NCBI GenBank assembly: GCA_050084515.1 | Contig: CM114271.1 | Coordinates: forward strand, 9,920,001-9,984,000 | DNA length: 64,000 nucleotides | Direction: 5' to 3' | Source: Blasia pusilla | Taxonomy: Eukaryota | Part shown: positions 1 through 64,000 of the stretch, in pieces | Layout: every line of letters begins with the position of its first letter | How positions within the stretch are numbered: the first letter of the stretch is position 1 | Made by a program: the position numbers and the translations under genes | The notes under the pieces: model-generated | The model's database searches: none | Told to the model about the DNA's origin: nothing | What the model saw: the letters and a program-made list of their open reading frames with translations, nothing else

Positions 1-1653
1 ATAATATATCACTCAAGTATTTTGAGACCCAGGATCGAGTGACACCGAAACAACTATGGTGGCATGATACCTTGGCGTTGATGGATGTAGAGTTGATCCA
101 CAAGCCAGGTAAAGATAATGTGATTCCGGATCGTTAAGTCGCAAGGAGGAACACATGCCATCGGCGACCACTGGTCTTGAGAGCAATGTTCCCTAAGGAA
201 ACAGATCTGGAGAGAAGGATTCGTGAAGGATATATGAAGGATGCTCAAGCAGGGAATACCGAGGAAGTTGAAGCAGGGTGAGAAGGTGGCCAACATAAGT
301 TTGAGGCACGGTTTACTAAGGTTCAAACACGTAGGATCTATGTAGGGCAAGGCAGAATCGAACCAAGGTGTTAGCGGAATGTCACGACGGGCCCTTGGCG
401 GGACATAAAGGAGAGAAATCTACGCTAGCTATTCTGTCGAAGCGGTTCTTTTGGCCCAACATGAAGGAGGATGTTGCTCAATATGTGAAGACCTGTGTGA
501 CTTGCCAAGCGAATAGAGTCTCTTATGATAAGAAACAGGGCTTGTTGCATCCCTTGCCGATCCCGAAGGACCCTTGCAAAGTGTGAGTATGGATTTCATC
601 ACGAGTCTTCCGAATCTGGGGATACAACGCTATACTTGTGATTGTTGATCGGTTTAGCAAGTTGGCAAGATTCGTGCCGACGGTGGATTCACTGAACGGC
701 GATCTGACGCGCAACTATTCCTCGATAGCTGGTGGCGTGCTCATGGTTTGCCGAGGAGCATTGTTTCAGATCGGGATCCAAAGTTTACCGATGCTCGAAG
801 CATTTGTTCGAAGGTTTAAGACCAAGCTGAGTTTTGACGGCTTTCCACCCACGCAGGCGGATGGACAGATCGAAAAGGTAAACTCGTCGTGAATCAGTAC
901 TTGAGGAATTATGTCACTGCTGATCAACGCGATTGGGTCAGGTGGTTGAGCATGGCGGAATATTGCTACAACTCGACCAAGCATTTTGCAACTGGAGAAT
1001 CTCCGTTTCTCTTGGCAAATGGACGAGAGCCAGAAGGGCCTCTTGATCTAGCCCTTTCAAAGGGTACTACATTGGCACGAACACGACAAGCGACGGCAGA
1101 AAGTTTGTTGGTAGAGATGCGACAACGAGAAGAGAGCGCGAGGCGAAGTCTTGCAAAGGCTCAAAGGAGGTACGTTAAGCATGCTAATAAGAGTCGGTGC
1201 CAAGTACGATTCCAAGTTGGAGAACAAGTGTGGTTGAGTGTGAAGAATCTCACTCTTCCGAAAGAGTTGTCTGCGAAGCAGTCTGCCAAGTATGCTGGAT
1301 CGTATGTGATTGTGGCAAACCCGTTTGAGGATGTGTATACGTTGAGGCTGACGGACGAGTTCAAGATTCACCCGACCTTTCATGTGTCATTGTTGAAGAA
1401 ATATCTTCAAGATAATGGACGTTTCGAGCGGAGACAGGTGGTGAGACCGCACCCGGTCATCGTAAATGAGGAGCCGGAGTTCGAGGTGGAGACCATCTTA
1501 CGTTCGAGGCGTCGGGCCAACAAGTATGAATACTTGGTCAAATGGAAGGGCTACCATGTGAAGGAGGCGACTTGGATTGCGGAGGCGGATTTGGAACACG
1601 CGCAAGAGTTGCTGCGTGACTTCAAGCGAACACAAGCGAAGCACATACGTTAG
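1..1653 (+). mobile_element. Ty3/Gypsy chromovirus, 3' part of pol (integrase zinc finger and core, GPY/F region, chromodomain); frameshifted, 5' end outside window
   Basis: ORF 368..586 has HDGPLAGHKG...CVTCQ (HHCC). ORF 638..892 has IVDRFSK and QADGQIEKVN. ORF 889..1653 ends in a chromodomain, EFEVETILRSRRRANKYEYLVKWKGYHVKEATW. Confidence 0.93.
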
Positions 1654-2342
1654 TACGAGGAGGAGCTAGAGACATGACTTGTAACCAGTGGATTCTTGGG
1701 CCGAAGGCCGTTGTAACTAGAATATGCTAGGGTTGCAATAAAGGAGTGTATGGATTTGGAGATTCGATACCAGTGTTGATTGCAATTTGTATGTGGTAGT
1801 GCATGGCTATGAGTCGTTCATCATAAGCTTAGAATGTACGACAAGAGGATAGACAAGGAGTATTTGAGGTGAGAGCTCGTATGTGGATAAGCACCTAGAA
1901 CAGGACCTTGTGTTGGATGACACTCGGGCTCGCCCTAGCGTCGGCGGGGCAGATGAAGTCTGTCTTGGGGCTTGGGGTGATCTTACTTGTGGCCACATAA
2001 GTAAACTTAGTGACGCGCCTAAGTCGAATCTGAGCGACCCAATAGTAGTACGATTTGTGGACCAGGTAAACAGGTGTGATGTTTACAGTAATGAGTCGAA
2101 AGAGTCTAAGGTTGCACACTTAGTTATCTTATTTGATAGGTTAGTTCCTTGGAACTAGTCTAGGCTTATTGAAGATGAGAGGCTAATAATTCTAAGTGGG
2201 GCAAAGCGACAACTAGAGACTAAGAGGAATTGCGGGTTAGCCACCAGAACGCAATTCAATGTCAAGGGGTAGGCTGCCCAGGAGACTTGACATAATAAAA
2301 GTTTGCGTTGATAAGGGCATCAACCTCTAAAAGAGGGGTGAG

Positions 2343-3340
2343 TGTCGCGACCCTCATGACCAAACAAGTGCCAAGCGGAACATCGGAACATTAGCGGGCT
2401 CACGTTAAGATGGTTTGCGCGTTGGAGTTGTCTCAAGGAGGAGACAAGAGACGAGACGCGAGCGAGAAGTCGCGTTTCAGATGTGATGGTCGCGACTCAG
2501 AAACCTGGACCAAACGCGGAATGAGACTTGAAAGAAGTCGAGTCTAGGAAGTGGGTTGCCAAAAGGAAGATCCGTATTAGGAACGCCACTAGCGTTTGAG
2601 AGTTTCCGACTGTATTTATGGCCATAACTTTTAGCTCCGAGATGCGTTTGGAGCAGATAAGGGTGCGTTGCAAAGCTTATAGAGAGCCGGTCCAAACGCA
2701 CTAAAGATCGCTGCAAATGCATAAGCAACGGCCGAGATACGACCCAAAAACGACTGTAAGTGGAGTCGGGTTGAGGGCCACAATGAAGGGCCCGACCCTC
2801 TTTTCCCAAAGGGGAGGGGTTATTGGAGAACCCAGAAGTACTAGTAAGGGGAAGGTCTCCGAGAGTGCTTGGAACCCAAACCCCACTTTGGGCGCCGGGG
2901 TGCTCAAGGGCATGGAACGGAACGCGAGTTTGGGCGTTGGGTTGGAAAACCTGCACCAAGTCCATTGAGGCGATTTTAGACATCCCTCTTGGATTTCACG
3001 CCGTGACTCAATTACTTGGGTCTCGGTTCGGAACTCACATGAGGACCGTTGAACAGTTGGGATCGCTAGGCGTGCAAGTGCCGTTTCAGATCCCTGGACT
3101 AACTAGGAAGTCTCTTCCAAGTCTTGAAGGACTTGCCATGTTTTGGAAGCTAGGAACTAAGGAAGGTTGAGCTTGATGAGACGCCGAGTCGAGGACTCGG
3201 TGGGTTGGAACGCCGGTTGGCCCAGACCCGACTAACGAGAGTGCGTGTTTGGGTGTAGATCGGCGATGAGTTCGTGACCTACTGAACGCACGCTTCCGCA
3301 ACACTAAAGATTGACGTTCAACGAGAGTAGGGGCGCGACA
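2343..3340 (+). repeat. 3' LTR of the chromovirus (~1 kb)
   Basis: Termini TGTCGCG...CGCGACA. Polypurine tract AAAAGAGGGGTGAG at 2329-2342. The same sequence recurs as solo LTRs at 31065 and 33377. Confidence 0.92.
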
Positions 3341-3404
3341 TCCTTGCCTTGTGAGTAACCCAAGCCTCTCATTAGGAGAGTGGGTTTGGTTTGACATGAG
3401 AGAG
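3341..3404 (+). repeat. Fragment of the 'A' terminal repeat of the DNMT-Gypsy family, target of the chromovirus insertion
   Basis: CCTTGCCTTGTGAGTAACCCAAGCCTCTCATTAGGAGAGTGGGTTTGGTTTGACATGAGAGAG matches about 21622-21688. Confidence 0.8.
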
Positions 3405-3789
3405 TAGGGTAGAGTAGAGTAGATTTCTAATCCACGGGAAGCCTATTTGGCTTATGAGATCCCTTCCGCATATGTGATATTAACATCGCATCCAACAGGC
3501 ACCTTCACCATCTAGATTTCTATTAAGGGTTCTCGTGGAGGAGATTTGGTTTTTTTCCTTTTTTGAAGGCCTGGAATTTATTTTTATCTTGATTTTGTTT
3601 TTATGTAGGAGCATAGTCAAGGCACACAAGGCGTTCTCTCTCTCGAACATGGACCATCCATGCCCTAGGTAGGGGACGCCATTGCCTTGGGGTTGAGATC
3701 GCCCCCCACTATCCAAGGGGAGAGTTGACCCCGAGACCTCTTTAAGTCGACCTTATGTCAGTTCAGCTAACCTCTTGGTCATCTACCGC

Positions 3790-3792
<3 letters not shown>

Positions 3793-3872
<80 letters not shown>
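3793..3872. repeat. (GA)40 microsatellite
   Basis: Read directly from the sequence. Confidence 0.98.
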
Positions 3873-3875
<3 letters not shown>

Positions 3876-4400
3876 GTGGTTTATATGACTAGCAATAGAA
3901 TGACTAAGTGTGGTAAATGAATGAATAAATGACTTAAATGGAAATATGCAATTTTTTATCACAATTTAGTCATATTGTTCTAACTTAGAGTGATACAAAG
4001 ATGATTGGATTATCGTCTTAGTAATAAACATATTTATCATTTAAAAATAAAAATAAGAATTATGTTAATACAATTTCACTTTAATATATTAATTGTAGGG
4101 AGTCAGATGTAGCTTTCTTGGCAGTCATATCATCCATGATTACTAACTAGTTGAGTCATTCTTGGCAATGCCATTGGTGACTTGGCATCTGAAGTGTCAT
4201 CGCGGCACTTCCAACGATGACTCACCACCATCAAAATACTAGAATGACTATAGAGGTCATGGAATTTTTTTTCCCTCTTGGAAAAGACTCTTCTCAAGTG
4301 CAGATAAAGACTCTTGCGAATCTTGGATAACAAAGTTCCAACGAAGACCTCAAAGAGACCTCAAGAAGGAGGCGGATCACCCTACTTTCAGAACTGAATT

Positions 4401-5522
4401 TGTCACGGCAAGTTACTCACTGTCTAATAGCTTTCCTACGCTCTTCCTGATTATTTTCCGAAATTGTGAAATCAAAAGACTCAACTCTCATCCATATTGT
4501 AACCCAATAAGGTTTACATTCAACTCCGCAAATCAGAAAGCATGAGAGAAGACACTTCTATTGCATCAAAAAGTGGATAGAACTAGAAAGTATTACAAGC
4601 TTGCGAGGGTACAAGAGTCTTCGGCTTGGATCATCCCCTAAAGACCTCCTCACATAATCCACCAAAAGTATTGGAAAAATGAAGATACAAGGGAATGACC
4701 CCTTGATCTTCTGCTCTATTCTTTAAATAGTCTCTTACAATTCCTGATTTATCTTCCTATTCTACTCTAGATTTCTCACTGTTAATCCCTCGGTTCAGGT
4801 CCTGCAACCCTTCACCTCCCCCTAAAGCCGGTTGGTATCTCTTCTTCTTCCACCGGAACCGCTGCGCCTATTCATTTCTAACTGCTGAAACTGCTACGAC
4901 GGTTGATTCTTCACAGTCTTCACAGTCTTATCTTCGCGATCCTATCTTCGTGACGATTCTTATCCTAATGACACTGCAAAGAGTCCTCCACGTGACTTTC
5001 TTTCAATCCACTTTCTTCAAAACATTATTTCTCTTTCTATTCCCATTCTTCATACATCTTTCCGCTTTGTGAAGACTCTTTGATTTCCTCTTCTTCTTTG
5101 TCTTCCTTCTTTGCTTTCTTAGTCTTTGTTCTTCGTCTGTGTTCTTTGCTCACAGTCTTCGCACAAAGACTCCTTTGGATCTTCTACTGCAAAGAAGAAG
5201 TCTTTTACAGGTCTTTGTTGACAGTCTTCACCAATATTCATACTTCGGTCTTCCCTGAGAAGTACCCACGTCTCTTACTCTTACTTCTTTCCCACTCTTT
5301 TCCTACTCTTACACAAGTCTTACTCCAAGAAAGTCCTCAATTTCTTACTATCTCCTGTCCTTTCATTAGAGTTCTATCATTCCATGTTCTCACACTATTT
5401 CTATGAAGTATACGTCTTTATTTCTAGTCTTGAGTCTTTAGTCTTCCCTCAATGAAGACTTTACTCCAATTCTGTACAAAAAAAAGATTTTTTATCAAAA
5501 TTTCAAAAACGTGGGCACTACA
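4401..5522 (-). repeat. Possible LTR remnant of another retroelement
   Basis: On the minus strand it reads TGTAGTGCCCACG...CCGTGACA with a TCTT/GAAGAC-rich interior. No TSD or PBS found. Confidence 0.3.
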
Positions 5523-5849
5523 CTTGGTTAGGGACTCATGCGAGGTCAATTGGATAGTTGGGAGCGCTATGTGTGCTAGCATCGTTTTAAGTGTCTGGAG
5601 CATTTAGAAAGTGCGTCCTAAATCTAGGAAAACTTGCCCATATTTGGAAGTGAGGAATCAGAAGGGCTAAGCTTGATGAATGGACCGAGTTGAGAACTCG
5701 GGGAGTTGGAATGCTGATTGACCCAGATCAAACTAACTTGAATGTTTGGGTACAGATCGATAGTGTGAATGTATCCTACTGAACGTATGCTTCCGTAACA
5801 CCTGAGATTGATATTCAAGAAGAATATACACATGATACATTGTCACAAG

Positions 5850-6116
5850 ACGTGTTCAGTGGGAATGGAATACGGAAAATGTATTAGGTTAAGAACATCA
5901 TAAATTCCAACCTTTGTGGATACATGTTCTACCGATGACTTGATTTCCCACAGTGTAGTCTTTATCCAAAAACAGACAAGTGGAAAAAGATATTTTTCTT
6001 GCAAGCATATGGATTATATTTTGCTCGTACTTTTAAGAGAATCAAACCCTATAAGTAGGAGTCCACCCACCAATTTTCTCCATGAAAAAAATGCGTAGTA
6101 TCCTAAGCAAACCATT
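5850..6116 (+). pseudogene. Decayed SWIM-finger fragment of the Mutator-like transposase family
   Basis: QKQTSGKRYFSCKHMDYILLVLLRES resembles QRETSGKRYFPCKHMYYVLLVVLRES in ORF 50644..50988 and at about 46540-46620. Confidence 0.75.
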
Positions 6117-9100
6117 CGGAGAATGCAACATCAAATACAAAAATGTAATTTGAAAATGCCAAACTGATCACTTTGATTTTGACCTTTCTTCAATATTCTT
6201 TGGACACTCTTTTCAAGACCTTGAAAAAATGAATTGTTCCACATTTGTACTTCCAATGAAAATTTTAATTTTATAATTATGTATTGAGTGCTAATTGGAT
6301 ACAAGACTATTTTATGGTGCAACCTTTTAGATTCATAAAGGGTAGCAAATACCAAAACCAATACCCAAAAAAAGTACATGAAGGAAGTAATTGGGAAAAG
6401 AGACAAATGTAAAATGTGAAAAAATTCTTCCCTCATGAACCTTGGATGATTTTTTCAAATCACATAAATTACTTCCTTTCAAGGGATATTTTGAATCGAT
6501 GATTGTTCCCTCTTCTTTCTCCTATCGCACCTCCCGATATGTATTATTAAAGTATTAATTATGAAAAGAGGATGGGATTAGAAAAACACTTGACATGTAA
6601 TATTTTTCGGGTGACTTAACAAGTGGTTGTGCAAAAATTTCCTTTCCTCCTTGGGGTCTGTGCCAATCTTCTCCTAGAATAGGCATCGGTTAACATGATA
6701 CAATAAGTGCATAAACTAGTGCGCCCAAACGCCCCTCATGCTCTAAGTAGCAAGAAACGGATTGCAACAAGATTATCCATGGTCTCCACAGATTCCTAAC
6801 AAATCTTTTGTTCCATTGCATCCAAACTGAGGAAAAGAGGACATCCAAAAATTTCTATGTAGGCACATAGCAGATTGAAATAAGATCATCCGACATACAT
6901 TCTATTGAAATAATATCATCCGACTTATGCAACTTACCTATTAGAAGGGCCCCTGTTCGTTCTACCCTTGCTTCCTTCCTACTACATGTAGCACAGTAAA
7001 GAGAAATTATTTGTGTTTGTAGCACAAAAGTAGAGTGTCAATGTATGCAAATATATGCAACCTCAAACGTAATGGTCATCGAGATTCGGAAAAAATTTCC
7101 AAGTACATCGAATTGGAGGAGCAGGGCGTGTTTCGGAATTGCACAACATGTTTCTTTCAATCTGCACTTAACACCATTAGATACACACGTTCTTCACTAA
7201 GCACAAAGGATTTCTTCACAAGTTAATTCAAAACCACTTTTAAGAACTTAGGTGTAAATGGTCACCAACCAAATGATTGGGAAAGAATTCTGAACTCAAC
7301 AGAACAGGAATAGATCCTATTCTTGATGAGTGTGTAGCGTGTCGGGTAACAATCTACATAAGAGTTGAATGTTAGTTACCACTAGGACGTGTGGCTAGGG
7401 TTCAACTCTCTTTCCTTTAAGGCTAGACAATTTTTGGAGTTTCCAAACAAACTGAGAGCCAGTACATACTCTCTCCAGCACAAATGAGTAGAAATTGTTC
7501 ACACTGGTATCCGCTTTCACAATAAAAGCTGGAGAAGTATATCTTCACGACCATATGGTGTTCACGCACTTACTTTATAGACTTTCTGTTCGAAACCGTC
7601 ATGTTGCTCCAATTTGCCACCATTCAGGCCTTGAGGCACCTCCTCTACGTCTGTGTGCTCTAGTGAAACCTGTCAAAGCAAAAAGAAATTACTGAAATTG
7701 AGGGTCTACACACTTGTCATTGAATAACAAGGCCATGTGCTCTGTCAGTATGACGGCAAGTAACTCTAAAATACCCCATCAGTATTTGGGAACATTTTGG
7801 GCTTACGCAAAGATGATCAAGAAAGTATGATCCCCAGAGTGAGACTCTCCTGAGTAGAGTGAACATCAAATAGGTCCACCGCCTTATGCAAGGAAAGAAT
7901 ATTTAAGTCTGGCCCTCTTCAGGGATATCCAACGAACCAAATTCCAAAACAAAAGGGAAATGTGGGCTGTCATCATTTGAGCACCCACCCCCAAATATGT
8001 ATGCTTAAATTAAAAAACGTGAATTGTAATTGTAATCACTACCTGAGCATGTACCTCCATAGGAATTCAACAAAAGTATGGAGAGGTAAGTTTCATGTAA
8101 GTAGGTAAGCTTTGTGGTTCATGTTCCAACCCACTTCTAATGTCATCAAGTTATGAAAACTAGTCTATAAAGAGTGGCATATCCAGCAATATATCTATAC
8201 GACTCAATTAATCTTCAATACTTATCATTTCTCTTTTCATTCATGATCTTATTACTGCCCGATTCTAGATGAAGGAAAGACAACCTACCGATTGAGCGAT
8301 TGCACATGTCTTCATTAACAATGCCAGTAGGACTGGAGAGCCTAGCACCTTTTTCTCCTGACCAACTTGAGTTAGTGCTAAGGAGAGGAACAGCCACAGC
8401 TACACTCTGCATCTCTTGAATTGACCACCTGCCACAATTTAGACATATTTTCAAAGACTGAGACGCGGATGGCTTCACTAACTTTGCTATTATTTTGATC
8501 ACATGACATTCAGATCCTATTCGGAAATGGTTTCTTCAAATATATACTTTCTTCTCTAACTGGCAAACATTAGAATTCTGACATCTAATTTCCTGATGAC
8601 AACCAACCTTGATATTTGACGACAGCCAAATGTGCATAGAGCTTTCTTGAGGTAATCTCCTCAAAGTGAACTTAATACCTTCCACCATCTATGTGGTTTA
8701 TCCCAACTCACCATCCTAGATTACTACTGTTAGAAAAGGGAATCCTGGTCACTTATGGCTGATTTTTGAAAATCAAAGATCAAGCCCTGGCAGATTGACA
8801 TGAAAGCCAAATGTTGTCTGAGCTCTAAAAGCTGGGCCTATTGGTCCCACTGGACAAGCCTTCAGGACCACGTCAACACCTTGGTGAGGGCATTCACATA
8901 TATGTTATACAAAATTTTGTAGAATTCCCAGGACCAGTAAAGGTTTCATGAAGAATGAGCATCAGTTCATCTTGGTGGTTGCCCTGTCCATACACCAGAA
9001 GAATACAGTCTCATGTTAGGCCTGAACATAACAAACTGATGGTGAGACCTGACAATGCTCCTTGCCTTTTATGAAGAGTAACTATCAAACATGGGCTCAA

Positions 9101-9398
9101 CATCATTTTTTATCGATGGCAATAGGTGCAGCTTTAGAAATGAGAGGTGGCCAAGTGTATAGCTCCTATGTGACACCTAAAACGGCCCCACCTGGAGGTT
9201 TACTCGTCAAAACTGTTCACATAAGATTAATGCAAATGAAGCTGAAGAGAACCATCACTCAAACATGTGAATTTTCATGGCAGGTTGAGTCAACTGATGA
9301 CGAAAAGAAAGTAGATGTTTTAACAGACCTTTCAGTCACACAGATTGTTGTCAGAAATTTCATTGAATAGAAGACAATGTGACCTCACAAGTAGAACT

Positions 9399-12300
9399 TT
9401 AGTTCATAAACCCCCGGCATCTGTCACACATACAGAAAGCTCATTTGGTAGACCACAATTTGAATGACTTCTGAAAACCTTAATAATAACCATCTACAAT
9501 AAACTATCAACAGTAGTAAACAATCAAAGAATGCTACTGCAGTAGAATACTTGACACAGCTTTGCATTGACCATGAGGGGTATTCTCTTCTCTTCAAGCA
9601 GGTAGGACATTCCTAAGAAAAATTGGAAGTGATGGTACATTTAATCTTGGGCATTCATCAAATACAAAGAAAACAGAATTCTTGAAGTACGTCCAACCTT
9701 GAAGATCCACAGCAGCAGGGTATTTTCTTCTCCTCAAGAGGGAACTTATAATCATATGTAAGCTCTTCTCCGGCATGTATGTGACGCTTTGAATATATCA
9801 CCACCTTCTTCTGTCCTTCGATTGTAATGATTTTTGTATAACAATTTGGCTGCATGACAGCAAACATGACAACCAACTCAATGAGGTATATCCAGAATGA
9901 ATAAAGTTTCTTGCTTGAACACCTGACATGTATTCAAGGAATAGGTACCGAATCTTTACATCACAAGAGTGGTTGATAAATCTTGCAAGCCCACCACGTC
10001 TGGTAGCATCAACCTGCAGCAGAAATACTATCAACACTCCATCAAACTCTCAAAGGAAACTGATATTCAATTGATAATGGAACAGTTAAAATTGACAAAA
10101 ACAAAAATTGACATACTTGGTCGTATTCACCCTACATTCTAGACGTCCACCCTTGCACCAAATGACATCTTTGACAAGAACAAATTAGTTCAGACTATCC
10201 CATAAAGAAGTTAGTTACATACCACATATTCATCATCAATACGAAAGAGATAACTGCTCCCTATGCCCATTGACTCATATTGCTGCTCCCGAATATCAGA
10301 TATCTGTGCCACTTACAAACATTCAGTCTTCACATCTAAGAAAACACCCAAATCCCTAATGCCAAAAGAGACCAATAGAAGGATGCTACTTTCTCCATGG
10401 TCGCTCACAAAAGTAGCTCCATATGTGCCTTGTCTTGAAATCTGATTGCCTAAAATTTCTACTATAGCTCTAGTTAGCCCCCAGAATATGAATTGTCTGC
10501 TTGGATCCAAAACAAGATGTTTAAACTGAGGTAAGATACACTACATGGAAAGAGCAAGCATTTACAGTAAGGCAGTTCGGTAAAAACCTTCGGTCGTATA
10601 AGCTCGCCCACATATTCTATGATGAAGTCATCAGCATCAATAGGGTCCAGTGCAATCAAACCCCATTCGTGAATTTTACTACGTCCAAATTTCAATCTCT
10701 TCTTTCTAGCCTGCAAAAAATTGTGTGAGCCACAACATCACCACAGATAATTCTTTCAAAACGAGAGCTGATTTGAAACCAATGGGAGTCTCTAGACACG
10801 GTTATTATTCTAGGGAAGAAGATACAGTTAGAACTACAATGAGACCTAATAAGTGCTGCAACCAGTATATCCATCTCATGGGCAAAGACCTAATTTAGTA
10901 GGGAATGTACAGGACCTCTTCAGGAACTTCTTCAGTGTGGATAGTGAAAGCTAGATTAATGACACTGAGCATTAGGACCCATCAGCAGGATTGCTACGAC
11001 CAAAATCTCTTAGGTCAACTTTCGAAATCTAATTCATTTAGCAGACACCAATCAAAACCCTAATCACGCAATTACAGTCTTATCATGAATCTTATTAAAA
11101 TCTTAGTAAGAACTGACCTTGAGTTGACTTAGTTTCAGAACATCAGAACCCTCCACAGCAGCCGCAAGCTTTCGGAGTGCTACTCGATTAGTTCGCGCTG
11201 AATGAGGACTACAGAACGGTAACTTAGCTATAGTGCGCCTTTCTGAAGTTTGCCTTTGGGACCCAACAACTGCTCGGGATCGACCCACCATACGCTGTCC
11301 ACTAACTCCGGGAACTGTCTCAGTAGTTTGTTTCTGGGATCGTGCAGCTGCTCGTACTCGGATGCCATCCTCAAGACGTACTTTCCGCATCCAGTTTCGC
11401 CAAGCCCACCCCTCAGTGGAACATCTTGCACATCCTTTAAACACAGGAGAAATAAAAGTCTGCTGATCATTGGGGATGCTAGAGGGACAGTCTTTCAAAT
11501 CAGCAAGGGAGGAGTTATTTGACTGAGGATATGTAGAAAGATTGACAACGGCTTCCATCAACTGAGGACAATCAATTACTTCTTGATTACTCTGCAAAAG
11601 AGCAATTCTGTCCTTCAACTCAGGATAGCCAAAAACCTGCTGTTTAATTGTCAGGCTGGGAACACTGTCTTGTGAACTCATTTCAGACCATGCTTGCTCA
11701 AGCCCTGCAGTTTCAGGTAGAGAGATTGATGGGTCTTCTGATGAACCAGTTCCTACAAACTGTCGATGGAATCTACCCCGAGAATTCAGCTTATTGCTTC
11801 GATGGTCAGGAAAGACCCTAGGAAGTACTGGATCAAAAACTCCACTAAGTGGTCCTCCTTTAGATGCCTGAAGAGTCTGATCAACTTCAGAACCTGTAAT
11901 GTACGTGACAGAGCAAATTCAGAGTAGTCATGAACAATGTTTGAGCGATAGCACTAACTGAGCCACTCCAGACAGAACATGACTCTTAGGTCTTCTCCAT
12001 GATGCATTCAGTATTAAATAAAGATCTGCTTTTGAGGATCAGAAGCTCCTGAAGAGTTAATCCTCTCACTCCCATTTGTGATCACCAACTCTCTTAAAAG
12101 AAAATTATTCATTGCAAGTAAAACTTGGAAACTGTCAGCATTAAAGTGTTTCAATACCTTTCCTTCTCTTGAAAACTGTGATATGACCATCTGCAGTCTT
12201 CTTATTAGATACTTTAGCAGTTTCAGATATCGATATTCCAGTTTTTGTGGAGGAAGTCCCTGAATTCTTTCCATTCGGTATCTCTAGACTGGCTCTGAAA

Positions 12301-15300
12301 CCATCATCTCTACTATGCAACGCCTTTCTGCTCTTCTTGACCTGCATAAAATCATTTACATCATACGGCATCTTGCTAGATAAGGGCAACTGATCAACAC
12401 TGTTGTAGCAGGGTATGGGTAAACTCTCTAGCTTCAGGCCATAAGAAGCTAGATTTTTCTCATCACCATCATTTGGCTCATTCTCAGGCTTTGTCAGTAT
12501 GTTGGTTTCTTTCATCTTGGTGGCGTAAGTATGCTTTAGTGCAACACTTGCACATAGACAGTCATCCAAACTCTTGTGGCCCTCTGCGGAAAAATTCCTC
12601 ATGTTCTTATCAGAACTTGGAACCTTTCCCAGTTTTTCCTCTTCGTCGACTACCCATTTCTTGGTCTTCAGCTTTCGCTTCGCCGTAACTGTACTCTCAC
12701 CTACTCTAATATCCAGATTTCGTGACCTCCTTGAGGCAATAGGCTGCTTTTCACAGACTCCTGCTCTCCTAACTTTAACCTTACTTCTTTGGTCAGGACC
12801 ATCACCTACTCTATCAAAATTAGTCTTTCCAAGGCTCACACTTCTCTTTCTTGGCAATTCACTTTTCTGTGGTTTAATTGCTTCGCCATCTACTGCTACA
12901 TCATCACAAACTGGTAACACCTCAGAGCCCTGCCATTCTTTATAACCCGTAGTTTCCATCCTCAGTCTCCGTTTTGCCTGCGGCTCACTTAAGACTTGTG
13001 CACTGTTTCTTGGCATAGGATGCATCTCCTGCATGGCCATTTTCCTTTCAGAGTCAGATTTCTTCCTGGATGTCTGCTTGCTGTTTGGATCATTAGACCT
13101 GCCATTGTATGAGAGATCGACACTGAAGGGCATTTTCTTGAGTTTTAGTAATTTCCTGAGCATACTAGACTTAGGTCTCACTTTAATGGAGGTCAAAGTG
13201 ACTGGTGACTGGTCAGATGAGGTTGACGAAGGTCTGATGGCAGTCTTTGATTCTGGAACATCCTGCTTCACCAGAACAGCCAAATCTTCGATATAGTTGG
13301 TTTTCTTCAATCTCAAACACTTTTTGTTTTGCACTCTACCATCATCTTCTTTGCTACAACCCAAGGCAAATGAAGACTGGTCAGAACTCTTAGATTTCTT
13401 TGAGAGCAACTTCTCTGGTTTCGATCCAGATAAGTGCAGTTTACCCTTCCAGTGAATGGGCTTTGAAGAACATGAAGCATTCCTCATTTTCTCTGCAGAA
13501 TCCTTCAAATGTACATCACCACCAACGTCATCAAGACATGACCCAACCATGACTTTCTCAATGCGCCCCCCATCAGGACCGTGTGATGGACGAACTTCTG
13601 CATGTAGATCTGCTTGGGAGGAGGATTTCTGTTTGTCTGGAGTAGAATCCTGCATACAAGGTACACTTTATATCACCAATGTAGCACATCCCAATAACCA
13701 AGAACCATACCTGGTACTTGCATAAATAATTGCAGTCATTGCTTTCTTTTCCATTACAAGGTTAAGAGCAAACACATGAGAACCTACCAAAGGTGTAGAA
13801 TGTGTCCCTGGGCTATTGAAGAACTCTTCCAAGCCCAGTGATGCATGTAGCTGAGAAACTGGACGTGACTGCCAAAATGGACTCACATAGTGACTTGCTT
13901 TCTCAAGTTTGGTAGTTGGCAATGTAGGATTCTGTACACGATCAAAACCCGGAGGGCATGATAAACAGTCTTCATCTCTTGATTGAACAATGTTCGGGGT
14001 ACTCTGTAGGATGATGTCACTAACCTGAACAGCACATCGGACAGGAAAAAAGAAAGTCTTTTCTTTCAAACACACACAAAAGTCCCTCATGAAGCACATC
14101 ATCAATACAACACTCTCCATAATACTGAAGAGGTTTAGACATTACTGCACAACACCGAGAGTGCTCCTTCAATATGATGTCTTGATGTGTCCAGATTCTT
14201 ATCTACTAACCAAGCAGGGTTCATTCAAATATTTGATGGAGCCATACAGGAATAAGTTCCAAGAATTTTCCAGCCTCTTTCAACTCCAAGGAACATACCT
14301 CCCTCGTGCCACACAAAGAATCCCCAACCTCATTCACTGGTGTGGGCACAGACTTTCCTGGGTGGCCAGCTCTCAAGTCATTTCTTCTCTCAAAACCAAT
14401 CAGAGGGCCAGCTCCTTCATCAAATCTCTCTCCACAAAACTTTTCTGAAGAAAACCCTCTTTCTGCACATTCATTGATTCCATGATCGTGCCTTGCTGTT
14501 TGGCCAGATCGTTTCTCCATCTCATGAAATAAAATACCATTTTGCATCATTGAGACTAGATTTTCTAGACGTGTAGGTTCCAGACGTGCATGAACATCAT
14601 GAATCTGCACAATGATCCAACAAACAGTCTTCCATTATTTCAGAGAAAACACACTAATTGCAATTACAAAGCTCGACTCTCTGATATCCACACAACGAGA
14701 GCTGACAGGTAGCTGACATACACGCAAATTGTCATTATCACAAGCCAACAGCATTCTCCCTTGAAATTTCCCGGAAACGCAGCCACATTCAAAAAGCAAC
14801 CAAAAGCCTGAGAAAAATCACCCAACACAATAATTCGAATAATCATGTTTGGAGTCATGCTAACAAGTTGGATAATCCAACTAGACACTTCAAGAAAGAT
14901 ACTCTGCTCAATACCTCCAAAGACCCATAAAGGTGACCAAAGTGTAACCAATGCAGAAGCTGTGAGAGACAAAATGGACCTTCCATACCACCTAGTCCCC
15001 CATATTTCCACCTGAGCTCCCTCCAACCCTGCAACCATGAGTTATCAATATTCATGGTAGCAGAAATTCAAAACTAGTTTTCAATAAGATTTGAAAACAG
15101 AAAACATTACAAAACACAATTAGCATAGTGCATCCTCTCCACATTCTTCTTTCAATTAGAGTCCAAAACCACTTCCAGTTGCCAGTGAATGCCACTGACA
15201 CACCCATATCCTAGAATATCAATGTCAAAAATTAGTCATAAATCAAAATACCAGAGGCAAGAAAAAAAATACAGTGATCAATACCTGGTCCTCATGTTGG

Positions 15301-16770
15301 AACCCAATTTCATAGCCTTCAGCAACTGTGAAGCTTTGAGCTGGCATCGGTGGCCTTCCACCTATGCCTGCTTGAGACCCTGCAGTAGAATCTGGTGGTG
15401 TGCCGTTTGTAGCAAGATAAACTGGTAACCCTTGCCCATGGGAAGGTACCAAGGCGTTATTATTTGGAAAAAACCTACCTCCAACTGGTGGCCCCCCACC
15501 ATAGCTGGGAGGTCTTTCATGGGAGGAAAGAGATGTGTTCTGTGAAAGAACCCCCCAAGGTGGTCCACCAGGAACAGACACAAACGGTGGCACTGATGGA
15601 ACATTTCCAGAAGAGGAACCATGGAACCCAGGAAAACACCACGATTCGGATCCTGTATGTGAACCAAATGGAAGAGTTGAATTTCTTGAGCCAGGATGTG
15701 CAGAAGGAAGGTGAACAGGTACTCCTGACTCTACCAATGCCGGTGATGTTGCACCAGGGTATTGCATTACAGAGTTCTTGCCATAACACCCGCCAGCCAC
15801 ATTGATCTGTGTGCATGGAGGCAAATATGGCATGGGCTGCTGGGCAGTGCTCATTGGATAACCTGGCTGTAAATTAGTTTTCAAAACCAAAGAGGGCTGC
15901 CCTGTATAATAAAATTTTCCAGCTCCTCCTCCATCAACAAGGACCTTCAGAGTTTTCACAACATCCTTGCTACCAACATGGAAAACTGGCAAATCTTCTG
16001 GCAAAAACCCACAACTCATCCCATCCGCAAGCTGCTTCAATGGGTAAGGTCCACTCATGCCATTATTATTATTGCTATACATCCAAACCGCTGATGTCCA
16101 GTAGGATGGAGATCCTGGAAACAAAGGCAATTCTTCACTCTTATAGAATGCTTTTGACTCTTCCGTTGGGCCATTTCTTCCATGTTCCTTTTCCCAGGCC
16201 GATAGGGTAGAAGCGAATCTGGTCACATTTCCTGGTCGTTCATCAAACGAATGCCAACTGAAACCACTGTTTTCTGGGCAGTACATCTCCACAGGGGAAC
16301 TGTCACATCACATGATACAACCATACATATTAAGTTGTTAATTGTGTCTTTCTGGTCATCACTTGTCTCCCTCTCGCAAATGGCAATAAAGTGGAATAAA
16401 AGATGAAGTTTTTGATAAAATATCAAAACCAGAGCCCACAACTTTAAAACCGAAATTTAAAGTTGTGGGCTCTGGTTTCAATAAAGAACCGAATTTTCCG
16501 GAAAATCTTTCATCAATTTTAAAGAAATTTCAAGGAACCATCAATTTCAGGCTTGAAATATCTGGTGTTTCAAACAAAGTACCTCTCAATCTCGTTAGTT
16601 TCCTTCAAAGTAAGCCCACTTCCCAGTTCTCTGACTCTTTCACTTTCAGAAGAGTCTTTGTAATTCTCCATAGAACTCCAGTGAGGATTGTGAGCAACTC
16701 TTCCCGACTGGTTCAGATCCACAACTGGACTATCTGGAATCTCCATCACTTTCTTGGCATCACTGCCATG
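9399..16770 (-). CDS. ATXR7: SET1-class histone H3K4 methyltransferase, ATXR7/SDG25 type, multi-exon (5' boundary uncertain)
   Basis: Two GYF-like exons ([43 protein letters not shown]). N-SET region [15 protein letters not shown] and [31 protein letters not shown] exons [18 protein letters not shown]...[34 protein letters not shown], post-SET CCCGSSR. Final mini-exon CRGFMN-stop at 9420-9399. GT/AG boundaries seen. Confidence 0.92.
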
Positions 16771-17304
16771 TAAACTGGCCTCATAAGTAACCCAGATCTT
16801 TTCCGCTGGCTACACAACCAGAAAGACAAAGATTACTCACTGGTAGTCTAGAGAACCACAGCATTATGAATGCAAATCTTACCCTATAGAAACAAAAGTT
16901 CCCAGAGTTGTGCAACACTTGAGAGTGCCAATGGTGACACAATACCCCAATTTCTTCCCACCTAACAGCACCAAACACACGTGAAGAACATACAACATGA
17001 AATATGCAGGAAAAATTCCCTGGATGACAATGATAATGATTGCAGCAAATATTTGGCAGGTTCCAAGATGGAATGCTCACTGATTGTCATGAAAGGAACC
17101 CCAATATTTAAGAGGAAAGAAATTGCCACCAAAAACTCTGTTACTCTATATCCAATCTTTGAGCAGGTCGAACTGTGAGGTGGGTTGGAGTGTTCTCTTG
17201 GATTTCTTCTTGGTTTTCTTGATTTTGCATGTGGGAGGGAAATGATAGCCTTAAAACCTCTGGCTAGTCCTTTACTATTGGTAACTTCCATGGCAATTGA
17301 TCAT

Positions 17305-19346
17305 CTATGTGACATTAAAAGTGAGCAAGTTATTAAGTACCTCTGAACGCCCTTTACAGTTCACTGACTGATCCTGGTCAGGCCCAGAAAGGTCCACCTG
17401 AATTGCTACAGCTAATACTTTCACATCTGGTGGAGAGCGACCTGTCATGAAGGATGGAGACACAGATATCCCTGGAGGGTTTGAGAGTTCCACAGTCGAT
17501 TTCTCTTTAGCAATTTCTCTCTCACTTGAAGTTCTTGACTTTAATGGTAGGATTTCTGCGTGCGTGCCCTCACACTCGTCAATCTTGTGTACGGTCCTTG
17601 CACTCAAAAATGAACTATTGCTCACAGTCCTGAAGTCCACCCCATCACTCAAAGCCACACAATCCCCTGGAAGCCTCTTTGAGAAAGGACCAGATTGGCT
17701 GTTCGCCTGCAAATGCAACTAAAATCTGGTCAGAAAGGGTTTCAGGCCAATAAGCTCACTAATTCAATTGCAAATAGAATCTAGTGACAAAATAATAGAT
17801 AAGACAAGTGTCACGAAAGTAATTACCTGAGTTGGAAAAGATAACCTTGAGAAAACAGATCCAGACCTCTTTGCACTGGCACTCAATGAGTCATCTGCCA
17901 TCAATAACCACCACAAAACTGGTGCCAGTGAGTAGACTACAAACATAAATGAATGTATGTCATCCACTAACACCAAACTACAATTGGAAAGAAAATTAAA
18001 ACTTGGGTTTTGACTAGCTAAACAGACGAATCGTTGGTCCATATGGGTAAGACACAAGTGAGAAGCACTCAAAGAAAATAAGACTTCTACCCTGGTGTCA
18101 CAAACAGAAACATCGCAACAGATAAAACATACAATAAGTTAAAAAGAGTCAGAATTTCACACTTATAGACACACTTAAAGCTTGGATAAAATGTTAACAA
18201 TAGGAAGGTTCATTAATGCATACCATCTTGGGACTCTTCAAAGGTGGACCACATGCGCTTTAAGATCTTCTCTCCATTTCTGCTCTTCTCTCGATTGTTT
18301 GTACTACAGAGTCTGCATATTGAAAGAATCACTGATGACCTCCTTCACATTTTGAGTGACGTCCCAATATTCCCCTCAAGTTGGCAGCATCATCAAGACC
18401 TACTGATGTGCAGCTATTCACATGGTGATAATCCAGAAGCCAGAAAAGTCCTCTTGCTCATATTTGTGTGGATCCCATGAGAATTACTTGGTTGAACTCT
18501 ACTACAATGAGAGAAAGCCTGAATTGCTGAGGATTTTGTGAACTCTACCGAAAGTAAATTAGAACTCAGTACTCATTTGAGACTCGTCAACTCAACTTGG
18601 AGAGCTCCTTGACCATATGTAGCCTGTGACTTCTCCCACTGGGAACCTGGTATTATTCTTTCACTCAGAAGGGAAAAAGCTTACCTGGTCAAAGGATTCA
18701 AGGGGTAGCACAGGTCGTCCGGCTCATTTGAAGTATCCCCATCCTGAAATTGACTGCAAACCTGTACAGACGGATGCTGGAAATAATTATCAGTACAGGA
18801 ATTGCTGCCAAGTCGACCACGTAATTGACCCATTTGTCTCTTACTCTGCTTGTCTCTGTAATTTGTACCACCTTTGGGAGGAACAGACTTCTCTTCACGT
18901 TTCCAGATACTATCGGGTGGTGGTGATTGACGATAAGCTCTGCCTCTATCATTCTTGAAATTTGAATGGTATCTTTCCCCAGGGTGACCACAGCGTCCAC
19001 TCTCATCCTTTGTGTAACACTCCTCTTGATGAGCCTCTTGGCTGGCCTCTCTACTCCAACTTCTACCTCTGGAAGAACTCTGGTTCAATAAATAATATTG
19101 TTTCCGTTTCTCTGCTCTGCTCTCCGGGAGTCCATCCTTCCAGTTATGATTCCGACCGCTATTTCTACCACATGGTCTTTCAACCGGTCTCCAGTACTGC
19201 TGGCTATCCACCATATCCTGCGACTTGGAACATTTGTCTCGAGCTTCCGTATCCCCCTGACCCTCACGCTCTGTTCCAATTTGAATCTGATCGTCATCAC
19301 CCGCCCATAATTGCCACCTGTCTGTGATCCCAGCTTCGCCGTTCAT
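17305..19346 (-). CDS. Upstream low-complexity coding exons: 5' part of the ATXR7 locus or a separate gene
   Basis: ATG-initiated ORF 18681..19346 preceded by a TTTTTCAG acceptor and ending at a GTAAG donor. Further open stretches at 17827-17901 and 17305-17718. No recognisable domain. Confidence 0.5.
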
Positions 19347-21012
19347 TTTGCCTTCTTTTAAGACCTGAAAAAGGAACCTAAAATGCTCACAAAACCTAAA
19401 CCAAAAAATTCCAATTGACCGATTCTCCTGCGCTCAACCACCGCGGTTCAGAACTACCACGCGGTTGAAATTCTAAATCCAAGCTTTCGGCCACCTGAGC
19501 GCAAAAATCGTAAACGGCAACAGATTCAAAAAGCACTTTAATTTGGCCTTCACCGTTTGGTGACAATCGACACCACGAACCAGGGGACAGAGGAGGCATG
19601 GGGAGACCGACAGGAACTGTCATTATGCTTTACATTGCACTTTCCCCAGATTCCTAAACCCGCTCCAATCCTCACTCAATTACTACTCCCTTCAACTTTC
19701 CCTTCACCATCGCTGCGCGCGCAAACGTCTCAGTTATCGTCAAGCCCACAGAAACCACCGACGCCAATTCCTCTACCTTGAAGCACTTTCCTCAAACGTC
19801 TTTCCTCTCATCCTCTACTTCACAGTGGCATCAAACAAACGCACAGCAGAGATCGGGCCACAATTCCAGCAACGAACTCACTTACCCGCCCGTAGTTTCT
19901 GTACTAGGCAGGCAGAAAAAGGGACGCGAGCCCGCTCCTCACCACTCAACGATGACATGGAAAATTCATAAACAAATTATTCAGGTTTTGATCAGCATAC
20001 GATTCAAAAAACTACTTCGCCAACTCTAGTAATTCAATCTTTAGAGAGCAACCAGTAACAGCGAGAGCTAGGGCTAGCGTACGACGACCTCATCGTCTAC
20101 CATAACATGACGCACTCCCTCCCAGCAGCCTCCGAGCCCTAAGCTTCGCTCACCTACAGCTTTCGCGGCCCGGCAGGTGCACACATAAGACAGTCAGCGA
20201 GAGAGGCATCGGAAGGCAGTGACCGTAGAGTGTAGTGTAACGTAACCTAACATAACGTGCACTAGGAAGTGGGCACCACCAAGGTGCGTGTGGACTTCGG
20301 ACGGGTTCTTAGGACCGGCCGCAACAGGGTCGCAGCGACCTTCGTATAGCCCTTAGTTATTTTCTTCTGCCGGTTCCCGCTAGATATAGCAAAGTCGCAC
20401 ATATTTGTGCAAATATGTGCTATATCCATCCGAATACCCTTGTGGGTCCCATGAATCTTATCCGTGTAACGAGATCCGGAACCATGGGTTTGGGTTTTGG
20501 CAACGACCTCATGACTTCGGCCGCATTGGACCGGGTCCTTATTCGTTCGTTAGGCGTCACACTTAGGAAGATGTAATTTTTTAACCATTTGACCGTAAAA
20601 TAAGGACGACTTCCATTTATGTGATATGAAGTTTACTTTTGTGATTTTCAAGGCGGGTGAGTAAATATACACGCACAGTGGTCGTGGACGTCAGGCCAAA
20701 AGAGGTGAGTGTCCACCTTCGACAGCACCCCGCACCCACGGAGGGAATTTGGCCAAAAAAACTACCAATTCTGACGTTCGACCCTACAGTACGTTTCTAA
20801 TATGCCCTACTAGGGCCATACCTCACTTTCCGTAACGTTTTGTACGTCCAAATCCCATTTGGAATGGGGGATGCTGTTGGTAGTGGAGGCATACCCCTCT
20901 ATGTCATGTGGTAAGGAAAACGCCCCACAAGTCGCTCTTGCACGAATTGCCTTATTGTTGTTCCGCTTGACCAAACTACCCTGTTCTCCTCGTCTGGTTC
21001 GCTTGTTAAGCT

Positions 21013-21232
21013 TGTCACGTCTATTAGGATAGATCGACGAGATCTAGTAGAGGGCCTTCGGAGATACTGGAGGACAGCCTCAAGAGGTCGAGGATGACAT
21101 GATGATGCTGCCGTAACCTGAGAGAGCATGTTTCCCCTTCGTTTCGGCTCATTTGGAGCCATATTGAGGATCTTATTATTTTGGGTAAATTACCATTTAT
21201 GATATAGTTTACTTTCCACTTTGGGAAGTGGT
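21013..21232 (+). repeat. Older 'A' terminal repeat, left part; resumes at 32386-32523 after the nested element
   Basis: Starts TGTCACGTCTATTAGGATAGATCG, like 21233. Broken at AAGTGGT; the continuation TGGCCATTGACCCAC...AAGAGCCAAGGAGG starts at 32386. Confidence 0.8.
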
Positions 21233-23529
21233 TGTCACATCTTTTAGGATAGATCGATGAGATCTAGTAGAGCGCCTTCGTGAGTAGTGGAGGACATGCT
21301 CAGTAGGTCGAGGATGACCTGTTGAGGCCCCGAGAAACCAGAGAGAGCAGGTTTTCCCCTTCGTTTCGGCTCATTTGGAGCCATATTTAAGAACTTACTA
21401 TTTTAGGTAAGTACCATTTTGAATATATGTTCAACTTTCTATTTTTGGTAAGTGGCCCTTGACCTCCTACATCAGGTCAAGAGCCAAGGAGGTGACTTGG
21501 GAGCATAGGTTACCATGGAGAGAGTTTGGGAGAGGGGAGGGGTATACCTCAAGGAGAGAGAGCTTGAGAGCTCATTCTCTCTTTGTTGAACCTCTGGGCA
21601 TAAGGCGACGGAGCTATGGTCCCTTGCCTTGTGAATGTAACCCAAGGCTCTCATTAGGAGAGTGGGTTTGGTTTGACATGAGAGAGAGTGCACACCTTTG
21701 AGAGCTATGGTGTGAGATGGTGTAGAGAGAGATTGGATCTTACTTTACAAAGAGAGAATGAGAGAGTGAGAGAGCTTCATGGGGAAGCTCGCTGGTCACT
21801 CATTGTTTTTGCAGGTTGGGGACCGTGTTCCCTGTTCAACGGCTCATGGGAGTGCTCACCAGAGCAAGGGTTGCTTTGATTGTTCTTTGCATTTGCCGAT
21901 TTTTGGTGTGGAATAGTGGCACGGGAAGCGCTTCCCAATTTCTGATAGGGATTGATTATGGGGGCGGGTTGCCCCATGTCGGCGCTCTTGGGGGCACCAT
22001 GTAGCTTGCTGATTTTTATTTTTATAGGTTTTATATTTTTGTTGGGAGAAATCGGCGAGGAAGCACTGCCAAATTTGTGTAGGAGAAAAAGATATTGGAC
22101 TTTACGGCAGTCCCTGTTAGTTTTTACTGGAATGTTCGATTCTAAATATTTTTTCGCATTATTGTAGATCGTAAGTTGTGCATGCTCTGCAACAAACAAT
22201 GCGCAATTTGGAGTTGTGAGCAAAAAGTTATGGTCAATCTTGCAAAACTCCCATTGCTAGGCGATTTTTAGGGTTAAATTGTTCAAACCCTAAACCAGCC
22301 GCCACGCCGATGGCGGCCGTCACTGTAATAGTCGCCGTCAATGGTCAACCGTCACCGTCATCGGTCGACCATCATCATCAATGGTCAATCGTCACCGTCA
22401 ATGGTCCACCGTCTGTTGTCCACCCTTTGGTTGCCATTGCCGCCATTACGGAGTGGAGGGTCTTCCACGACGTTCGTTGATTCTCTGACTTGCGTCGCCA
22501 CCACGTACTTTGTTTTGGCCTCCACCATCATCGTAGTTTCGTCATCAACCAGTGATGGTAGATGATCTCAGGTTATGGTGTTTGAGTTTTGATTTCATGC
22601 TGCTATGTTGTGATTGGTAGCCGTTCGACAACGATCAAGTATCGTGCCGTGACGCCCGTAGCCGCAACGTGCCGTCTGTTGCTGCGCCGTGCCGCTCGTG
22701 GCCACACCACATCGTCTTGATCATGGAACCACTCCTTCACTAAGGAGCAGAGCGTGTGAATTTCTAATTGAGGAGGGTATGCCGCCGAGTGCCGTGCTGT
22801 TTGTAGTCATTTCGTGCCCCTAGTGCCTCCTCAATGTGCGGTGTAGGTCGACCTACACCGCACATCGAGGAGGTTAAGCAGCATCACTACGAGAGGAGTA
22901 CGACTTGCTGATTGGAGGAGTTGTCTTCAGAACCGAGTTGGGGTCGAGATTTGCAGTTGTTGAGGAGCGACATCGACATGTGTTCAGGTTACCCATTATG
23001 GTCCTCTACCCTGCACGTGTGAGGGATTCTGGGATTTGAGTAGTTTATTTGGGGATATTGGGTTGTGTGGATGCTGAGATCATCATTCATGTATGTGGTT
23101 TAGGGGACATAGACATGTGTGGAATGTCCGGAGTTGAGGTTAGGTTGTCGATGAGATGATAGCCTGGTCGATTTGCTGCACCACGCCGTGTGTTGCCTCA
23201 CGTTACACGTCTCGGGGAGGAAGAGTGTAGATCGAGTGCCACATGTTTGGGATGAGTGATTGAGGGATTACTCACGAGGTTGAGAGTGATCAGGTGAGAG
23301 GGGCACGAGGGTCATCACGGCATCCATTCGGGACTTTGAGAGGCGAGGTGGTGCACCCGAGAGTAGCTCTAGAGGTTTTACACGGAGTGGCACGAGGTTG
23401 CGAGGGTCTCCACGTGAGGGATCCCCTCGACCTCCTTCTGTGTCATCGTAAGACAAGGGGGAGGGTGTAGAGGAGTTTGTGAGCACATCGCCACACATTG
23501 TGCGTGGTCCTACTAGTTGGGCGTACGAG

Positions 23530-24432
23530 ATGGACAACCAGGGTGGAGGACCGCGTAGGTTTTTAGGTGCAGTAGGCACGATTGAGTTGCACGATTTCAT
23601 GGCAGAGTTTAGGAGTTGATGCGACTCCCAACAGGCTAGGAACTCTAGAGAGTTCAACCCGTTTACAGCACGGAATGGTATGTTCCAGCATTTAGAGGGG
23701 GCGCCCATGGACGATTACCATGAGTTCTCCCACAGATATGCCCAAGAGATTGAGGCATGGCGACTCTACTATGACCCACACTATGTGTCATGGACAGAGT
23801 TGTTCCCAAATGAGGAGGAGGAGTCAGGAGAGGCTACTTCCTCTTCCACTAGTGATGTTTTATGAGGGGTCACTCGCAATGGAGTAGTTGCACCATCTAG
23901 TCGGGTTTGTCCCAAGTTCAACCCCATGGTTGAGTTCTTCGCTGAGTTGAGAGCCAGCTACCAAGGGGTACGGACGGTGAAGTTGCGGAGCATCCACGAC
24001 TTCCAGAGGCGCCCGGGTAAGAGTTTACGTGAGGCTTACACTTGCTTGCGTCGGTTGATCAACGTCACTCAAGGATGACGGAGGCTCAGGCTATCCAATC
24101 ATGGTACGCGATGTTGGACCGGACCCTGCGGACATGGACTCCGAGATAGGTCAACTGTGGCACCACGAGTTAAGGGAGGATACTGGGAGGCCGTGCCACA
24201 GAGATCTGCGCCTTCATATGCGGCTCAGCAGCAGCCGCCTACTATTACTTGTTGGTCATGTGGTGGAGCTCATCATCAACGTGATTGCACTCGTCAGGGT
24301 CATGGACATGCGCCTCAGCAAGGAGGAGGAGATGGTGCTGCATCGGGAGGTTACCAGTGTGACTATTGTCAGAGGTATGGTCATACACGCGCCAAGTGTC
24401 TCAGTTTACATCCTGAGTTACGTCCGGACTAA
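23530..24432 (+). pseudogene. gag with two CCHC zinc knuckles
   Basis: CWSCGGAHHQRDC and CDYCQRYGHTRAKC in ORF 24157..24432; the upstream reading frame is broken by stops. Confidence 0.8.
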
Positions 24433-26070
24433 GGGCCAGAGAGGGCACCAGAGTGAGTAGTCAGTCCGAGTGGGCCTAGAGATCGTGCACCAGGTAGTCC
24501 CGTTGGGGGACGAGGAGCTGGAGTTGCCCGACATGGTGGTGGAGCTGCCCGTTGAGGAAGTAGAGTACCACCACCTAGACACGCCAAGGGAGACGTTGGA
24601 TGTGAGGCTAGGATGGCTGCTCAGATATAGCAGCTACAAGAGCAAATTACCGCTATGGCATTGAGGTTACCCAATGCCGGATCCGTGGCATCGACATCAT
24701 ATGGAGCAGCCAGAGATGTGGAGAATCTTGGTTGGATGTGCGGGGTTGCCAAGATGGAGGCCGCCGCAATTATGACGCGTGGATCAGCCATAGAGTTGGA
24801 TCCACAACGAGGGGAAGCCAGAAGCTTTCACGTTGTCTGAAGCGATGAGGACCCCATCGATGGGTCCTCATCAAAGTTCCTGGAGAGTTGGTGATGTTGT
24901 TGGTGTGCAGGCACAGAGGGCAATGGGAGAAGCAAGTGCGACGACTCCAATTGTTGATGCTCATGAGGGGCATGTGTCGAGCACATTGTTGGAGGCGGCC
25001 ACCGTTGTGTACCCCGCTCCTTTATTTTCTGCTTCCAATATTATGACGTTGGGGGATACGCCCGCCGAGGCTTTTCGGTTGGCCGCTTCACTATGTGAGC
25101 GCGGAGTTGGAGTTCCTGCATCACGTTTAGAGGTGATTGCAGAGGAGGTGATGGACTTGCCCTTGGAGCGGATGCTCGGGCCGTCCACGTCAAATTCATG
25201 GCAGGTTGTGGCTGCTAGGATGGCGGAGACGCCCGCTAGACCTGCGATAGAGCGTGCCATGGCTTCTCCTGGTGTTGTGTTGCTGGATAACCCAGGAGAG
25301 GTCTTCCAGTTGGTGAGTCCCGGAGGTAGAGCTTTTAGTCCACAGCGTGTCTGGTTGGATTCAAGAGCGCAACCCCTGATGTTGGGGAAAGCGTCATTCA
25401 GAGGATTGGGCTTGACGAGAGCTGATATGGAGCGTTGTCCATTCTAGATATAGACATCCTTGGATGGAGCGATTACCACACAGTATATCACCCGACATGA
25501 GGTCATGGTGAGGATTCGCCCGGGACATCCTACAGATGAGTCCGTGGTACGAGCCAAGGCGATAGTGATTGATGCACAGTCCTAAGACGTCTTGGTTGGT
25601 GGAGCAGTGTTATGCTCAATGGGGTTTTCCCTAGATTACTGGGAGAAGTCAGCATCCTACGGACCAGAATGGCAATCAGGTGATGGGCGCCTTAGCTCAT
25701 TACCCGTTTGATTCACAAGTGCAGTGATCGAGCGACGGCCAGTAGAGGTGGCGACCTTAGCAGCATTTAGCAGTGCCATCACTTGGCCTAGTGATTTGAT
25801 TGAGGGACATGTCCATGCAGAGGATACTCCCGTTCCTGACATTTCTATGGAGAGGAGTGTTATGGTAGTCGCATCATTCCGTGGAGGAGAGGTGCCATTG
25901 TGGGGCTCAATTGAGGAGCTTCGACGATTGGCAGATGAGCACCTACAGACCGCGTGGAGCGAGGCATTTGCACCGAAGCGTGATGGGTCTGAGGAACCCA
26001 AGGTAGCACGGAGTGCTACAATGATACCCTTGGATATCATACCCATTGTGTGGTGTATCTCGGAGGAAGG

Positions 26071-27010
26071 TATTCGAGTGTTAGATCTGCTTGGAGGGAT
26101 TAGCACCGGGTTAGCTGTTGTTTTGCAGGCAAGAGTGTGAGTGCAACAATACCTGTATGTGGAGAGTGATGATGTTGCGAGGCGTGTCTCACTACCACAT
26201 GTGGCGCAATTACGCCTACGTTTTCCCGACTTATTGTCTACATGTGCGGTGCAGGGGTACCAGAGTTCCCTACCGAGGGATATTTTGTTGTTGGGGGCGC
26301 AAGACTTAGAGCGGATAGGGACCATTGATTTGGTCATTGCCGGTTGGCCATGTTAGGGCCAATTGAGTGTTGGACGAGGCAACGGGTTGGATGACACTCC
26401 ATCCAGGTTTTTTTGGGAGATGTTGAGGGTCTTACGGCAGTTGCAAAAGCACGTGTCTCGTTCTCTAGCCTACATTCTGGAGAATGTGCCAATCTTAGGA
26501 CGACTCCAAGTCACGGATGGTGACGAGTGCTCATCAAGTGCGTGCATGGATTGGCCCAACAGTGTTCTTGGATGCGGCGAGTGTAGGTTCTAGAGCCCAT
26601 CGCCCCCGTCTATGGTGGACCAACTTGGTGCCCCATGCGGTGTTACGGAGGGCGTTTGCGAGAGTGGAGCACCCCTCCCATTTGTTAATGGATTCCATTC
26701 TGGATCCAGGTCGTTGATCATAGGCAGTGAGGCACGATGATCGACCACCATTGATTGTGGTCAACAGGGTAGGCAGGCCGCGGGCAGCCTTGCCCACGGT
26801 TGTGAGTTTTCCCGCTTCCTATGCATACAAGAAGGCCGATCCTCGCTTGGTTTGGGATGACTAGGTTCAGCATTTGGTGGAGCCCATCGCCGATGAGAGA
26901 GAGCGAGCGATGGGATTTCCCACATGAGTGACGGCAGTACCGTCAGTGTTTGAGGATCACGACGCCACATCTTGGGTCAAGCGATGGACCTGAACTGCTT
27001 GACATGGATC
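26071..27010 (+). pseudogene. DNMT3-like C5 cytosine DNA methyltransferase domain inside pol
   Basis: Motifs in canonical order: I IRVLDLLGGISTG; IV IDLVIAGWPC*G (PCQG with CAG>TAG); VI YILENVP; VIII DAASVGSRAHRPRLWWTNL; IX ERERAMGFP; X ILGQAMDLN. Confidence 0.92.
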
Positions 27011-30000
27011 CTCATCTTGGGAGTGGCTGAGCAACGCCGTATGAGATCGCAACAGGTCACAACGATTGCGTTGGTGAGCCCCATGCCTACCAAGACGGTG
27101 GAGGCAATGGTTGGGGGCGAGACCCGAGGAGATCTACACACCATGGGAGATCAGGAGAGACGCCCTTGGACTTCTTGGGATGTTTTGCAGGTACGCCAGG
27201 AGATGATAGCCACATCATCGGGAGTAGTTCCAAGCACTGCACGTGGAGGAGATCAGAGTTTGCGGTTGGCTGCAAGAGAGCGGCAAGATGTTGTTGTTTG
27301 AGACGGGGTTGCACCATAGCAACCACCGATACCCGCGTCGGAGAGTCCTATTGTAGTCATGATGAAGACTTGGGAGCCAGATACAGGCCCTAAGTTGACA
27401 GGAGGAGAGCGGCGCCAGATATATAAGTTCCTCAGGAGTTATAGGAGTTGCTTTGCGTTTAGCATGGAGGATTTGGGTACGCTAAAGGGACCGAGGATCC
27501 GCATTGAGTTGTCGAGTGATACGCCAATCTTCCGACGACCCTATAGGTACATTGATATGGAGAGGACTCTGATTCAGAGTAGGAGCCAAGACTTGGTCAG
27601 AGCAGGATTAGTGGAGATGTCGTATGGGGAGTATGCATCTGCCACTGTCATGCTCGCCAAGAAGGATGTGCATGGCAACTGGACGGATAGGTGGATGTGT
27701 GGGCATTACCGACTTATCAATTGGTAGACAAAGTCCGATAGGTATGCCATGCCCATCCTTGAGGAGATCTTTGATACGATTGGTCACGCAAAGATCTTCA
27801 GTTCATTGGATTTGCGAGCCGGATGCCATCAACTGCCTATCAGATTGGAAGAGAGGCAGAAGACGGCATTTTGGGGCATCAATCCTCACAGGAAGGATTT
27901 TTTGTACCAATGGTGGTTCTTACCATTTGGATTAAAGAACGCCTCGACGCAGTTTTAGAGGGTCATGGATAGGATCTTGGTTGGTTTGGATTTTGTTAGG
28001 TGTTATATTGATGACATCATAGTCTTTAGCGCCATGGTTGAGGAGCATGAGGAACATCAAGAGGAGGTATTTCGACGATTGCAATTACATGGGCTGAATC
28101 TACATCTAGGCAAGTGCAAGTTCTTTTACGACCAGATTGAGTACTTGGGTCATACGATATACCCAGGGGGCCTTGGTGTTCAGCAAACGAAGGTACAGGC
28201 TATCTTAAGCATTCCACGCCCTGTAGATGTGAGCCGTATTCAAGCATTCATGGGATTGGCAAACTTCTATCGGCAGTACGTTAAAGGATTCATTTTGATT
28301 GCAAAGCCGCTAACCTTTCTAACCAAGGTGGATCACGAGTGGCACTGGGAGGATGAGCAAGAGCGAGCATTTTAGTTGCTGAAGGAAAAGTTGACGTCCG
28401 CACCCATCTTGAGGAGACCGATTAGGGGGCATCCTTTCCAATTGCACATAGATTGGAGCATGTTGGGGCTTGGAGCGGTGCTCACCCAGCATGATGATGA
28501 GGGTAGAGATTTTGTGGTGGCTTACGCTAACCGCTCGAATAACACTGCACAGGCAAAGTACATCTCGTATGAGGGTGAGTGCTTGGTTGCAGTATGGGCT
28601 GTCGCGCATTTCAGGTGTTACTTATTCGGCAATCCCTTTACCATCATCACTGATCATCAACCATTGAAGTGGTTGATGGAGTTCGACAAGCATACACGGA
28701 AGCTTCCGATATGGGCTCTGTTGTTGCAGGAGTATGATTTTCACGTGGTACATAGACCTGTGACTCAACCAGGATGTAGATGGGTTGAGTGGTAACCCGT
28801 GCCCGAGTCAGCGAGATGCGACTAGAGCTCGATGGCATGGAGAGAGTGATGAGGAGTCAGTGCCAAGATGGCACGCGTTAGCCTATTTAGGCATGTTGGC
28901 TATGGAGAGCCAGAGTGTGGAGACTTCGATGGCGAGGTCTAGTGGAGAGTCCTTGAATCCCAAGGCCAATGAGGAGACGACAAGTGGCCGAGATATTCAT
29001 GATGATGGAGTAGTCTTGGAGTACCTTCGTACTGGCACTGTTGCAAGCACGGTGGGTGCTAGAGAGCGAGATCAGATCCTACAACGGGCCAGAAGATTTC
29101 GTTGGGAGGGGACACATGTTTTGAGGGTTTGGGAGGATGGTAGAGTATGCGTAGTGCCGCATCCTTCGCAGAGAGCACGACTAGTGCAGCATGCCCACGA
29201 GGAGTTGGGTCCCTTTGGGGTGAAGCAGACGTACAACTTGCTTCATATTGAGTTTTGGTGGCGAGGCATGCAGACTAACGTTCAACAGTTTGTTGCCAGG
29301 TGCATGGTGTGTGATCGGGTCCGAGCATCATTCAATGCTCCGACTCCACAGTTGCATCCATTATCAATCATGGGCTTAGGGTATAGATGGAGTTTGGATT
29401 TTGCAGGACCTTTGCCTTTGACGGAGCGTCACAGTCATTATGTGTTGGTGATGGTCGAGCACTTCTCTAGTGGATCGAGTTGGTTGCATTGCCTGACAAA
29501 GCGAGTGAGGGAGTAGCTTATGCCTTCCTTGACAGAGTGCTGAGTCATTATGGCACACCGGCTGAGGTGTTGATAAACTAGGGTATCGATTTTCGCGATG
29601 AGTTCCAGGCCTTGTGTGATCAGGCGCTAATCGACCACCGCACCACTTCGCGAGATCATCTCGAGGCGGATGGATTAGCGGAGAGAGTTGTGCAGACGGT
29701 GAAGAGGGGTTTACGTAAGTATGGCTTGCAGAGAGGTCACCTAGGAGATTGGGACCTCCAATTGCCGTGGTTGGCGATGGGATACATATGCAGCAAGCAG
29801 GCATCCTTAATGTCTTTTTCACTGTACTTACTACTTTATGGCCGAGAGCCAGATTTACCTGCAGCCATTCGTCGAGATACTGGTGAGGTGCTAGACCTCG
29901 ATGACCCAGATGTATGGATACGAGCATATTCTCAGAGGGCTGAGTTGTTTTGGAGAGTGATGCCTATGGCATTCGAGAACTTGGCGATTGCGTAACATCG

Positions 30001-30289
30001 GGATACGTTGAGGTATGCAACTATTCGGGGAGGTGATTATCGACCTACTATCCGGAGGTTTCATCAGGGAGACTATGTTTACTTGCAGTAAATGGCACCC
30101 ACAACGTTGGATGTGACTTCTGGACACACCATCTTGAGAGTGCGTGAGGTTTTGCCATGCCGTGTTCTCTTATAAGAGGGACGCGATGGTATGGTTTGGA
30201 AGGACCATGTGCGTAACTGCGCGCTATATCGTCTTCCGAACATTGACGGTACAGTTGATCCGAGCTTAGCAATAGTTCTTGTAGGCTTA

Positions 30290-30430
30290 CGGTGTATGTT
30301 GTGTGGTTCCGCCCGTGGTGCAACCACTATGCTAGTATGTGATGGGTTTTCGAGAGGATGGCATATGGCATGTTTGATGCCACATCTCACTAGGGTTCCT
30401 CAGAGACGATGGATGTGTCCCATATGTACA
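30290..30430 (+). other. PHD finger at the integrase C-terminus
   Basis: CMLC...MLVCDGFSRGWHMACL...VPQRRWMCPIC: a C4HC3 pattern with one Cys replaced by Phe. Confidence 0.88.
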
Positions 30431-31064
30431 TAGAGTAGGTAGTTCTACATTCTCACTTGTGTCTGTGACATGGATGACAAGAAGGCGACTAACGATGGGG
30501 CCACATGAGCACCCGGCCTTCTTGCTCTTAGCGTCCGAGAGATGTATGTCATGGTAGGTAGGGATAGATGGCTATCTCGAGTTAGAGGGACCTAACCACC
30601 AGCTAGGGGGGCGATTGGAGATATTTTGGTACTTCTTGTCTCGTTGTTTGGATGCCATGAGTTACCATGGGATCGTGCGTATTTGTGTGTGTGTTCGGTG
30701 ACAGCGATGTATGTTGTGTAGCGATGTGTATGCGCATGACAACTGTCATGTCTTTTAGTATAGATCGGTGAGATCTAGTAGAGCGCCTTCGTGACTAGTG
30801 GAGGACATGCTCAGTAGGTCGAGGATGACCTGTTGAGGCCCCAGGAAACCTGAGAGAGCAGGTTTTCCCCTTCGTTTCGGCTCATTTGGAGCCATATTGA
30901 AGAACTTACTATTTTAGGTAATTTCCATTTTGAATATATGTTCAAATTTCTATTTTTGGTAAGTGGCCCTTGACCTCCTACATCAGGTCAAGAGCGAAGG
31001 AGGTGACTTGGGAGCATAGGTTACCATGAGAGAGTTTGGGAGAGGGGAGGGGTATACCTCAAGG

Positions 31065-32068
31065 TGTCGCGCCCCTACTCTCCTTGAATTTCAATCTTTA
31101 GTGTTGCGGAAGCGTACGTTTAGTAGGTCACGATCTCATCGCCGATCTCCACCCAAACACACACTCTCGTTAGTCGGGTCTGGGCCAACCAGCGTTCCAA
31201 CCCACCGAGTTCTCAACTCGGCGTCTCATCAAGCTCAACCTCCCTAAATTCCTAGTTTCCAAAACATGGCAAGTCCTTCAAGACTTGGAACAAACTTCCT
31301 GATTAGTCCAGGAACCTAAAATGGCACTTGCGCGCCTAGCGATCCCAACTGTTCAACGGAACTTGTGCGAGTTCCAAACTGAGACCCAATTAATTGAGTC
31401 GCAGGGTGAAATCCAAGAGTGATGTCTAAAATCGCCTCCGTAGACTGGGTTCAGGTTTCCAACCCAACCCCAAACTCTCGATCCGTTCCATGCCCTTGAG
31501 CCGCCCCATGGCGCCCAAAGTGGGGTTCGAGTTCCAAGCACTCTCGGAGACCTTCCCCCTTACTAGTACTTCTGGGGTTCTCCAATAACCCCCCCGCCCT
31601 TTGGAAAAGGAGGGTTGGGCCCTTCATTGTGGCCCTCAACCCGACTCTACTTACAGTCGTTTCCGGGTTGTTTCTCAGCCATTGCTTATGCGTTTGCAAA
31701 GATCTTTAGTGCGTTTGAACCATCTTTCCATAAGTCTTCCAACGCACCCTTGTTCAATCAAAACGCATCTTAGTGCTAAAAGTTATGGCCATAAATACAG
31801 TCAGAAACTCTCAAACGCTAGTGGCGTTCCAAATGCGGATTCTTCCTTTGGCAACCCACTTCCTAGACTCAACTCCTTGCAAGTCTTGTTCCGCGTTTGG
31901 TCTCAGTTTTTCAGTTGCAACCATAACATCTGAAATACGAAGCCTCGCTTGCGTCTCGTCTCTTGTCTCTTCTTCGAGACCACTCCAACACGCAAACCAT
32001 CTTAGCGTGAGCCCGCTAATATTCCGATGTTCCGCTTTGGCACTCGTTTGGTCATGAGGGTCGGGACA
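31065..32068 (-). mobile_element. Chromovirus solo LTR inserted in repeat A2
   Basis: Reverse complement of 2343-3340. Perfect 5-bp TSD CAAGG at 31060-31064 and 32069-32073. Confidence 0.95.
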
Positions 32069-32561
32069 CAAGGAGAGAGAGCTTGAGAGCTCATTCTCTC
32101 TTTGTTGAACCTCTTGGCATAAGGCGAAGGAGCTATGGTCCCTTGCCTTATGAGTGTAACCCAAGGCTCTCATTAGGAGAGTGGGTTTGGTTTGACATGA
32201 GAGAGAGAGTGCACACCTTTGAGAGCTATGGTGTGAGATTGTGTATAGAGAGATTGGATCTTACTTTATTGGAGATATTTTGGTACTTCTTGTCTTGTTG
32301 TTTGGATGCCATGAGATCGTGCGTGTTTGTGTGTGTGTTCATTGACAACGATGTATGTTGTGTAGCGATGTGTATGCGCACGGCATGGCCATTGACCCAC
32401 TACAGTAGGTAAAGAGCCAAGGAGGTGATCTGTAAGCATAGATTACCGTGGAGAGGGCTTGGGAGAGGGAAGGGGGTATACCTCCAAGAGAGAGAGCTTG
32501 AGAGTTCATTCTCTCTTTGTAAATCCATCAAATATCTCCATCAACAAGCTCTCCATAGTGT

Positions 32562-32595
<34 letters not shown>

Positions 32596-32597
<2 letters not shown>

Positions 32598-33020
32598 GTC
32601 AACCCAAACCCACTCTCCTAATGAGAGGCTTGGGTTACACATTCAAGGCAAGGAGGACCATGACTCCGCCGCCTCATGCCAAGAGGTTCAACAAAGAGAG
32701 AATGAGCTCTCAAGTTCTCTCTTGGAGGTATAATCCCTTCCCTCTCCCAAGCCCTCCCCATAGTAACCTGTGGTCACAGGTCACTTCCTTTGGTCTTGAC
32801 CTGTTGTAGCGGGTCAAGGGCCACTTCCCAAAGTATAAGTCAACTATACCAAAAATAGTAACTTGCCCAAATTAGTAAGTTTCTCAATATGACTCCAAAT
32901 GATCCGAAACGAAGGGAAAACCTGTTCTCTCATGTCATCTGTGGCTTTAGCAGGTCATCCTTGACCTCTTGAGGCTGTCCTCCAATATCTTTAAAGGTGC
33001 TTTACTAGATCTCGTCAATC
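32596..33020 (-). repeat. Inverted copy of the 'A' terminal repeat
   Basis: Reverse complement matches about 21248-21680; preceded by a (CT)n run. Confidence 0.85.
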
Positions 33021-33044
33021 TACTAGGATAGATCGACAAGATGC

Positions 33045-33225
33045 CACCGCCGCTGCTAGCAATTGTCGTCGACGCCGCCGCTATTGTTCAAGGTTGCGTT
33101 TAGTCACCGCTGCTAGCAATTGTCGTCGTCGCCGCCGCCGCTATTGTTCAAGGTTTCGTTTAGTCACCGCCGCTAGCAATTGTCGTCGTCGCCGCCGCCG
33201 TTGTTGTTAAAGGATGCATTTAGCC
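33045..33225. repeat. Three tandem ~59-bp GC-rich units
   Basis: CACCGCYGCTAGCAATTGTCGTCGTCGCCGCCGCCGCTATTGTTCAAGGTTKCGTTTAGT repeated with variation. Confidence 0.85.
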
Positions 33226-33376
33226 GCGAATGCCGTTCCAAGCCATGTTAATCGTCGCATCCACCGCCGTTGATCAAGGCCACGTCCAACCGTTGGCATC
33301 GTTTAGGGACACGATAGGCCACTGCCGCCGGATTGGGTTGAGTCTGTAAGCGTCGCCGCCACTTGTACACTCCCCA

Positions 33377-34386
33377 TGTCGCGCCCCTACTCTCCTTGAA
33401 CGTCAATCTTTAGTGTTGCGGAAGCGTACGTTTAGTAGGTCACGATGTCATCGCCGATCTGCACCCAAACACGCACTCTTGTTTGTCAGGTCTGGGCCAA
33501 CCAGCGTTCCAACCCACTGAGTTCTCAACTCGGCGTCTCATCAAGATCAACCTCCCTTAATTCCTAGTTTCCAAAACATGGCAAGTCCTTCAAGACTTGG
33601 AACAAACTTCCTGATTAGTCTAGGAACCTAAAACGGCACTTGCGCGCCTAGCGATCCCAAGTGTTCAATGGACCTCGTGGGAGTTCCAAACTGAGACCCA
33701 AGTAGTTGAGTCACGGGGTGAAATCCAAGAGGGATGTCTAAAATCGCCTCCGTAGACTTGGTTCAGGTTTTCCAACCCAACCCCAAACTCTCGATCCGTT
33801 CCATGCCCTTGAGCCGCCCCATGGCGCCCAAAGTGGGGTTCGAGTTCCAAGCACTCTTGGAGACCTTCCCCCTTACTAGTACTTCTGGGGTTCTCCAATA
33901 ACACCCCCCCCCCCCTCTTTGGAAAAGGAGGGTCGGGCCCTTCATTGTGGCCCTCAACCCGACTCTACTTACAATCATTTCCGGGTTGTTTCTCAACCGC
34001 TGCTTATGCGTTTGCAGAAATCTTTAGTGCGTTTGAACTATCTTTCCATAAGCCTTCCAACGCAACCTTGTTTAGTCCAAACGCATCTTGGTGCTAAAAG
34101 TTATGGCCACAAATACAGTCGGAACCTCTCAAACGCTAGTGGCGTTCCAAATCCGGATTCTTCCTTTGGCAACCCACTTTCCAGACTCAACTCCTTTAAA
34201 GTCTTATTTTGCGTTTGGTCCAGGTTTCTCGGTCGTGACCATAACATCTGAAACGTGAAGCCTCGCTCGCGTCTCGTCTCTTGTCTCTTCTTCGAGACCA
34301 CTCCAACGCGCAAACCATCTTAGCGTGAGCCTGCTAATGTTCCGATGTTCCGCTTTGGCACTCGTTTGGTCATGAGGGTCGCCACA
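33377..34386 (-). mobile_element. Chromovirus solo LTR
   Basis: Reverse complement of 2343-3340. Perfect 5-bp TSD CCCCA at 33372-33376 and 34387-34391. Confidence 0.95.
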
Positions 34387-34909
34387 CCCCAACTCTGACA
34401 AGATGACCTTTTAATTCATGGAGTCCCAATTCCTTTGCCACTTTGCTATGTCTTTAGATTGGAGCCGCTTGACGACGATCGAGTATCATGCCATGACGCT
34501 CGTAGCCGCAACGCGCCGTCAATTCGGCCGTCGATTGCCGCGCCGTGCCGCTCATGGCCGCTCCGCACAATATGGATCACGGAGTGGCACCATCATTGGG
34601 GAGCACAATGTGTGTTGCTATTGAAGAGGGTATGCCATTGAGTATCGCATCCCATTCCCGCGTACTGGGCTATTTATTCGGTGTCGCCAGTGGCGCACCG
34701 TACCATTGTTGTATCGTATATCGAGGAGATTTGAGCATCATTAGTACGAGAGGAGTAGGACTTGCTAATTGGAGGAGTTTGTCTTCACAACCAAGTTGGG
34801 ATCGAGGTTTGCAGTTGTTGAGGAGCGACATCGACATTGTTGTGAGGTTACCCATTTGGTCTTTTAACCCGCACGTGTGAGGGAATTCCCGGTATTGAGC
34901 AATTATGTG

Positions 34910-35630
34910 TAAGGTTGCACATGGACATAGTCCGTGTTTGGGGACATGTCCATGTCCGTGGACTTATGTTTGTCATATGGACTGACATGTTCATGCGAGC
35001 TCGAGTACCGAGGGCCACAACCCAAGCCCTCCGGAAGCCCGCACTTGTTGCGTGGGCTGCAGCCCTAGGCGAGCTTGGTGCGGGCTCAAACCCGCAAAAT
35101 TTAATTCAAAAGATCATCTTTTGGTCAAGTGGACCAATTTTGTCCGGCGGACCAAATTTTTTGTCGCCCTCTAGCCCACACCCAATCAGCCCTGCTTGCC
35201 CCATGCCGCACTTGCCCGCCCGGAGCCCGCACCTGCCCGCCGAGAGCTCGTGCCTACTGCCTAGAGCTGGCGCCGGCCTGCCCAGAGCCCGCACCTACAG
35301 CTCCTTGCCCTAGCCCATGCCCAATCAGCCTTGAGCCCGCGCATGCATGTTCGCCTGGAGCCCGCGCCTGCTTTCTCGAAGCCGAGACTGGCCCGCCCTA
35401 GCTCGCGCATGCCCACCCTAGCTCGAGACAGCCCACCTTGAGCCTGCACTTGTCGGCACGCCCAATCAACTTGGAGCCTGCATCTGCCCGCATTGAGCCC
35501 GCCCTACGGGCCACGCAACATGTGCGGGCTCCGTGAGCCCGGGTCTAGGTGGCAAGCTCCGAGGTGGCCTTGGGTGCGGGCTCATCATGTCTGTCCCATG
35601 GACAGACTTGTCCGTTTCTGTACAAACTTG
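34910..35630. mobile_element. Non-autonomous TIR element (MITE, hAT-like), GC-rich
   Basis: Interrupts the Gypsy leader. Ends TAAGGTTGCACA / TGTACAAACTTG. Degenerate 8-bp TSD ATTATGTG / GTTATTTG. Internal GCCCGC-rich motifs. Confidence 0.7.
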
Positions 35631-36279
35631 GTTATTTGGGATATTGGGCTTCATGCATACGTTGAGAGCATCATGGATATATGGGCTTAGGGGACATAGA
35701 CCTATGTTGGATATCCAGAGTTCATGGTATATTCTATCGATGAGATGATATGACAGTAGTCGATTTTCCGCACCACGCTGCTTTTGGCACACACTACACA
35801 TCTTAATGAGAGGGAGTGTACATTGATTGCTGGGGGGCTGGTATTCTGGCAGGAGAGAGTAAGAGAGGAGAGGAAGAGAGGAGAGTCTCTCTTCAAAAAA
35901 AGGGCCAAATCCGCCTCCTCTCTTCAAAACTTTTTGACATATTTGAAATTTTTGTTTGCTTTCAAATTCATGAAATCTTTAGAAGAGAGTAGGTAGTGGT
36001 CCACATTCGGGCCTAAAGAAACCTCCTTTTTCCAGGGGGCAAAAAAAAAGTAGACATCATAAGACCACTACAAACATTTTTCCATCACTGTCCATGTGAG
36101 CCAAAGTTTCTTCACATTACCTATCTCGGTCTACAATAAGCAGTGCCCATGGGTAGTTTTGTTGGAGGACCACCCGAATGCGCATCGGTACGATGCCAAC
36201 CTCTCTTTTTGCAAGGATTTTTTCCTGCATCATGGCCTTCCCTGAATTGCCTCATAACCAACTTTCCTGACATCCGAAA

Positions 36280-37388
36280 TGGCAATCCGACAAGTAGTAG
36301 GAATCCTGCACATCTTAGACAAGAAAAGAAGCCTACAACTGGTTTGACGAATGTAGGGGAAGGAGCCAAAAGTTAAGAAGCCCGCCTCAATACTTCAGAA
36401 GTTGGTCTCATAGGGAAAGAGTTCGATCACTCAAGCAGCCAACCTGTCGGAATTCGACAGCTTGCCTGGAAATGGTTAAAAAGTTGCAGTGGGCAAAAAG
36501 CTCAAAGTTGCAACCCGTCGGAATCATACAGGTTGCAAAATTGTAATTCCAAGTAGCTAAAAGAACACAATCCACAAGTCCAAAAAAAATTTCCAACAAA
36601 CTTTTACAAACATCATTATCGGTTGAAAAAATCTCGTCCTTTATTACCTCTAAAGGAACCTCGGAAATGTACATTTGACCTAGTCTATGATTTCTTCAGC
36701 CTCGTCATCTACAAATTTACTCCTAACTCTCCTAGGTTCCAGTACAAAAGGAATGTACTGGGATACAAGTGGCTCCTCTGGCCGATTGTAGACGGGGATC
36801 GAAAATGTTGGCGAATTCGAGAGGCTTGCCCCCCCTAGGTACACCATAACGGTCCCATGTAACCTGATTTGAGTCCCACGGCCTTCCTCGGCAGTATATC
36901 TTGTACGCTCTGCAATGTGACACCCATCCAATATCAATATGTGCTCCGTCCTTGGTAATACCATGATGGCAATCCCACAGGTAGTAGGAATCCAACACGT
37001 TTGAGAGAAGAAAAGAAGCCTACGCCTTCTTTTACGAGTTGAGGGGAAGGTGCCAAGGTGAAGAAGCCCACCAGACTGCCTCTTAAGTTGGACCAACAGG
37101 GAAAGAGTCCGATCAGGCAACTTGTCGGAATCCAACAGGTTTCCTGGAAGTGGTAAAAAGGTGTAGTGGTCAAAAAGTGAAAAGTTGCAAGCAAGAGAAA
37201 TCTGACGGGTTACAAAATAGAAGTCCGCGGAGTACATAGATGATCACATTCGAAAAGACATAAAAAATGTTTAGCAAACTTTTAGAAGCACCACCATCGT
37301 TCGAAAAAATCTTCTCCTTTATTACATCCGAAAAAAGCTCGGAACTGTACATTTGATCTATTCTATGAAATCTTTTGCCTCATCATCA
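36280..37388. repeat. Diverged ~420-bp direct duplication in the MULE left arm (36280-36710 and 36968-37388)
   Basis: GGCAATCC..CA.GTAGTAGGAATCC, GAAAAGAAGCCTAC and TGTACATTTGA occur in the same order in both units. Confidence 0.8.
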
Positions 37389-37443
37389 AATAACTCCCTA
37401 CTCCAAACGCTGCAGTCAAGCTGGGTCCTTGAGTTCTTTGAAC

Positions 37444-40400
37444 TCACTCGTCATCGTCTGAGAGCTCTTGCAATATTACTTTCCGCCTTGCCATTCCGAT
37501 TTTTGTAATCTTTGGAAGTGACGATGGTGTCACTACCAATGGTGGGTCTGGAATCGGAGCTCTTTGCTTCGGTGGAGAGTTGTACGCCCCAACGAACCTT
37601 TCGTATTCTGCCTTTGCCTCCTTGCAAAGGTCAAACAATTCCTATCTTCCCTCGAGGCAGAGAATGTTCCTGCCACTCTGCCAGGCGCCTTTGATACTCG
37701 CCCCTGAAAGTCCCACTAAGTCAAACACCAAGTCACCCGGCCTTGAGCAGAGCTCGATGAGCGTTTGCATCAGGGCTGGCAACTTTTCCCTTCCTCCCAA
37801 AAGTGGGGTACCATCTTGCATGTAAATTCCCAGGGGGGAATTGTACAAACTATCTAAGCTGTACCACTCTGAGCATGGATCCACAGGATCCTAGATCTTG
37901 AACACCTGGAAGTTGTGCTCATGCCGAACGAAGCAGTAAACGTAGGAGTGCTCCATCTGTAAAGAAGCACGTTGGAAAGAATGTCAACAACTTGGCATAA
38001 TGTGCAACACGTCACCAAAGAACTCCGCTTGACCCTAGAGAACTTTTTTCAAATACTAACATTGGAGCAACCTGTCGGAGTCGGACGGGTTGTTTTGTCC
38101 ATGACCCACCCGTTGGAAGGCGACAGGTTGCTGGCTTAGAGCAGCCCATGCTTATCGAGAGCAACCCGCCGCTGACGGCGCTTTTTTTCGAAACACAGGA
38201 AAAACCATAGTAATCGCAACCCGCCGGCGTTCCGACGGGTTGCACGTTCACCGGCGTTTTCCCTGTGTTTCTGAATAAGATCCGACCCGTCGGAAAGCGA
38301 CGGGTTGCTCTCAGCCAAGCATGGGCTGCTCTAAACCAGCAACCTGTCGCCTTCCGACGGGCTTCTCACAGAAAAAAACAACGGATATATACTATCTGGA
38401 GACAGGAATAGAGCCATACCCGAATCTGGCTCGTCGCGAATCGGAGTGGGTACTCGTTCTTGATGATCCACGATTGCGCCGTCCTCCACTTCAGCGACCT
38501 CTTGACGCATTGGAGGTTGAAAAGCTCGTCCTTGCTCCCTCCAGTCAACACTAAGAAGCAGCCCATGTCACTCAGATAAGCGTCTGCAAAGGACAACAAT
38601 AGCGCGATCTGGTCATAAGAGAGGGGAACATTCCAGTCAGGTACCCCGTCCGACGGATTCTTGTCCCACAATCGCAACCCCGAGGGCAGATCAGCGATCA
38701 ATAGATCCACTGCCACCTCTTCGACCATTCCATTCACCGTCCAGGGTGCGTGCCCGCTTCGTTGAAGCTTTCGTCCCAGCGTTGTCAATTTATCAATGGC
38801 GGGTGTCGACGCTTGAGAATTGAAACTTTTGAGCTCATCTAGTAAATTCGTGAACTGAAGGAGGACGCTTGTCCGGGTCGTTGTTTCTCTATGTCTTCCC
38901 AAGGATGATGGACTGTATTCTCCTTGGGACAACCCTGGCACCTCTCGCTTCCGCTTCTCCCGAGTCTGCGGTCGGCTTGTCGGGGTCTCTATGACCTCAT
39001 ACTCTGTGGAGTTTTTTTCGCGGAGGACCTGGTCCAACCCTCTCTCCCCGCTCGCCTGGACGATTCCGCCTCTGGCCTTGAATCTTTAGCCTCTCTTTGG
39101 GAAGACTCGGCCTCGGAATTCTTCCCTCCCCTCGCCTTGCCTTTGAGACCCGTTGTGGATTTGTCTTTGGTTGTGCGGACCTTTGAAGCCAACTCAGCTG
39201 TCTCGAGGGCTTGCTCTTTCGCATCTCCTCCGAAGAAGTCTTCAAGCTGCACAAAATTGGGGATGTCATCCCGTCGTGAGGCCACTACATCATGAAGCAC
39301 GCGTAAATCTTTCTCGATGATGTCTTCAGGGTGGTTGAAGTCTAGCCAAATCGGGCAATTCTCCACCTCCCAATCGGACATGTGCTGAGCCATCTCCGTA
39401 TCGTACATGGAGAATGTCTCTCCATCAGGCGGCGAAGCCCACAATTTCAAGGCTGCCGGTAATTTTCCCCAGGTACCTGCATTCTTACAATGCACGAGGT
39501 ACCTGAAGACCATCCGTTGGGCAGCTCTTAGTCGAACTGAATCGGTTGCCTGCTCCTGAAGATCTCTCTTCTTCTTTGCTTGATCCCGTTTGTTCCCCTC
39601 GATTTCTTTGTCAAGGTTTGCCTAAGGGAGGACGCAAACCTTCAACATCGTCTTGAATCTTGGGTTTTTGATGGGCTTGTCTCGGATGTCATCGAGCCAA
39701 ACCTCGAAATCTACAGCACTTTCCAGGTTTGCTTCATTCGGAATGGGCTCTAATCTTTTGAGCTCCGCTTGGAGACCGTTCAGCACGGACTTCCCTATAA
39801 CCCGCAACGCATCCCAAAATGACCATTCGTGGAGCCAGTGGGAGATCACTGGATCAGACACACCCGGAGGATGGTGTGCCGCTCTCTTCTGGGCCTCTGT
39901 GCCCTCGAGATTGATTTTCATCACTCGGATCCTCCTAAACTTGCTTATTCTGGACAACGCAAACCGATGCACACGATCTAGGGACACTTTCTCCCCAATC
40001 CGACCTTGCGGATCTTCATCCCTTTTCCGTTGGCGCTTGATAATCGCCTTCAGCTCCTTGTAAAACTCCGGACCAAGTTCGGGGTTGAGAATGCTGATGT
40101 AGCACTGCATCTTGCTTGCTGTGTATTTCGTGGCTGTAGATACTGCAGCTTTGATGAATTTCGTGCACTCAGACCCAGATACTTTCTCCCTCAGCTCCAG
40201 CTCCAGTGCAGCGCTCTTCTTCGCGGCCTGTATCTTCGACCAGCAAAGGATTGTTACGGCTGCATCTTGGGAAATAAACTTATTTGCCCAAGTCTTCTTT
40301 TTTATCTGTGCACCCTTTGCAAGCATCTCGATTTACCAGGCGTCGCTCAAGAACCCCTTGTACTCTGCCGGGTGCGTTGTAAGCACCTTCTTCACCCGAT

Positions 40401-42446
40401 CGCAATCCTGGATCCAGTGGTGGGTGACATTCCCCTCCGATACAATCCTGCACATCCAAACTCAATTTCAGAAAATTTGTAAGTTACATGGGTTCCTGCT
40501 ACCCGTCGGACTCCGACGGGTCGTCACAGCTCAGGGTCGGATTCTAGCAACGAGCTAAATGATTCAACCCGTCGGAGTCCGATGGATTGCATTCACATTT
40601 GTGAATGCCTGGTTCAACCCGTCGGACTCCAACGGGTTGTCAGATAGTCTATATCAAACGTGAACATAGCAACCCGTCGGAGTCCGACAGGTTGCGCAAT
40701 TGCATGGAAAGCTGCAATTTGACGCGAAAAAGGTAGCTTCCAACTTCCGAATGCAACCCGTCGGACTCCGACGAGTTGCTTTCGGCCAAAAACATAAAAA
40801 AGCCTCCAAACAGCTTCGAGTCAAGCAACCCGTCGGACTCCGACGAGTTGCTTTCGGCCAAAAACATAAAAAAACCTCCAAACAGCTTCGAGTCAAGCAA
40901 CCCGTCGGACTCCGACGAGTTGCTTTAAGCCAAAAACATACTAAACCTGTGGTCAGTCGAACAACTCGTCGGAGTCCGACGAATTTCTTTCTTCAAAAAA
41001 CATCCAGAAAAGGCGGCGAGTCGAGCAACTCGTCGGACTTCGAAGAGTTGCTTTCGGCCAAAAACATCCTAACTTCTGCCGTTATTCGAGCAACTCGTCG
41101 GAGTCCGACAAGTTGCTTCACCCATTCATCAATCGAGCAACTCGTCGGAGTCCGACGAGTTGCGTTTGGCCAAAAGCATCCCAACAACAGTGGCAACCCA
41201 AACAACTTGTCGGAGTCCGACGGTTTGCAGCAAGAAGAAACTTACGTGTTCATGGCATGCATGGCCATCTCCACAGTCGCCATGTGATGAGGGTATGGAT
41301 GAAGGACCACTCCCTTCACGCAAAAATGTGCCTCAAAGGAGTTTGGGCGCTCCTCTGCAAACTTTGTCCACGCCATGAACCTGTGATTTCCATCCCAGAT
41401 GAAGAAATGCAGATTCTTCATCCAGCTGAATTCCGTGCCCTCTACTTGCCATCTGAAATCCAGGTCTCTCATCCTCCAGAATGTGTCGAGCTTTTCCAAG
41501 TCCTCCTCCGTAACTAGGGCTTGGGTTCCATGCTCGTCGTAAGGCTGAACATAGAAGGGAGGGAAGCTGTTGACGTAGGATGCTGTCGCCGCCGATTGTT
41601 TGAGCTTCGCGATATCCTTGTCGGACTGAATTTCGCTGACGTATTCCATTGTCCGCAATCGGCAGAGTGGAATTCTCAGGGCGTTGTGTCCCTCCATCAG
41701 TGCCATCTGCTTTACCACCTGTTAGAACCGGGACAAGATCAATAAGCTACACTGAATTGCCAATGAATTGCAAGATGGGCCTTTACATAACTCAAAAAAC
41801 CCAGATCCTCTCTTACCCGCTCGAAGATTGGGTCGGTTTCTTGACCAGCCAACTTGTCTGAGACAGCAAATGGCAAGTCCACTGGGAACTCGTCGATCCG
41901 ATAGAGGTCGATTTCTTCCGCCTGGCTTGGAGACGAGGATGATTGCTCTCCTGCTTCTTTGGCAATGTCCACCATCTCCACGCTGGCGGTCGTCATTACC
42001 TCATTGTCCGTGATTTGAACTTCTGCCGTTTTTGCTATGTTGATTGTGTCCCCGGACTTCATCGGGGACATTTCCCGCATCTCAACACTTTCGGTTGGAC
42101 GAGGAGGGCTGTTGTCAATGGCTATTGCTTTTTCCCTCCTTGCTTTAGCCAATTCTGCTCTCCTCACCAACGCATCCAGACGCTTCTTTTCTCGCTTTTC
42201 GTCGGCGATCCTTTTCTTCAAGGCCTACGACTTCTCAGCCTCTGTGTTCTGTTTATCGAGCGCCTCTTGTACATGTCTCGCAAGAAGCTCCTGGTTGTGC
42301 ATCTCCGCTTCCCTTTCCTGCTCCTCGATTTCCTGCTGCCTAATCTCATTTGCCGAAGGAGGCCCTGGAGATGCTGACGTAGGAGTCCTAATGGACTTAG
42401 GAGTGAAGCTCCCAAACTTAGTTGCTTGAGCTTTTTTCCTCGTCAT
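37444..42446 (-). pseudogene. Spliced cargo gene: charged N-terminus, ParB/Srx-like domain, beta-class N4-C/N6-A DNA methyltransferase-like domain
   Basis: FFIWDGNHRFMAW (ParB/Srx GxxR patch, 41380-41394). VDLLIADLPSGL...W...LLSFADAYLSDMGCFLV (motif IV region). REKLPALMQTLIELCSRPGDLVFDLVGLSGASIKGAWQSGRNILCLE (motifs X, I, II). Adjacent ORFs at 42225 and 37642 join in frame across single TAG stops. GT-AG introns at about 41245-40450 and 38417-37958. Confidence 0.82.
40498..41229. repeat. Intronic cluster of about 12 copies of the 27-bp palindrome, including a 72-bp tandem unit
   Basis: GCAACCCGTCGGACTCCGACGAGTTGC at 40753, 40825 and 40897. Perfect palindrome GCAACTCGTCGGAGTCCGACGAGTTGC at 41137. 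Confidence 0.95.
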
Positions 42447-42726
42447 TTTTCCTGGAAATGCCTCCACCTATGTCCACGATGAATTGCTTGATCAATCGCC
42501 TTGCTGATGTTGAGATGAGTCGCCTTGATGGGTAGCTCAAATCATCTCGCGATCGTTCAATCGAATCGTCCCGCTCTTGTTCGGTCAAACCGTCTCGCTC
42601 TCGTTCCCTCGTATCGTCTCGCAATGACTCGCCGTGTGAAACACCTCTTGGTATCTGATGAGCTGCTGCGCGGGAAAGCAATGGAGATCGCGAAATGAGA
42701 AACCAGAAATGAGCGATTTGTGCCCT

Positions 42727-42733
42727 ATTTATA
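42727..42733 (-). promoter_or_regulatory. Candidate TATA box of the ParB-methyltransferase gene
   Basis: TATAAAT on the minus strand about 280 bp upstream of the ATG at 42446. Confidence 0.55.
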
Positions 42734-42822
42734 ATTTTCTAGCCGTTGGGTTGACCGTTGGGTCCCGTCGTCCTTTCGACGGCGACATGCCGGCCGTTAC
42801 GAAAGTCCGGACGTGAAAAATG

Positions 42823-43453
42823 GCAACCCGTCGGAATCCAAGAGGTTGCGCGCCTCCTCCGTCTTGGGAAGATAACGCAAGGTGCGCGAGCAACCCGTCG
42901 GAGACCGACAGGTTGAGCGCCTCCGCCGTCTTTGGACAAGAACGCGAGGTACCCGCGCAACCCGTCGGAGACCGACAGGTTGCGAGCCTCCGCCGTCTTC
43001 GGACAAGAATAGGACATACCCACGCAACCCGCCGGAGACCATTGGGTTGCACGCTTCCCTCGTCAAGGGTTAGCAACGCGGGCTTCCCGTGCAACTCGTC
43101 GGAGGCCGACAGGTTGCACGCTTCCTTCATGTAAGCGAAACAAGGCGAGGCCCTTGCGCAACCTGTCAGAGGGCGACGGGTTGCACGTCTCGCCGTCTTT
43201 GGGCAAGAAGGTGCGGCACCCGCGGAACTCATCGGGAACAAACGGTTTGCACGCTTCCTTCATGTAAGTGTTACACTGTGAGATAATTGGGCAACCCGTC
43301 TGATGCCGACGGGTTGCAAGCCTCCGCCATCTTCGGGCAAGAAGGAGCGGTATCCGAGCAACTCGTCGGAGAGCGACGGGTTGCCAGCTTTGACTATGTT
43401 TGCGTTTGAAGGTAAGGCAGAAGCCTCCAACCCGTCCAAAGCCGACGGGTTGC
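42823..43453. repeat. Phased array of ten 27-bp palindromes with ~67-bp period in the divergent promoter region
   Basis: Unit starts at 42823, 42890, 42957, 43024, 43091, 43158, 43224, 43291, 43358 and 43427. Confidence 0.95.
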
Positions 43454-43661
43454 AGGCTTTGCTTAGCTTGGGTTAATTGTTGAGTTACCAAGACTCCGAC
43501 GGGTTTCAACAAAATGAAGTGTGCTTCGCAACCCACGTCTCTGCTTCCCAAATCCGGTAACACATTGCAACATAATTGAATCCATTGTGTCAGAAAATTT
43601 CGCCTACCAAACTTCATCTTGTCAGTAAAATTCTGTCAGGAGTATCTGTTTTCCTATTCAC

Positions 43662-43668
43662 TATAAAT
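43662..43668 (+). promoter_or_regulatory. Candidate TATA box of the transposase gene
   Basis: TATAAAT followed by a (TTCTCA)n pyrimidine patch and the ATG at 43738. Confidence 0.6.
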
Positions 43669-43737
43669 TAAAAATTCTCATTCTCATTCTCATTCTCTTT
43701 CTCATTCTCACTCTCCTCCCGTACAAAATTTTTCGGA

Positions 43738-46688
43738 ATGGATAATTATGTGAAGCTCACTTGTGGCAATCATCTGGCGGCCCTTCCTCAATCAGAAATC
43801 GTTCGACCGCAAGCTCGTGAGTTTTTCATAGCAGTGGATGAAAATTTTCTCTCCCTCCGATTTCTTCTCCAAATTGGAACCATCTTTGTATCCAAGGATG
43901 TTAGGGTGGACGGTACGGAGGACATAATAGGTGAGATAGTCCAACCAGTGTCTGCAGACCGTAAAGTATGGAATCTCCTACCTCTAGCAAATGGTCAATA
44001 CAGAGTTTATGGCCTGCCCCTGAATTTGTCAGTTTCCCAAGTAGACGGTCGAAAATTTCCTAGTGCTCCGAGCTCTACGTTTGCAACTCCTAGCTTAGTA
44101 GATCCGGCTTCGACTCCAACTTCACACGCTCGTAACAATGTTGTTCTTCTTGAAGAGATTCCGGATGTTATCAACCTTAGTGAATCTTTCGGACACCAAC
44201 CGGGCCCTTTGTCCGCCTACTCGTTCCTCTTGCGAGTATCAGGCAAAATTTTGCTTTCGTCTTTGGCCTTGAAAATGTTCAAGCACATTCTTGTCGACGA
44301 GCTACCGCCCACGTACGATGGTAATTGCATTTTTGAGTTGCCTCCACTTGCTGCTCTTGCTCAAAAGAAAGATGGAGGATGCCTGAAGGGTATGGATAGA
44401 AAGTGTGATTTTCATCGATGGTGCAGGCTTCAACGGACAAGTGCTTCAATTCCAGATGGTCCTTGGATTGTCTCCCACCGCCAATGCGTCGGAGCCTTGG
44501 AGTGTAGAAGTCCAGCATGCCCATATCTAGAGCGCAACGGGCGAGTCAATACGTCGCAATTCCCCCCCAAGAATGCAGAAACTCCATACGAGGTCGGTTC
44601 CACCATACCGCCGGGAGGCCATCGATGTCCTCATTGTCAGCCATCGCCCTTCTGCGTTGGAGCGTGTCCTGCATACATATTTTTCATTGTCCATGACTTG
44701 GGCTCCACGTCAGAGTACACTAGGCTGGCAGTTCATGTTGGCTCCCACACTCATCCTGTGACCGATGCAATTCAGAGACACATCAAGGAGGATGTGGCAA
44801 AGAAAATTTCCGAGGTCTACAGAAACTCTCCAGGTTCAAAGCCCGGAGTGATCAAGCTCACAATGGCATCACAAATTTGTGAACAATTGCTTGGAATCCC
44901 TGGACAGGGCGAGAAACAACTCTGGGAAAATCTCGCATTTCTTGCTGATCCTGAATGCTTCCGGAATTTGCTGCGTCAAATACGAGTTTTGGATGGACAG
45001 ACGGCCAAAATGGATGCCATCGCCAGAATCAAGGCCAACTCCAAATTTCCATTCATTCAGAGATGGCAGTTCATGGGCCAAGAAGGCGAGGGATCCAGGG
45101 CCTATGTCTTCAAAATGTCAACCACAGGTCCGTTGAGTGGCCTTGATCTTATAGATCGAATGAGGCATGGGGAAGATCTTTACAGCAGCTGGGTAAGCTT
45201 TGATATTTGCTACAGAGTGCTGAATGGATGGTTGACGATGGATGCTCATGTTTATGACCATGTGGAGAAGGGACTCAAAACTATATTTGTCTGTGAAGTA
45301 AAGGCAGAAGACGTTGGCAGTTTGAAGATATGCTAGTTACTCTTATTGGAGGTGGTGAAGGAAAACAAAAGGCCACCTCCGGAAATTTATGGGTTCATGG
45401 CGGACAATGCACAACGTGGGTGGATTGCTATCCGGAAAGTGTTCTGGGGTGGAGAGGTTCAATCGGAGAGGGAAAGGTCGGATGTTTTCCATTGGCAACA
45501 GTCTGTGACCCGTACACCAAATCTTGCATCAAGGAGAATAAGAGGACAGAGCATGTCACTCTACTCCAACGTTGCAAGGACAGCAAAACCTTGAAGCAAG
45601 CCATGGAATGCCAGGAAGAACTTCATGGGTGGTGGAGGAAGCATGCGATTGAGGGGAAGTACAAAGAGTTGTGCTCTTGTTGAGTTGGTGGACTGTATGT
45701 ATGAGACAATGGGGAAACTTCATGCGGCATGTTAGTTCACTATTTTGTCTTGTCAAGCTCACGCTGAGAATTGTTTGTAAAGTTGCAGCTCAAGTTGAGA
45801 AGCGTGGGAACTATAGGGATTTCAAACCGAAGAAACCAAGCAAGCTGTCGGATGCGACGGGTTGCCCGAGTGTGCAACCCGACGGAAACCGACGGGGTTG
45901 CATCCATAATTTTGGTGCAACCTGTAGACAAGTATGCAAGTTGCATGTATACAAGGCCTGCAAATAGTTCAACCCAGATGGGTTTCGGATGACTTGCACT
46001 TGGATCTTCCAGAGTGGCCACAGGTTCTTGCAACCCGTCTGAATCCGACGGGTTGCAACACGTCGGGACCCGACGGGTCGCAGAGTCATTCATGGGATGC
46101 CTCGGCCTTGCAACCCGTCTGAATCCAACGGGTTGCAGTAGGTGGGTTTAAGGTTGCAACACGTCGGGACCCGATGGGTCGCAGAGTCATTCATGGGATG
46201 CCTCGGCCTTGCAACCCGTCTGGTTCTGACAGGTAGCTTATTTCTTTGACTCCTGAGTTATTTTCGTTCCCTTCTAACATTGCCGTCGTTGCAGGGATTG
46301 AACATTCATGAAAATGCCCTCTGCCCCAACACAAGTGGAGCAGAAAGTGTTCATTCCTCTTGGAGGTCGTCACAAGCATGCCAACGAATTTCACTTGTGA
46401 AGGCATGCCAACAAGACCAGGCAAGAGCAATGCTACAGTGTGCAGCATCCCATATCTTCCTCACAAAAGGCATAACAAAAGGAAGGGGACCGTCGATCTA
46501 CGAGCTCTATGTCATGTTCATGTGATGACTTTGTCCAAAGAGAGACAAGTGGTAAAAGGTATTTCCCTTGTAAGCACATGTACTATGAGTTGCTGGTAGT
46601 TTTAAGAGAGTCGGAGGTAGGAGTAGGAATCCACCAACCAATTACGTCCCTCAAAGAAGTGCGAAGTATTTTAAACAAACCACTTTGA
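43738..46688 (+). pseudogene. MULE-type DDE transposase with N-terminal GCM/WRKY-like zinc domain and C-terminal SWIM finger; has a stop, a frameshift and an internal deletion
   Basis: CVGALECRSPACPY...CPHC...C...HVGSHTHP. First Asp in VSFDICYRV, second Asp in FMADNAQ, C/D(2)H motif DVFHWQQSV, Glu in NTSGAESVHSSW after an intron at about 45731-46294. SWIM CSCDDF...CKHM. Confidence 0.85.
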
Positions 46689-47306
46689 GGATGCAAAATA
46701 AGGTTTTAGATTGTACTTTTATTTTTCCTGAACCTTCACTTTGAGCTTGAACTCTATTCAGCCCGGGGCAAATGATAGATTTTTTCCAGACCTTGGATGG
46801 AAAAAGTGATTGGTTCCACACTTATGATTCCATTGATTTTTCAGTTTTCTAAATTTTGTGCAATTTGCAACTCGTCGGACTCAGAGGGGTTGCCAAAATA
46901 TGGAAGAGGAAAAAAAAAATTATGGGACTGCTCAATAACTGAACAAAAAAGTGCAAAAAAATTCACACAAAAAGTTTCCTCTCTTCAACCCAACGGAAAC
47001 TCTCTTCAAAAAAAAATATCTATTTCGATTGAATGTAGTTTCCTCTCTCCTCTCTCCTCTCTTCCTCTCCTCTTACCGCACCTCTTGATTTCCGCATGTG
47101 TTTAGCTTGAGTGATTGAGGGATTACTCGCGAGATTGAGAGTGATCGTATGAGAGGGGCACGAGGGTCATCACGGCATCCTTTCAGGAATCTGAGAGGCA
47201 AGGTGGTGGAACTAAGAGGAGCTCTAGAGGATATACGCGGAGTGGTGTGAGGTTTCAAGAGTCTCCATGTGAGGGACTGCCTCAACCTCCTTCTATGTCG
47301 TCTTCA

Positions 47307-47469
<163 letters not shown>

Positions 47470-50400
47470 GAGTTTGTTAGTGCATCACCGCACACACTGA
47501 GTGGTCCGACCGCCTAGGAGTATGAGATGGATGATCGGGATAGAGGAACGCGTAGGTTTTCAAGTGCTATAGGCACGATAAAGTTGCATGACTTTGTTGT
47601 GGAGTTTAGGAGTTGGTGTGATTCACAACGGGCTAGGAACTCTAGAGAGTTCAACCCGTTCACAGCATAGAACGGCATGTTCCAGCACTTAGAGGGGGCA
47701 TCCATGGACAATTACCATGAGTTCTCTCAGAGATATGTCGAGGAGATTGAGGCATGGACACTCTACTATGACCCACACTATGTGTCATGGACTGAGCTGT
47801 TCCCAGACGAAGAGGAGGAGTGAGGAGAGGCTACTTCCTCTTCTACTACTGATGTGTTAGGAGGGAAAACTCGAATTGGAGCAGTTGCATCATCCAATTA
47901 GGTTCGTTCTAGGTTCAACCTCGTGATTGAGTTCTTTGCGGAGTTGTAGACAAGCTACCAAGGGGGTACGGATTGAGAAGTTTTGGAGCATCCACAACTT
48001 CCACAAGTGCTCAGGGTGAGAGTTTGCGTGAGGCCTACAATTGCTTGCGTTGGTTGATTACCATCACTGAGGGAGTGAAAGAGTCCCGAGCTATCTTGGC
48101 ATGGTACGCAATGCTCAATGGAGACCTGCGGAAATAGGTGAGGGATGGGATACTTCTTATGCACAACTCACCTACGTTGAGATATTTTTGTATGACCATC
48201 AAGAACATTGAGCGCAACATGGTTGAGGACAGCGTAGCCACCATGGATTCTGTGCAAGAGCAATCACAATAGCCTGTACCATGAGTGTAGCAATGTGGCT
48301 TTTGAGAGAGATCTCTCGCACCAAGAGTGCAAGAGGATACCAAAAGGCTGTGCCACAGAGAACTGTGCCTTCATATGCAACTCAACAGCAACTACCTGCG
48401 ATTATCTGTTGGGCATGTGATGGAGCCCATCACCAGTGCGATTGCACCCATCGTAGTAGTGGATGCATCCCTCAACATTGAGGAGAAGATGGGCCCGCAC
48501 TAGGAGTCTACCAGTGTGACCATTTTCAGAGGTATGGTCACACACGTGCGCGATGTTTTAGCTTACACCTTGAGTTACGTCCGGAGCGAGGGCCAAAGAG
48601 GGGATCAAAGCGAGTTGCCGATCGGGATGGGCTTAGAGGTCGTGCAAATGGTCCCCTTGGAGGACGAAGAGTTGGATTTGCCCGGAGGGGTGGTGGAGTT
48701 GCCCATGGAGGAGGTAGAGTTCCACCACCTAGACGCGTCCATGAGGACGTTGGGCGTGAGGTTGAGATGGTTGCTCAGATATAGCAATTGCAGTAGCAGA
48801 TTGCCGTTGTGGCATTGAGGTTACCCGATGCCGAATCTATGGCATCGACGTATTATGGAGCATCTAGAGACATGGAGGATCTTGGTTGGATATGTGCTAC
48901 TATCCTGATGGAGGCAGCCGTTGTTGTTACACATGGAGCAACTGCAAAGTTGGATCCATAAAGAGGGGAAGCCAAGAAACGGACCAAGCTTCCTTAGTCT
49001 TTTATGTTGTCTAAGACGATGAGGACCCCATCGATGGGTTCTGATCAGAGTTTCTGAAGAGCGAGGAAGGCGGTGGGACTCAAATCAAGTTACATGGGAC
49101 CATTATGGTGTACCTAGGGGGGGGCCAAGGCTCTCAAATTCGCCAACATTTTTTATCCCCGTCTACAATCGGCAAGAGGAGCCACTTGTATCCCAGGACA
49201 TTTCTTTTGTACAGGAACCTAGGAGAGTTAGGAGTAAATTTGTAGATGACGAGATTGAAGAAATCATAGACTAGATCAAATGTACATTTTTTAGCTTCCT
49301 TCGGATGTAATAAAAGACAAGATTTTTTCAAACGATAATGGTGTTTGTAAAATTTTGCTGAATATTTTTTTTGGACTTGTCGATTGTGTTCGTCTAGCTA
49401 CTCAAAATTTTTATTTTGCAACCCGTCTGATTCCGAAGGATTGCAACTTTTCACTTTTTGACCACTGCAATTTTTTAACCATTTCCAAGCAAGCTGTTGG
49501 ATTCTGACAGGTTGGCTGCTTGAGTGATCGGATTCTTTCCCTGTGAGACCAACTTCTGAGGCATTGTGGCGGGCTTCTTCACTTTTGGCTTGTTCCCCTA
49601 GTATCGTCAAATCAGTCGTAGGCTTCTTTTCTTCTCTAAGACATGTTGGATTCCTACTTCCTGTCGGATTGCCATTTCGGATTCCCAACGTGTTGGATTT
49701 TCGTGGGTGCAAGGTGGAATGGAATCACTTCTCAAAATCTTTCCTTTGTTATGGTGAGTTTGCTTGCAAGGGGTGCAAGCCATCTACTTTCGACGAGTTG
49801 CAAGAGTTGCAACCTGTAAAATTACGACGGGTTGGGAGGGGTGCAGCTTCTCGGTTTCTCAGATTTAGGATTTGAATGAAGGGACATCAGTTCCTCTTTA
49901 CTCCAGACAGCTAACAATCTTTTGGTTCAATCATCGTCTCGTGTGTTCACATTTCACAAAGTTGGTCTTGAGCAGACATCATTCATTATGGGGCAATTCA
50001 GGGAAGGTCATGATGCAGGCAACAATCCCTACAAAAAGAGAGGTTGGCATCGTACCCGATGCGCATCCGGGTGAGGTCTCATGACACATTAACACTTTAG
50101 AGACACTTGGGAATAGGGGAAGCTCAACAATTCTTATTGTGGTACTATGTTGCCAATGGTTTTCCATAATGTATGATGAGTATTGATGCCTTCTGCAAGA
50201 AGAGTCAATAATCATTTACAGGCATTTCTTTGTGCCTTTCTTTTGCAAGAAAAGATGTCAATCCATAATGTCAACCAAATATTCCGAGAAGTTAAACCTT
50301 GAAAAGCACCGCAGTTTGTTGAGACCATTGTTAGAGTCTTTATTTGAACCTTTCATTGAGATGAGATTGCTACTTCTAGTCAAATTATTTGCCAATGGTC

Positions 50401-51192
50401 CTCCAACAAAAATACCCTTGGGCACAGCTTACTGTAGACTGAGATATGCAATATGAAGAAACTTAGGCTCACATGGAGAGCGATGGAAAAATGTTTGTAG
50501 TGGTCTCATGATGTCTACTTGTTTTTCGCCCCCTGGAAAAAGGAGGTTTCTTTAGGCACGAATGTGGACCACCACTACCTACTCTCTTCTAAAGATTTCA
50601 TGAATTTCAAAGCAAACAAAAATTTCAAATATATCAAAAAGTTTTGAAGAGAGGAGGCAGATTTGGCCCTTTTTTTTTAAGAGAGACTCTCCTCTCTTCC
50701 TCTCTCCTGCCAGAATACCACAATGGAGTAGGAAGGATGTATTGGGTCAGGAACAACACTGTAAATTCAAGTGTCATAGGGGTGTATGTGGTGCACATCA
50801 GTTGCTTTCCCACATGTTCATGTGATGACTTTGTCCAAAGAGAGACAAGTGGGAAAAGGTATTTTCCTTGTAAGCACATGTACTATGTGTTGCTTGTAGT
50901 TTTAAGAGAGTCGGAGGTAGGAGTAGGAATCCACCAACCAATTTTTTCCCTCAAAGAAGTGCAAAGTATTTTAAACAGACCACTTTGAGGATGCAAAATG
51001 AGGTCTTAGATTGTACTTTCATTTTCCAGAACCTTCACTTTGAGCTTGAACTCTATCCAACCAAGGAAAATGATATATTTTTTCCAAACCTTGGATGGAA
51101 AAAGTGATTTTTTCCACACTTATGATTCCAATGATTTTTCCGTTTTTAAAATTTTATGCAAGTTGCAACCCGTCGGATTCAGACAGGTTGCC

Positions 51193-54100
51193 TGTTAGAT
51201 TCTCAACATCCACTTCTCTGAGCACCATATATCTAATCCGCCCCCTTGTATGAGGAGAAGCCTAGATTGATGGTTCTCACTTAGACGTCGAAGGAGTCAT
51301 AGTAATATGACGTAGGTGGTTTATGGAGTGGCGTTACTAGGATTATCCAATCCTATAATGCATTAAGGTGCGGGGCACCCTGATTTTTCTATTAATAGAA
51401 ACAAAGAAAAAAAGGTAAAAATCCTAGTTTCTCGAGTAGTGATGTAGTGAGTAGCCGCAGGGGTAGCGTATTCTCGCATGTTTTGTTATCTCCATGTTCA
51501 GGTTCCATCGAAGCTCTTTTGTGAGCACACGGACGGACTAGGCCACTTTGTATCTCTAAGTTTTGTAAAGATTTCAGTGATTTCGTCACTTTCTGTTTTC
51601 TCACATGGTATCAGAGCGCTAGGTTTTCCAATATTTTGTATTTGGCAATCTACTGTGTTTGCACTAAATCTTGAGAGATGGCTACTTCTTTGTCAGTTCG
51701 TGCTCGCCCTCCTCCGCTGGATGAAGGGAAGTTAGATGGGTCTAACTATACATTGTGGAATTTCAAAATGAGAACTGTCCTCGAGTCATTTGAGATCTGG
51801 GAGACGGCCATAGGGGTCGATTTGAATCCACAAGCTACTTTGAGTTCTGCATGTTCATCTTCATCTAGTGATATCGATCCTGTTGTATTGCTCGAATGGA
51901 AACGCAGAAACGTTGATGCTCTATATGCGATTGGCACGAATGTAACTGATTCTGTCATGACTCTCATTCAACATACAACCACTGTTGTTGAGGTGTGGAA
52001 CATTCTGAAGAATCGGTATGAAACGAGGAATGAGACTCAGATTCAGAATCTGGAGAATCAGCTTAAGTCCAAGAAATTTTCAGAAGGAGAAATCGCAGAG
52101 CAATTTTTGACAAGGATCAAGAATCTTCAAGATCAAATGGCGTCCGTAGGAATTTCAAAGTCTAGCAAAGATTTGGCAAGTCGGTGCATAAGGATTTGGC
52201 CTCCAAGGTATGACAGGTTGGTCACTGCATTGAATACTCAAGTAAGACCCGCGTCGCTTACTTTTGAACAATTTAGTGTAATGTTGGTAGAAGAGGAAAT
52301 GCGCTTCAAAGCAATAGAGGGAAGTGATGTAGCATTTAGTGCCAACGTATAGAGAGGTAGAAATCAAGATTATAGTTCAAATGTCAAGAAGAAATTTCCA
52401 AGGAAAGCCTTCAAATGCTTTTATTGTGGTAAGCTAGGTCATCTTATCAAAGATTGTAGAAAGAAGAGTCACGATGAGAAGAACGGTTGTTTAAGACCTA
52501 AGAAGGAGTGTGGAAATTTTGTAGAACTAGGAGAACATGAAGTAGATGCTTTGGTAGCAATTGAAGAGTTTTGCACACAGGCAGAACATTCCACTAAGTC
52601 AAAGAGTGAAGATGCATGGGTGCTCGATAGTGGAGCATCTAGGCATATGACTAATCATAAGGATTGGTATAGCTCCTTACAGCCTCTACAGGAGCCCATC
52701 GTTGTTACTGTTGGGAATAATGCAAAGTGCCCTGTAGAAGGGAAAGGTACAATTTCTTTCGTCTCACAAAAATGAGATGAAAAGAAGTTAACTGATATAC
52801 TGTTCGTACCAGAGTTGAAGCAAAATTTGATTTCAGTAGCAGTATTATATGATCGTGACCTAGAAGTTCGTTTCAAGAAACTGGAGCAGTCATTTAGGAT
52901 GCCAATGGGAAAGTAGTGGGTGAAGGAATACGACGTGGAAATATCTACGAGTTGTATGCTCTCACGATAAGTGTAGGTACCGATCTTAGTAGCAATAAGT
53001 TGTGGCATGAAAGATTTGGTCACCTAAGCTTTCCCTTACTAAGTCAGATACAGAAATCTGGCATGGTTATTGATTTACCAATAATTTATGGAGTGTCGGA
53101 TACATGTGAAGCTTGTATGATGGGCAAGCAACACCGAAAACCATTTCCACAAGAGTCCATCAATAGAGTAAAGGCTCCTCTAGAGTTGATTCATGTTGAC
53201 CTTTTGGGTAAAATGAGAACACTGGCATTAGGTGGTTCTTCCTACTTTTTTTTAGTTTTCAACGATTATAGTAGGAAGATGTGGGTGTATTTCCTTCGTG
53301 ATAAGGCAAGTGCTTTTGGAAAATTTAAAGTATAACACAAGCTGGTTGAGAATGAGACAGGAAAGAAGATACAAAAGCTTTGCACCGATCGAGGAGAAGA
53401 ATTCTTATCAACAGAATTCAACAAATATTTGGGGGAGCATGGAATCAAGCAACAGTTAACCACGACACCTACACCACAAAAAAATGGAGTTGTTGAGCGT
53501 CGAAACCGTACAGTGGTGGAGATGGAAAGATGTATGATGAAAGCAAAAGGTTTGACAGAAGGATTTTGGGCTGAAAAGTCGCATTATCTTGCCGTTTACA
53601 TTCTAAATAGAAGTGCAACCAAGTCAGTACAAGGCATGACTCCTCATCAATCATACTCAGGTAAGGTACCATCAGTCCAACATTTCAGGACTTTTGGTAG
53701 TGAGTGCTTTGTATATATTCCTGAAGCATCCAGGACCAAGCTGGAGTCCAAGAGCAGGAAGTGCATCTTTATGGGATACAGTGATGAGTCTAAAGCTTAT
53801 CGCCTATGGTGTCCTGAGGCAAAGAAGATGCTTGTGAGTCGTGATGTGGTGTTCCAGGAACAACCTTGTCAAGTGGCGGATATCAATGGTCTGTCCATAT
53901 TATCATCAAAGGAAGAGATAACCCACCAGAGCACACCACCAATGTTTACACCAGATCATCAAGAAGAAAAATTTGGTGATGATTACAAAGAGCAGTCTGC
54001 TCTTCCACTACGGTCGTCATACCCTAAGTGGATAAAGCAGCTATTGGATGGTAAAGATCCACCAGCAATTGATGAAGTTGTTACACATCCAAGGAGATCC

Positions 54101-56183
54101 AAGAGACAAGAGGAGCAAAATAGAGCTTTCGCACATCTCGTCAACATGGCCTTGATGACAGAGGTCTTAAAGGTGGAAGAGCCATCATGCTTGGATGAGG
54201 CCCTTGCTCATCCTAAATGAAGAGAGGCCATGCAGATGGAGATGGATGCTATTCAAAGAAATGAAACTTGGACTTTGGTTGAGAAGCCAAAGGATAGGAA
54301 GATAATACGCGCCAAGTGGCTATACAAGACTAAGTACAAGTCGGACGGTATATTGGATAAATTCAAAGCGAGGTTGGTTGCACAAGGATGCGCACAAATC
54401 AGAGGTTTTGACTACTATGAGACTTTTGCTCCTACTGCAAGGATGAAAACCATTCGAATTGTTCTAGCGGTTGGAGGAACAAGATGTTGGTCTGTATACC
54501 AATACGATGTGAAGTCTGTCTTTTTGAACGGGAGTCTCAAAGAGGAGGTGTATGTATCTCAACCACCAGGTTTTGAGACACCCGGATCAAAAGAGAAAGT
54601 GTGTTTACTTCATCAAGCATTGTATGGATTGAAGCAAGCCCCAAGGGTATGGTATCAACGAATAGATACATTCTTCCGAGAGAAGGGTCTCATCAAGAGT
54701 TCGTCACAAGAAAATTTGTATGTGTTTTACGAAGATGGGATATATATGTTGATAGTCCTGTATGTGGATGATCTAATCATCACAGGAGACCACAATAAGA
54801 AAATAGAGGAAATGAAGTGAGTGTTGAAATCTGAGTTTGAAATGTCAGATTTAGGTCTTTTGCACTACTTTATAGGGCAGGAGATTTGGCACCAGTCAGA
54901 TTCTATTTTTCTCTCTTAGAAAAAGTATGCAAGAGAAATCTTGAAGGCATTCGGGATGACCGAGTGTAAGGAAGTGGTCTCGCGAATGGAGGTAGAGTTG
55001 AAACTCTCGATGGAGGATGTTTCACCATTGGTAGATGAAAAGTTGTATAGAAAGCTTGTAGGTAGTTTGATATTTTTGTGTAACACTAGACTAGACATTA
55101 GCTTCAATGTGGGAGTGTTCAGTAGGTTCTCAATTTAGCCTCGTGAGAACCATTGGAAGGCAGGGATGCGTGTGTTGAAGTACATCAAAGGCACTATCGA
55201 GTACCCCATCACCTATGGAGTAGGGATGGAAATGACAGCTTTTTGTGACTCGGATTGGGTAGGACATTCAGATTCTCGGAGATCAGTTTCGGGTTATTGC
55301 TTCTTGGTAGGATCAGGTGTGGTGTCATGGGTCAGCAAGAAGCAACCTACATTGGCTCTTTCTTCTACCGAGGTAGAGTACAAGGCGGCTTGTTATGCTT
55401 CTTGTGAAGCAGTATGGTTGAGATGGATATTGGAGGACATAGGAGAAGCACCACAAAGTGCTACTATAATGTGGTGTGACAATCAGAGTTGCATTGCCAT
55501 AGCACATAATCTTGTGTTTCATGCTCGTACAAAGCACATAGAGATCCAATATCATTTTTTTCTTGAGTTGATCGAGAGAGAGGTTTTGAAGTTAGTCTAT
55601 TGTCCAACATAGGATAACCGTGCAAACATCTTCACGAAAGCTTTGAGCGGAGATTAGCTCCACCGACATCTGAAGGATCTTGGCATTGGTCCAAGATAGT
55701 AGTCCACATGGGAGTGGATATTGATTGGGGGGGGTGTTGGATTCTGAACATCCACTTCTCTGAGCATCATTAATCTGATCGACCCCCTTGTATGAGGAGA
55801 AGTCTAGATTGATGGTTCCGAATTAGACGTCGAAGGAGTCATAGTAATATGATGTGGGTGGTTTATGGAGTAGCGTTACTAGGATTATCCAACCCTATAT
55901 TGCATCAGGGTGCGGGGCACCTTGATGTGTCGCAAGGATCCGGGGGCTACGCCTCCGGAAAATTTTTCTTATTAATAGACAAAGAAAAATAGGTAGAAAC
56001 CCTAGTTTTCCGAGTAGTGATACAGTGGGGAGCCGTAGCGGTAGCGTATTCTCGTATGTCGAGTTATCTCCATGTTCAGGTTCCATCGAAGCTCTTCTGT
56101 GAGCGCATAGACGGACTAGGCCACTTTGTATCTCTAAGTTTTGTAAAGATTTCAGTGATTTCGTCACTTTTTGTTTTCTCACA
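51193..56183 (+). mobile_element. Full-length Ty1/Copia LTR retrotransposon, decayed
   Basis: LTRs 51193-51605 and 55735-56183 (TG...CA). PBS TGGTATCAGAGC (tRNA-iMet) at 51606. G-run PPT at 55727-55734. Perfect TSD TTGCC at 51188-51192 and 56184-56188. Confidence 0.97.
51678..55699 (+). pseudogene. Copia gag-pol polyprotein with in-frame stops
   Basis: LDGSNYTLW, CFYCGKLGHLIKDC, WVLDSGASRHM, WHERFGH...CEAC, TPQKNGVVER, FKARLVAQG, LYVDDL, CDSDW, RTKHIEIQYHF, in the order PR-IN-RT-RH. Confidence 0.95.
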
Positions 56184-56470
56184 TTGCCAAAATGTGGAAG
56201 AGGAAAAAAAAAATCTATGGGAGTGCCTAAGCACTGAGAACAAAAGTGCAAAAAAATTCACACAAAAAGTTTCCTCTCTTCAACCCAAGAGAAACTCTCT
56301 TCAAATCACAGGAAACTCTCTTCAAATCACAGGAAACTCTCTTAAGAAAAATGTATCTCTTTAGGTTGAAGGTAGTTTCTTCTCTCCTCTCTCCTCTCTC
56401 TCGTCTTATCTCCTCTCTCCTCTCTTCTTCTCTCCTCTCTTCCTCTCTTCCTCTCCTCTTACTACGCCTC

Positions 56471-57011
56471 CCTCCTTGCCCGAGCCCACCCCTGCCCACC
56501 CCAGCTCGCGCCTAGTCCGCCCTAGCCTACACCCTGCTTGCCCTAGCCCGCCACAAGCCCGCATCGGCCCGCCCGCCCAGCCCTCACCCTACCCGCCCCA
56601 CAGCGCGCATGCCCGCCTTGAAGCTCGCGCTTGCTTGCCAGCCAAAGCCTGCTCGACCCTAGCCCGCGCCTGCCCATGCCCACCTCGAGCCTATCCCTGC
56701 CCGCCCATGCCCACCTTGAGCCTGCCGACTTGGAGCTCGCGCCTAGCCCGCGCCCATCTTGCTTGAGTTGCATGCCCCCTACCAACGCCTGCTTGCCTTG
56801 ACCCGCCCTTGCCCGCCACGAGCCCAACCTTGCCCCCCCAAGCTTACCATATGGGCCACGCAACGAGTGCGGGCTCTGTCATTCCGGGTCTAGGTGGTGG
56901 GCTTCAGGCAAGCTCAGGTGCGGGCTGCGTGTACCCAAGCCCGCACGAGCATGTCTGTCTTATGGACGGACATAAGTCCGCACATATGGACTTTGTCCAT
57001 GTGCAACCTTG
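56471..57011. mobile_element. Right part of a MITE related to 34910-35630
   Basis: Same GCCCGC-rich body and GGCCACGCAAC..GTGCGGGCT motif. Ends TGTCCATGTGCAACCTTG, the inverse of the left end at 34910. Confidence 0.75.
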
Positions 57012-57229
57012 GTTCTTGATGACCCAGATGTATGGATGCAAGCATGTTCTCAAAGGGTGGAGATTTTTTGCCGATAGGCATTTATGGTGTAGATGTGACT
57101 AGCCGCCAGCCATATGTATATGTAGTAACATGTATACGCGCCATAGGTGTCAAATCTTAGTTAGCCAACAGGTAGAGTTTTTCCGCGTTGACAACATAGA
57201 GGATTAGCAAGTTGTTTGGGTGTAACTTT

Positions 57230-57980
57230 GTCGTGAGGTGTCGGATGAGGTTAACGAAAGGTGCATTGCGTCAAGAGCATCTTTTGAGACAAATTTTCTC
57301 TTTTATTCCTTTTCAGCCAAGTGACATGTTGATTGATTCAAGGTCACCCGATAACATGTGCACGTAGTTTATTATTGGGGATGGATATTTTTAGGAGAAG
57401 AACTTTTTGGCTCTTCCCAAGAGTGTAAGAGTGAGGAAGATGACTTTCTCAAGCCATCTTTCTCATGTTGGGCCTTTGGAGCACCTCTATTGGTCGTGTA
57501 TGGAAGAAGTAGGATGCTAACGCCTAGATTCCGTAATAGCAGAGGGTGAATATGAGTTGATATGCCGATGTAGATTCGAGAGTGGAATTGACCGTCTGTG
57601 TCATTTTTACTTCAATTTTGTTATGCAGTCTCGACATATGTACATGAGTTTATTTTTGTTTGTGTATGGATCTACCAAATATCGCAACCCTAATAACCAA
57701 ACGTGAGTCGATGCGAAACAAGACTCTAGTAGGCTCACACTAGGATGGATGCGGGTCCGAAAAAATCTCTTGAAGGAGACATGATATGTGAGACGCAAGT
57801 AAAGTTGAGCGTTTCATGTGTTTACAATAATTTGGGAAACCTTGACCAAACGTGAACTAAGACCTGAGAAGAGTCGAGTCTAAGAAGAGTGGGTTTCTTG
57901 GACTCCAAAAATAGTTGAGAACTTGGTGAGTTAGACAGTTGACTTAAACCAAGATTAATGAGAGTGTGTTCAGGTGTAGA
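57230..57980 (+). repeat. Old, degenerate chromovirus-like LTR remnant
   Basis: Patchy similarity to 2390-2560 (GGCTCACACTAGGATGG, AGAGTCGAGTCTAAGAAGAGTGGGTT). Confidence 0.4.
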
Positions 57981-58120
57981 TCAACATATTAAGCGTGATC
58001 TATTAAGCATACGCTTCTGCAACATCCAAGATTGATATGCAAGAGTAGGCACACAACAACCCATACGTTGGGACAATTGATGGTATGTTGTAGGTATGAC
58101 CAACCATATGTCTACACACG

Positions 58121-58240
58121 AATAATTACATGTGATTACACCATTTTTGAAATACCATTGTTTGTGCAAGATCACCACCAAATAATTACAAGTTGTGATT
58201 ACACCATCTTTGAAATACCATTCTTTGTGCAAGATCACAT
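58121..58240. repeat. Two tandem ~60-bp units
   Basis: AATAATTACA..TGTGATTACACCAT.TTTGAAATACCATT.TTTGTGCAAGATCAC occurs twice. Confidence 0.9.
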
Positions 58241-59582
58241 AAATGGTAGGTTCAAAGGGGAATTCAAAGAGGTGGTCAAAGGGAACCTATTAGGGGTAAC
58301 TTTTCAAGATCTCCTTTTCCTCAAGAAGTATATGCACGGAAGGTTAATCCCATCTTTACAATTTTAACAAGAATATTTTGGAAATACCATTCCAATGTTT
58401 TTTTTTTTAAATGGTTTTCGCGGAGATGTATTAATGCAAACGATTATTAACTAACCTTCAAAAGAAGTTTTAGAATTTATCTGTGGTTTTTTTGCATATC
58501 ACTACCAAACTCCATGGGCAAGTGGGTTCCTTTGACCGGATATACTTGCATACATTCCAAGGGAAACTGAAATCTAGGAGGTAAGGCACGAGAATATCTC
58601 GTAGAAAGGTATGTGTAAAATTTTCAAGCCATAGGAGACTAAGAAAGCAATTTATCTACCAATAGCTCCTAAACCTGCTAATGCACTTTCTTGTTTTAAA
58701 GTCCAAAAATGAAAATGACTACATGGAATTGGGAGAAAATTATTTTGTAAATCTTGGAGCATCAAAATTCTTTTGTTGAATTAACAATAAGAATTGACTT
58801 CCAATGGCCACTTGGACGCGCCATGAAGACTGCCGAACGACTGAAATCCTAAAAATTAGCACATTTTCCATTGATAACCAAATCCTCATGACTACAATCT
58901 TTTACCTTCAAAGCTAAAAATACATGCAATTTTGGCAACATCAAGAATGACAAGAAAATTCAACAGAATTTTTGAATGACTAGTGGACAACCCATCTTGG
59001 CACGGGAGGGAGGAAATATTTTCTTGCTGTCCAGTTGCCACATGTCAAGCAAAGAGATGTTTGAAAATCAAGAAGACACTCTCCCATAGTAATATAGATA
59101 ATTTGTTATCAACTTCTTGTGGGATATAACCCAGAATATAAGAGAACTAAAAAAAACGAGTCCAAGCCTAAGATATTTCATTGTGCACACTGAAATGGAA
59201 TAGATTTGAGTGTAAGTTTTTCACAATTATGTTTTCTAAGACCCTGCCATCCTACATGCTGGCAATGGGCAATTGCAGAGGTCTCCAACTCAAAATTTCA
59301 TGCAGATGTCCAAATAGATTTTTGATAGACAGACTCAGATCGGCTTCACTAATGGATTTTCACAATCACCACTGTCACCAGGATGAAAGATAGTCTCAAT
59401 TAGCAACAGAGTGGATGGAAATGGCCAGTGCTTCTTTCAAGCTAGAATAGAATACATACCCTTCAATGGGTTGCTCAAAACTCATGAATGCTGTCTCAAG
59501 CTTCACACCTTTGTGAAAGACTCTTCAACTGCATCCTTATCCTTTGTAAGGTGATACTCTAAGACAAGGAGAAAAAACTACT

Positions 59583-62500
59583 CTACAAACTATCTGTTGC
59601 AACTTCTCGAGGTGCCCTTTGCCTTTGAGTTAGAGAAGTAATAGTCGTCATCATGAGCTTAGGATCAATAGGTTTAGTAAGATAAGCATCCATGCCCACT
59701 TCGAGGCACTTTGCTTCGTCAGAGGACATTGCATGCGCTGTTAAAGCAACTATTGGTATGTGAAAGCCAGTACCTTTCTCAGCCTCTCGAATGGCTCTTG
59801 TTGCATCATATCCATCCAGCTTTGGCATCTGCAGAAAGCCACAAAACAGAACGAGGGTCAGTTTTGGAACACTTGGCCCTTTGGAGCTAGTAGTCAAAAC
59901 TTCCGCTAAACCAATGGAACAAGTGAGAACCACACCTGGCAATCCATCAGCACCAGATCGTAGGGAATAGATATTTCATCTGAATACAGCAGCTTACGGA
60001 TAACGTTCCTTTCGTCTGAGAGAGAACATGATTCTTGTCTTACTGTCAATGCATTGACAGCTTGCAGCCCATCTCCAACTGCCGAAACTGATGCACCCAG
60101 CTTTTCTAGCATCATTGTTGCCACCCTTTGAAGCACGGGAGTATCTTCTGCCAGAAGTATTCTGATACCCTTCAAAGCATCTTGTGGTCCAATTCTTCCG
60201 GACAAGGACTGCTCTGCATTCCTAGGTGGATTGGACCTACTTTCCCTTGCGGCTATTCCGACTGGTACATCCTCAGCCACCTCTGGTGACAGACTGGTGT
60301 CACTAACTCCACCTGTGCCTATACCTATATTTACTGTTTTCTGTCCTATATCCACTCTTAGAGGATACCTTTGTAATTGAGAAGTAGAACTATGTTGTAA
60401 AGGATCATCTGCCAATCGCCTGTCCATGGAGCCATTCATTGATTGAGCTCTAACTAACAACTCTCGACTAATATTTTGAGATCTTGCAAGCTCAAATTTG
60501 CCATTACACCCTGTGTGTCTGTCTTTCACTACTTTATCAGTTGCCAAAGGTCCTGAAGACAGTGATCTGCAAGACTCTGTGAAAGGAAGTTTCTTGAAGC
60601 TATCGGACTTGAGTAAAGCAGGAATAGCAGCACTATACCTTACTGGAGAAAGAGATGACTTGGACTTGCTTCTGACCATTTCTGTTGCAGAAGCAGTTGG
60701 CTTACGGACGCGTTCTAAAACAGGCTTCAAATAGCTCGTCGCAGGATAGATAGAATATTCCTCAGAATGATGCCGTTGATGTCCATCGCTGAGTAATAAT
60801 TCATCATCATGATTTTTGTGTTCCAAAATTTGCTCCATTCTTCCGCATGAGTTTGCTCTTAGTGGGTGCAAACGTGCACGAGTCAACTCACTCTGGGCCT
60901 CAGTCATCACTGGGGATGATACATTCAAAGACACTCTCCATGGAACCTCAGACCACTCGTCACCAGAATCACAAATATAAGACTGATTCCTTGCCCTGCG
61001 TTTTGGTGAACCTACTGCCCCACGTTCACTACAACCTACCAACATCTTCAAAAGATGTACTAATTTTGATTTGTACACAGGCTTATTAGCCATAATTGAG
61101 AAACCTCGCTTTCTAAGATCACCTTTCAGAGTGCTGGAAGTGTCATGATTCAGAAGCCAGGCTACCAATACACCTTTCCTCGTGAATCCTTCTAACAGTT
61201 CTAGATCCTTGTTCTGTGAGATCAAAGAGATGTCTAGTATGGCTAAGGGTTCTAACCTAGGCAAGCCCCCATCTCGAACCATCCCCTCCAATTCAGAGAC
61301 AGTTTCCTCCCAAGTTGACGCTTCAGACACCTGCAGTCCATTATCTTGTATCCATCTACTCATGGCCGTTCTTCCTGCATGTCCTTCTACTGAAAAGAGA
61401 AGCTGCTTGGGATAGAGGATGTCAGAAAAATGTAAGGATGCTATGTCGACAAAGATAAGTGAAAAGAAAAAGATATCACTGAAGCCACCGCCAGAAAAAG
61501 GAAATTGGGACATGATCCCAAGCAAATTTGACTTGTGTTGTCTAACAAACTGAGAAATGTGAGCTGCAGAAGACCATCATAAATAATTGTCGTAGCAAAG
61601 GTTCCAAACTGAAGAAAAAATTGCTTACTTTTGAATTTTGAAGGGTCTTTGAGAAGAAAGTGGATGCACAGAAGTCTCGAAAAGTCTTTGGAATAATATC
61701 ACTCTCTGATGACTTGTTATAAAATAGAGAAAACTTCAAGAGAGTGCCTCGGCTTTCTTTCCTCACCACTTTTATATCTCCTCCCATCTTGTTTACCTAC
61801 AATCCAATGTCACACCAGACTATGAGCATTATCATATTAAACATCAAGGCATCTTACAACTTTTATCCATTGGAAGTCATGTCAATACTCGGCGACCTTT
61901 GATCATGAGAACTTACCAGAGACTTCACTATACAAAGACCAAGACCTGTCCCTCCATGTCTGCACATGTCCAAGAAAAACTTGACATAAGAACCTTCACA
62001 TCACTTTACAGCAATTTCCGCTTATTATTTCATCAGTGGTATATGGGAGCTCTGAGCATGGAACTTTGAAGTGCTTCTTCCACCTGACAACTATACAATT
62101 AAGACAACATGATTCTTCCTGCAAGAGGAAGATCTCTCTTTTCTGTGCAGTTAAGCCTTCTACAATTGAATAGGGCCAATGCATCTTCTTTGCTTTTTGG
62201 GGCATGTTTATAATATGTCAAGATTATTTGAAGAAATTTCTACCAATGCATCGCATGTGGATCCATGTGCTAGTAATGCCCTTTTAGTGCAAACTTCCCA
62301 GCTTGGGGCCATCACTACTGTCCAGAAAACACAAGATTTTCACTTTGCACTCCGATGTTTTCATATTACACCATACAACCACTCTGTCCAGATCCTTAAG
62401 ACTCCAGAATATAGTGAATGAATCTCTCAACAGTAGTCAAGGGACACCGAAATGAGGAGCCAGAATTGTCAATGGAGAGACTTTGTATGACACAGAAGAT

Positions 62501-64000
62501 AGTGCACTGTTACTTAGCACGGATGGCAATACAAATATGGAAGAAATAAGAATGCCCACGAAAAACTCCAGTGCCAATCAGCATGAGAGGGCTGAGAACA
62601 GGGCATCTGCACCGCTAATTAGGATTAGAAGAATGACAAGCGCCACAATTACATGCAATAAAGTGGACTTGCTCAGACTTCCAGGAAGACAGAAAACCTT
62701 TGTGCAGCAGAAAACGCGCCAAGATACAATAACTAATTGCTGGTTCATCCAGCAGTTCTTCTGCTCCTGATTTCACATTGCCAAACTGAGAAATTGTTTG
62801 AAAGGCAGCAACACCTGTTTATATTAAGTCCATAAGCATATGGGGTGATTTGAAGTTACTAATCAACGACAGGTAGGGGCACATAGGAAAATATGGCTCC
62901 TGACATAATACAATTTGTGGGTGAAGAAACCTCAATAAAGTTTCAAAAAAGGGATCAATTGTGAGATTGGAGACCTCTATGTTTAGGTCGTTGAGATTAA
63001 AGCACAAAGTTCTTTCACCAAGAAGTGTATTTATATCCATGATACTCAAAACCAAGGAACCCCTGTACACAGATGATGAAAAATCTGCTAGTAAGGAAGA
63101 GATTCATACGTTCGTGTGGTAGATGGATCAGCTTGAACAAAACTGTCAAACACTGTTTCCCACTTGCTAGGATCAATACCTGCCACAAGAAATTGTTGAA
63201 CAGTAATCTACTCAGTACACATTTCCTTTACTTTCACAATTATAGCAGACAAGCCAAAAGTGCTTATGTTCTCCAGCATAAATGGAAGAGAGCCATGCAT
63301 AAAAAGAGAGTGGGGGATCAACCTATCAAGGAAGACAAAGGAGATTTCAACTAGTTGATCAAAGGGGCTACAAGACACAGTAATGGAGCTCAAGGAGAAG
63401 TCCAAGAAGAACCAGAACATTCACTAATTTCTTTTCATGCAGCTAGTCCTCACATAGTGAAGTGATTTAGTGGCCATACCACAGCCTGTGTCATCAACTT
63501 CAAACCATAAGCAAAACTTTCCAGAATCTTGAACCCCCTCATCACATTCTGCACTCTCCAATTTTGATGTCCACGCCTTATTTCCATATTTTCCAACTAA
63601 AGCTCCATTCTTTCCATGACACGCAGAATCAACCCATCCTCGCACTAGAACATGCCCCGCTGCTCCCAAGCATGAAGTGTTAGAAGAGCTTTCTGAAGTC
63701 TACATAGCTTTTTGTTTAGAGAGAGTTTCATGAATGAAAGGAACGGAACATCTTGGCAATCTAAAGGATTCAGATCTGTACCTTTTAAACCTTCTGAGTC
63801 ATAATGCAAAGGGTTTGTATCCTTACACAAAGTGAACTTTATAGAATTCGCAATTAGATTCGCAAATATTTGCACAGTCCGGGCTGAGTCGCCTCTCAAA
63901 ACACGGGGTACATCATCTTTGACAACAGCAACAGTTATGTCAGGAAAGCCGACCCTGAACCCCAAGAGTACACCTTGTTATGCACCCAGTACATGAATGA
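59583..64000 (-). CDS. AHK1: Hybrid histidine kinase, AHK1/ATHK1 type, 3' exons (HATPase and receiver); 5' end outside window
   Basis: RGDSARTVQIFANLIANSIKFT (N box), FEVDDTGCG (G1), IDPSKWETVFDSFVQADPSTTR (exon about 63110-63179), HGGTGLGLCIV (G2). Receiver ILLAEDTPVLQRVATMMLEK...LMDCQMPKLDGY...VALTAHAMSSDEAKCLEVGMDAYLTKPID. Confidence 0.93.

Follow-up and report, generated by a model that had tools for sequence, protein, structure and literature searches.

Split and permuted terminal repeats in a DDE-integrase Ty3/Gypsy-type retrotransposon lineage associated with bryophytes

The retrotransposon at positions 21233-32385 of the Blasia pusilla window (the whole 64,000-nt stretch analysed, contig CM114271.1, positions 9,920,001 to 9,984,000) is bounded by split direct repeats in the order A1...B1-A2-B2. 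Judged from the sequences of its relatives, A - PBS - genes - PPT - B - NN - A - B is the standard integrated form of a bryophyte-associated lineage that carries a DDE integrase. How such a form is produced is a matter of graded confidence. We consider it probable that joining of the two cDNA ends, in the manner of a two-LTR circle, precedes a cut by the integrase at one internal palindrome. The wider proposal, that a DDE-Gypsy lineage of bryophytes and related green plants replicates obligatorily via end-joined cDNA opened at a repeat-borne palindrome, is tentative, and we hold it at slightly less than an even chance.

Repeat layout and coding content

A repeat search and self-BLAST recovered the A1...B1-A2-B2 order of the original prediction at the coordinates it had given, together with the neighbouring copies into which the element is nested:

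21013-21231, plus strand: older A copy, left part, A positions 1-223; begins TGTCAC, with no B upstream
21229-21232, no strand: left target-site duplication (TSD) copy, TGGT
21233-21747, plus strand: A1, the sole 5′-end repeat, 515 nt; begins TGTCACA
21748-30613, plus strand: internal region, with a leader, conserved upstream ORF remnants and pol; many stops and frame breaks
30605-30613, plus strand: polypurine-type tract (PPT), AGGGGGGCG, immediately adjoining B1
30614-30741, plus strand: B1, 128 nt; last bases CATGACA
30735-30750, no strand: palindromic junction CATGACA-AC-TGTCATG, made up of the B end, the 2-nt spacer AC (30742-30743) and the A start
30744-31064, plus strand: A2, left part, A positions 1-322
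31065-32068, plus strand: later insertion, a solo LTR of another family, 1004 bp, TGTCGCG...GGGACA, with the 5-bp duplication CAAGG
32069-32268, plus strand: A2, right part, A positions 318-515; its end is fused directly to B2
32268-32385, plus strand: B2; last bases CACGGCA; right integration terminus
32386-32389, no strand: right TSD copy, TGGC
32386-32520, plus strand: older A copy, right part, A positions 221-354
32521-33039, minus strand: older full A copy, A 18-456 by BLAST, with the end region recognisable by eye

A2 (30744-32268) is 95-96% identical to A1, and B2 is 88% identical to B1 with one 10-nt gap counted in; the end of the A2/A1 match and the onset of the B2/B1 match coincide to within at most 1 nt. 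The solo LTR that interrupts A2, itself with TG..CA ends, is foreign to the element and was absent from the original prediction. The predicted junction between B1 and A2 is an exact 7+2+7 palindrome that unites both integrase end sequences. It is the sole zero-mismatch match in the window, where no further B copies or further such palindromes were found, and we propose it as a candidate internal integrase site. The purine tract expected before B1 directly adjoins it, so that the PPT sits 130 nt upstream of the TG end and next to B rather than A.

The outer termini of the unit are TG...CA, and the TSD (TGGT/TGGC) is 4 bp with one mismatch. Because the flanks are A positions 1-223 and A positions 221-354, contiguous with an overlap of 3-4 nt, the whole unit is a single insertion into an older A copy, and this contiguity strongly backs the near-duplication that had been claimed. 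The older insertion was likewise read correctly, beginning TGTCAC at 21013 at the same A boundary without B upstream. Its right part meets the minus-strand older A copy exactly at the complementarity between the PBS and A 339-354, forming a fold-back palindrome. For an older related element in the window (fragments 34444-35830, 47099-49087 and 57009-57091), the 3′ end was sought near 57100-58500, and no A/B similarity was found there. Two other arrangements were rejected: genes nested into one LTR of an LTR-LTR tandem, as 21748/30613 show neither duplication nor terminal repeats, and an inversion or tandem array, whose predicted repeat orders differ from A-I-B-A-B.

Two coding segments lie within the internal region:

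24358-26032, plus strand: upstream ORF remnant, 32-37% identical to a 545-aa ORF of the relative L040, without a Pfam family
27329-30430, plus strand: degenerate pol, with RT, RNase H, H2C2 zinc finger, DDE core and a C-terminal PHD finger

The window copy is an old, dead Ty3/Gypsy-type retrotransposon of the order RT - RNase H - DDE integrase - PHD finger, with pol frame breaks near 28760 and 29471 as well as in-frame stops. Pfam matches occur on the plus strand in the order RT, RNase H, H2C2, PHD, while Pfam rve, gag and protease were undetected in the copy's own, broken ORFs. The relatives' proteins cover 27329-30430 at 56-80% identity in tblastn, and those relatives carry Pfam rve; the rve core at 29471-29900 is 63-80% identical to relatives with PF00665, which was detected directly in the intact relative L074. 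No gag or aspartic protease was matched by Pfam in the relatives' ORFs, and the upstream ORF at 24358-26032 may, from its sequence, be gag. The PHD finger occurs without a chromodomain, both by Pfam (window and relatives' ORFs) and in the precomputed domains of 33 relatives. Every complete element examined is degenerate, with no demonstrably active master copy among them; L022, L036, L067 and L001 are decayed copies.

The layout is a family trait, as had been suggested. We compared 80 related metagenome loci, 57 of which have at least 700 nt past pol, and took counts of independent loci after merging same-locus duplicates. The order PPT-B-NN-A-B is present in 17 independent loci, a single-B ending in a further 16-17, and ordinary paired LTRs (BA...BA or AB...AB), the finding that would have spoken against a family trait, in 0 of the 80. 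Wherever a 5′ A is contained in an independent locus, the 5′ end is A alone (9/9). The B-A-B arrangement recurs with the same exact breakpoints, PPT/B and A/PBS, at 46-82% integrase identity; a G-rich tract adjoins B1 in all B-A-B loci, and the spacer is invariably 2 nt. Seven elements, the window copy and six further complete ones, have 4-bp TSDs, which are perfect in L009 (AAGG), L040 (AATC), L069 (ATCA) and L001 (TACA) and have one mismatch in the window, L053 and L071. The converse form, A-B-A...B, was found 0 times, against 6 complete A...B-A-B elements, and in 0 of the 9 independent loci with a 5′ A. In the intact relatives L074, L005, L008 and L079, terminal repeats were undetectable within the loci, which are uninformative on layout.

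One joint of the layout is variable. The window, L003, L017, L040 and L044/71 have an exact A2/B2 joint, and in 5 of the 17 loci (L009, L013, L018, L053 and L069) the joint is altered by indels or filler DNA, with a 17-nt filler in L013, 9-10 nt lost and 6 added in L018, 5 lost and 1 added in L053, and a large deletion at CCTT in L069. In these same copies, PPT/B1 is free of indels and B1-NN-A2 keeps its 2-nt spacer throughout. Changes confined to the A2/B2 joint are the pattern that would be expected of end-joined cDNA. Of six A2/B2 junctions in one subfamily, three are identical (L003, L017 and L040), which fits precise joining and would also fit an inherited joint.

Self-priming and the proposed replication cycle

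Three features of a putative self-priming system lie within A1 and at its end:

21543-21546, plus strand: TATA (within GGTATACC), with the proposed transcript start 28 nt downstream
21571-21586, plus strand: PBS-complementary site CTCATTCTCTCTTTGT, A positions 339-354; proposed transcript 5′ end and self-primer
21747-21762, plus strand: self-primer PBS, 16 nt, the exact reverse complement of 21571-21586, beginning at the last base of A1

For the window element, 0 of 1000 shuffles reached a complementarity of 16 nt. The same design, built from other sequences, is found in L009 (17 nt), L053 (15), L069 (11), L071 (11) and L040 (10), at lengths matched by 0-6 of 1000 shuffles, and the complementarity co-varies between families in 6 independent elements, the window included. 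It was not significant in L022, L036 and L067 (8 nt, reached by 190-237 of 1000 shuffles), and in L001 none was found by script. In L040, L053, L069 and L071, TATA precedes the partner site by 29-36 nt; in L009 the box is mutated in A1 and reads TATAAAG in A2. When the RNA between the proposed start and the PBS is folded, the PBS helix closes the structure (z of -5.5 for the window and -5.7; 0 of 200 shuffles as good). These sequences point to a Tf1-type self-primer rather than a tRNA-primed PBS, and we propose, solely from the distance between TATA and the partner site, that transcription starts at this site. The positions of PPT and PBS together define the reverse-transcription repeat as B-NN-A, of which the integrated form is a circular permutation, and the putative integrase termini (TGTCATG...CAYGACA) fall at the B/A palindrome inside that repeat.

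RNA reads were taken from three runs under the same species label as the window. In all three, sense-strand family transcripts span 21000-31061, B1 and the 5′ part of A2 included, and the A end is joined to the B start by only 5, 7 and 7 reads. Neither a molecule start at 21571 nor an end at 21747 was flagged in the reads, ends of a kind that RNA-seq maps poorly. An RNA joint, 30556 to 21541, was rejected as an intron because its boundaries misfit a GT-AG check; it has GGTA microhomology and was taken for a deletion variant. In the source organism the family is both abundant and transcribed, and the model is therefore testable at the bench.

In the cycle that we propose, transcription would begin in A1 about 30 nt past TATA, continue across the genes, B1, the spacer and A2, and in most cases stop near the A2 end, such that the 3′ part of A would serve as R. 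From the complementarity, the first ~16 nt of the RNA would fold onto the site just after A1 and prime minus-strand DNA in a Tf1-like manner, and, from its position, the G-rich tract adjoining B1 would be where plus-strand DNA begins. The resulting linear cDNA would carry B-NN-A at both ends, its physical ends (B start and A end) being without TG/CA. Joining of the two ends would create the A2/B2 joint, a pattern that is seen in the integrated copies and whose mechanism could be a two-LTR circle, end-joining after a first cut, or a template jump. The integrase would then cut both strands at one ...CAYGACA-NN-TGTCATG... palindrome within the repeat, and the opened molecule would be inserted with a 4-bp duplication to give A...B-A-B; here the termini and duplications are observed, while we infer the circle, the transcript ends and the cleavage. 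One-LTR circles, or B1 x B2 recombination at a later stage, could account for single-B copies (A...B).

The cycle takes up both halves of the original prediction, which had offered a non-standard, tRNA-independent route or an opened two-LTR circle as alternatives. The former gains from the exact 16-nt self-complement and its co-variation in the 6 independent elements, the latter from the permuted B-NN-A repeat and the variable A2/B2 joint, and the two are not alternatives; the evidence fits both together. It counts against the model that a symmetrical cut of a two-LTR circle should yield A-B-A...B as often as A...B-A-B, and none was found. This would be explained by a directional mechanism or by loss of the A-B-A forms; otherwise, the model is incomplete.

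Weighing of rival explanations

The recurrence of the layout bears on whether the window copy arose by a unique rearrangement of an ordinary Gypsy element whose LTR was A+B, an explanation to which we attach next to no credence. It would require 5′ loss of B and the PBS plus a partial 3′ duplication or deletion, and although an old, heavily mutated copy within a nest of insertions could have suffered such events, the same breakpoints, PPT/B and A/PBS, recur in 17 independent loci, and the minus-strand A copy at 32521-33039 likewise runs from its A end into PBS-like sequence without B. It is just as hard to credit that the element is of the DIRS, Ngaro or PAT type, with a tyrosine recombinase, split direct repeats and an integrase that is a relic. 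The A1-B1-A2-B2 order is indeed the diagnostic pattern of PAT, Ngaro and VIPER as described in PMC4157794. Against this reading, no tyrosine recombinase was found in 115 stop-to-stop ORFs on both strands of the window (24 plus-strand ORFs of at least 70 aa and 91, from 109 listed, of at least 45 aa on both strands) nor in the relatives' ORFs; the integrase zinc finger, core and PHD finger are conserved lineage-wide; and the seven elements with 4-bp TSDs and TG...CA ends bear the marks of DDE integration.

Two further explanations concern how B2 is acquired. It could be copied, along with the A2/B2 joint, from read-through RNA by unknown priming, with the layout being inherited; the 5, 7 and 7 RNA reads that cross from A end to B start, and the joint common to three related copies, would be accounted for in this way. 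We regard this as improbable, since the PBS comes right after A and the PPT right before B, and standard transfers cannot copy sequence 3′ of R; moreover, the crossing reads derive from both strands, in contrast to a strongly sense-biased family transcript, and in 5 of 17 loci filler and indels fall exactly at A2/B2, all other joints being free of them. An explanation with a real if minor share of the probability dispenses with the free circle: the linear cDNA would be cut by the integrase at its left-repeat palindrome and both resulting ends would be inserted, after which host end-joining would close the gap between A end and B start in the chromosome, or the reverse transcriptase would jump from A end to B start. 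The same product and the same heterogeneous A2/B2 joint would arise with no need of a nuclear circle, and a directional bias would be possible if only the palindrome near one end is used, fitting the 0 A-B-A...B forms, but a repair-dependent chromosome break would be left behind. The circle route and this one are indistinguishable from sequence, and end-joining of cDNA followed by a cut at one internal palindrome is the reading that we favour.

Comparison with known systems

The definition and the detection of LTR retrotransposons rely on paired LTRs, the ends of which are used in reverse transcription as well as in integration. In the lineage described here, these two functions are located at separate places, and standard LTR finders would call A the LTR, leave B2 outside and miss the TSD. 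No description of a DDE-integrase element with split direct repeats was found in the literature searched, outside which lay Repbase reports and subscription journals; the papers listed on retrotransposons with split direct repeats dealt, judging by title and opening of the abstract, with recombinase elements or with TEs in general. Should the joined-end route prove right, circular or end-joined cDNA would be a productive intermediate for a DDE integrase and not a dead end. Under the wider proposal, the lineage would be an instance in nature of the circle-junction route of retroviral integration, and would form a structural link from LTR retrotransposons to DIRS/Ngaro/PAT elements, with A...B-A-B repeats in common; the same layout would have arisen in integrase- and recombinase-bearing retroelements for the same topological reason, which bears on the origin of DIRS-like elements from Gypsy-like ancestors.

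PAT/Ngaro/DIRS-type tyrosine-recombinase elements are not known to make a target duplication on insertion. PAT, Ngaro, VIPER and TOC-type elements (PMC4157794) have the identical A1...B1-A2-B2 order, which implies cDNA with joined ends, but these elements encode a tyrosine recombinase, while the lineage described here has a DDE integrase, TG...CA termini and 4-bp TSDs, with no recombinase found.

Retroviral two-LTR circles are mostly by-products, and integration through the circle junction is a route long abandoned. The likeness to them lies in the ...CA-NN-TG... palindrome of both integrase ends, cutting of which yields a linear molecule with both ends processed: foamy-virus integrase is described as cleaving the palindromic LTR-LTR junction of two-LTR circles to processed linear DNA (PMC1180852), and HIV-1 integrase as likewise cleaving a palindromic oligonucleotide (PMC1905944). 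The retroviral palindrome exists in the circle only, whereas here it is built into each repeat and transcribed; and because the physical ends of the proposed cDNA are without integrase sites, internal cutting would be obligatory, unlike in retroviruses.

The plant Tcn1 clade of the Tf1/sushi group of Ty3/Gypsy is predicted to self-prime (PMC6317226). Like the elements of that group, the lineage has a Gypsy-type pol with a DDE integrase and a putative PBS directly after the 5′ repeat, complementary to the expected transcript start in the repeat and not to a tRNA; Tf1 and Tcn1 differ in having ordinary paired LTRs and a chromodomain, where the lineage here has split, permuted repeats and a PHD finger at the end of the integrase. 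With canonical plant Ty3/Gypsy elements, as presented in PMC6317226, it shares the pol domain order, TG...CA termini, 4-bp TSD and purine-rich plus-strand primer, and no PHD-bearing lineage is mentioned in the text of this REXdb plant survey, where 'PHD' occurs 0 times. It differs from them in that its 5′ end is a partial terminal unit and its PBS and PPT lie apart from the integrase termini: two complete, identical LTRs with PBS and PPT at the TG...CA ends were found neither in the window copy nor in its relatives, and the PBS follows A, not B.

Element layout and insertion site

The decayed Gypsy retrotransposon copy at 21233-32385 was originally predicted to carry a split repeat, with a single copy of part A at its 5′ end (A1) and parts B1, A2 and B2 at its 3′ end, and repeat finding together with self-BLAST of the window bore this map out.

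Parts of the element (from repeat finding and self-BLAST) and ~1-kb LTR copies belonging to another family
21233-21747: A1, 515 nt
21748-30613: internal region
30614-30741: B1, followed by the two bases AC
30744-32268: A2
32268-32385: B2
31065-32068: ~1-kb LTR of another family (TGTCGCG...ACA), solo, 5-bp duplication CAAGG
33377-34387: ~1-kb LTR of another family, solo, flanked by the 5-bp duplication CCCCA
2342-3346, reverse: ~1-kb LTR of another family

A1 and A2 are 95-96% identical and B1 and B2 are 88% identical (one 10-nt gap counted), with the end of the A2/A1 match and the start of the B2/B1 match agreeing to ≤1 nt. A2 is interrupted by the 1004-bp solo LTR at 31065-32068, which has TG...CA ends, is not the element's own and goes unmentioned in the original prediction. 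Where the end of B1 meets the start of A2, CATGACA-AC-TGTCATG forms an exact palindrome, and it is here that the integrase termini sit. In self-BLAST, the left flank (21013-21231) corresponds to A positions 1-223 and the right flank (32386-32520) to A positions 221-354; the element therefore inserted within an older A copy. It follows that TGGT/TGGC is the 4-bp target duplication of the element, and that the integration termini are fixed as the A start (TGTCACA) and the B end (CACGGCA). The 21233-32385 unit is thus a single insertion.

The older family copy is itself a fold-back, comprising 21013-21231 and 32386-32520 on the plus strand and 32521-33039 on the minus strand. In minus-strand orientation, a complete A gives way, precisely at the position of the primer binding site (PBS), to a second A that is inverted and extends from position 354 back to position 1; the arm at 21013 terminates precisely with A position 1. 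Such a structure would be expected of plus-strand strong-stop DNA that had snapped back onto the site in it complementary to the PBS, and equally of a fold-back during replication at the 16-nt inverted repeat. Three tandem 60-nt CCG-rich units (33045-33224) stand between the inverted A and the solo LTR. Elsewhere in the window, a 65-nt piece at 3342-3404, 94-95% identical to A positions 390-454, adjoins the reversed ~1-kb LTR copy, and weaker relatives of that LTR occur at 5527-5826 and 57913-58049. Older related internal-region fragments at 34444-35830, 47099-49087 and 57009-57091, separated by other insertions, are 71-81% identical to 22601-24887 and 29891-29973; terminal repeats of this older element were not found. 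An integrase-like stretch of a different Gypsy family lies at 356-1236, 27-37% identical to the relatives used for comparison.

Layouts among related loci

Thirteen aligned relatives served as the basis for retrieving 80 loci (L numbers) from metagenome contigs, and 57 of these loci had ≥700 nt after the pol match. Layouts were assigned by self- and cross-comparison, after which nine identical-flank pairs were merged as the same locus. The 23 loci with <700 nt after pol were left unclassified, save L006, L020, L024 and L029, where the B end is still visible, and the intact but repeat-less L074, L005, L008 and L079 were excluded from the counts. The A...B-A-B arrangement recurs in the family: in 17 independent loci, pol is followed directly by a purine tract (PPT), B, a 2-nt spacer, A and B. 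A single terminal B followed by unique flank is found in 16-17 independent loci, while one locus (L059/L060) has B and a truncated A without B2, and a few loci are truncated or without detectable repeats. A 5′ A is present in 9 independent loci, and in 9 of 9 it is A alone. Ordinary paired LTRs, which according to the original prediction would have made the layout a one-off rearrangement, were found in neither frame among these loci.

Both ends and the full layout are available for six elements (the window copy, L009, L040, L053, L071 and L069/L077); L001 is a complete A...B form, and L067, with its single B truncated, is probably a second. The 4-bp target duplication also recurs, being perfect in four elements (AAGG in L009, AATC in L040, ATCA in L069, TACA in L001) and carrying one mismatch in three (TGGT/TGGC in the window, GCAT/ACAT in L053, ATTA/ACTA in L071). 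In all B-A-B loci a G-rich tract adjoins B1, B ends in CAYGACA or near, and A starts with TGTCATG or TATCATG. At L028 (1805-1929), TG and then an inverted piece of A come after a B end, perhaps as a further fold-back or nested product.

The A2|B2 joint is the sole variable joint among the B-A-B loci. In the subfamily nearest the window, the A end is fused directly to the B start in L003, L017 and L040; in the same subfamily L009 has ~3 nt missing and one base extra, L013 a 17-nt filler, and L018 the first 9-10 nt of B missing with 6 bases extra. In the other subfamily, the B start is exact in 7 of 9 loci, L053 has 5 nt missing and one base extra, and L069 has a large deletion at CCTT microhomology. 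In these same copies the PPT|B1 joint is without indel, and the spacer between B1 and A2 is invariably 2 nt (AC, GC, AT or GT across the B-A-B loci).

Coding content, putative self-priming and transcripts

Every long ORF of the window copy is disrupted. On the plus strand Pfam identifies, from 5′ to 3′, reverse transcriptase (RT), RNase H, the H2C2 zinc finger of an integrase and, C-terminally, a PHD finger, and the nearest database proteins, from liverworts, are 56-68% identical over the query and contain RT, RNase H, H2C2, rve and PHD domains. The DDE core (rve) was undetected by Pfam in the window's ORF fragments; since tblastn with the rve-bearing relatives spans 27329-30430, the frame being broken near 28760 and 29471, the core is judged present by homology. 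Tyrosine recombinases and other notable families were absent from the 115 stop-to-stop ORFs of both strands (Pfam). The remnant of a conserved upstream ORF at 24358-26032 belongs to no Pfam family and matches a 545-aa ORF of L040. A distant relative, L074 (4860-11405), has an intact 2182-aa ORF whose domains are RT, RNase H, H2C2, rve and PHD, and the locus yielded no terminal repeats. Part of the ~670 aa between its RNase H and integrase matches window 26036-26948, which, unlike the L074 stretch, sits upstream of RT.

Beginning at the final A1 base, 16 nt (21747-21762) are perfectly complementary, in reverse orientation, to A positions 339-354 (21571-21586), a partner site 28 nt 3′ of a TATA; no shuffle of 1000 reached this complementarity. 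In the predicted RNA fold of 21571-21765, the PBS and its partner form the closing helix (z -5.5, matched by 0 of 200 shuffles), and L053 folds in the same way (z -5.7). Complementarity is maintained with differing sequences in L009 (17 nt), L053 (15), L069 (11), L071 (11) and L040 (10), lengths reached by 0-6 of 1000 shuffles, with the PBS beginning 0-3 nt past the A end. In L040, L053, L069 and L071 a TATA precedes the partner by 29-36 nt, and the L009 TATA box is mutated in A1 and reads TATAAAG in A2. In the decayed copies L022, L036 and L067 the complementarity is down to a non-significant 8 nt, and a script search found none in L001. Judged by sequence, this is a Tf1-type self-priming design, and the plant Tcn1 and TAR lineages are predicted to self-prime (PMC6317226). 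At the other end, AGGGGGGCG stands immediately 5′ of the first B1 base. With this PPT at the B1 start and the PBS at the A end, normal reverse-transcription rules imply that the repeat made should be B-AC-A, from B start to A end, and the integrase termini should then lie inside it, at the palindrome.

In contigs from a DNA run bearing the same species label, the family reaches very high depth, and three RNA runs give sense-strand coverage of 21000-31061. Most RNA reads are 90-95% identical to the window copy and therefore derive from other family copies. Coverage peaks over the 3′ part of A and crosses B1 to reach the 5′ part of A2; reads joining A end to B start number only 5, 7 and 7, on both strands, and at the predicted transcript positions these runs flagged neither a start nor an end site. 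Two further RNA joints were seen: sense reads skipping 1071 nt within pol (27484->28556; 12, 19 and 8 reads), and a joint linking the 3′ untranslated region with A position 309 through GGTA microhomology (30556->21541; 4, 8 and 10 reads). As neither has GT-AG ends, both are probably expressed deletion derivatives.

Proposed replication route and comparison with known systems

We propose that a terminally redundant RNA, running from A1 through A2, would itself prime minus-strand DNA, with plus-strand DNA priming at the tract preceding B. The product would be a linear cDNA with B-NN-A (NN being the 2-nt spacer) at each end, whose physical ends are without integrase sites. These two ends would be joined together, and a staggered integrase cut at one internal palindrome would, given the 2-nt spacer, create two canonical CA-3′OH ends simultaneously, allowing the opened molecule to insert with a 4-bp duplication. 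A cut at the palindrome upstream of the PBS would yield A...B-A-B, while A...B forms would come from one-LTR circles or later B1 x B2 recombination. Speculatively, B2 may contribute the stretch beyond the poly(A) site, a stretch absent from A1. HIV-1 integrase reportedly cleaves such a palindrome in vitro. Precedent also comes from foamy virus, whose integrase cuts the palindromic two-LTR-circle junction to give processed linear DNA (PMC1180852).

The variation at A2|B2 is the trace that end-joining of two DNA ends would be expected to leave, and it agrees with the prediction that this joint represents the joined cDNA termini. If the two palindromes of the circle were chosen symmetrically, A-B-A...B forms would be expected, and none occurs among this small sample of loci. 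The mechanism may be directional, for example with a linear cDNA cut near one end and repaired after, or such forms may be lost faster by A x A recombination.

No description of such an element was found in the literature searched, a search that left much subscription literature and Repbase outside it. In its apparent mode of working the element resembles Tf1-type self-primed Gypsy elements, but it has neither ordinary LTRs nor a chromodomain. Its repeat layout is that of PAT and Ngaro elements, as described in PMC4157794, but it is without their recombinase and makes target duplications. Given these likenesses and differences, we place the element as a new structural variant within Ty3/Gypsy.

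Follow-up and report, generated by a model that had tools for sequence, protein, structure and literature searches.

A DNMT3-type cytosine methyltransferase domain carried by a lineage of Ty3/gypsy-type retrotransposons in liverworts

Retrotransposons that encode the silencing enzyme of their own hosts are a puzzle, and the function of such an enzyme has never been demonstrated. In the parts of the literature available to us, methyltransferase-bearing elements are known from dinoflagellates and Klebsormidium and, more recently, from Cymbomonas and Euglena (PMC5890265; bioRxiv 10.64898/2026.05.21.726589). According to de Mendoza et al. (2018, PMC5890265), KnitGypsy-Dnmt3 from Klebsormidium nitens is a gypsy element whose coding region includes a DNMT3-type domain with its motifs unpermuted; the key catalytic residues are kept, Ka/Ks is under 0.2 and the repeats are DIRS-like in the order A-coding-B-A-B. 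For the algal elements the same authors proposed self-methylation of new element DNA, and in what we could access of their report the only published test, with the Klebsormidium Gypsy DNMT in yeast, gave no methylation and was called inconclusive by them (PMC5890265). The 'EpiLTR' retrotransposons of Cymbomonas and Euglena also encode a cytosine methyltransferase, which according to the accessible part of that report is sister to DNMT4 and lies at the 3' end of pol, unlike the liverwort domain described here (bioRxiv 10.64898/2026.05.21.726589). Our literature search for a methyltransferase-bearing retrotransposon in liverworts or mosses found no description, the passages searched in Yaari et al. 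2019 (PMC6453930), PMC11982613 and PMC11244446 contained nothing to the point, and the portion of the survey table of de Mendoza et al. (2018) at our disposal has no Marchantia entry. With the element analyzed here the known Gypsy-DNMT3 kind gains a member from a land plant, having previously been described only from algae in the literature searched.

The element lies in a 64-kb stretch of DNA, the whole of which was analyzed and is called the window below; all coordinates refer to it and all features are on the plus strand. As a flanking host histidine-kinase exon is closest to proteins of Marchantia and Riccia (47–51% identity), the host is a liverwort. The stretch in question is the cytosine-C5 methyltransferase domain of a Ty3/gypsy-type copy of roughly 11 kb (21233–32385), which with 20 stops in all is dead. 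The domain (26045–27030) is unpermuted and of DNMT3 type and shows all six motifs, namely I (LDLLGGISTG, 26081–26110), IV (AGWPC, immediately followed by a stop, 26339–26359), VI (ILENVP, 26474–26491), VIII (AHRPRLWWTNL, 26595–26627), IX (ERERAMGFP, 26895–26921) and X (LGQAMD, 26972–26989). Two frameshifts (~26500/26502 and ~26953/26954) divide it into three frame pieces and it contains six in-frame stops, one of which stands directly after the Pro-Cys of motif IV, so that the window copy cannot itself be active. The pieces align collinearly to intact relatives with 57–67% identity (tblastn), which is beyond a chance resemblance. A search with the Pfam DNA_methylase profile (PF00145), which the first-pass annotation had proposed, gave 25 bits for the N-terminal piece (26045–26605; curated cut-off 22, E 1.5e-5) and no Pfam match for the two C-terminal pieces when each was searched alone; the intact relatives L030 and P0004 scored 51.1 and 35.6 bits. 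PWWP or ADD domains were not found by Pfam in the window pieces or in the first frames of the relatives. Together with a DUF in land plants these are accessory readers of host DNMT3 and do not define the catalytic family.

Compared by its published description, as far as this was available to us, KnitGypsy-Dnmt3 resembles the liverwort element in the DNMT3-type domain within the coding region, in constraint (dN/dS 0.12–0.15 in the liverwort element's family) and in the A-coding-B-A-B layout, and differs from it in the host, a charophyte instead of a land plant. Their kinship is judged by this description only, and among the named relatives of the liverwort element the name Klebsormidium does not occur. 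In the liverwort element the domain stands last in the first frame, with the protease before it and the reverse transcriptase (RT) after it. We give a probability of roughly 0.8 to the reading that the window holds the DNMT3-type domain of a dead liverwort gypsy copy, that this domain was inherited within the element lineage, and that active members of this lineage would methylate their own DNA with an enzyme encoded ahead of a leaky stop.

The window element has the gypsy order of gag with CCHC, protease, RT, RNase H and DDE integrase. Its broken gag (23530–24816; tblastn match to residues 1–466 of the relatives P0004/P0005) has two stops and a frame break near 24073 and includes the CCHC zinc knuckle (24358–24399). 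A spacer and the aspartic-protease region follow (24818–26040), collinear with the protease part of P0004/P0014 and with the active-site stretch LDSRAQP at 25355–25375; the D-S/T-G-A of the protease is nearly invariant in 14 relatives and Asp_protease_2 was matched weakly in the intact L030. Downstream of the methyltransferase domain come the C-terminal tail of the first frame (27031–27316), which has one extra stop (TGA at 27302), and then RT and RNase H (27320–28795; Pfam RVT_1, RT_RNaseH and RT_RNaseH_2) with YIDD at 28004–28015 and three in-frame stops. The integrase (28764–30292) consists of an H2C2 zinc-binding domain (Integrase_H2C2) and the core, is collinear with the integrases of P0007/P0045 and has frame breaks near 28760 and 29468. 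It ends in a PHD finger followed by a stop codon (30293–30433; PF00628, 34.6 bits against a cut-off of 24). The intact L030 and L037 show the Pfam order RVT_1, RT_RNaseH, Integrase_H2C2 and rve, with a PHD finger at the same position as in the window. Chromoviruses likewise have a chromatin-reader module fused to the integrase C-terminus, but theirs is a chromodomain and not a PHD finger. The window also contains a chromovirus fragment (838–1653) and a gag-only relative of the element (47099–49087), and the element copy is nested among other repeats.

A group of green-algal and metagenome sequences (P0006–P0010, P0039–P0068, the 'pol' of Scenedesmus sp. PABB004 and Monoraphidium neglectum) is similar to the liverwort element in its DNMT (33–42% identity, with the wording AHRxRxxWTNL and ERERAMG common to both), in RT and integrase (about 35–45% identity) and in the PHD finger after the integrase, at the same position. 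In contrast to the liverwort element, the algal DNMT is located between RNase H and integrase in a single long frame, and a permuted form RT-RH-DNMT-IN-PHD is thus present in green algae (Scenedesmus, Monoraphidium). In the RT tree the algal and the bryophyte group are found on opposite sides of a branch with a support of 97.

The first-pass annotation had placed the six motifs in order inside pol. The order was as described, but the DNMT does not follow a gag/pol boundary; it ends the upstream Gag-PR-DNMT frame before a conserved in-frame stop between DNMT and RT (TAG CAA CCA, 27317–27325), a candidate read-through signal. A search for intact copies, also suggested there, was successful in that among 80 metagenome loci L030 and L037 have long frames in the same phase: in L030 frames of 1369 aa and 1047 aa are separated by a single TAG, and L037 has the same layout with a single stop. 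In the intact relatives the first frame codes for Gag-PR-DNMT, with the DNMT in last position, and the second for RT-RH-IN-PHD; the first frames of relatives end 40–135 residues past motif X. Of the 62 sequences in which the RT start is present (the window and 61 metagenome loci), 31 have a stop followed by CAA or CAG at this place. The read-through pattern CAR-YYA is known from plant viruses; 26 of these 31 sequences have the context CAA CCC or CAA CCT, which is short of the full pattern. The two-frame layout is not shared by all members, as another subgroup lacks any stop in the 150 codons upstream of RT. From its position and context we infer that the stop between DNMT and RT is leaky.

According to our preferred reading every Gag made would then bring a DNMT with it, and RT and integrase would be produced only when the leaky stop is read through. 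Packaged into the particle as part of Gag-PR-DNMT, the methyltransferase would be released by the protease and methylate newly made DNA of the element itself, while the PHD finger of the integrase may read histone tails and so steer integration. The window copy, being dead, is capable of none of these steps. The enzyme could also be active on chromosomal DNA instead of particle cDNA and tag the site of integration or copies already resident, for example for a low copy number or as a mimicry of host silencing. Such a target would fit the chromatin-reading module on the integrase, the joining of DNMT to RT-RH-IN-PHD that read-through would bring about, and the position of the algal DNMT directly before the integrase. 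We regard it as possible but somewhat doubtful, as a stop that is only leaky would leave the bulk of the DNMT without an integrase.

Both the affinity and the conservation of the domain were analyzed. In a phmmer search against the PDB the domain matched DNMT3A (8.4e-11), DNMT3B (6.6e-10) and DNMT3C (4.8e-9) best, followed by DRM (3.9e-7 to 2e-4), HaeIII/HhaI (about 1e-3) and DNMT2 (0.009), and DNMT1 gave no match at E up to 1; with a family profile the value for DNMT3A was 1.9e-19. Plant DRM2 is a streptophyte relative of DNMT3, yet besides the weaker match DRM has motifs VI–X before I–V, unlike the order I, IV, VI, VIII, IX, X of the element DNMT. For a Foldseek search the intact domain of L002 was modeled with AlphaFold (mean pLDDT 76; core of about residues 41–380 mostly >85), and every match listed among the top 50 ranks was DNMT3A, B or C, the best one with E 5e-18 and a TM of 0.83 on the target. 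Judged by sequence and predicted fold, the element domain is of DNMT3 type with DNMT3A/3B/3C as its closest solved enzymes. It shares with them the motif order and a motif VIII of the AHRxR..W.N type, but has only about 20–23% identity to them, lacks PWWP and ADD by Pfam, is part of a Gag-PR polyprotein and has about 100 residues between motifs VIII and IX compared to about 64 in DNMT3A. Domain order, sequence and fold affinity thus all agree with the initial description as a gypsy element in which a DNMT3-like methyltransferase stands between protease and RT.

GWPCQGH, ENV, AH..R..WTN and ERERAMGF are invariant in 14/14 relatives, down to 33% identity. The dN/dS values of 0.12–0.15 come from three measurable pairs, which are non-independent and belong to the sister clade and not to the liverwort clade. 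An unbroken DNMT stretch is kept in only six of the 80 metagenome loci and any frame of at least 600 aa in only four (L030, L037, L046, L050); in 17 picked metagenome loci there were no long frames. All three RNA runs cover all 30 bins, with a depth over the DNMT bins of 7–49 on the sense strand versus 0–4 on the other, a strand call that assumes the usual library type. As the reads are mostly 90–95% like the window, it is the family that is transcribed and not specifically the window copy. A domain that was kept after DNA methylation had been lost, be it as a pseudo-enzyme that binds nucleic acid or has a structural role, or as a DNMT2-like enzyme acting on RNA, would be in line with the inactivity of the Klebsormidium domain in yeast as given in the available part of that study (PMC5890265). 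It would also fit several algal members (P0009, P0010, P0041, P0044, P0053, P0068) in which another residue stands for the Pro in the catalytic Pro-Cys (GWECQD, GWECSD, GWDCSD, GWSCQD). However, the bryophyte group differs in exactly this point, with PCQ, ENV and the motif VIII arginines invariant in 14/14 sequences, and its nearest solved relatives are the DNA enzymes of the DNMT3 type with DNMT2 far weaker, which makes such a loss improbable in our view.

A plain LTR-LTR structure was rejected for the element, as split direct repeats in the order A-coding-B-A-B were observed. Repeat A1 (21233–21747) begins with TGTCAC. Behind the coding region a polypurine tract (AGCTAGGGGGG region, 30603–30612) lies directly upstream of repeat B1 (30614–30741, ending ...GACA), from which two bases (30742–30743) lead to repeat A2 (30744–32268), whose two pieces (30744–31064 and 32069–32268) are interrupted by an unrelated 1-kb repeat (31065–32068). 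Repeat B2 (32269–32385, ending ...ACGGCA) forms the 3' end of the element, and the whole layout is A-coding-PPT-B-NN-A-B. A1 and A2 are 96.3% identical (K2P 0.038) and B1 and B2 94.0%. Inside the element the inverted termini TGTCATG...CATGACA stand next to each other, two bases apart. The element has TG...CA ends and a 4-bp target-site duplication with TGGT on the left (21229–21232) and TGGC on the right (32386–32389). An older related repeat flanks the element, one half on each side (21013–21231 and 32386–32520), and the halves overlap by the duplicated bases. The same ends with a 4-bp duplication, and the G-run before B1, are also present in L038, L050 and L054. No long repeats were found in L016, L046 and L053, and the sequence of L002 ends inside A2. 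In the window, L038 and L054 no standard tRNA primer-binding site was recognized by eye after A1. With SymbioDIRS-Dnmt3 from dinoflagellates the liverwort element has the cytosine methyltransferase and the A-coding-B-A-B repeats in common, but from the available description SymbioDIRS uses a tyrosine recombinase, in contrast to the DDE integrase, TG...CA ends and 4-bp duplication found here (PMC5890265).

A first search for relatives resulted in seven proteins, with Marchantia among them at 65% and 61% identity, and a wider search in 67, of which 15 are named Marchantia polymorpha and others Calypogeia fissa and Sphagnum fallax. Collinear gag-PR-DNMT-RT relatives are present in these three species and in 313 metagenome stretches, and P0014, P0004 and P0038 are collinear with the window (tblastn). 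A library search gave 465 clusters at E up to 1e-30, and the best 150 of 12,898 library matches were all of the element type. The 15 Marchantia polymorpha relatives are annotated as "hypothetical proteins", that is as ordinary protein-coding genes, and one could take them and their kin for domesticated host genes and the window for a pseudogene of one of them. This is very improbable given the repeats, polypurine tract, TG...CA ends and target duplication of the window copy, the number of differing copies in Marchantia (at least 15, spread over many chromosomes and scaffolds), and the high repetition of the family in the DNA of one organism (13,891 contig pieces).

According to the first-pass annotation, its reading would fall if the DNMT segment were absent from other family members or bounded by insertion signatures of its own. 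What we found is a DNMT in the same place in all relatives having a PR or RT neighbor, with gag/PR before the DNMT or RT after it in 45 of the 104 family proteins examined. Phylogenetic trees of DNMT and RT, which were quick searches, unrooted and built without host DNMT3 or DRM sequences, show the same main split (support 97 for RT). In the DNMT tree the sequences with PR before the DNMT form a 36-row clade (support 99), and the window falls into a 19-row clade along with Marchantia and Calypogeia (support 99). An accident in one gypsy copy, by which it received part of a host DNMT3 gene or of another mobile element, could be suspected from the strong decay of the nested window copy and from the fact that no second DNMT was found within the 64-kb window, but it is hardly credible with the same domain in the same place in 45 proteins of several bryophytes and in metagenome contigs, with trees that agree, and with a PR-DNMT-tail-stop-RT alignment that shows no break or repeat at the domain edges. 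The DNMT is an inherited part of the element lineage and not a chance capture. As related elements are present in Marchantia, other liverworts and a moss, retrotransposons bearing a DNMT exist in land plants too, and the extension to embryophytes that had been suggested for this locus is confirmed by these relatives as well as by the histidine-kinase exon.

Going beyond our preferred reading, the elements might represent a widespread land-plant and green-algal lineage with its own epigenetic kit, in which a DIRS-like cycle is run by a retroviral-type integrase and pre-methylated DNA is delivered to chromatin chosen by the PHD finger. Encoded last in the first frame, ahead of a leaky UAG, the DNMT would be produced in Gag amounts; reverse transcription would generate the B-A repeats and the DNA would then close into a circle, to be opened by the DDE integrase at the internal CA-NN-TG junction. 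We consider this wider proposal speculative and, taken as a whole, rather unlikely.

In summary, the element clade is large, and the genetic model Marchantia polymorpha has many annotated copies that have gone unremarked. How an element with split repeats and integrase-type ends replicates is a question of its own, and the layout Gag-PR-DNMT/stop/RT-RH-IN-PHD predicts both the amount and the destination of the enzyme. As the family is present in liverworts and a moss, has copies in Marchantia polymorpha and is transcribed, the question why a retrotransposon should encode the silencing enzyme of its host comes within the reach of ordinary plant genetics and methylome analysis.

The C5 cytosine methyltransferase (DNMT) that the first-pass annotation described between the protease (PR) and the reverse transcriptase (RT) of a Gypsy retrotransposon is real. 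A three-frame reading of 23500–30600, with translations showing X at stops, resolves the domain at 26045–27030 into three frame pieces carrying six motifs in order, namely motif I (LDLLGGISTG, 26081–26110), IV (AGWPC with a stop directly after it, 26339–26359), VI (ILENVP, 26474–26491), VIII (AHRPRLWWTNL, 26595–26627), IX (ERERAMGFP, 26895–26921) and X (LGQAMD, 26972–26989). In the Pfam search proposed there as a check, the first piece alone reaches 25 bits with DNA_methylase (cut-off 22), and the other two, searched singly, give no match. On the upstream side, gag contains a CCHC knuckle (24358–24399) and a protease-like stretch is present (LDSRAQP, 25355–25375); downstream, Pfam identifies RT, RNase H (RH), the zinc domain of the integrase (IN) and after it a PHD finger (30293–30427). 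The window copy is dead: the DNMT domain contains two frame breaks and six in-frame stops, 20 in-frame stops were counted over all coding pieces, and additional frame breaks are found in gag, at the RNase H/integrase boundary and within the integrase. At 47099–49087 the window contains a piece of a related element that consists of gag alone; it has 76–84% DNA identity to 23244–24887 and stops short of protease and DNMT.

The assignment as DNMT3-like held in sequence as well as fold comparisons. With the Calypogeia protein as query against all PDB sequences, DNMT3A was the best match (E 8.4e-11), followed by DNMT3B (6.6e-10), DNMT3C (4.8e-9), DRM (3.9e-7 to 2e-4), HaeIII/HhaI (about 1e-3) and DNMT2 (0.009), and no match to DNMT1 appeared at E up to 1; using the family profile as query, DNMT3A reached 1.9e-19. 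An AlphaFold model of the intact domain from the metagenome locus L002 (mean pLDDT 76, core of about residues 41–380 mostly >85) found DNMT3A, B or C in all Foldseek matches against the PDB listed among the top 50 ranks, the best being 6f57_D (E 5e-18, TM 0.83 on target). Moreover, the motifs of DRM are permuted, whereas those of the element follow the unpermuted order. Neither a PWWP nor an ADD domain was detected by Pfam in the window pieces or the relatives examined.

In order to see whether other members of the family lack the DNMT, we collected related sequences. The N-terminal DNMT piece retrieved seven proteins, two of them ‘hypothetical proteins’ of Marchantia polymorpha with 65% and 61% identity, and an intact Marchantia domain retrieved 67, among the named ones 15 from M. 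polymorpha and one each from Calypogeia fissa, Sphagnum fallax and Monoraphidium neglectum. Aligned back to the window, the bryophyte proteins follow it collinearly, beginning in gag and passing through PR, DNMT and RT to RNase H; P0014, for example, spans 24941–29126. Of 104 family proteins, 45 have the DNMT preceded by gag or PR, or followed by RT, and about 39 show the order RT-RH-DNMT-IN-PHD, confirmed by Pfam, including a Scenedesmus sp. PABB004 protein annotated as ‘pol’. JGI metagenome contigs contributed 313 encoding stretches out of 600 pattern matches, from which 80 loci were kept for analysis. When 1.84 billion representative proteins were searched with a profile, 465 clusters matched at E up to 1e-30; the best 150 matches comprise 86 with the algal order, 16 with the bryophyte order (gag-PR-DNMT-RT-RH-IN-PHD) and 48 fragments. 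Judged from these sequences, the methyltransferase is part of the family. One member (P0074, DNMT-IN-PHD) has been assigned to a Spirochaetia metagenome-assembled genome and is probably mis-binned eukaryotic DNA.

The RT and DNMT trees, which had also been suggested, both show the same split, but they are unrooted, leave out the host enzymes and do not decide which order is older. In the quick maximum-likelihood DNMT tree of 72 domains the PR-DNMT sequences form one clade (36 rows, support 99) with the long-branched P0073 as sole exception, and the window groups with Marchantia and Calypogeia in a clade of 19 rows (support 99). With 29 rows, the RT tree separates the same two groups (support 97), and together the trees show common descent of DNMT and RT. 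The catalytic motifs F.G...G, GWPCQGH, ENV, AH..R..WTN, ERERAMGF and L.Q..D are invariant in 14 bryophyte-type sequences with overall identity down to 33%, and AGW.CQ, EN and R.R...TNL are invariant in 15 sequences from both groups together. The DNMT stretch is unbroken in only six of the 80 loci, and dN/dS is 0.12–0.15 in the three measurable pairs (L030, L033 and L037, a sister clade). Six algal-type proteins (P0009, P0010, P0041, P0044, P0053 and P0068) have another residue in place of the proline in the catalytic Pro-Cys (GWECQD, GWECSD, GWDCSD, GWSCQD), with the cysteine and the other motifs kept, and these enzymes may be altered or inactive.

Many bryophyte-type proteins terminate 40–135 residues past motif X. 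The search for intact copies led to L030, in which gag, protease and DNMT share a frame of 1369 aa and, beyond a single TAG and in the same phase, RT, RNase H, integrase and PHD occupy a second frame of 1047 aa, and to L037 with identical layout. The stop reads TAG CAG TTA in L030 and L033, TAG CAA TCA in L037 and L070 and TAG CAA CCA in the window (27317–27325), where an additional TGA at 27302 counts among the decay stops. In 26 more loci the stop at this place is TAG or TAA and the codons after it are CAA CCC or CAA CCT, so that a stop followed by CAA or CAG is present there in 31 of the 62 sequences that include the start of RT (the window and 61 metagenome loci). Stop-CAR-YYA is a classic leaky-stop context in plant viruses and provides a lead here. 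As suggested by position and context of the stop, each Gag-PR produced would include the DNMT, and RT and integrase would be made solely upon read-through. A further, third metagenome subgroup (L045–L078, e.g. L050 10739–13279) has the order PR-DNMT-RT with no stop in the 150 codons upstream of RT, and P0073 and P0215 have the DNMT before RT in a single frame.

The ends of the element are formed by split direct repeats. Repeat A1 (21233–21747) is 96.3% identical (K2P 0.038) to A2 (30744–31064 plus 32069–32268), which is interrupted by an unrelated 1-kb repeat, and copies of the shorter repeat B border A2 on its 5' side (30614–30741) and its 3' side (32269–32385; 94.0% identity). The two halves of an older related repeat enclosing the element (21013–21231 and 32386–32520) share a 4-bp overlap where they join (TGGT/TGGC), which sets the limits of the mobile unit at 21233 and 32385, terminal B included. 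The element thus sits in one older relative of repeat A, and another, inverted, comes after (32587–33022); these are about 82–86% identical. The copy of the ~1-kb repeat inside A2 (31065–32068) begins with TGTCG and is flanked on both sides by AAGG, and it has the look of a solo LTR from another element; two more copies are at 33377–34381 and 2342–3346 (minus strand), with 88–93% identity. When nine long-flanked loci were compared with themselves, A1/A2 appeared in six (L002, which terminates within A2, L035, L038, L050, L054, L066) and B1/B2 in five (L038, L050, L054, L035 and, as a 29-nt stretch, L066), and no repeats turned up in L016, L046 and L053. The window, L038, L050 and L054 share a polypurine run immediately 5' of B1, an A beginning with TGTCA(T/C), a B terminating in CA (GACA or GGCA), a two-base B1–A2 spacer and 4-bp target duplications bounding the unit (TGGT/TGGC, CATA, GGTC and CCAA). 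The same arrangement A-coding-B-A-B is given for the Klebsormidium element and SymbioDIRS in the figure legends of de Mendoza et al. (PMC5890265). In this element it would have to be handled by a DDE integrase.

For the large exon of the flanking histidine-kinase gene (59906–61576, minus strand), only four proteins align across 93% of the length; their sources are Marchantia paleacea, M. polymorpha (MpCache1), Riccia fluitans and R. sorocarpa (47–51% identity), and in other plants the matches are limited to the conserved ends of the exon. The host is accordingly a liverwort outside Marchantia and Riccia. In DNA sequencing runs of one organism 13,891 contig pieces match the internal region of the element, 1,925 of them at at least 99%. 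Three RNA runs from one study cover 30 of 30 bins with strong strand bias, the depth in the DNMT bins being 7–49 on one strand vs 0–4 on the other; calling the former sense presumes the usual stranded library type. As the RNA reads are mostly only 90–95% alike to the window copy, they stem from sister copies, and since they differ by one or two bases in length at or beside each of its five frame breaks, the transcribed relatives are unbroken there. CpG observed/expected is 0.74 within the element (21750–30600) vs 0.35 in the host-gene flank (5000–19000). The window also holds a Ty1/copia element (51675–55612; RVT_2, integrase, retroviral SH3-like domain) and, at 38366–45336 on both strands, several long open frames of up to 554 aa without Pfam match, with repeated peptide-like units (…VGLRRVA…) at about 40670–43635.

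Compared with the PDB as a profile, the integrase PHD finger best matches those of CHD4, KDM5/Lid, KMT2D, PHF12, PHF21A, ATXR5 and UHRF1, several of which read the unmodified histone H3 tail, providing a lead on the targeting preference. In contrast, an ordinary chromovirus fragment in the window (838–1653) combines its integrase C-terminus (Tf2-type SH3) with a chromodomain.

The consulted parts of de Mendoza et al. 2018 (PMC5890265) name DNMT-bearing retrotransposons from Symbiodinium and Klebsormidium only, and their survey table includes Physcomitrella and Selaginella, with Marchantia absent. The relevant passages of a 2025 paper (PMC12344493) and a 2026 preprint (10.64898/2026.05.21.726589) mention ‘streptophytes’ only, citing that work, and full-text searches of one literature collection turned up no report of a liverwort or moss example. 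The element has a defined two-frame layout, a PHD-tagged integrase and split repeats, and its function is inferred. The relatives in M. polymorpha, C. fissa and S. fallax bear out the anticipated extension to embryophytes, and our results extend the range of Gypsy-DNMT3 elements to land plants and, from side results, to chlorophyte algae, with their relevance being raised by copies that reside in a genetic model plant.

Follow-up and report, generated by a model that had tools for sequence, protein, structure and literature searches.

Introduction

Transposon-borne genes for DNA modifiers have so far been noted briefly, and in algae only. In the brown alga Ectocarpus, the transposon Sola1-1_Ec32 is reported to carry an accessory gene of 1104 aa that joins a ParB-like domain to an N4C/N6A methyltransferase and lies on the strand opposite the transposase. 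For the Plavaka elements of the red alga Bostrychia moritziana, the reported accessory genes include PAG2, an N6-adenine methylase with a SET domain, and PAG3, a ParB N-terminal domain with a 2OG oxygenase; tandem inverted-repeat arrays adjoin the ParB-domain gene and are read by the authors as self-binding sites (bioRxiv 10.1101/2025.02.11.637652). Prokaryote-derived amino-methyltransferases also occur outside transposons, and the liverwort Marchantia is reported to possess a sperm-expressed host gene pair, MpDN4MT1a/b, with the canonical motif TSPPY (bioRxiv 10.1101/2021.02.12.428880). Finally, the DIRS1 retrotransposon is reported to encode a methyltransferase domain with substituted catalytic and substrate-binding residues, for which inactivity and a binding or regulatory function are predicted (PMC4738411).

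Here we describe a gene from a 64,000-nucleotide stretch of Blasia pusilla DNA (the window, that is, the whole stretch analysed). The closest known kind is the ParB-methyltransferase accessory gene carried by algal transposons, of which the bryophyte family may be regarded as a variant, the comparison being one of descriptions only. The Ectocarpus protein and the one described here are both long (1104 aa there, ~1,210 codons here), both are borne by a large DNA transposon on the strand opposite the transposase (a probable one here), and both join an N-terminal domain to a C-terminal N4C/N6A methyltransferase domain of prokaryote type, for which action on its own element has been proposed. Unlike the Ectocarpus case, a Sola1 element of a brown alga, the relatives here are bryophyte and the neighbouring gene is SWIM/MULE-like; moreover, the ParB resemblance of the window gene is by motif only and its catalytic motifs are replaced. 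With PAG2 and PAG3, the window gene shares the status of a transposon-borne DNA-modifier accessory gene and the same kind of arrays in its element, whereas in the red algal Plavaka superfamily methylase and ParB domain belong to two different proteins, each combined with further domains of another kind. Like MpDN4MT1a/b and the bdelloid N4CMT (8s9m), it is a prokaryote-derived amino-methyltransferase resident in eukaryotes, and MpDN4MT1 is also bryophyte; unlike that TSPPY-bearing host gene pair, the window gene has a replaced motif IV and is transposon-borne. The DIRS1 domain is likewise a transposon-encoded methyltransferase fold with substituted catalytic residues, but it is placed in a PCIF1-like group, forms part of the polyprotein of a retroelement and has RNA as its probable target (PMC4738411). 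Taken as a whole, the copy in the window is dead, and it is likely that the window gene is a transposon accessory gene whose methyltransferase-homologous domain has no or atypical transferase activity.

Organisation of the gene and its carrier element

The gene comprises four exons on the minus strand (42446-37444, ~1,210 codons), and the stretch 37444-38720, from which the analysis set out, is its 3' third (Table 1). Its protein consists of four parts, namely a charged N-terminus, a DGNHR-motif domain, a ~500-residue middle region and a C-terminal methyltransferase-like domain. The donor of exon 1 is CGG/GTAAGA, directly past 41817. Splicing of intron 2 is recorded by three RNA reads of run X19 that link 40447 to 41246, and their loose end fits 41246-41268 with a score of 21 of 24. 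Intron 3, with its donor CGG/GTATGG (exon ends 38420) and acceptor TTTACAG/ATG (exon starts 37956), both phase 0, interrupts the methyltransferase-like domain, as had been proposed initially: its ends are GT..AG, the Ceratodon protein P0003 is colinear across it (residues 403-522 to 38797-38444, residues 585-646 to 37815-37630), and RNA depth is near zero (0-0.36 across 38008-38361 vs 1-12 in adjoining exon bins), while no junction-spanning RNA read for it was present among the 15 joints listed of 115. At 38402, 154 DNA reads part into unrelated AT-rich sequence, and other copies thus have a different intron 3 sequence there.

Table 1. Coordinates of the gene, its motifs and lesions, and its carrier element in the window
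Feature	Position	Strand	Description
Left inverted arm	35839..36890		outer end begins GGTATTCTGGCAGGAGAGAG; blastn 88-89% to reverse complement of 49062-50720
Exon 4	37444..37956	-	methyltransferase-like C-half, then acidic tail; stop TGA 37446-37444
TAG	37644-37642	-	exon 4; in frame
Motif II	37674-37651	-	GRNILCLE
Motif I-like	37725-37696	-	FDLVGLSGAS
Motif X-like block	starts 37788	-	EKLPALMQTLIELCSRPGDLVFDLVGLSGAS (EKLPALMQ...)
TAG	37893-37891	-	exon 4; in frame
Intron 3	37957..38419	-	splits methyltransferase-like domain; GT..AG ends
Inverted-repeat insert in intron 3 of window copy	arms 38093-38153 and 38317-38377		bears CAACCCGTCGGA-N-TCCGACGGGTTG palindromes
Exon 3	38420..40447	-	middle region and methyltransferase-like N-half (38797-38420); colinear with P0003
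Motif IV-like	38707-38678	-	DLLIADLPSG; D-L-P-S at 38692-38681
1-nt deletion	between 39006 and 39005	-	exon 3
TAG	39624-39622	-	exon 3; in frame
Paired indels	near 40338 and 40329	-	exon 3; generate TAA 40335-40333
Intron 2	40448..41245	-	packed with arrays of palindrome CAACCCGTCGGA-N-TCCGACGGGTTG
Exon 2	41246..41718	-	conserved domain IPLCR...FFIWDGNHRFMAW...AMHAMN; ParB/Srx-like by motif only
Exon 1	41817..42446	-	ATG at 42446; charged/coiled N-terminus; basis sequence and translation
TAG	42227-42225	-	exon 1; in frame
Intergenic array	42818..43506		67-nt tandem units, one palindrome each; repeat family D1, 7 copies
Divergent gene, putative MULE-like transposase	43738..46688	+	long ORF, GFMADNAQ...FHWQQS stretch
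TAG of divergent gene	45334-45336	+	in frame
SWIM zinc-finger exon of divergent gene	46476-46688	+
Right inverted arm	49062..50720		blastn pair of left arm

Inverted arms enclose the window gene together with a MULE-like gene that encodes a SWIM finger, the two genes being arranged head-to-head. The arms showed no target-site duplication, which in Mutator-like elements spans 9-11 bp, and their ends are putative element boundaries. The divergent gene is a probable transposase, given its SWIM finger (PF04434, 16.1 bits, and 19.9 bits in a second copy at 50593-50988, where the gathering score is 19.6) and weak Atlas leads to ZSWIM1-3_RNaseH-like/MULE (scores 0.76-0.79, below 0.85); its 554/618-aa ORF has no match in Pfam, MULE included, and none in the PDB. 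Introns, intergenic region and arms hold ~35 element-specific palindromes CAACCCGTCGGA-N-TCCGACGGGTTG, and copies of the half-site CAACCCGTCGGA number 75 where 2.96 would be expected, 74/75 of them inside 36440-51190. Transposon accessory-gene status had been missed by the initial annotation.

Copy number and transcription were read from sequencing data aligned to the gene. Among 18,640 WGS reads, 59 are at least 99% alike and 16,653 are 90-95% alike; reads of the latter class outnumber near-identical ones by ~300:1, which is a ratio of read classes and not a count of loci. Read depth, with the two directions added together, ranges from 130 to 970 over all exons and comes almost wholly from reads 90-95% alike. 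RNA reads numbered 63, 103 and 64 in three runs, none of them at least 99% alike and with the first mate mostly on the + strand. The transcripts of the family derive from other copies and are spliced. Rather than to the host, the window gene belongs to a high-copy, repeated DNA transposon of plant type, as one of its accessory genes.

The window copy itself is a pseudogene that yields no full-length protein. Its six disabling lesions are four in-frame TAG codons, one indel-made TAA and one 1-nt deletion (Table 1). DNA reads of the family have +G behind 40338 (215/251), -1 at 40329 (181/275) and +G behind 39005 (209/415). Among 40 listed of 766 base differences between window and family, 35 were classified; 27 of these fall in coding sequence and divide into 10 synonymous and 17 non-synonymous changes, which is near neutral expectation.

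A methyltransferase homologue with replaced motifs

In the window the motif IV-like block comes before the block of motifs X, I and II, which is the beta order. Exon 4 alone matches PF01555 with E 0.0011 and 19.4 bits (under the gathering score of 26.7), phrog_6952 'DNA methyltransferase' at 1.7e-5, PADLOC MTase_II at 2.2e-4 and M.RsrI (1nw8) at 0.012. The N-half exon on its own has no match in any library (Pfam, NCBIfam, PHROGs), and its assignment comes from homology to P0003 (tblastn E 1.3e-6) and from a family profile, A1, which combines the window pieces with 7 relatives. Against the PDB, A1 matches M1.HpyAVI/DpnA, a beta-class adenine MTase (5hek, E 1.2e-8, profile positions 70-260), 5hfj (1.5e-8) and CcrM (6pbd, 7.2e-7). 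The alignment with 5hek is colinear over the whole domain, placing 'iiaDaPeg' opposite 'IITDPPYN' (D-a-P-e to DPPY) and 'DlsastgAS...glE' opposite 'DPFMGSGTT...GIE'. PF01555 is also the top Pfam match in 5/5 proteins scanned, while no family member attains its gathering score of 26.7 bits (relatives 15.7-26.5; P0005 highest at 26.5, then P0006 at 24.5). The Riccia protein P0006 covers PF01555 positions 2-212 of 221, retains DPP and G-x-G, and matches phrog_67 at 8.3e-9 and PADLOC MTase_II at 2.1e-8; its AlphaFold2 model (9 sequences) has a mean pLDDT of 40.3, too low to use.

Judged by these sequence comparisons, the C-terminal domain and the beta-class N6-adenine/N4-cytosine DNA methyltransferases of prokaryotes are truly homologous. 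The initial annotation had called it a prokaryote-type beta-class amino-methyltransferase domain, and had taken DLLIADLPSG ahead of the SAM-binding block for the beta permutation; the profile and library matches bear out the former, and the latter agrees with both blocks lying on the minus strand and with the colinear 5hek alignment. A link to N4-cytosine enzymes, also suggested at that stage, found no such backing, as A1 reaches the rotifer N4CMT (8s9m) with E 0.14 only, in the motif I region, against 1e-8 for adenine enzymes, and MpDN4MT1 is reported to have the canonical TSPPY. Motif order is identical to that of M1.HpyAVI/DpnA (5hek), CcrM (6pbd) and M.RsrI (1nw8), which are alignable across the whole catalytic domain. 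These enzymes have a DPPY/DPPH-type motif IV and F-x-G-x-G where the window has D-L-P-S and V-G-L-S-G, and unlike them the window family is eukaryotic, contains introns and has ~900 extra N-terminal residues.

The canonical motif IV consensus is (D/N/S)-P-P-(Y/F/W/H). Motif IV reads DLPS in the window, DAPE in Ceratodon and DPPT in Riccia, the three lineages with a known N-half; position 4 is aromatic in 0/3 and the first proline is gone in 2/3. In motif I, F-x-G-x-G is gone in 4/5 lineages (VGLSG in the window, otherwise SANTG, SASTS or SASTG), with NLGYG in Riccia only. By contrast with these losses, the motif I aspartate and motif II glutamate are invariant and the motif IV D and second P are retained among lineages 25-44% identical, and the invariant columns of the C-half alignment include G74, V77, D79, A86, S87, R96 and E102. 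Aligned in this way, loss of the motif IV aromatic is family-wide, motif IV being known from three lineages. The changes of DPPY to DLPS and of FxGxG to LVGLSG are present as first reported; of the readings then offered for them (an active variant, a dead reader or decay of this copy), decay does apply to the copy with its six lesions, but not to the motifs, since intact relatives (Ceratodon DAPE, Riccia DPPT) share the replacements.

The DGNHR domain and the distribution of the family

The domain of exon 2 recurs in 4 relatives (E 6e-16 to 1e-5) with invariant IPLCR and DGNHR, and an exon ends at the same point after it in 4/4 distant relatives. Atlas leads point to DUF3723 (0.95) and to ParB_N (0.93, 11% of one cluster's members). 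A ParB match for exon 2 was absent from Pfam, NCBIfam, PHROGs, PADLOC and, by sequence or profile, the PDB; Foldseek with an AlphaFold2 model (5 sequences, pLDDT 57.5) returned 0/62 PDB matches at E <= 0.001, with a best E of 1.3; and tblastn against phages gave no match to exon 2 or P0006. The domain is possibly ParB/Srx-like, by motif only, and the ParB label implicit in an earlier proposal to place the gene among ParB-MTase fusions has no counterpart in the library and fold searches.

Relatives are found in the moss Ceratodon and the liverwort Riccia, 25-44% identical. An exhaustive HMMER search with exon 4 gave 6 matches at E <= 0.001, of which only P0002, P0003, P0005 and P0006 belong to the family; P0001 was a repeat artefact and P0004 a canonical bacterial fragment. 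Word-indexed protein searches with P0003 residues 395-665 recovered only 3 Ceratodon paralogues, and with the N-half exon, against longer proteins, 0 of 2,113 candidates. The one locus from a metagenome scan with alignment A2 (L001), a UDP-glucose-dehydrogenase-like ORF on a high-GC bacterial contig, was a false positive. No such gene in bryophytes emerged from a literature search, judged from its search results. Four Ceratodon proteins are intact (758-810 aa), and among P0003, P0008 and P0009 the methyltransferase-like N-half is 92-94% identical, the linker 61-72% and the N-terminal region 76-81%, which makes the methyltransferase-like domain the best-conserved part. Given the moss and liverwort relatives and the shared exon end after the DGNHR domain, the long residence in eukaryotes that had been surmised from the intron is plausible.

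Discussion

The favoured reading, a transposon accessory gene with a re-purposed methyltransferase fold, can be put as follows. Intact copies would keep the fold under constraint. In motif I the aspartate would be retained, but the glycine loop lost in most lineages; motif II would retain its glutamate, and motif IV its D and second P but not the base-stacking aromatic. With these residues kept and lost, the domain is most likely, as far as sequence can tell, a module that binds SAM, DNA or both and whose transferase activity is absent or atypical. The transposon would use the protein as an accessory factor on its own DNA, and we infer, purely, that the ~35 element-specific palindromes are its probable candidate binding sites. 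However, the retained residues and the constraint on the domain equally fit an active enzyme with unusual motifs, the palindromes could be subterminal repeats bound by the transposase, and no family member attains the PF01555 gathering score.

It is possible, if somewhat unlikely, that the product of intact copies is an active DNA amino-methyltransferase whose catalytic loop, D-x-P-x, is unusual; it would mark the transposon's own DNA with 6mA or 4mC, for instance at or near the palindromes, and thereby escape or modulate host silencing. Invariance, at 25-44% identity, of the acidic residues that contact SAM (D in motif I, E in motif II) and of D and P in motif IV, the standing of the domain as the most conserved part of the Ceratodon paralogues and the DPP and G-x-G of Riccia P0006 would all suit such an enzyme, and for the algal counterparts self-modification is proposed in both the Ectocarpus and the Bostrychia paper. 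Yet position 4 of motif IV is aromatic in 0/3 lineages, the first proline is gone in 2/3 and F-x-G-x-G in 4/5.

A further-reaching version of the accessory-gene reading, which we think unlikely, is a bryophyte self-recognition module, in which the DGNHR domain and the re-tooled methyltransferase fold of a ~1,200-residue protein would bind the CAACCCGTCGGA-N-TCCGACGGGTTG palindromes; the protein would deposit an unconventional mark, or would be catalytically silent and shield the element from host cytosine methylation. In Arabidopsis, the VANC anti-silencing proteins of VANDAL (MULE) elements are accessory proteins whose targets are short motifs recurring in the non-coding DNA of the element itself. 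If true, such a module would be to land plants what the proposed ParB-methyltransferase system is to algae, and would resemble VANC in function, the comparison with VANC being a functional analogy only, as the folds are unrelated. Whichever way the intact copies act, the moss and liverwort family would bring a system of this kind into plants that are transformable and have readable methylomes. High-copy, transcribed and spliced, with a constrained non-canonical methyltransferase fold and an obvious candidate binding motif, it could offer a concrete way into the question of whether a transposon marks its own DNA or shields it. It also carries a practical warning for genome annotation, where the domain does not belong in a tally of host 6mA/4mC writers.

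That the domain is instead no more than the decaying remnant of a bacterial gene gained by capture or horizontal transfer, functionless in all copies and with odd motifs that reflect erosion, would accord with the heavy damage to the window copy and with Pfam scores below threshold throughout the family. We consider it improbable, however, given four intact Ceratodon proteins of 758-810 aa in which the methyltransferase-like domain is more conserved than its flanks, the same replaced motifs in moss, liverwort and window organism, and a family that is transcribed and spliced. Still further down stands a host (domesticated) gene simply situated among transposons. Introns, a plausible promoter-side ATG and the annotation of the relatives at NCBI as ordinary hypothetical proteins might be taken in its favour; against this, exon WGS depth is 130-970 with almost all reads 90-95% alike, the window copy is a pseudogene, and palindromes are common to the introns of the gene, the intron of its neighbour and the inverted arms, which makes a host gene very improbable.

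The notion that TAG is a sense codon and the frame actually open, prompted by all 5 point stops in the two element genes being TAG (minus strand, 42227, 39624, 37893 and 37644; plus strand, 45334), can practically be dismissed, as a frameshift and an indel-made TAA are also present and are corrected in family reads, and the gene itself stops with TGA. CAG is a CHG site, methylated in plants, where C-to-T change gives TAG, so that an excess of TAG is to be expected in a silenced repeat; nuclear TAG reassignment is not known from land plants. Two of the in-frame TAGs (37893-37891 and 37644-37642) lie within 37444-38720 and had been overlooked in the initial annotation.

Gene structure and an interrupted methyltransferase-like domain

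Reading of the minus strand from 38720 to 37400, together with a stop-to-stop frame listing, gives three coding blocks, and 463 bases separate the one carrying a motif IV-like sequence from the one carrying sequences like motifs X, I and II. The order given in the initial annotation, with motif IV first, is borne out by this reading, as is its observation at 38720-37444 as a whole. Upstream reading places the blocks in a four-exon gene of about 1,210 codons (see table).

Coordinates of features in the window
Feature	Position	Strand	Remark
Exon 1	42446-41817	-	upstream reading
Exon 2	41718-41246	-	upstream reading; DGNHR domain
Exon 3	40447-38420	-	upstream reading
Motif IV-like block VAVDLLIADLPSGLRLWDKNPSDGVPDWNV	38707-38678 (DLLIADLPSG)	-	translation
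Intron 3	donor CGG/GTATGG after 38420; acceptor TTTACAG before 37956	-	both phase 0
Intron 3 insert, inverted-repeat arms	38093-38153; 38317-38377		window copy
Exon 4	37956-37444	-	upstream reading; TGA at end
Motif X/I/II-like block REKLPALMQTLIELCSRPGDLVFDLVGLSGASIKGAWQSGRNILCLEGR	37791-37645	-	translation
Block ELFDLCKEAKAEYERF	beyond one TAG after REKLPALMQTLIELCSRPGDLVFDLVGLSGASIKGAWQSGRNILCLEGR	-	translation
In-frame TAGs	42227-42225; 39624-39622; 37893-37891; 37644-37642	-	disabling; last two in exon 4
TAA	40335-40333	-	disabling
Frame change	between 39085 and 38989	-	disabling
Neighbour gene	43738-46688	+	head-to-head; C-terminal SWIM zinc finger
In-frame TAG, neighbour gene	45334-45336	+	
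Intergenic palindrome array	42818-43391		67-nt tandem units between two genes
Inverted arms	35839-36890; 50720-49062		88-89% identical; both start GGTATTCTGGCAGGAGAGAG
Gypsy-related piece	47099-49061		later insertion, right side of element
Ty1/copia element	51193-56184		LTRs 51193-51606 and 55735-56184, 82% identical

The intron that had been proposed within the domain is supported by its GT..AG ends, by the colinearity of the Ceratodon paralogue P0003 (residues 403-522 correspond to 38797-38444 and 585-646 to 37815-37630) and by RNA depth, which is 0-0.36 over 38008-38361 against 1-12 in the adjacent exon bins; no read among the RNA reads listed spans this junction. The exon 2-exon 3 junction is seen in three reads of the RNA run X19, which stop at 40447 and continue with 24 further letters matching 41246-41268 (score 21/24). 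Given that 154 DNA reads depart at 38402 into AT-rich sequence without a match in the region, other copies also have an intron here, with different content.

Relation to beta-class DNA methyltransferases

Exon 4 alone gives matches that are weak but consistent across libraries, namely Pfam PF01555 (E 0.0011; 19.4 bits, gathering score 26.7), the DNA methyltransferase phrog_6952 of PHROGs (E 1.7e-5), PADLOC MTase_II (E 2.2e-4) and M.RsrI in the PDB (E 0.012), and the exon with the N-terminal half alone matched nothing in Pfam, PHROGs and further library searches. With exon 4 as the query, an exhaustive HMMER search across 1.84 billion representatives (E <= 0.001) returned six proteins, of which four are family members: P0003 of Ceratodon purpureus (758 aa), P0006 of Riccia sorocarpa (349 aa) and the fragments P0002 and P0005. 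The remaining two were rejected, P0001 as a repeat artefact and P0004 as a canonical bacterial fragment. PF01555 was the top Pfam match in all five proteins scanned; the four family members score under its gathering threshold (15.7-26.5 bits), and P0006, whose AlphaFold2 model reached a pLDDT of 40.3, covers profile positions 2-212 of 221.

A profile built from the two window exons and seven relatives (A1) and searched against the PDB matched the M1.HpyAVI/DpnA-type adenine methyltransferase 5hek (E 1.2e-8, profile 70-260), 5hfj (E 1.5e-8) and CcrM (6pbd; E 7.2e-7), followed by M.MboIIA (E 0.13) and rotifer N4CMT (8s9m; E 0.14); two ribosomal-protein matches (E 0.12) were discarded as noise. 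The alignment sets 'iiaDaPeg' opposite 'IITDPPYN' and 'DlsastgAS..RhllglE' opposite 'DPFMGSGTT..RNFIGIE'. Taken together, these scores and the motif pairing show that the domain is a true, divergent homologue of beta-class DNA amino-methyltransferases, nearest to the adenine enzymes. The earlier interpretation is partly right: its beta-class assignment stands (5hek), and a link to the N4-cytosine enzymes is not supported. Neither rotifer N4CMT nor Marchantia MpDN4MT1 is close to the window family; the latter is, from the part of its description available, a host gene with TSPPY (bioRxiv 10.1101/2021.02.12.428880).

Altered motifs as a family character

Motif IV reads D-L-P-S in the window, D-A-P-E in four Ceratodon paralogues and D-P-P-T in Riccia, and motif I reads DLVGLSGAS, DWSA(N/S)TGAS and DCNLGYGAS, respectively; P0002 (DLSASTSAS) and P0005 (DLSASTGAS) comprise the C-terminal half only. 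The pattern D-[LIVP]-P-[YF], suggested earlier as a possible family consensus, holds in its aspartate and second proline and fails in its aromatic residue, which is found in none of the three lineages with a known N-terminal half, two of which have also lost the first proline. The G-x-G of motif I is kept only in Riccia (one of five lineages), and 'GAS' in place of 'GTT' is retained across the family. Also kept are the aspartate of motif I and the glutamate of motif II, and the invariant columns of the C-half alignment (A2) include G74, V77, D79, A86, S87, R96 and E102.

The non-canonical motifs IV and I noted earlier are therefore present in the window and likewise replaced in relatives. Decay of this one copy as their source is ruled out, since the replacements are common to the Ceratodon and Riccia relatives, and the odd motifs are a character of the family. 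P0003, P0008 and P0009, three of the Ceratodon paralogues, are most alike in the methyltransferase-like domain (92-94% identity in its N-half, 84-89% in its C-half, against 76-81% in the N-terminal region and 61-72% in the linker), which argues for protein-level constraint on the domain in intact copies. We read this domain as a fold that has probably been retained while its chemistry changed. The likeliest reading, held at about even confidence, is a SAM- and/or DNA-binding module that would lack ordinary transferase activity; its main rival, which we regard as less likely, would be an active enzyme of an atypical kind. The function of the family is testable.

The N-terminal DGNHR domain

The exon 2 product (IPLCR...FFIWDGNHRFMAW...AMHAMN) holds a domain common to four relatives (E 6e-16 to 1e-5, 27-34% identity), in all of which IPLCR and DGNHR are invariant. 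All four matches end exactly at the end of exon 2, which suggests that this exon boundary is old and shared. The DGNHR motif is reminiscent of the ParB/Srx fold. By Atlas language-model features, the nearest named clusters are fungal DUF3723 (0.95, 170 features in common), a cluster 11% of whose members carry ParB_N (0.93) and DUF6551 (0.91). Pfam, NCBIfam, PHROGs, PADLOC and PDB sequence and profile searches lent no support to a ParB assignment, and Foldseek with an exon 2 model of pLDDT 57.5 gave no useful match. Since no method besides Atlas supports ParB, only the cautious label "DGNHR domain, possibly ParB-like" is used. Starship giant transposons carry DUF3723 as a conserved cargo gene of unknown function; the relation, seen in language-model features and without alignment-based support, hints at an accessory domain common to very different giant elements.

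A dead copy of a transcribed family

The initial annotation lacked the two exon 4 TAGs. In the whole-genome run X15, which bears the same species label, a G added behind 39005 (209/415 reads) joins the upstream frame to the downstream one, and an extra G behind 40338 (215/251) together with a base missing at 40329 (181/275) removes the TAA in family reads. Of the positions at which the window departs from almost all reads, 35 of 40 listed (from 766) were classified, the five rows at 40974-41012 being left out as intronic and not the DNA majority; 8 are non-coding, 10 synonymous and 17 non-synonymous, the latter two in about the ratio expected of neutral decay. The window copy is dead, an ordinary case of a defunct transposon copy. 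All five nonsense point codons in both element genes, four on the minus strand and one on the plus, are TAG, the sole TAA being indel-made. CAG is a CHG methylation context, and C-to-T change at CAG would explain this.

Of 18,640 whole-genome reads on 37300-42600, 59 are at least 99% alike, 1,928 are 95-99% and 16,653 are 90-95%. These classes and the summed exon depth (130-970, with about 1% of the run used) suggest that the window copy is a single diverged representative of a family of the order of 10^2 copies. For the gene stretch, three RNA-seq runs under the same species label contain 63, 103 and 64 reads, none at least 99% alike to the window copy and nearly all with the first mate on the plus strand, which in most stranded libraries denotes minus-strand RNA. 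The counts, likeness and mate strand indicate low-level transcription of the family, from copies other than this one and in gene sense; the transcripts are spliced.

The carrier element and its palindromes

The gene lies between the inverted arms. The SWIM zinc finger of its neighbour scores 16.1 bits (PF04434, gathering score 19.6), that of a second, fragmentary copy (50593-50988) reaches 19.9 bits under the same threshold value of 19.6, and Atlas gives weak leads to ZSWIM1-3_RNaseH-like/MULE (0.76-0.79). A target-site duplication was looked for around the element and none was found, later insertions complicating the right side. Given these weak leads, we infer that the carrier is probably a MULE-like DNA transposon.

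The copia element has inserted into the second, fragmentary SWIM exon and the sequence 3' of it (50813-51192 plus 56184-56305 match 46513-47010). Between the 3' region of the SWIM gene and the right arm, and so within the carrier element, is the gypsy-related fragment, which is 74-82% identical to 23244-24887, part of a Ty3/gypsy element at 23-30 kb. Within or beside the left arm is a tandem duplication (36279-36730 and 36966-37411, 74% identical), both copies of which match 49224-49675 in the right arm.

The 12-mer CAACCCGTCGGA, with at most two mismatches, has 75 sites against 2.96 expected (75 reached in 0/100 shuffles), 74 of them within 36440-51190 and the majority in inverted pairs 13 nt apart. 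The arrays occupy six places (introns 2 and 3, the intergenic stretch, an intron of the plus-strand gene and both arms), and coding sequence holds only two matches, each with two mismatches. Many length variants among DNA reads mark the arrays as a family feature. In part of the intron-2 array (40663-41016), every RNA read carries variants that few or no DNA reads show (0-30 of about 230), such as 40974 G>C, 40997 A>C and the loss of 1 nt at 40994; it seems that a particular copy of the array, at another place, is transcribed.

Comparison with algal elements

In the available part of its description, the 21.5-kb Ectocarpus family Sola1-1_Ec32 encodes a 1104-aa ParB-like and N4C/N6A DNA methyltransferase protein opposite its transposase. 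Bostrychia Plavaka elements, as far as the available text goes, have ParB-domain and N6-adenine-methylase accessory genes, with inverted-repeat tandem arrays adjoining the former (bioRxiv 10.1101/2025.02.11.637652). Against what these partial accounts give, the window element shares the opposite strand, the long two-domain protein and the inverted-repeat arrays, but differs in its bryophyte relatives, its kind of neighbour gene and its replaced catalytic motifs. The literature search, judged from listings, found no published bryophyte description of this design. From the portions of these sources available, the gene family adds a bryophyte-related form to a kind of accessory gene that has come to notice in transposons only recently.

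Elsewhere in the window, long (GA)n/(CT)n microsatellites at 47273-47475 and 3793-3882 are identical over 80 nt. Apparent host genes have long open exons at 11103-16307 and 59583-61576 (minus strand), and the final host-gene exon ends in a stretch that, by eye, resembles a response-regulator receiver (LMDCQMPKLDGYDATRAIRE-like).

Follow-up and report, generated by a model that had tools for sequence, protein, structure and literature searches.

A phased palindrome array in a putative liverwort DNA transposon as a candidate motif cluster for an element-encoded protein

In the window analyzed here, i.e., the whole 64,000-nt stretch of Blasia pusilla DNA, ten 27-bp palindromes are arranged with an almost constant period between two divergent genes. 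The question raised by this locus is what has been selected, the palindromes or the period. A sequence-only reading had answered in favor of the period, proposing a parS-like platform on which a protein is loaded cooperatively and which controls both genes.

Palindromes of array 2 and of the element

All ten palindromes (GCAACCCGTCGG-N3-CCGACGGGTTGC) of this array (array 2, Table 1) were recovered at positions 42823–43453, with steps of 67, 67, 67, 67, 67, 66, 67, 67, and 69 bp that match the earlier list. Alignment of the units confirmed both spacer families described earlier, namely, GCCTCCGCCGTCTT..GG.CAAGAA in the units at 42823, 42890, 42957, 43158, and 43291, and ACGCTTCC.TC in the units at 43024, 43091, and 43224, and yielded a third type in the units at 43358 and 43427. 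The register extends outward to a degenerate unit at 42756 on the left and a half-site at 43496–43507 on the right, and a higher-order structure is present, with segments 43114–43235 and 43247–43369 being 79% alike.

The proposed bidirectional promoter setting stood up as well: genes B and C are divergent, TATAAAT boxes face outward on both sides of the array (two out of three occurrences of this motif in the 64 kb, one of the three being on the plus strand and two on the minus strand), and RNA on the two sides comes from opposite strands. In raw reads bearing the same species label as the window, stranded RNA points away from array 2, the first mate being mostly on the plus strand to the left and on the minus strand to the right; for gene A, the first mate is mostly on the plus strand. 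This RNA evidence is thin: only 91 to 119 reads were aligned per run, nearly all of them 90–99% alike to the window copy, and thus they derive from other copies.

Three further arrays of the same palindrome (arrays 0, 1, and 4), overlooked in the earlier reading, show that array 2 is not unique. With up to three mismatches allowed, CAACCCGTCGG-N3-CCGACGGGTTG has 29 matches in the window vs. none in 100 dinucleotide shuffles; half-sites with at most two mismatches number 71, all within 36439–51191, vs. one to four per shuffle in five shuffles of the window. The half-site is absent from the remaining approximately 49 kb, which consist entirely of other transposons. About 45 palindrome copies are present, and they occupy all non-coding gaps of an approximately 11-kb three-gene transposon, that is, the region 3' of gene A, the gaps between genes B and A and between genes B and C, the gap within gene C, and the vicinity of both ends; isolated palindromes start at 36439, 36510, 37117, and 46867, and, in a second, partial copy, at 49418, 49809, and 51165. 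The array periods include 64, 67, and 72 bp, and spacings outside array 2 range from 25 to 156 bp, e.g., 66, 50, 55, 84, 72, 72, 64, 64, 65, 47, and 65 bp in array 1 and 25, 55, 46, and 55 bp in another sister array. The spacers of different arrays are unrelated, and the palindrome is identical in at least five places of the element.

The transposon begins with GGTATTCTGGCAGGAGAG on the left and terminates in CCTCTCCTCTTACC on the right, the two forming an imperfect GA-rich inverted match. Its ends are provisional because no target-site duplication was found, the 9-bp flanks being different, whereas Mutator-like elements have terminal inverted repeats bordered by duplications of 9–11 bp; the right flank adjoins another repeat that starts at 47099. 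The second partial copy resumes at 56184–56463 beyond a copia insertion and terminates in the same 13-mer as the element end (56450–56462).

According to the DNA reads, the transposon belongs to a high-copy family. The window copy is dead: it has an internal deletion, and gene C, when compared with most family copies, contains a TAG nonsense codon at 45334–45336 and shifts of frame near 45511 and near 45678; therefore, function can be argued for the family alone. Two 16-nt strings derived from the reads are absent from the window, and thus the family consensus contains sequence that is missing in the window copy. In the literature searched on liverwort DNA transposons, SWIM, and Mutator topics, no description of this transposon was found, and half-site strings, among the matches listed, turned up by chance alone, inside primers and similar sequences.

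The pattern GCAACCCGTCGGNNNCCGAC was also seen elsewhere, in at least 117 stretches of metagenome contigs and in a further 8 of viral contigs, one match each. We consider these loci chance occurrences rather than relatives: the 125 loci contain one to six half-sites each, are mostly G+C-rich, and have no arrays. A blastn comparison with a phage collection gave no match.

Table 1. Features of the putative transposon and of the second partial copy in the window.
Feature	Position	Strand	Remarks
Putative DNA transposon copy	about 35840..47077		about 11.2 kb, three genes, contains all arrays; ends provisional
Left subterminal palindromes/half-sites	36439..37213		four, scattered
Array 0	38067..38365		5 palindromes, irregular spacing, immediately 3' of gene A
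Gene A	38366..40332	-	three abutting open frames; broken in window copy
Array 1	40498..41228		12 palindromes; between gene B end and gene A start
Gene B	41242..42446	-	ATG 42446-42444; in-frame stop and probable intron near 41722-41738
24-bp tandem repeat	42540..42622	-	3.5 copies; presumed gene B 5' leader
TATAAAT toward gene B	42727..42733	-	from motif count in window
Array 2 including edge units	42756..43507		10 palindromes, 67-bp period, degenerate units at both edges
Array 2 palindrome starts	42823, 42890, 42957, 43024, 43091, 43158, 43224, 43291, 43358, 43427		43224 degenerate
TATAAAT toward gene C	43662..43668	+	70 nt 5' of gene C ATG
(ATTCTC)7 microsatellite	43674..43715	+	presumed gene C 5' leader
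Gene C, first coding block	43738..45840	+	putative transposase, Cys/His-rich region
Array 4	45839..46237		7 palindromes including 101-bp double unit; gap between gene C coding blocks
Gene C, later coding blocks	46286..46688	+	SWIM-type zinc finger 46512-46676; break relative to family consensus 46513/46514
Single palindrome	46867..46893		about 190 bp from right end of element
Second partial copy, rearranged	49062..51192		inverted left-end duplicate (49062-50717), then SWIM exon and 3' part

Conservation of the half-sites and origin of the period

Within array 2, columns of the arms have a mean pairwise identity of 0.80, compared with 0.52 in the loop and 0.51 in the spacers; these values come from paralogous units of one window. 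None of 10,000 random sets of 24 columns reached the value for the arms. Parsimony on the same units gives 1.0, 3.0, and 2.3 steps per column, respectively; change in the arms is thus slower by a factor of 2.3 than in the spacers and by a factor of 3 than in the loop. The sequence-only reading had expected a neutral minisatellite to show palindromes no more conserved than spacers; here, the palindromes are clearly the better conserved part. As the arms are kept far better than the spacers, the palindromes look like selected sites, candidates for protein binding. The arms do not covary: among 38 palindromes, 81.8% of the arm cells are paired vs. 81.4% with partners shuffled (154 out of 500 shuffles are as high), and three pairs are altered on both sides vs. 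3.6 expected. Thus, it is likely the half-site sequence that is maintained, not a hairpin.

The explanation we favor, with modest confidence, is that array 2 is a cluster of motifs for a dimeric DNA-binding protein encoded by the element itself, and that this cluster has grown by tandem duplication. We infer that a protein binds, and likewise its identity and the effect of binding: the binder could be the putative transposase C, through its Cys/His-rich N-terminal part, or one of the accessory proteins, A or B, and array 2 would sit in an upstream control region common to the divergent genes B and C. Where sites are dense, the protein would be able to recognize members of its own family and act on them; once bound, it could activate or de-silence the element promoters and perhaps aid transposition, with VANC on VANDAL21 and TnpA on Spm as models for such action. 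The period of 67 bp would be a by-product of the way the cluster expanded, with a 67-bp unit being duplicated in tandem and exchanged unequally and a two-unit (approximately 133–134-bp) repeat superimposed, since tandem duplication of a 67-bp unit by itself yields a constant period. A strict tandem period alone, then, is no evidence for selection on spacing.

Spacer length across family copies, which the parS-like proposal took to be conserved, was followed via joints in the DNA reads. Array 2 changes by whole units, with joints of -67 bp in 88 reads and of about +132 bp in about 110 reads, and in a minority variant of the family the array length is altered by 34 nt (22 reads). In addition, 59 reads contain joints between array 1 and array 2 with gene B lost.

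Of the rival explanations, the one that survives best, improbable as we hold it, is a neutral minisatellite or a set of recombination-prone palindromes, that is, functionless unstable tandem DNA. It accounts for the unit number varying between copies, the deletions that fuse arrays, the 79% higher-order repeat, and the degenerate edge units of array 2; furthermore, of 130 departures from the consensus, 62 are C>T or G>A changes, the kind seen when methylated repeats decay. It does not account for the slow evolution of the arms compared to spacers and loop within the same units, or for the recurrence of one palindrome amid unrelated spacers throughout the element.

Alternatively, the palindromes could be read by a dimeric transcription factor of the host, the array being an enhancer that the transposon has captured or evolved; we rank this possibility second and consider it unlikely too. 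It is consistent with the location of array 2 upstream of two TATA boxes, with the conserved arms, and with dyad symmetry in the absence of covariation, and the half-site includes CCGAC, the DRE/CRT core. However, the DRE likeness spans only five to six nucleotides of the 12-nt half-site, the sites are not confined to promoters but also occupy 3' flanks, subterminal regions, and a gap resembling an intron, and the motif is missing from the rest of the window, although that DNA is made up of other transposons.

Proteins of the element and the proposed ParB link

Returning to the favored element-encoded binder, one candidate is the product of gene C. A full HMMER scan yielded 272 relatives at E-values up to 0.001; the named ones (13 out of 16 looked up) all come from liverworts, 11 from Riccia sorocarpa and two from Calypogeia fissa, and the Cys/His-rich block, a candidate for the WRKY-GCM1-type zinc finger (the GCM domain of the sequence-only reading), is conserved across 29 aligned sequences. 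The SWIM zinc finger (PF04434) has weak matches, to the exon of the second copy (E-value 5.2e-4, 19.9 bits at a cut-off of 19.6) and to the window copy (E-value 0.0082, 16.1 bits), one relative is labeled a SWIM-type protein by UniRef, and an Atlas look-up of one relative returned SWIM-like C-terminal neighbors only, with a low TM-score. Apart from this weak finger in the later coding blocks, gene C had no Pfam match at E-values up to 10, and its relatives (15 and nine scanned, partly the same proteins) matched no Pfam family; in particular, the MULE/Transposase_mut catalytic domain was absent from gene C at this threshold and from the scanned relatives. The gene C profile matched nothing in PDB, and a word-based protein search gave no matches. 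Patterns resembling D..D are visible by eye but are no test of such a domain.

Gene A matched no family in Pfam or NCBIfam. The C-terminal part of gene B contains the conserved motifs IPLCRL and FFIWDGNHR, shared by four relatives of near length found in a word-based protein search, which gave no matches among longer proteins. In the tests made for gene B, Pfam at E-values up to 10 gave DUF1015 alone (E-value 0.13); no NCBIfam family was found, the protein matched nothing in PDB, and its profile matched only eL24, at 0.035.

These motifs are what the proposed ParB link depends on: IPLCRL...FFIWDGNHR in gene B and its four relatives recalls the strand-helix...DGxHR of ParB/Srx proteins, and hhalign of the gene B alignment against seven phage ParB_N domains (from one viral contig and six phage records) places them in matching register, at a probability of 2%. 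The link could not be upheld beyond this resemblance, as ParB homology lacks statistical support in Pfam, NCBIfam, and PDB as well; neither gene B nor its four relatives matched the ParB N-terminal domain PF02195 at E-values up to 10. We regard as quite improbable the reading in which an unclassified high-copy liverwort transposon family, orphan in Pfam, would encode, in protein B, a binder of the ParB/Srx fold that loads on the dyad arrays and keeps the divergent promoters open; this anti-silencing or loading system would have arisen independently of VANC and TnpA, and the spacing would reflect cooperative contacts between adjacent dimers.

Slightly less probable still, in our opinion, is the original proposal of a parS-like cooperative platform, on which the ParB-like product of gene B would be loaded and whose cooperativity would depend on exact 67-bp phasing. 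The period of array 2 is indeed very regular despite spacers that are only about 51% identical, and indels appear to be too few: approximately 11 are expected from the 93 inferred spacer substitutions and three to four are seen (P 0.004–0.014) at an indel-to-mismatch ratio of 0.12, a value taken from paralogs within the window (22 alignments, with 141 gap openings and 1175 mismatches). However, this test is equivocal, since the deficit disappears at an assumed ratio of 0.05 (P 0.32–0.50), and counting replaced segments as substitutions would exaggerate it as well. The irregular sister arrays of the same palindrome and the 34-nt length variant in some family copies also speak against selection on spacing. 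A helical turn of DNA is 10.5 bp, and 67 bp correspond to 6.4 turns, so adjacent sites face different sides. The parS site is 16 bp long; similar to ParB–parS, we see palindromic, sometimes clustered sites beside a gene with a DGxHR-like motif, whereas the setting here is a nuclear eukaryotic transposon with sites throughout the element at variable spacing and no significant ParB homology.

Least likely of all is an RNA hairpin (a terminator or a source of small RNAs) or a DNA cruciform serving recombination or replication: the perfect dyad design with 12–13-nt arms, arrays immediately 3' of the gene A and gene B stops, and some RNA reads over array 1 are in its favor, and against it are the pairing of the arms, no higher than in shuffles, with 18% of arm positions unpaired, the 12-bp stem, short for small-RNA processing, and the almost complete lack of RNA cover over array 2 (0–0.55 per bin).

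Comparison with motif clusters of other transposons

Having set these alternatives aside as improbable, we compare the favored motif cluster for an element-encoded protein with known systems. The classical TnpA motif is 12 bp long and forms inverted pairs bound by dimers. In a preprint, TnpA of Spm1 and the transposase of AtMu1c are both described as binding clusters of their cognate motifs and as activators of the copies that carry them (bioRxiv 10.64898/2026.08.24.746577). Similarly to En/Spm as presented there, the liverwort transposon has non-coding clusters of a family motif of about 10–12 nt that overlap a promoter, and binding by an element-encoded regulator, reported for the TnpA clusters, is what we propose here (bioRxiv 10.64898/2026.08.24.746577). 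The Spm clusters are subterminal, whereas those of the liverwort transposon are spread through the whole element; in addition, its ends read GGTA..., unlike CACTA elements, and no CACTA-type transposase was found by Pfam. In the AtMu1c case, a Mutator-type transposase alone binds the cognate motifs and activates cognate copies (bioRxiv 10.64898/2026.08.24.746577); since this transposase is a self-sufficient activator, gene C itself is a candidate binder. The AtMu1 sites, however, lie in terminal inverted repeats, and the GA-rich ends of the liverwort transposon do not resemble its palindrome.

VANDAL21, an Arabidopsis Mutator-like element, encodes VANA, VANB, and VANC, and VANC targets a directly oriented 9-bp motif (Hosaka et al., 2017, PMC5735166; PMC10398659). 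The liverwort transposon shares with VANDAL21 the organization into a three-gene DNA transposon (PMC5735166), a short family-specific motif that is dense in non-coding DNA, both 5' of the transposase gene and within intron-like gaps, the location of the motif in tandem repeats whose unit number rises and falls from copy to copy, and motif density as the likely key feature. Its motif differs from the VANC target in being a 27-bp dyad, composed of two half-sites of 12 nt each, instead of a 9-bp direct motif. Further, no VANC-family protein was found by Pfam or NCBIfam in genes A, B, and C, and the host is liverwort-like. No TnpA homologue was detected either, and the three genes have no Pfam DNA-binding family.

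So far, regulators recognizing dense clusters of their own motif (VANC, TnpA, AtMu1) have been worked out in Arabidopsis and maize. The liverwort transposon shares its architecture with the VANC and TnpA systems, although its dyad motif is unrelated and its proteins are orphans; if the proposed binding is true, this bryophyte element would carry the principle to an early-diverging land-plant lineage and would supply a protein and its DNA site as a new pair of very high specificity. Among tandem-repeat-bearing and foldback-type elements, Galileo and the clam MITE DTC84 are said to contain tandem arrays, internal or terminal, with variable unit number, and the liverwort transposon resembles them in having tandem arrays of variable unit number inside a DNA transposon. 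The palindrome is a sharp annotation marker of this transposon family and accounts for its deletion derivatives between arrays.

Array 2, its sister arrays and their promoter context

The ten palindromes of array 2, the cluster between genes B and C, start at 42823, 42890, 42957, 43024, 43091, 43158, 43224, 43291, 43358, and 43427 when the array is cut into units, and their start-to-start spacings (67, 67, 67, 67, 67, 66, 67, 67, and 69 bp) match exactly those listed in an earlier sequence-only reading. The earlier observation is thereby confirmed. The seventh palindrome is degenerate (GGAACTCATCGGGAACAAACGGTTTGC), and at the edges the register continues through a decayed unit (42756) and an isolated half-site (43496-43507); over 42823-43125, Tandem Repeats Finder yielded a 67-bp period with 0% indels. 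The two spacer families described earlier were recovered, the last two units adding a third type.

The 27-bp dyad (consensus GCAACCCGTCGGAnTCCGACGGGTTGC) has 29 matches in the window with at most three mismatches, vs. none in 100 shuffles, and all 71 half-sites found with at most two mismatches lie within 36439-51191 (1-4 in shuffled windows). It forms three further arrays and occurs singly (see the table), the spacers being unrelated between different arrays. The unit bearing these palindromes is a DNA-transposon-like element of about 11 kb, in a eukaryotic window rich in plant-type retroelements (chromodomain Ty3 integrase, copia gag, RVT_2). Its left end at 35840 (GGTATTCTGGCAGGAGAG...) is matched, imperfectly and in inverted orientation, by the GA-rich right end (...CCTCTCCTCTTACC, 47064-47077), and the end sequence also terminates a second, rearranged partial copy (56450-56462); both ends are provisional, since a target-site duplication was looked for there and not found.

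Features of the element and its surroundings (window positions)
Feature	Position	Strand	Details
Array 0	38067-38365		5 palindrome copies
Array 1	40498-41228		12 copies, spacings 66, 50, 55, 84, 72, 72, 64, 64, 65, 47, 65
Array 2	42823-43453		ten palindromes
Array 4	45839-46237		7 copies, one 101-bp double unit among them
Single palindromes	36439, 36510, 37117, 46867, 49418, 49809, 51165
Gene A	38366-40332	minus
Gene B	41242-42446	minus	ATG 42446
Gene C, putative transposase	43738 to ~45840, then 46286-46688	plus	ATG 43738
TATAAAT	42727-42733	minus
TATAAAT	43662-43668	plus
24-bp unit x3.5	42540-42622		presumed 5' leader of gene B
(ATTCTC)7	43674-43715		presumed 5' leader of gene C
Copia LTRs	51193-51606 and 55735-56184		about 90% alike
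Copia gag	51675-52352
Copia integrase/SH3	53336-54220
Copia RVT_2	54221-54820
(GA)n, perfect	3793-3872		40 units
(GA)n, perfect	47310-47469		80 units

TATAAAT occurs only three times in the 64 kb, and two of these boxes flank array 2, facing outward; the minus-strand box precedes the ATG of gene B by about 280 nt, and the plus-strand box that of gene C by 70 nt. Three RNA-seq runs placed 91-119 reads each, nearly all just 90-99% alike to the window and hence derived from other copies. First mates fall mostly on the plus strand over 38.3-42.9 kb and mostly on the minus strand over 44.1-47.2 kb, and array 2 itself is almost without cover (0-0.55 per bin). The opposite strands of the RNA, together with the ORF orientations, indicate divergent transcription away from array 2, and "bidirectional promoter region," as proposed from the outward boxes, is a fair description at the family level.

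Half-site conservation and the origin of the 67-bp period

Across the ten units, the mean pairwise column identity is 0.80 in the arms, i.e., the two half-sites (24 columns), 0.52 in the N3 loop between them, and 0.51 in the spacer. The identity of the arms was not attained by any of 10,000 random 24-column sets, and parsimony on a UPGMA tree requires 1.0, 3.0, and 2.3 steps per column for arms, loop, and spacer, respectively. Because the arms are better kept and the same dyad stands beside unrelated spacers, a uniformly drifting minisatellite, in which palindromes would be no better conserved than spacers, is ruled out. Functionless unstable DNA, a rival explanation, is unlikely, the arms having changed more slowly than the spacer. 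An enhancer serving a host factor is another rival, which we also consider unlikely. Across the 38 palindromes, C>T and G>A changes account for 62 of the 130 differences from the consensus, as decay of a methylated repeat would produce.

Other copies were observed through raw Hi-C DNA reads of the same species label, placed at 92% likeness or higher (1.93 billion letters, ~1% of the run). Their summed depths of about 170-3000 over 38000-47200 identify the element as a high-copy family, since a single-copy locus reaches such depth only in a few-megabase genome. Within array 2, 88 reads skip exactly 67 bp (43252 to 43320), and about 110 return to a point 111-113 bp earlier after 19-21 intervening letters, by our arithmetic a gain of about 132 bp, or two units; in a minority variant 68 nt are exchanged for 34 (22 reads), and in 59 further reads array 1 runs directly into array 2, gene B being lost. 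The number of units is therefore fluid, mostly by whole units, and these differences, along with a higher-order repeat in which 43114-43235 and 43247-43369 are 79% alike, show that tandem duplication is active. The constant period is the default result of duplicating a 67-bp unit, and the strict phasing is most simply read as the footprint of this process.

The earlier reading had taken the phasing as a sign of selection on spacing, which our data do not bear out. Palindrome spacings in the sister arrays span 25 to 156 bp, so the palindrome is functional, or is at any rate retained, over this range. Alignments of paralogs in the window open 141 gaps for 1175 mismatches (ratio 0.12), a rate at which the 93 inferred spacer substitutions (a count probably inflated by replaced segments) predict about 11 indels, against 3-4 seen (P 0.004-0.014); with the ratio set at 0.08 or 0.05, significance is lost (P 0.06-0.50), the outcome thus varying with the ratio assumed. 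As 67 bp amounts to 6.4 helical turns, neighboring sites do not lie on one face. We treat selection on the 67-bp spacing as a possibility that these results do not establish.

Gene B and the candidate binder

A parS-like loading platform had also been proposed. The C-terminal part of gene B shares IPLCRL...FFIWDGNHR...A.H..N with four relatives from metagenome or assembly sources, with 24 invariant columns including IPLCR and DGNHR (41242-41721, minus strand); gene B belongs to a small unnamed protein family. The motif layout recalls ParB/Srx by eye. Pfam searches with gene B and its relatives at E ≤10 returned only DUF1015 (E 0.13), NCBIfam gave no match for gene B, and PDB gave nothing for its protein and unrelated weak matches for its profile; hhalign of the family against seven phage ParB_N domains gave a 2% probability, though the equivalent N-terminal segment was aligned. 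The ParB label for gene B is unsupported by these comparisons, and a spacing-dependent ParB-like platform is improbable: the indel deficit at the ratio of 0.12 argues for it, the range of sister-array spacings, the hhalign result, and the 6.4 turns against it. The earlier interpretation finds support in part: the conserved arms and the divergent promoter context are borne out, the selected spacing and parS/ParB are not.

A hairpin element is very improbable, as the arms pair no more than with shuffled partners (81.8% vs. 81.4% over 13 pairs in 38 palindromes; 154 of 500 shuffles as high). Arm pairs altered on both sides number three, vs. 3.6 expected. The arms mutate independently, and it is the half-site sequence that is maintained, not base pairing, a pattern that would suit a dimeric DNA-binding protein.

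We therefore return to binding sites as the explanation that we favor, with some reserve: array 2 would be a cluster of dyad sites built by duplication, its candidate binder a dimeric protein encoded by the element, in a control region likely common to genes B and C. The element-encoded binder is suggested by an anatomy matching that of transposon-encoded regulators and their targets. VANC21 is reported to bind a 9-bp motif that is concentrated outside the coding sequence of VANDAL21, in tandem repeats that vary between copies by gain or loss of units, and targeting depends on how dense the motif is (PMC5735166; PMC10398659); another report describes Spm1 TnpA and the AtMu1c transposase as binding clustered cognate motifs and activating cognate copies (bioRxiv 10.64898/2026.08.24.746577). 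The element resembles VANC/VANDAL21, TnpA/Spm1, and AtMu1c in array anatomy and may work like them, yet it is not a member of these systems: no protein of the VANC, TnpA, or CACTA systems is detectable in it, its motif is a long dyad, unlike the 9-bp motif of VANC21, and its clusters span the whole element. It would represent a variant of this regulator-target architecture in an uncharacterized, liverwort-type transposon family.

Gene C, family copies and surrounding repeats

Gene C has 272 relatives at E ≤0.001 in a library of 1.84 billion proteins; of 16 that were looked up, 13 are named, and all 13 are from liverworts (11 Riccia sorocarpa, two Calypogeia fissa). No Pfam family was found in the scanned relatives. 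A SWIM-type finger, borne by the later stretch of gene C (46286-46688), is the sole family signal (E 5.2e-4, 19.9 bits, cut-off 19.6, in the second copy; E 0.0082, under the cut-off, in the window's gene C), and a Cys/His-rich block is kept across the alignment of 29 sequences; on these grounds the Mutator-like label is plausible, not established. The gene C family, a Pfam orphan, appears to be a Mutator-like lineage that is unclassified or strongly divergent.

The first stretch of gene C crosses a nonsense codon (45334-45336) and frameshifts. Most family copies have G at 45335 (TGG for the window's TAG) and have one extra nucleotide at 45511 and another at 45678, and loose read ends at 46513/46514 (2139 and 1413 reads) reveal internal sequence that most copies possess and the window copy lacks; only 2609 of the 103697 placed Hi-C reads are at least 99% alike to it. 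The window copy is a decayed, deleted, dead member. Most family reads also depart from it just upstream of the gene C ATG (1337 loose ends at 43735). In each of two RNA runs, 11 reads have C in place of T at 45812 and in place of A at 45830, variants that are rare in DNA (7 and 20 of about 1600 reads, respectively); the RNA reads bearing them leave the window sequence exactly at 45840, the start of the first palindrome of array 4, and therefore a particular expressed copy differs at this point in splicing or in structure.

An inverted duplication (35840-36890 / 49062-50717; 1.0-1.6 kb, 88-93% identity) marks the rearranged second copy, in which the left end of the element, inverted (49062-50717), is joined to a SWIM exon, possibly by aberrant transposition. 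A copia-type LTR retrotransposon (51193-56184) sits inside this partial copy. Another repeat, with a CX2CX4HX4C zinc-knuckle-like ORF, has two copies (47099-48978 and 23244-24823, 76-84% alike), one adjoining the right end of the element; the boundary of that repeat copy is indicated by loose ends of DNA reads at 47099. Immediately beyond the left end of the element (35206-35437), and likewise beyond the end of the second copy (56470-56723), there are C-rich tandem repeats of 20-31 bp, which could belong to a more extensive repeated context.
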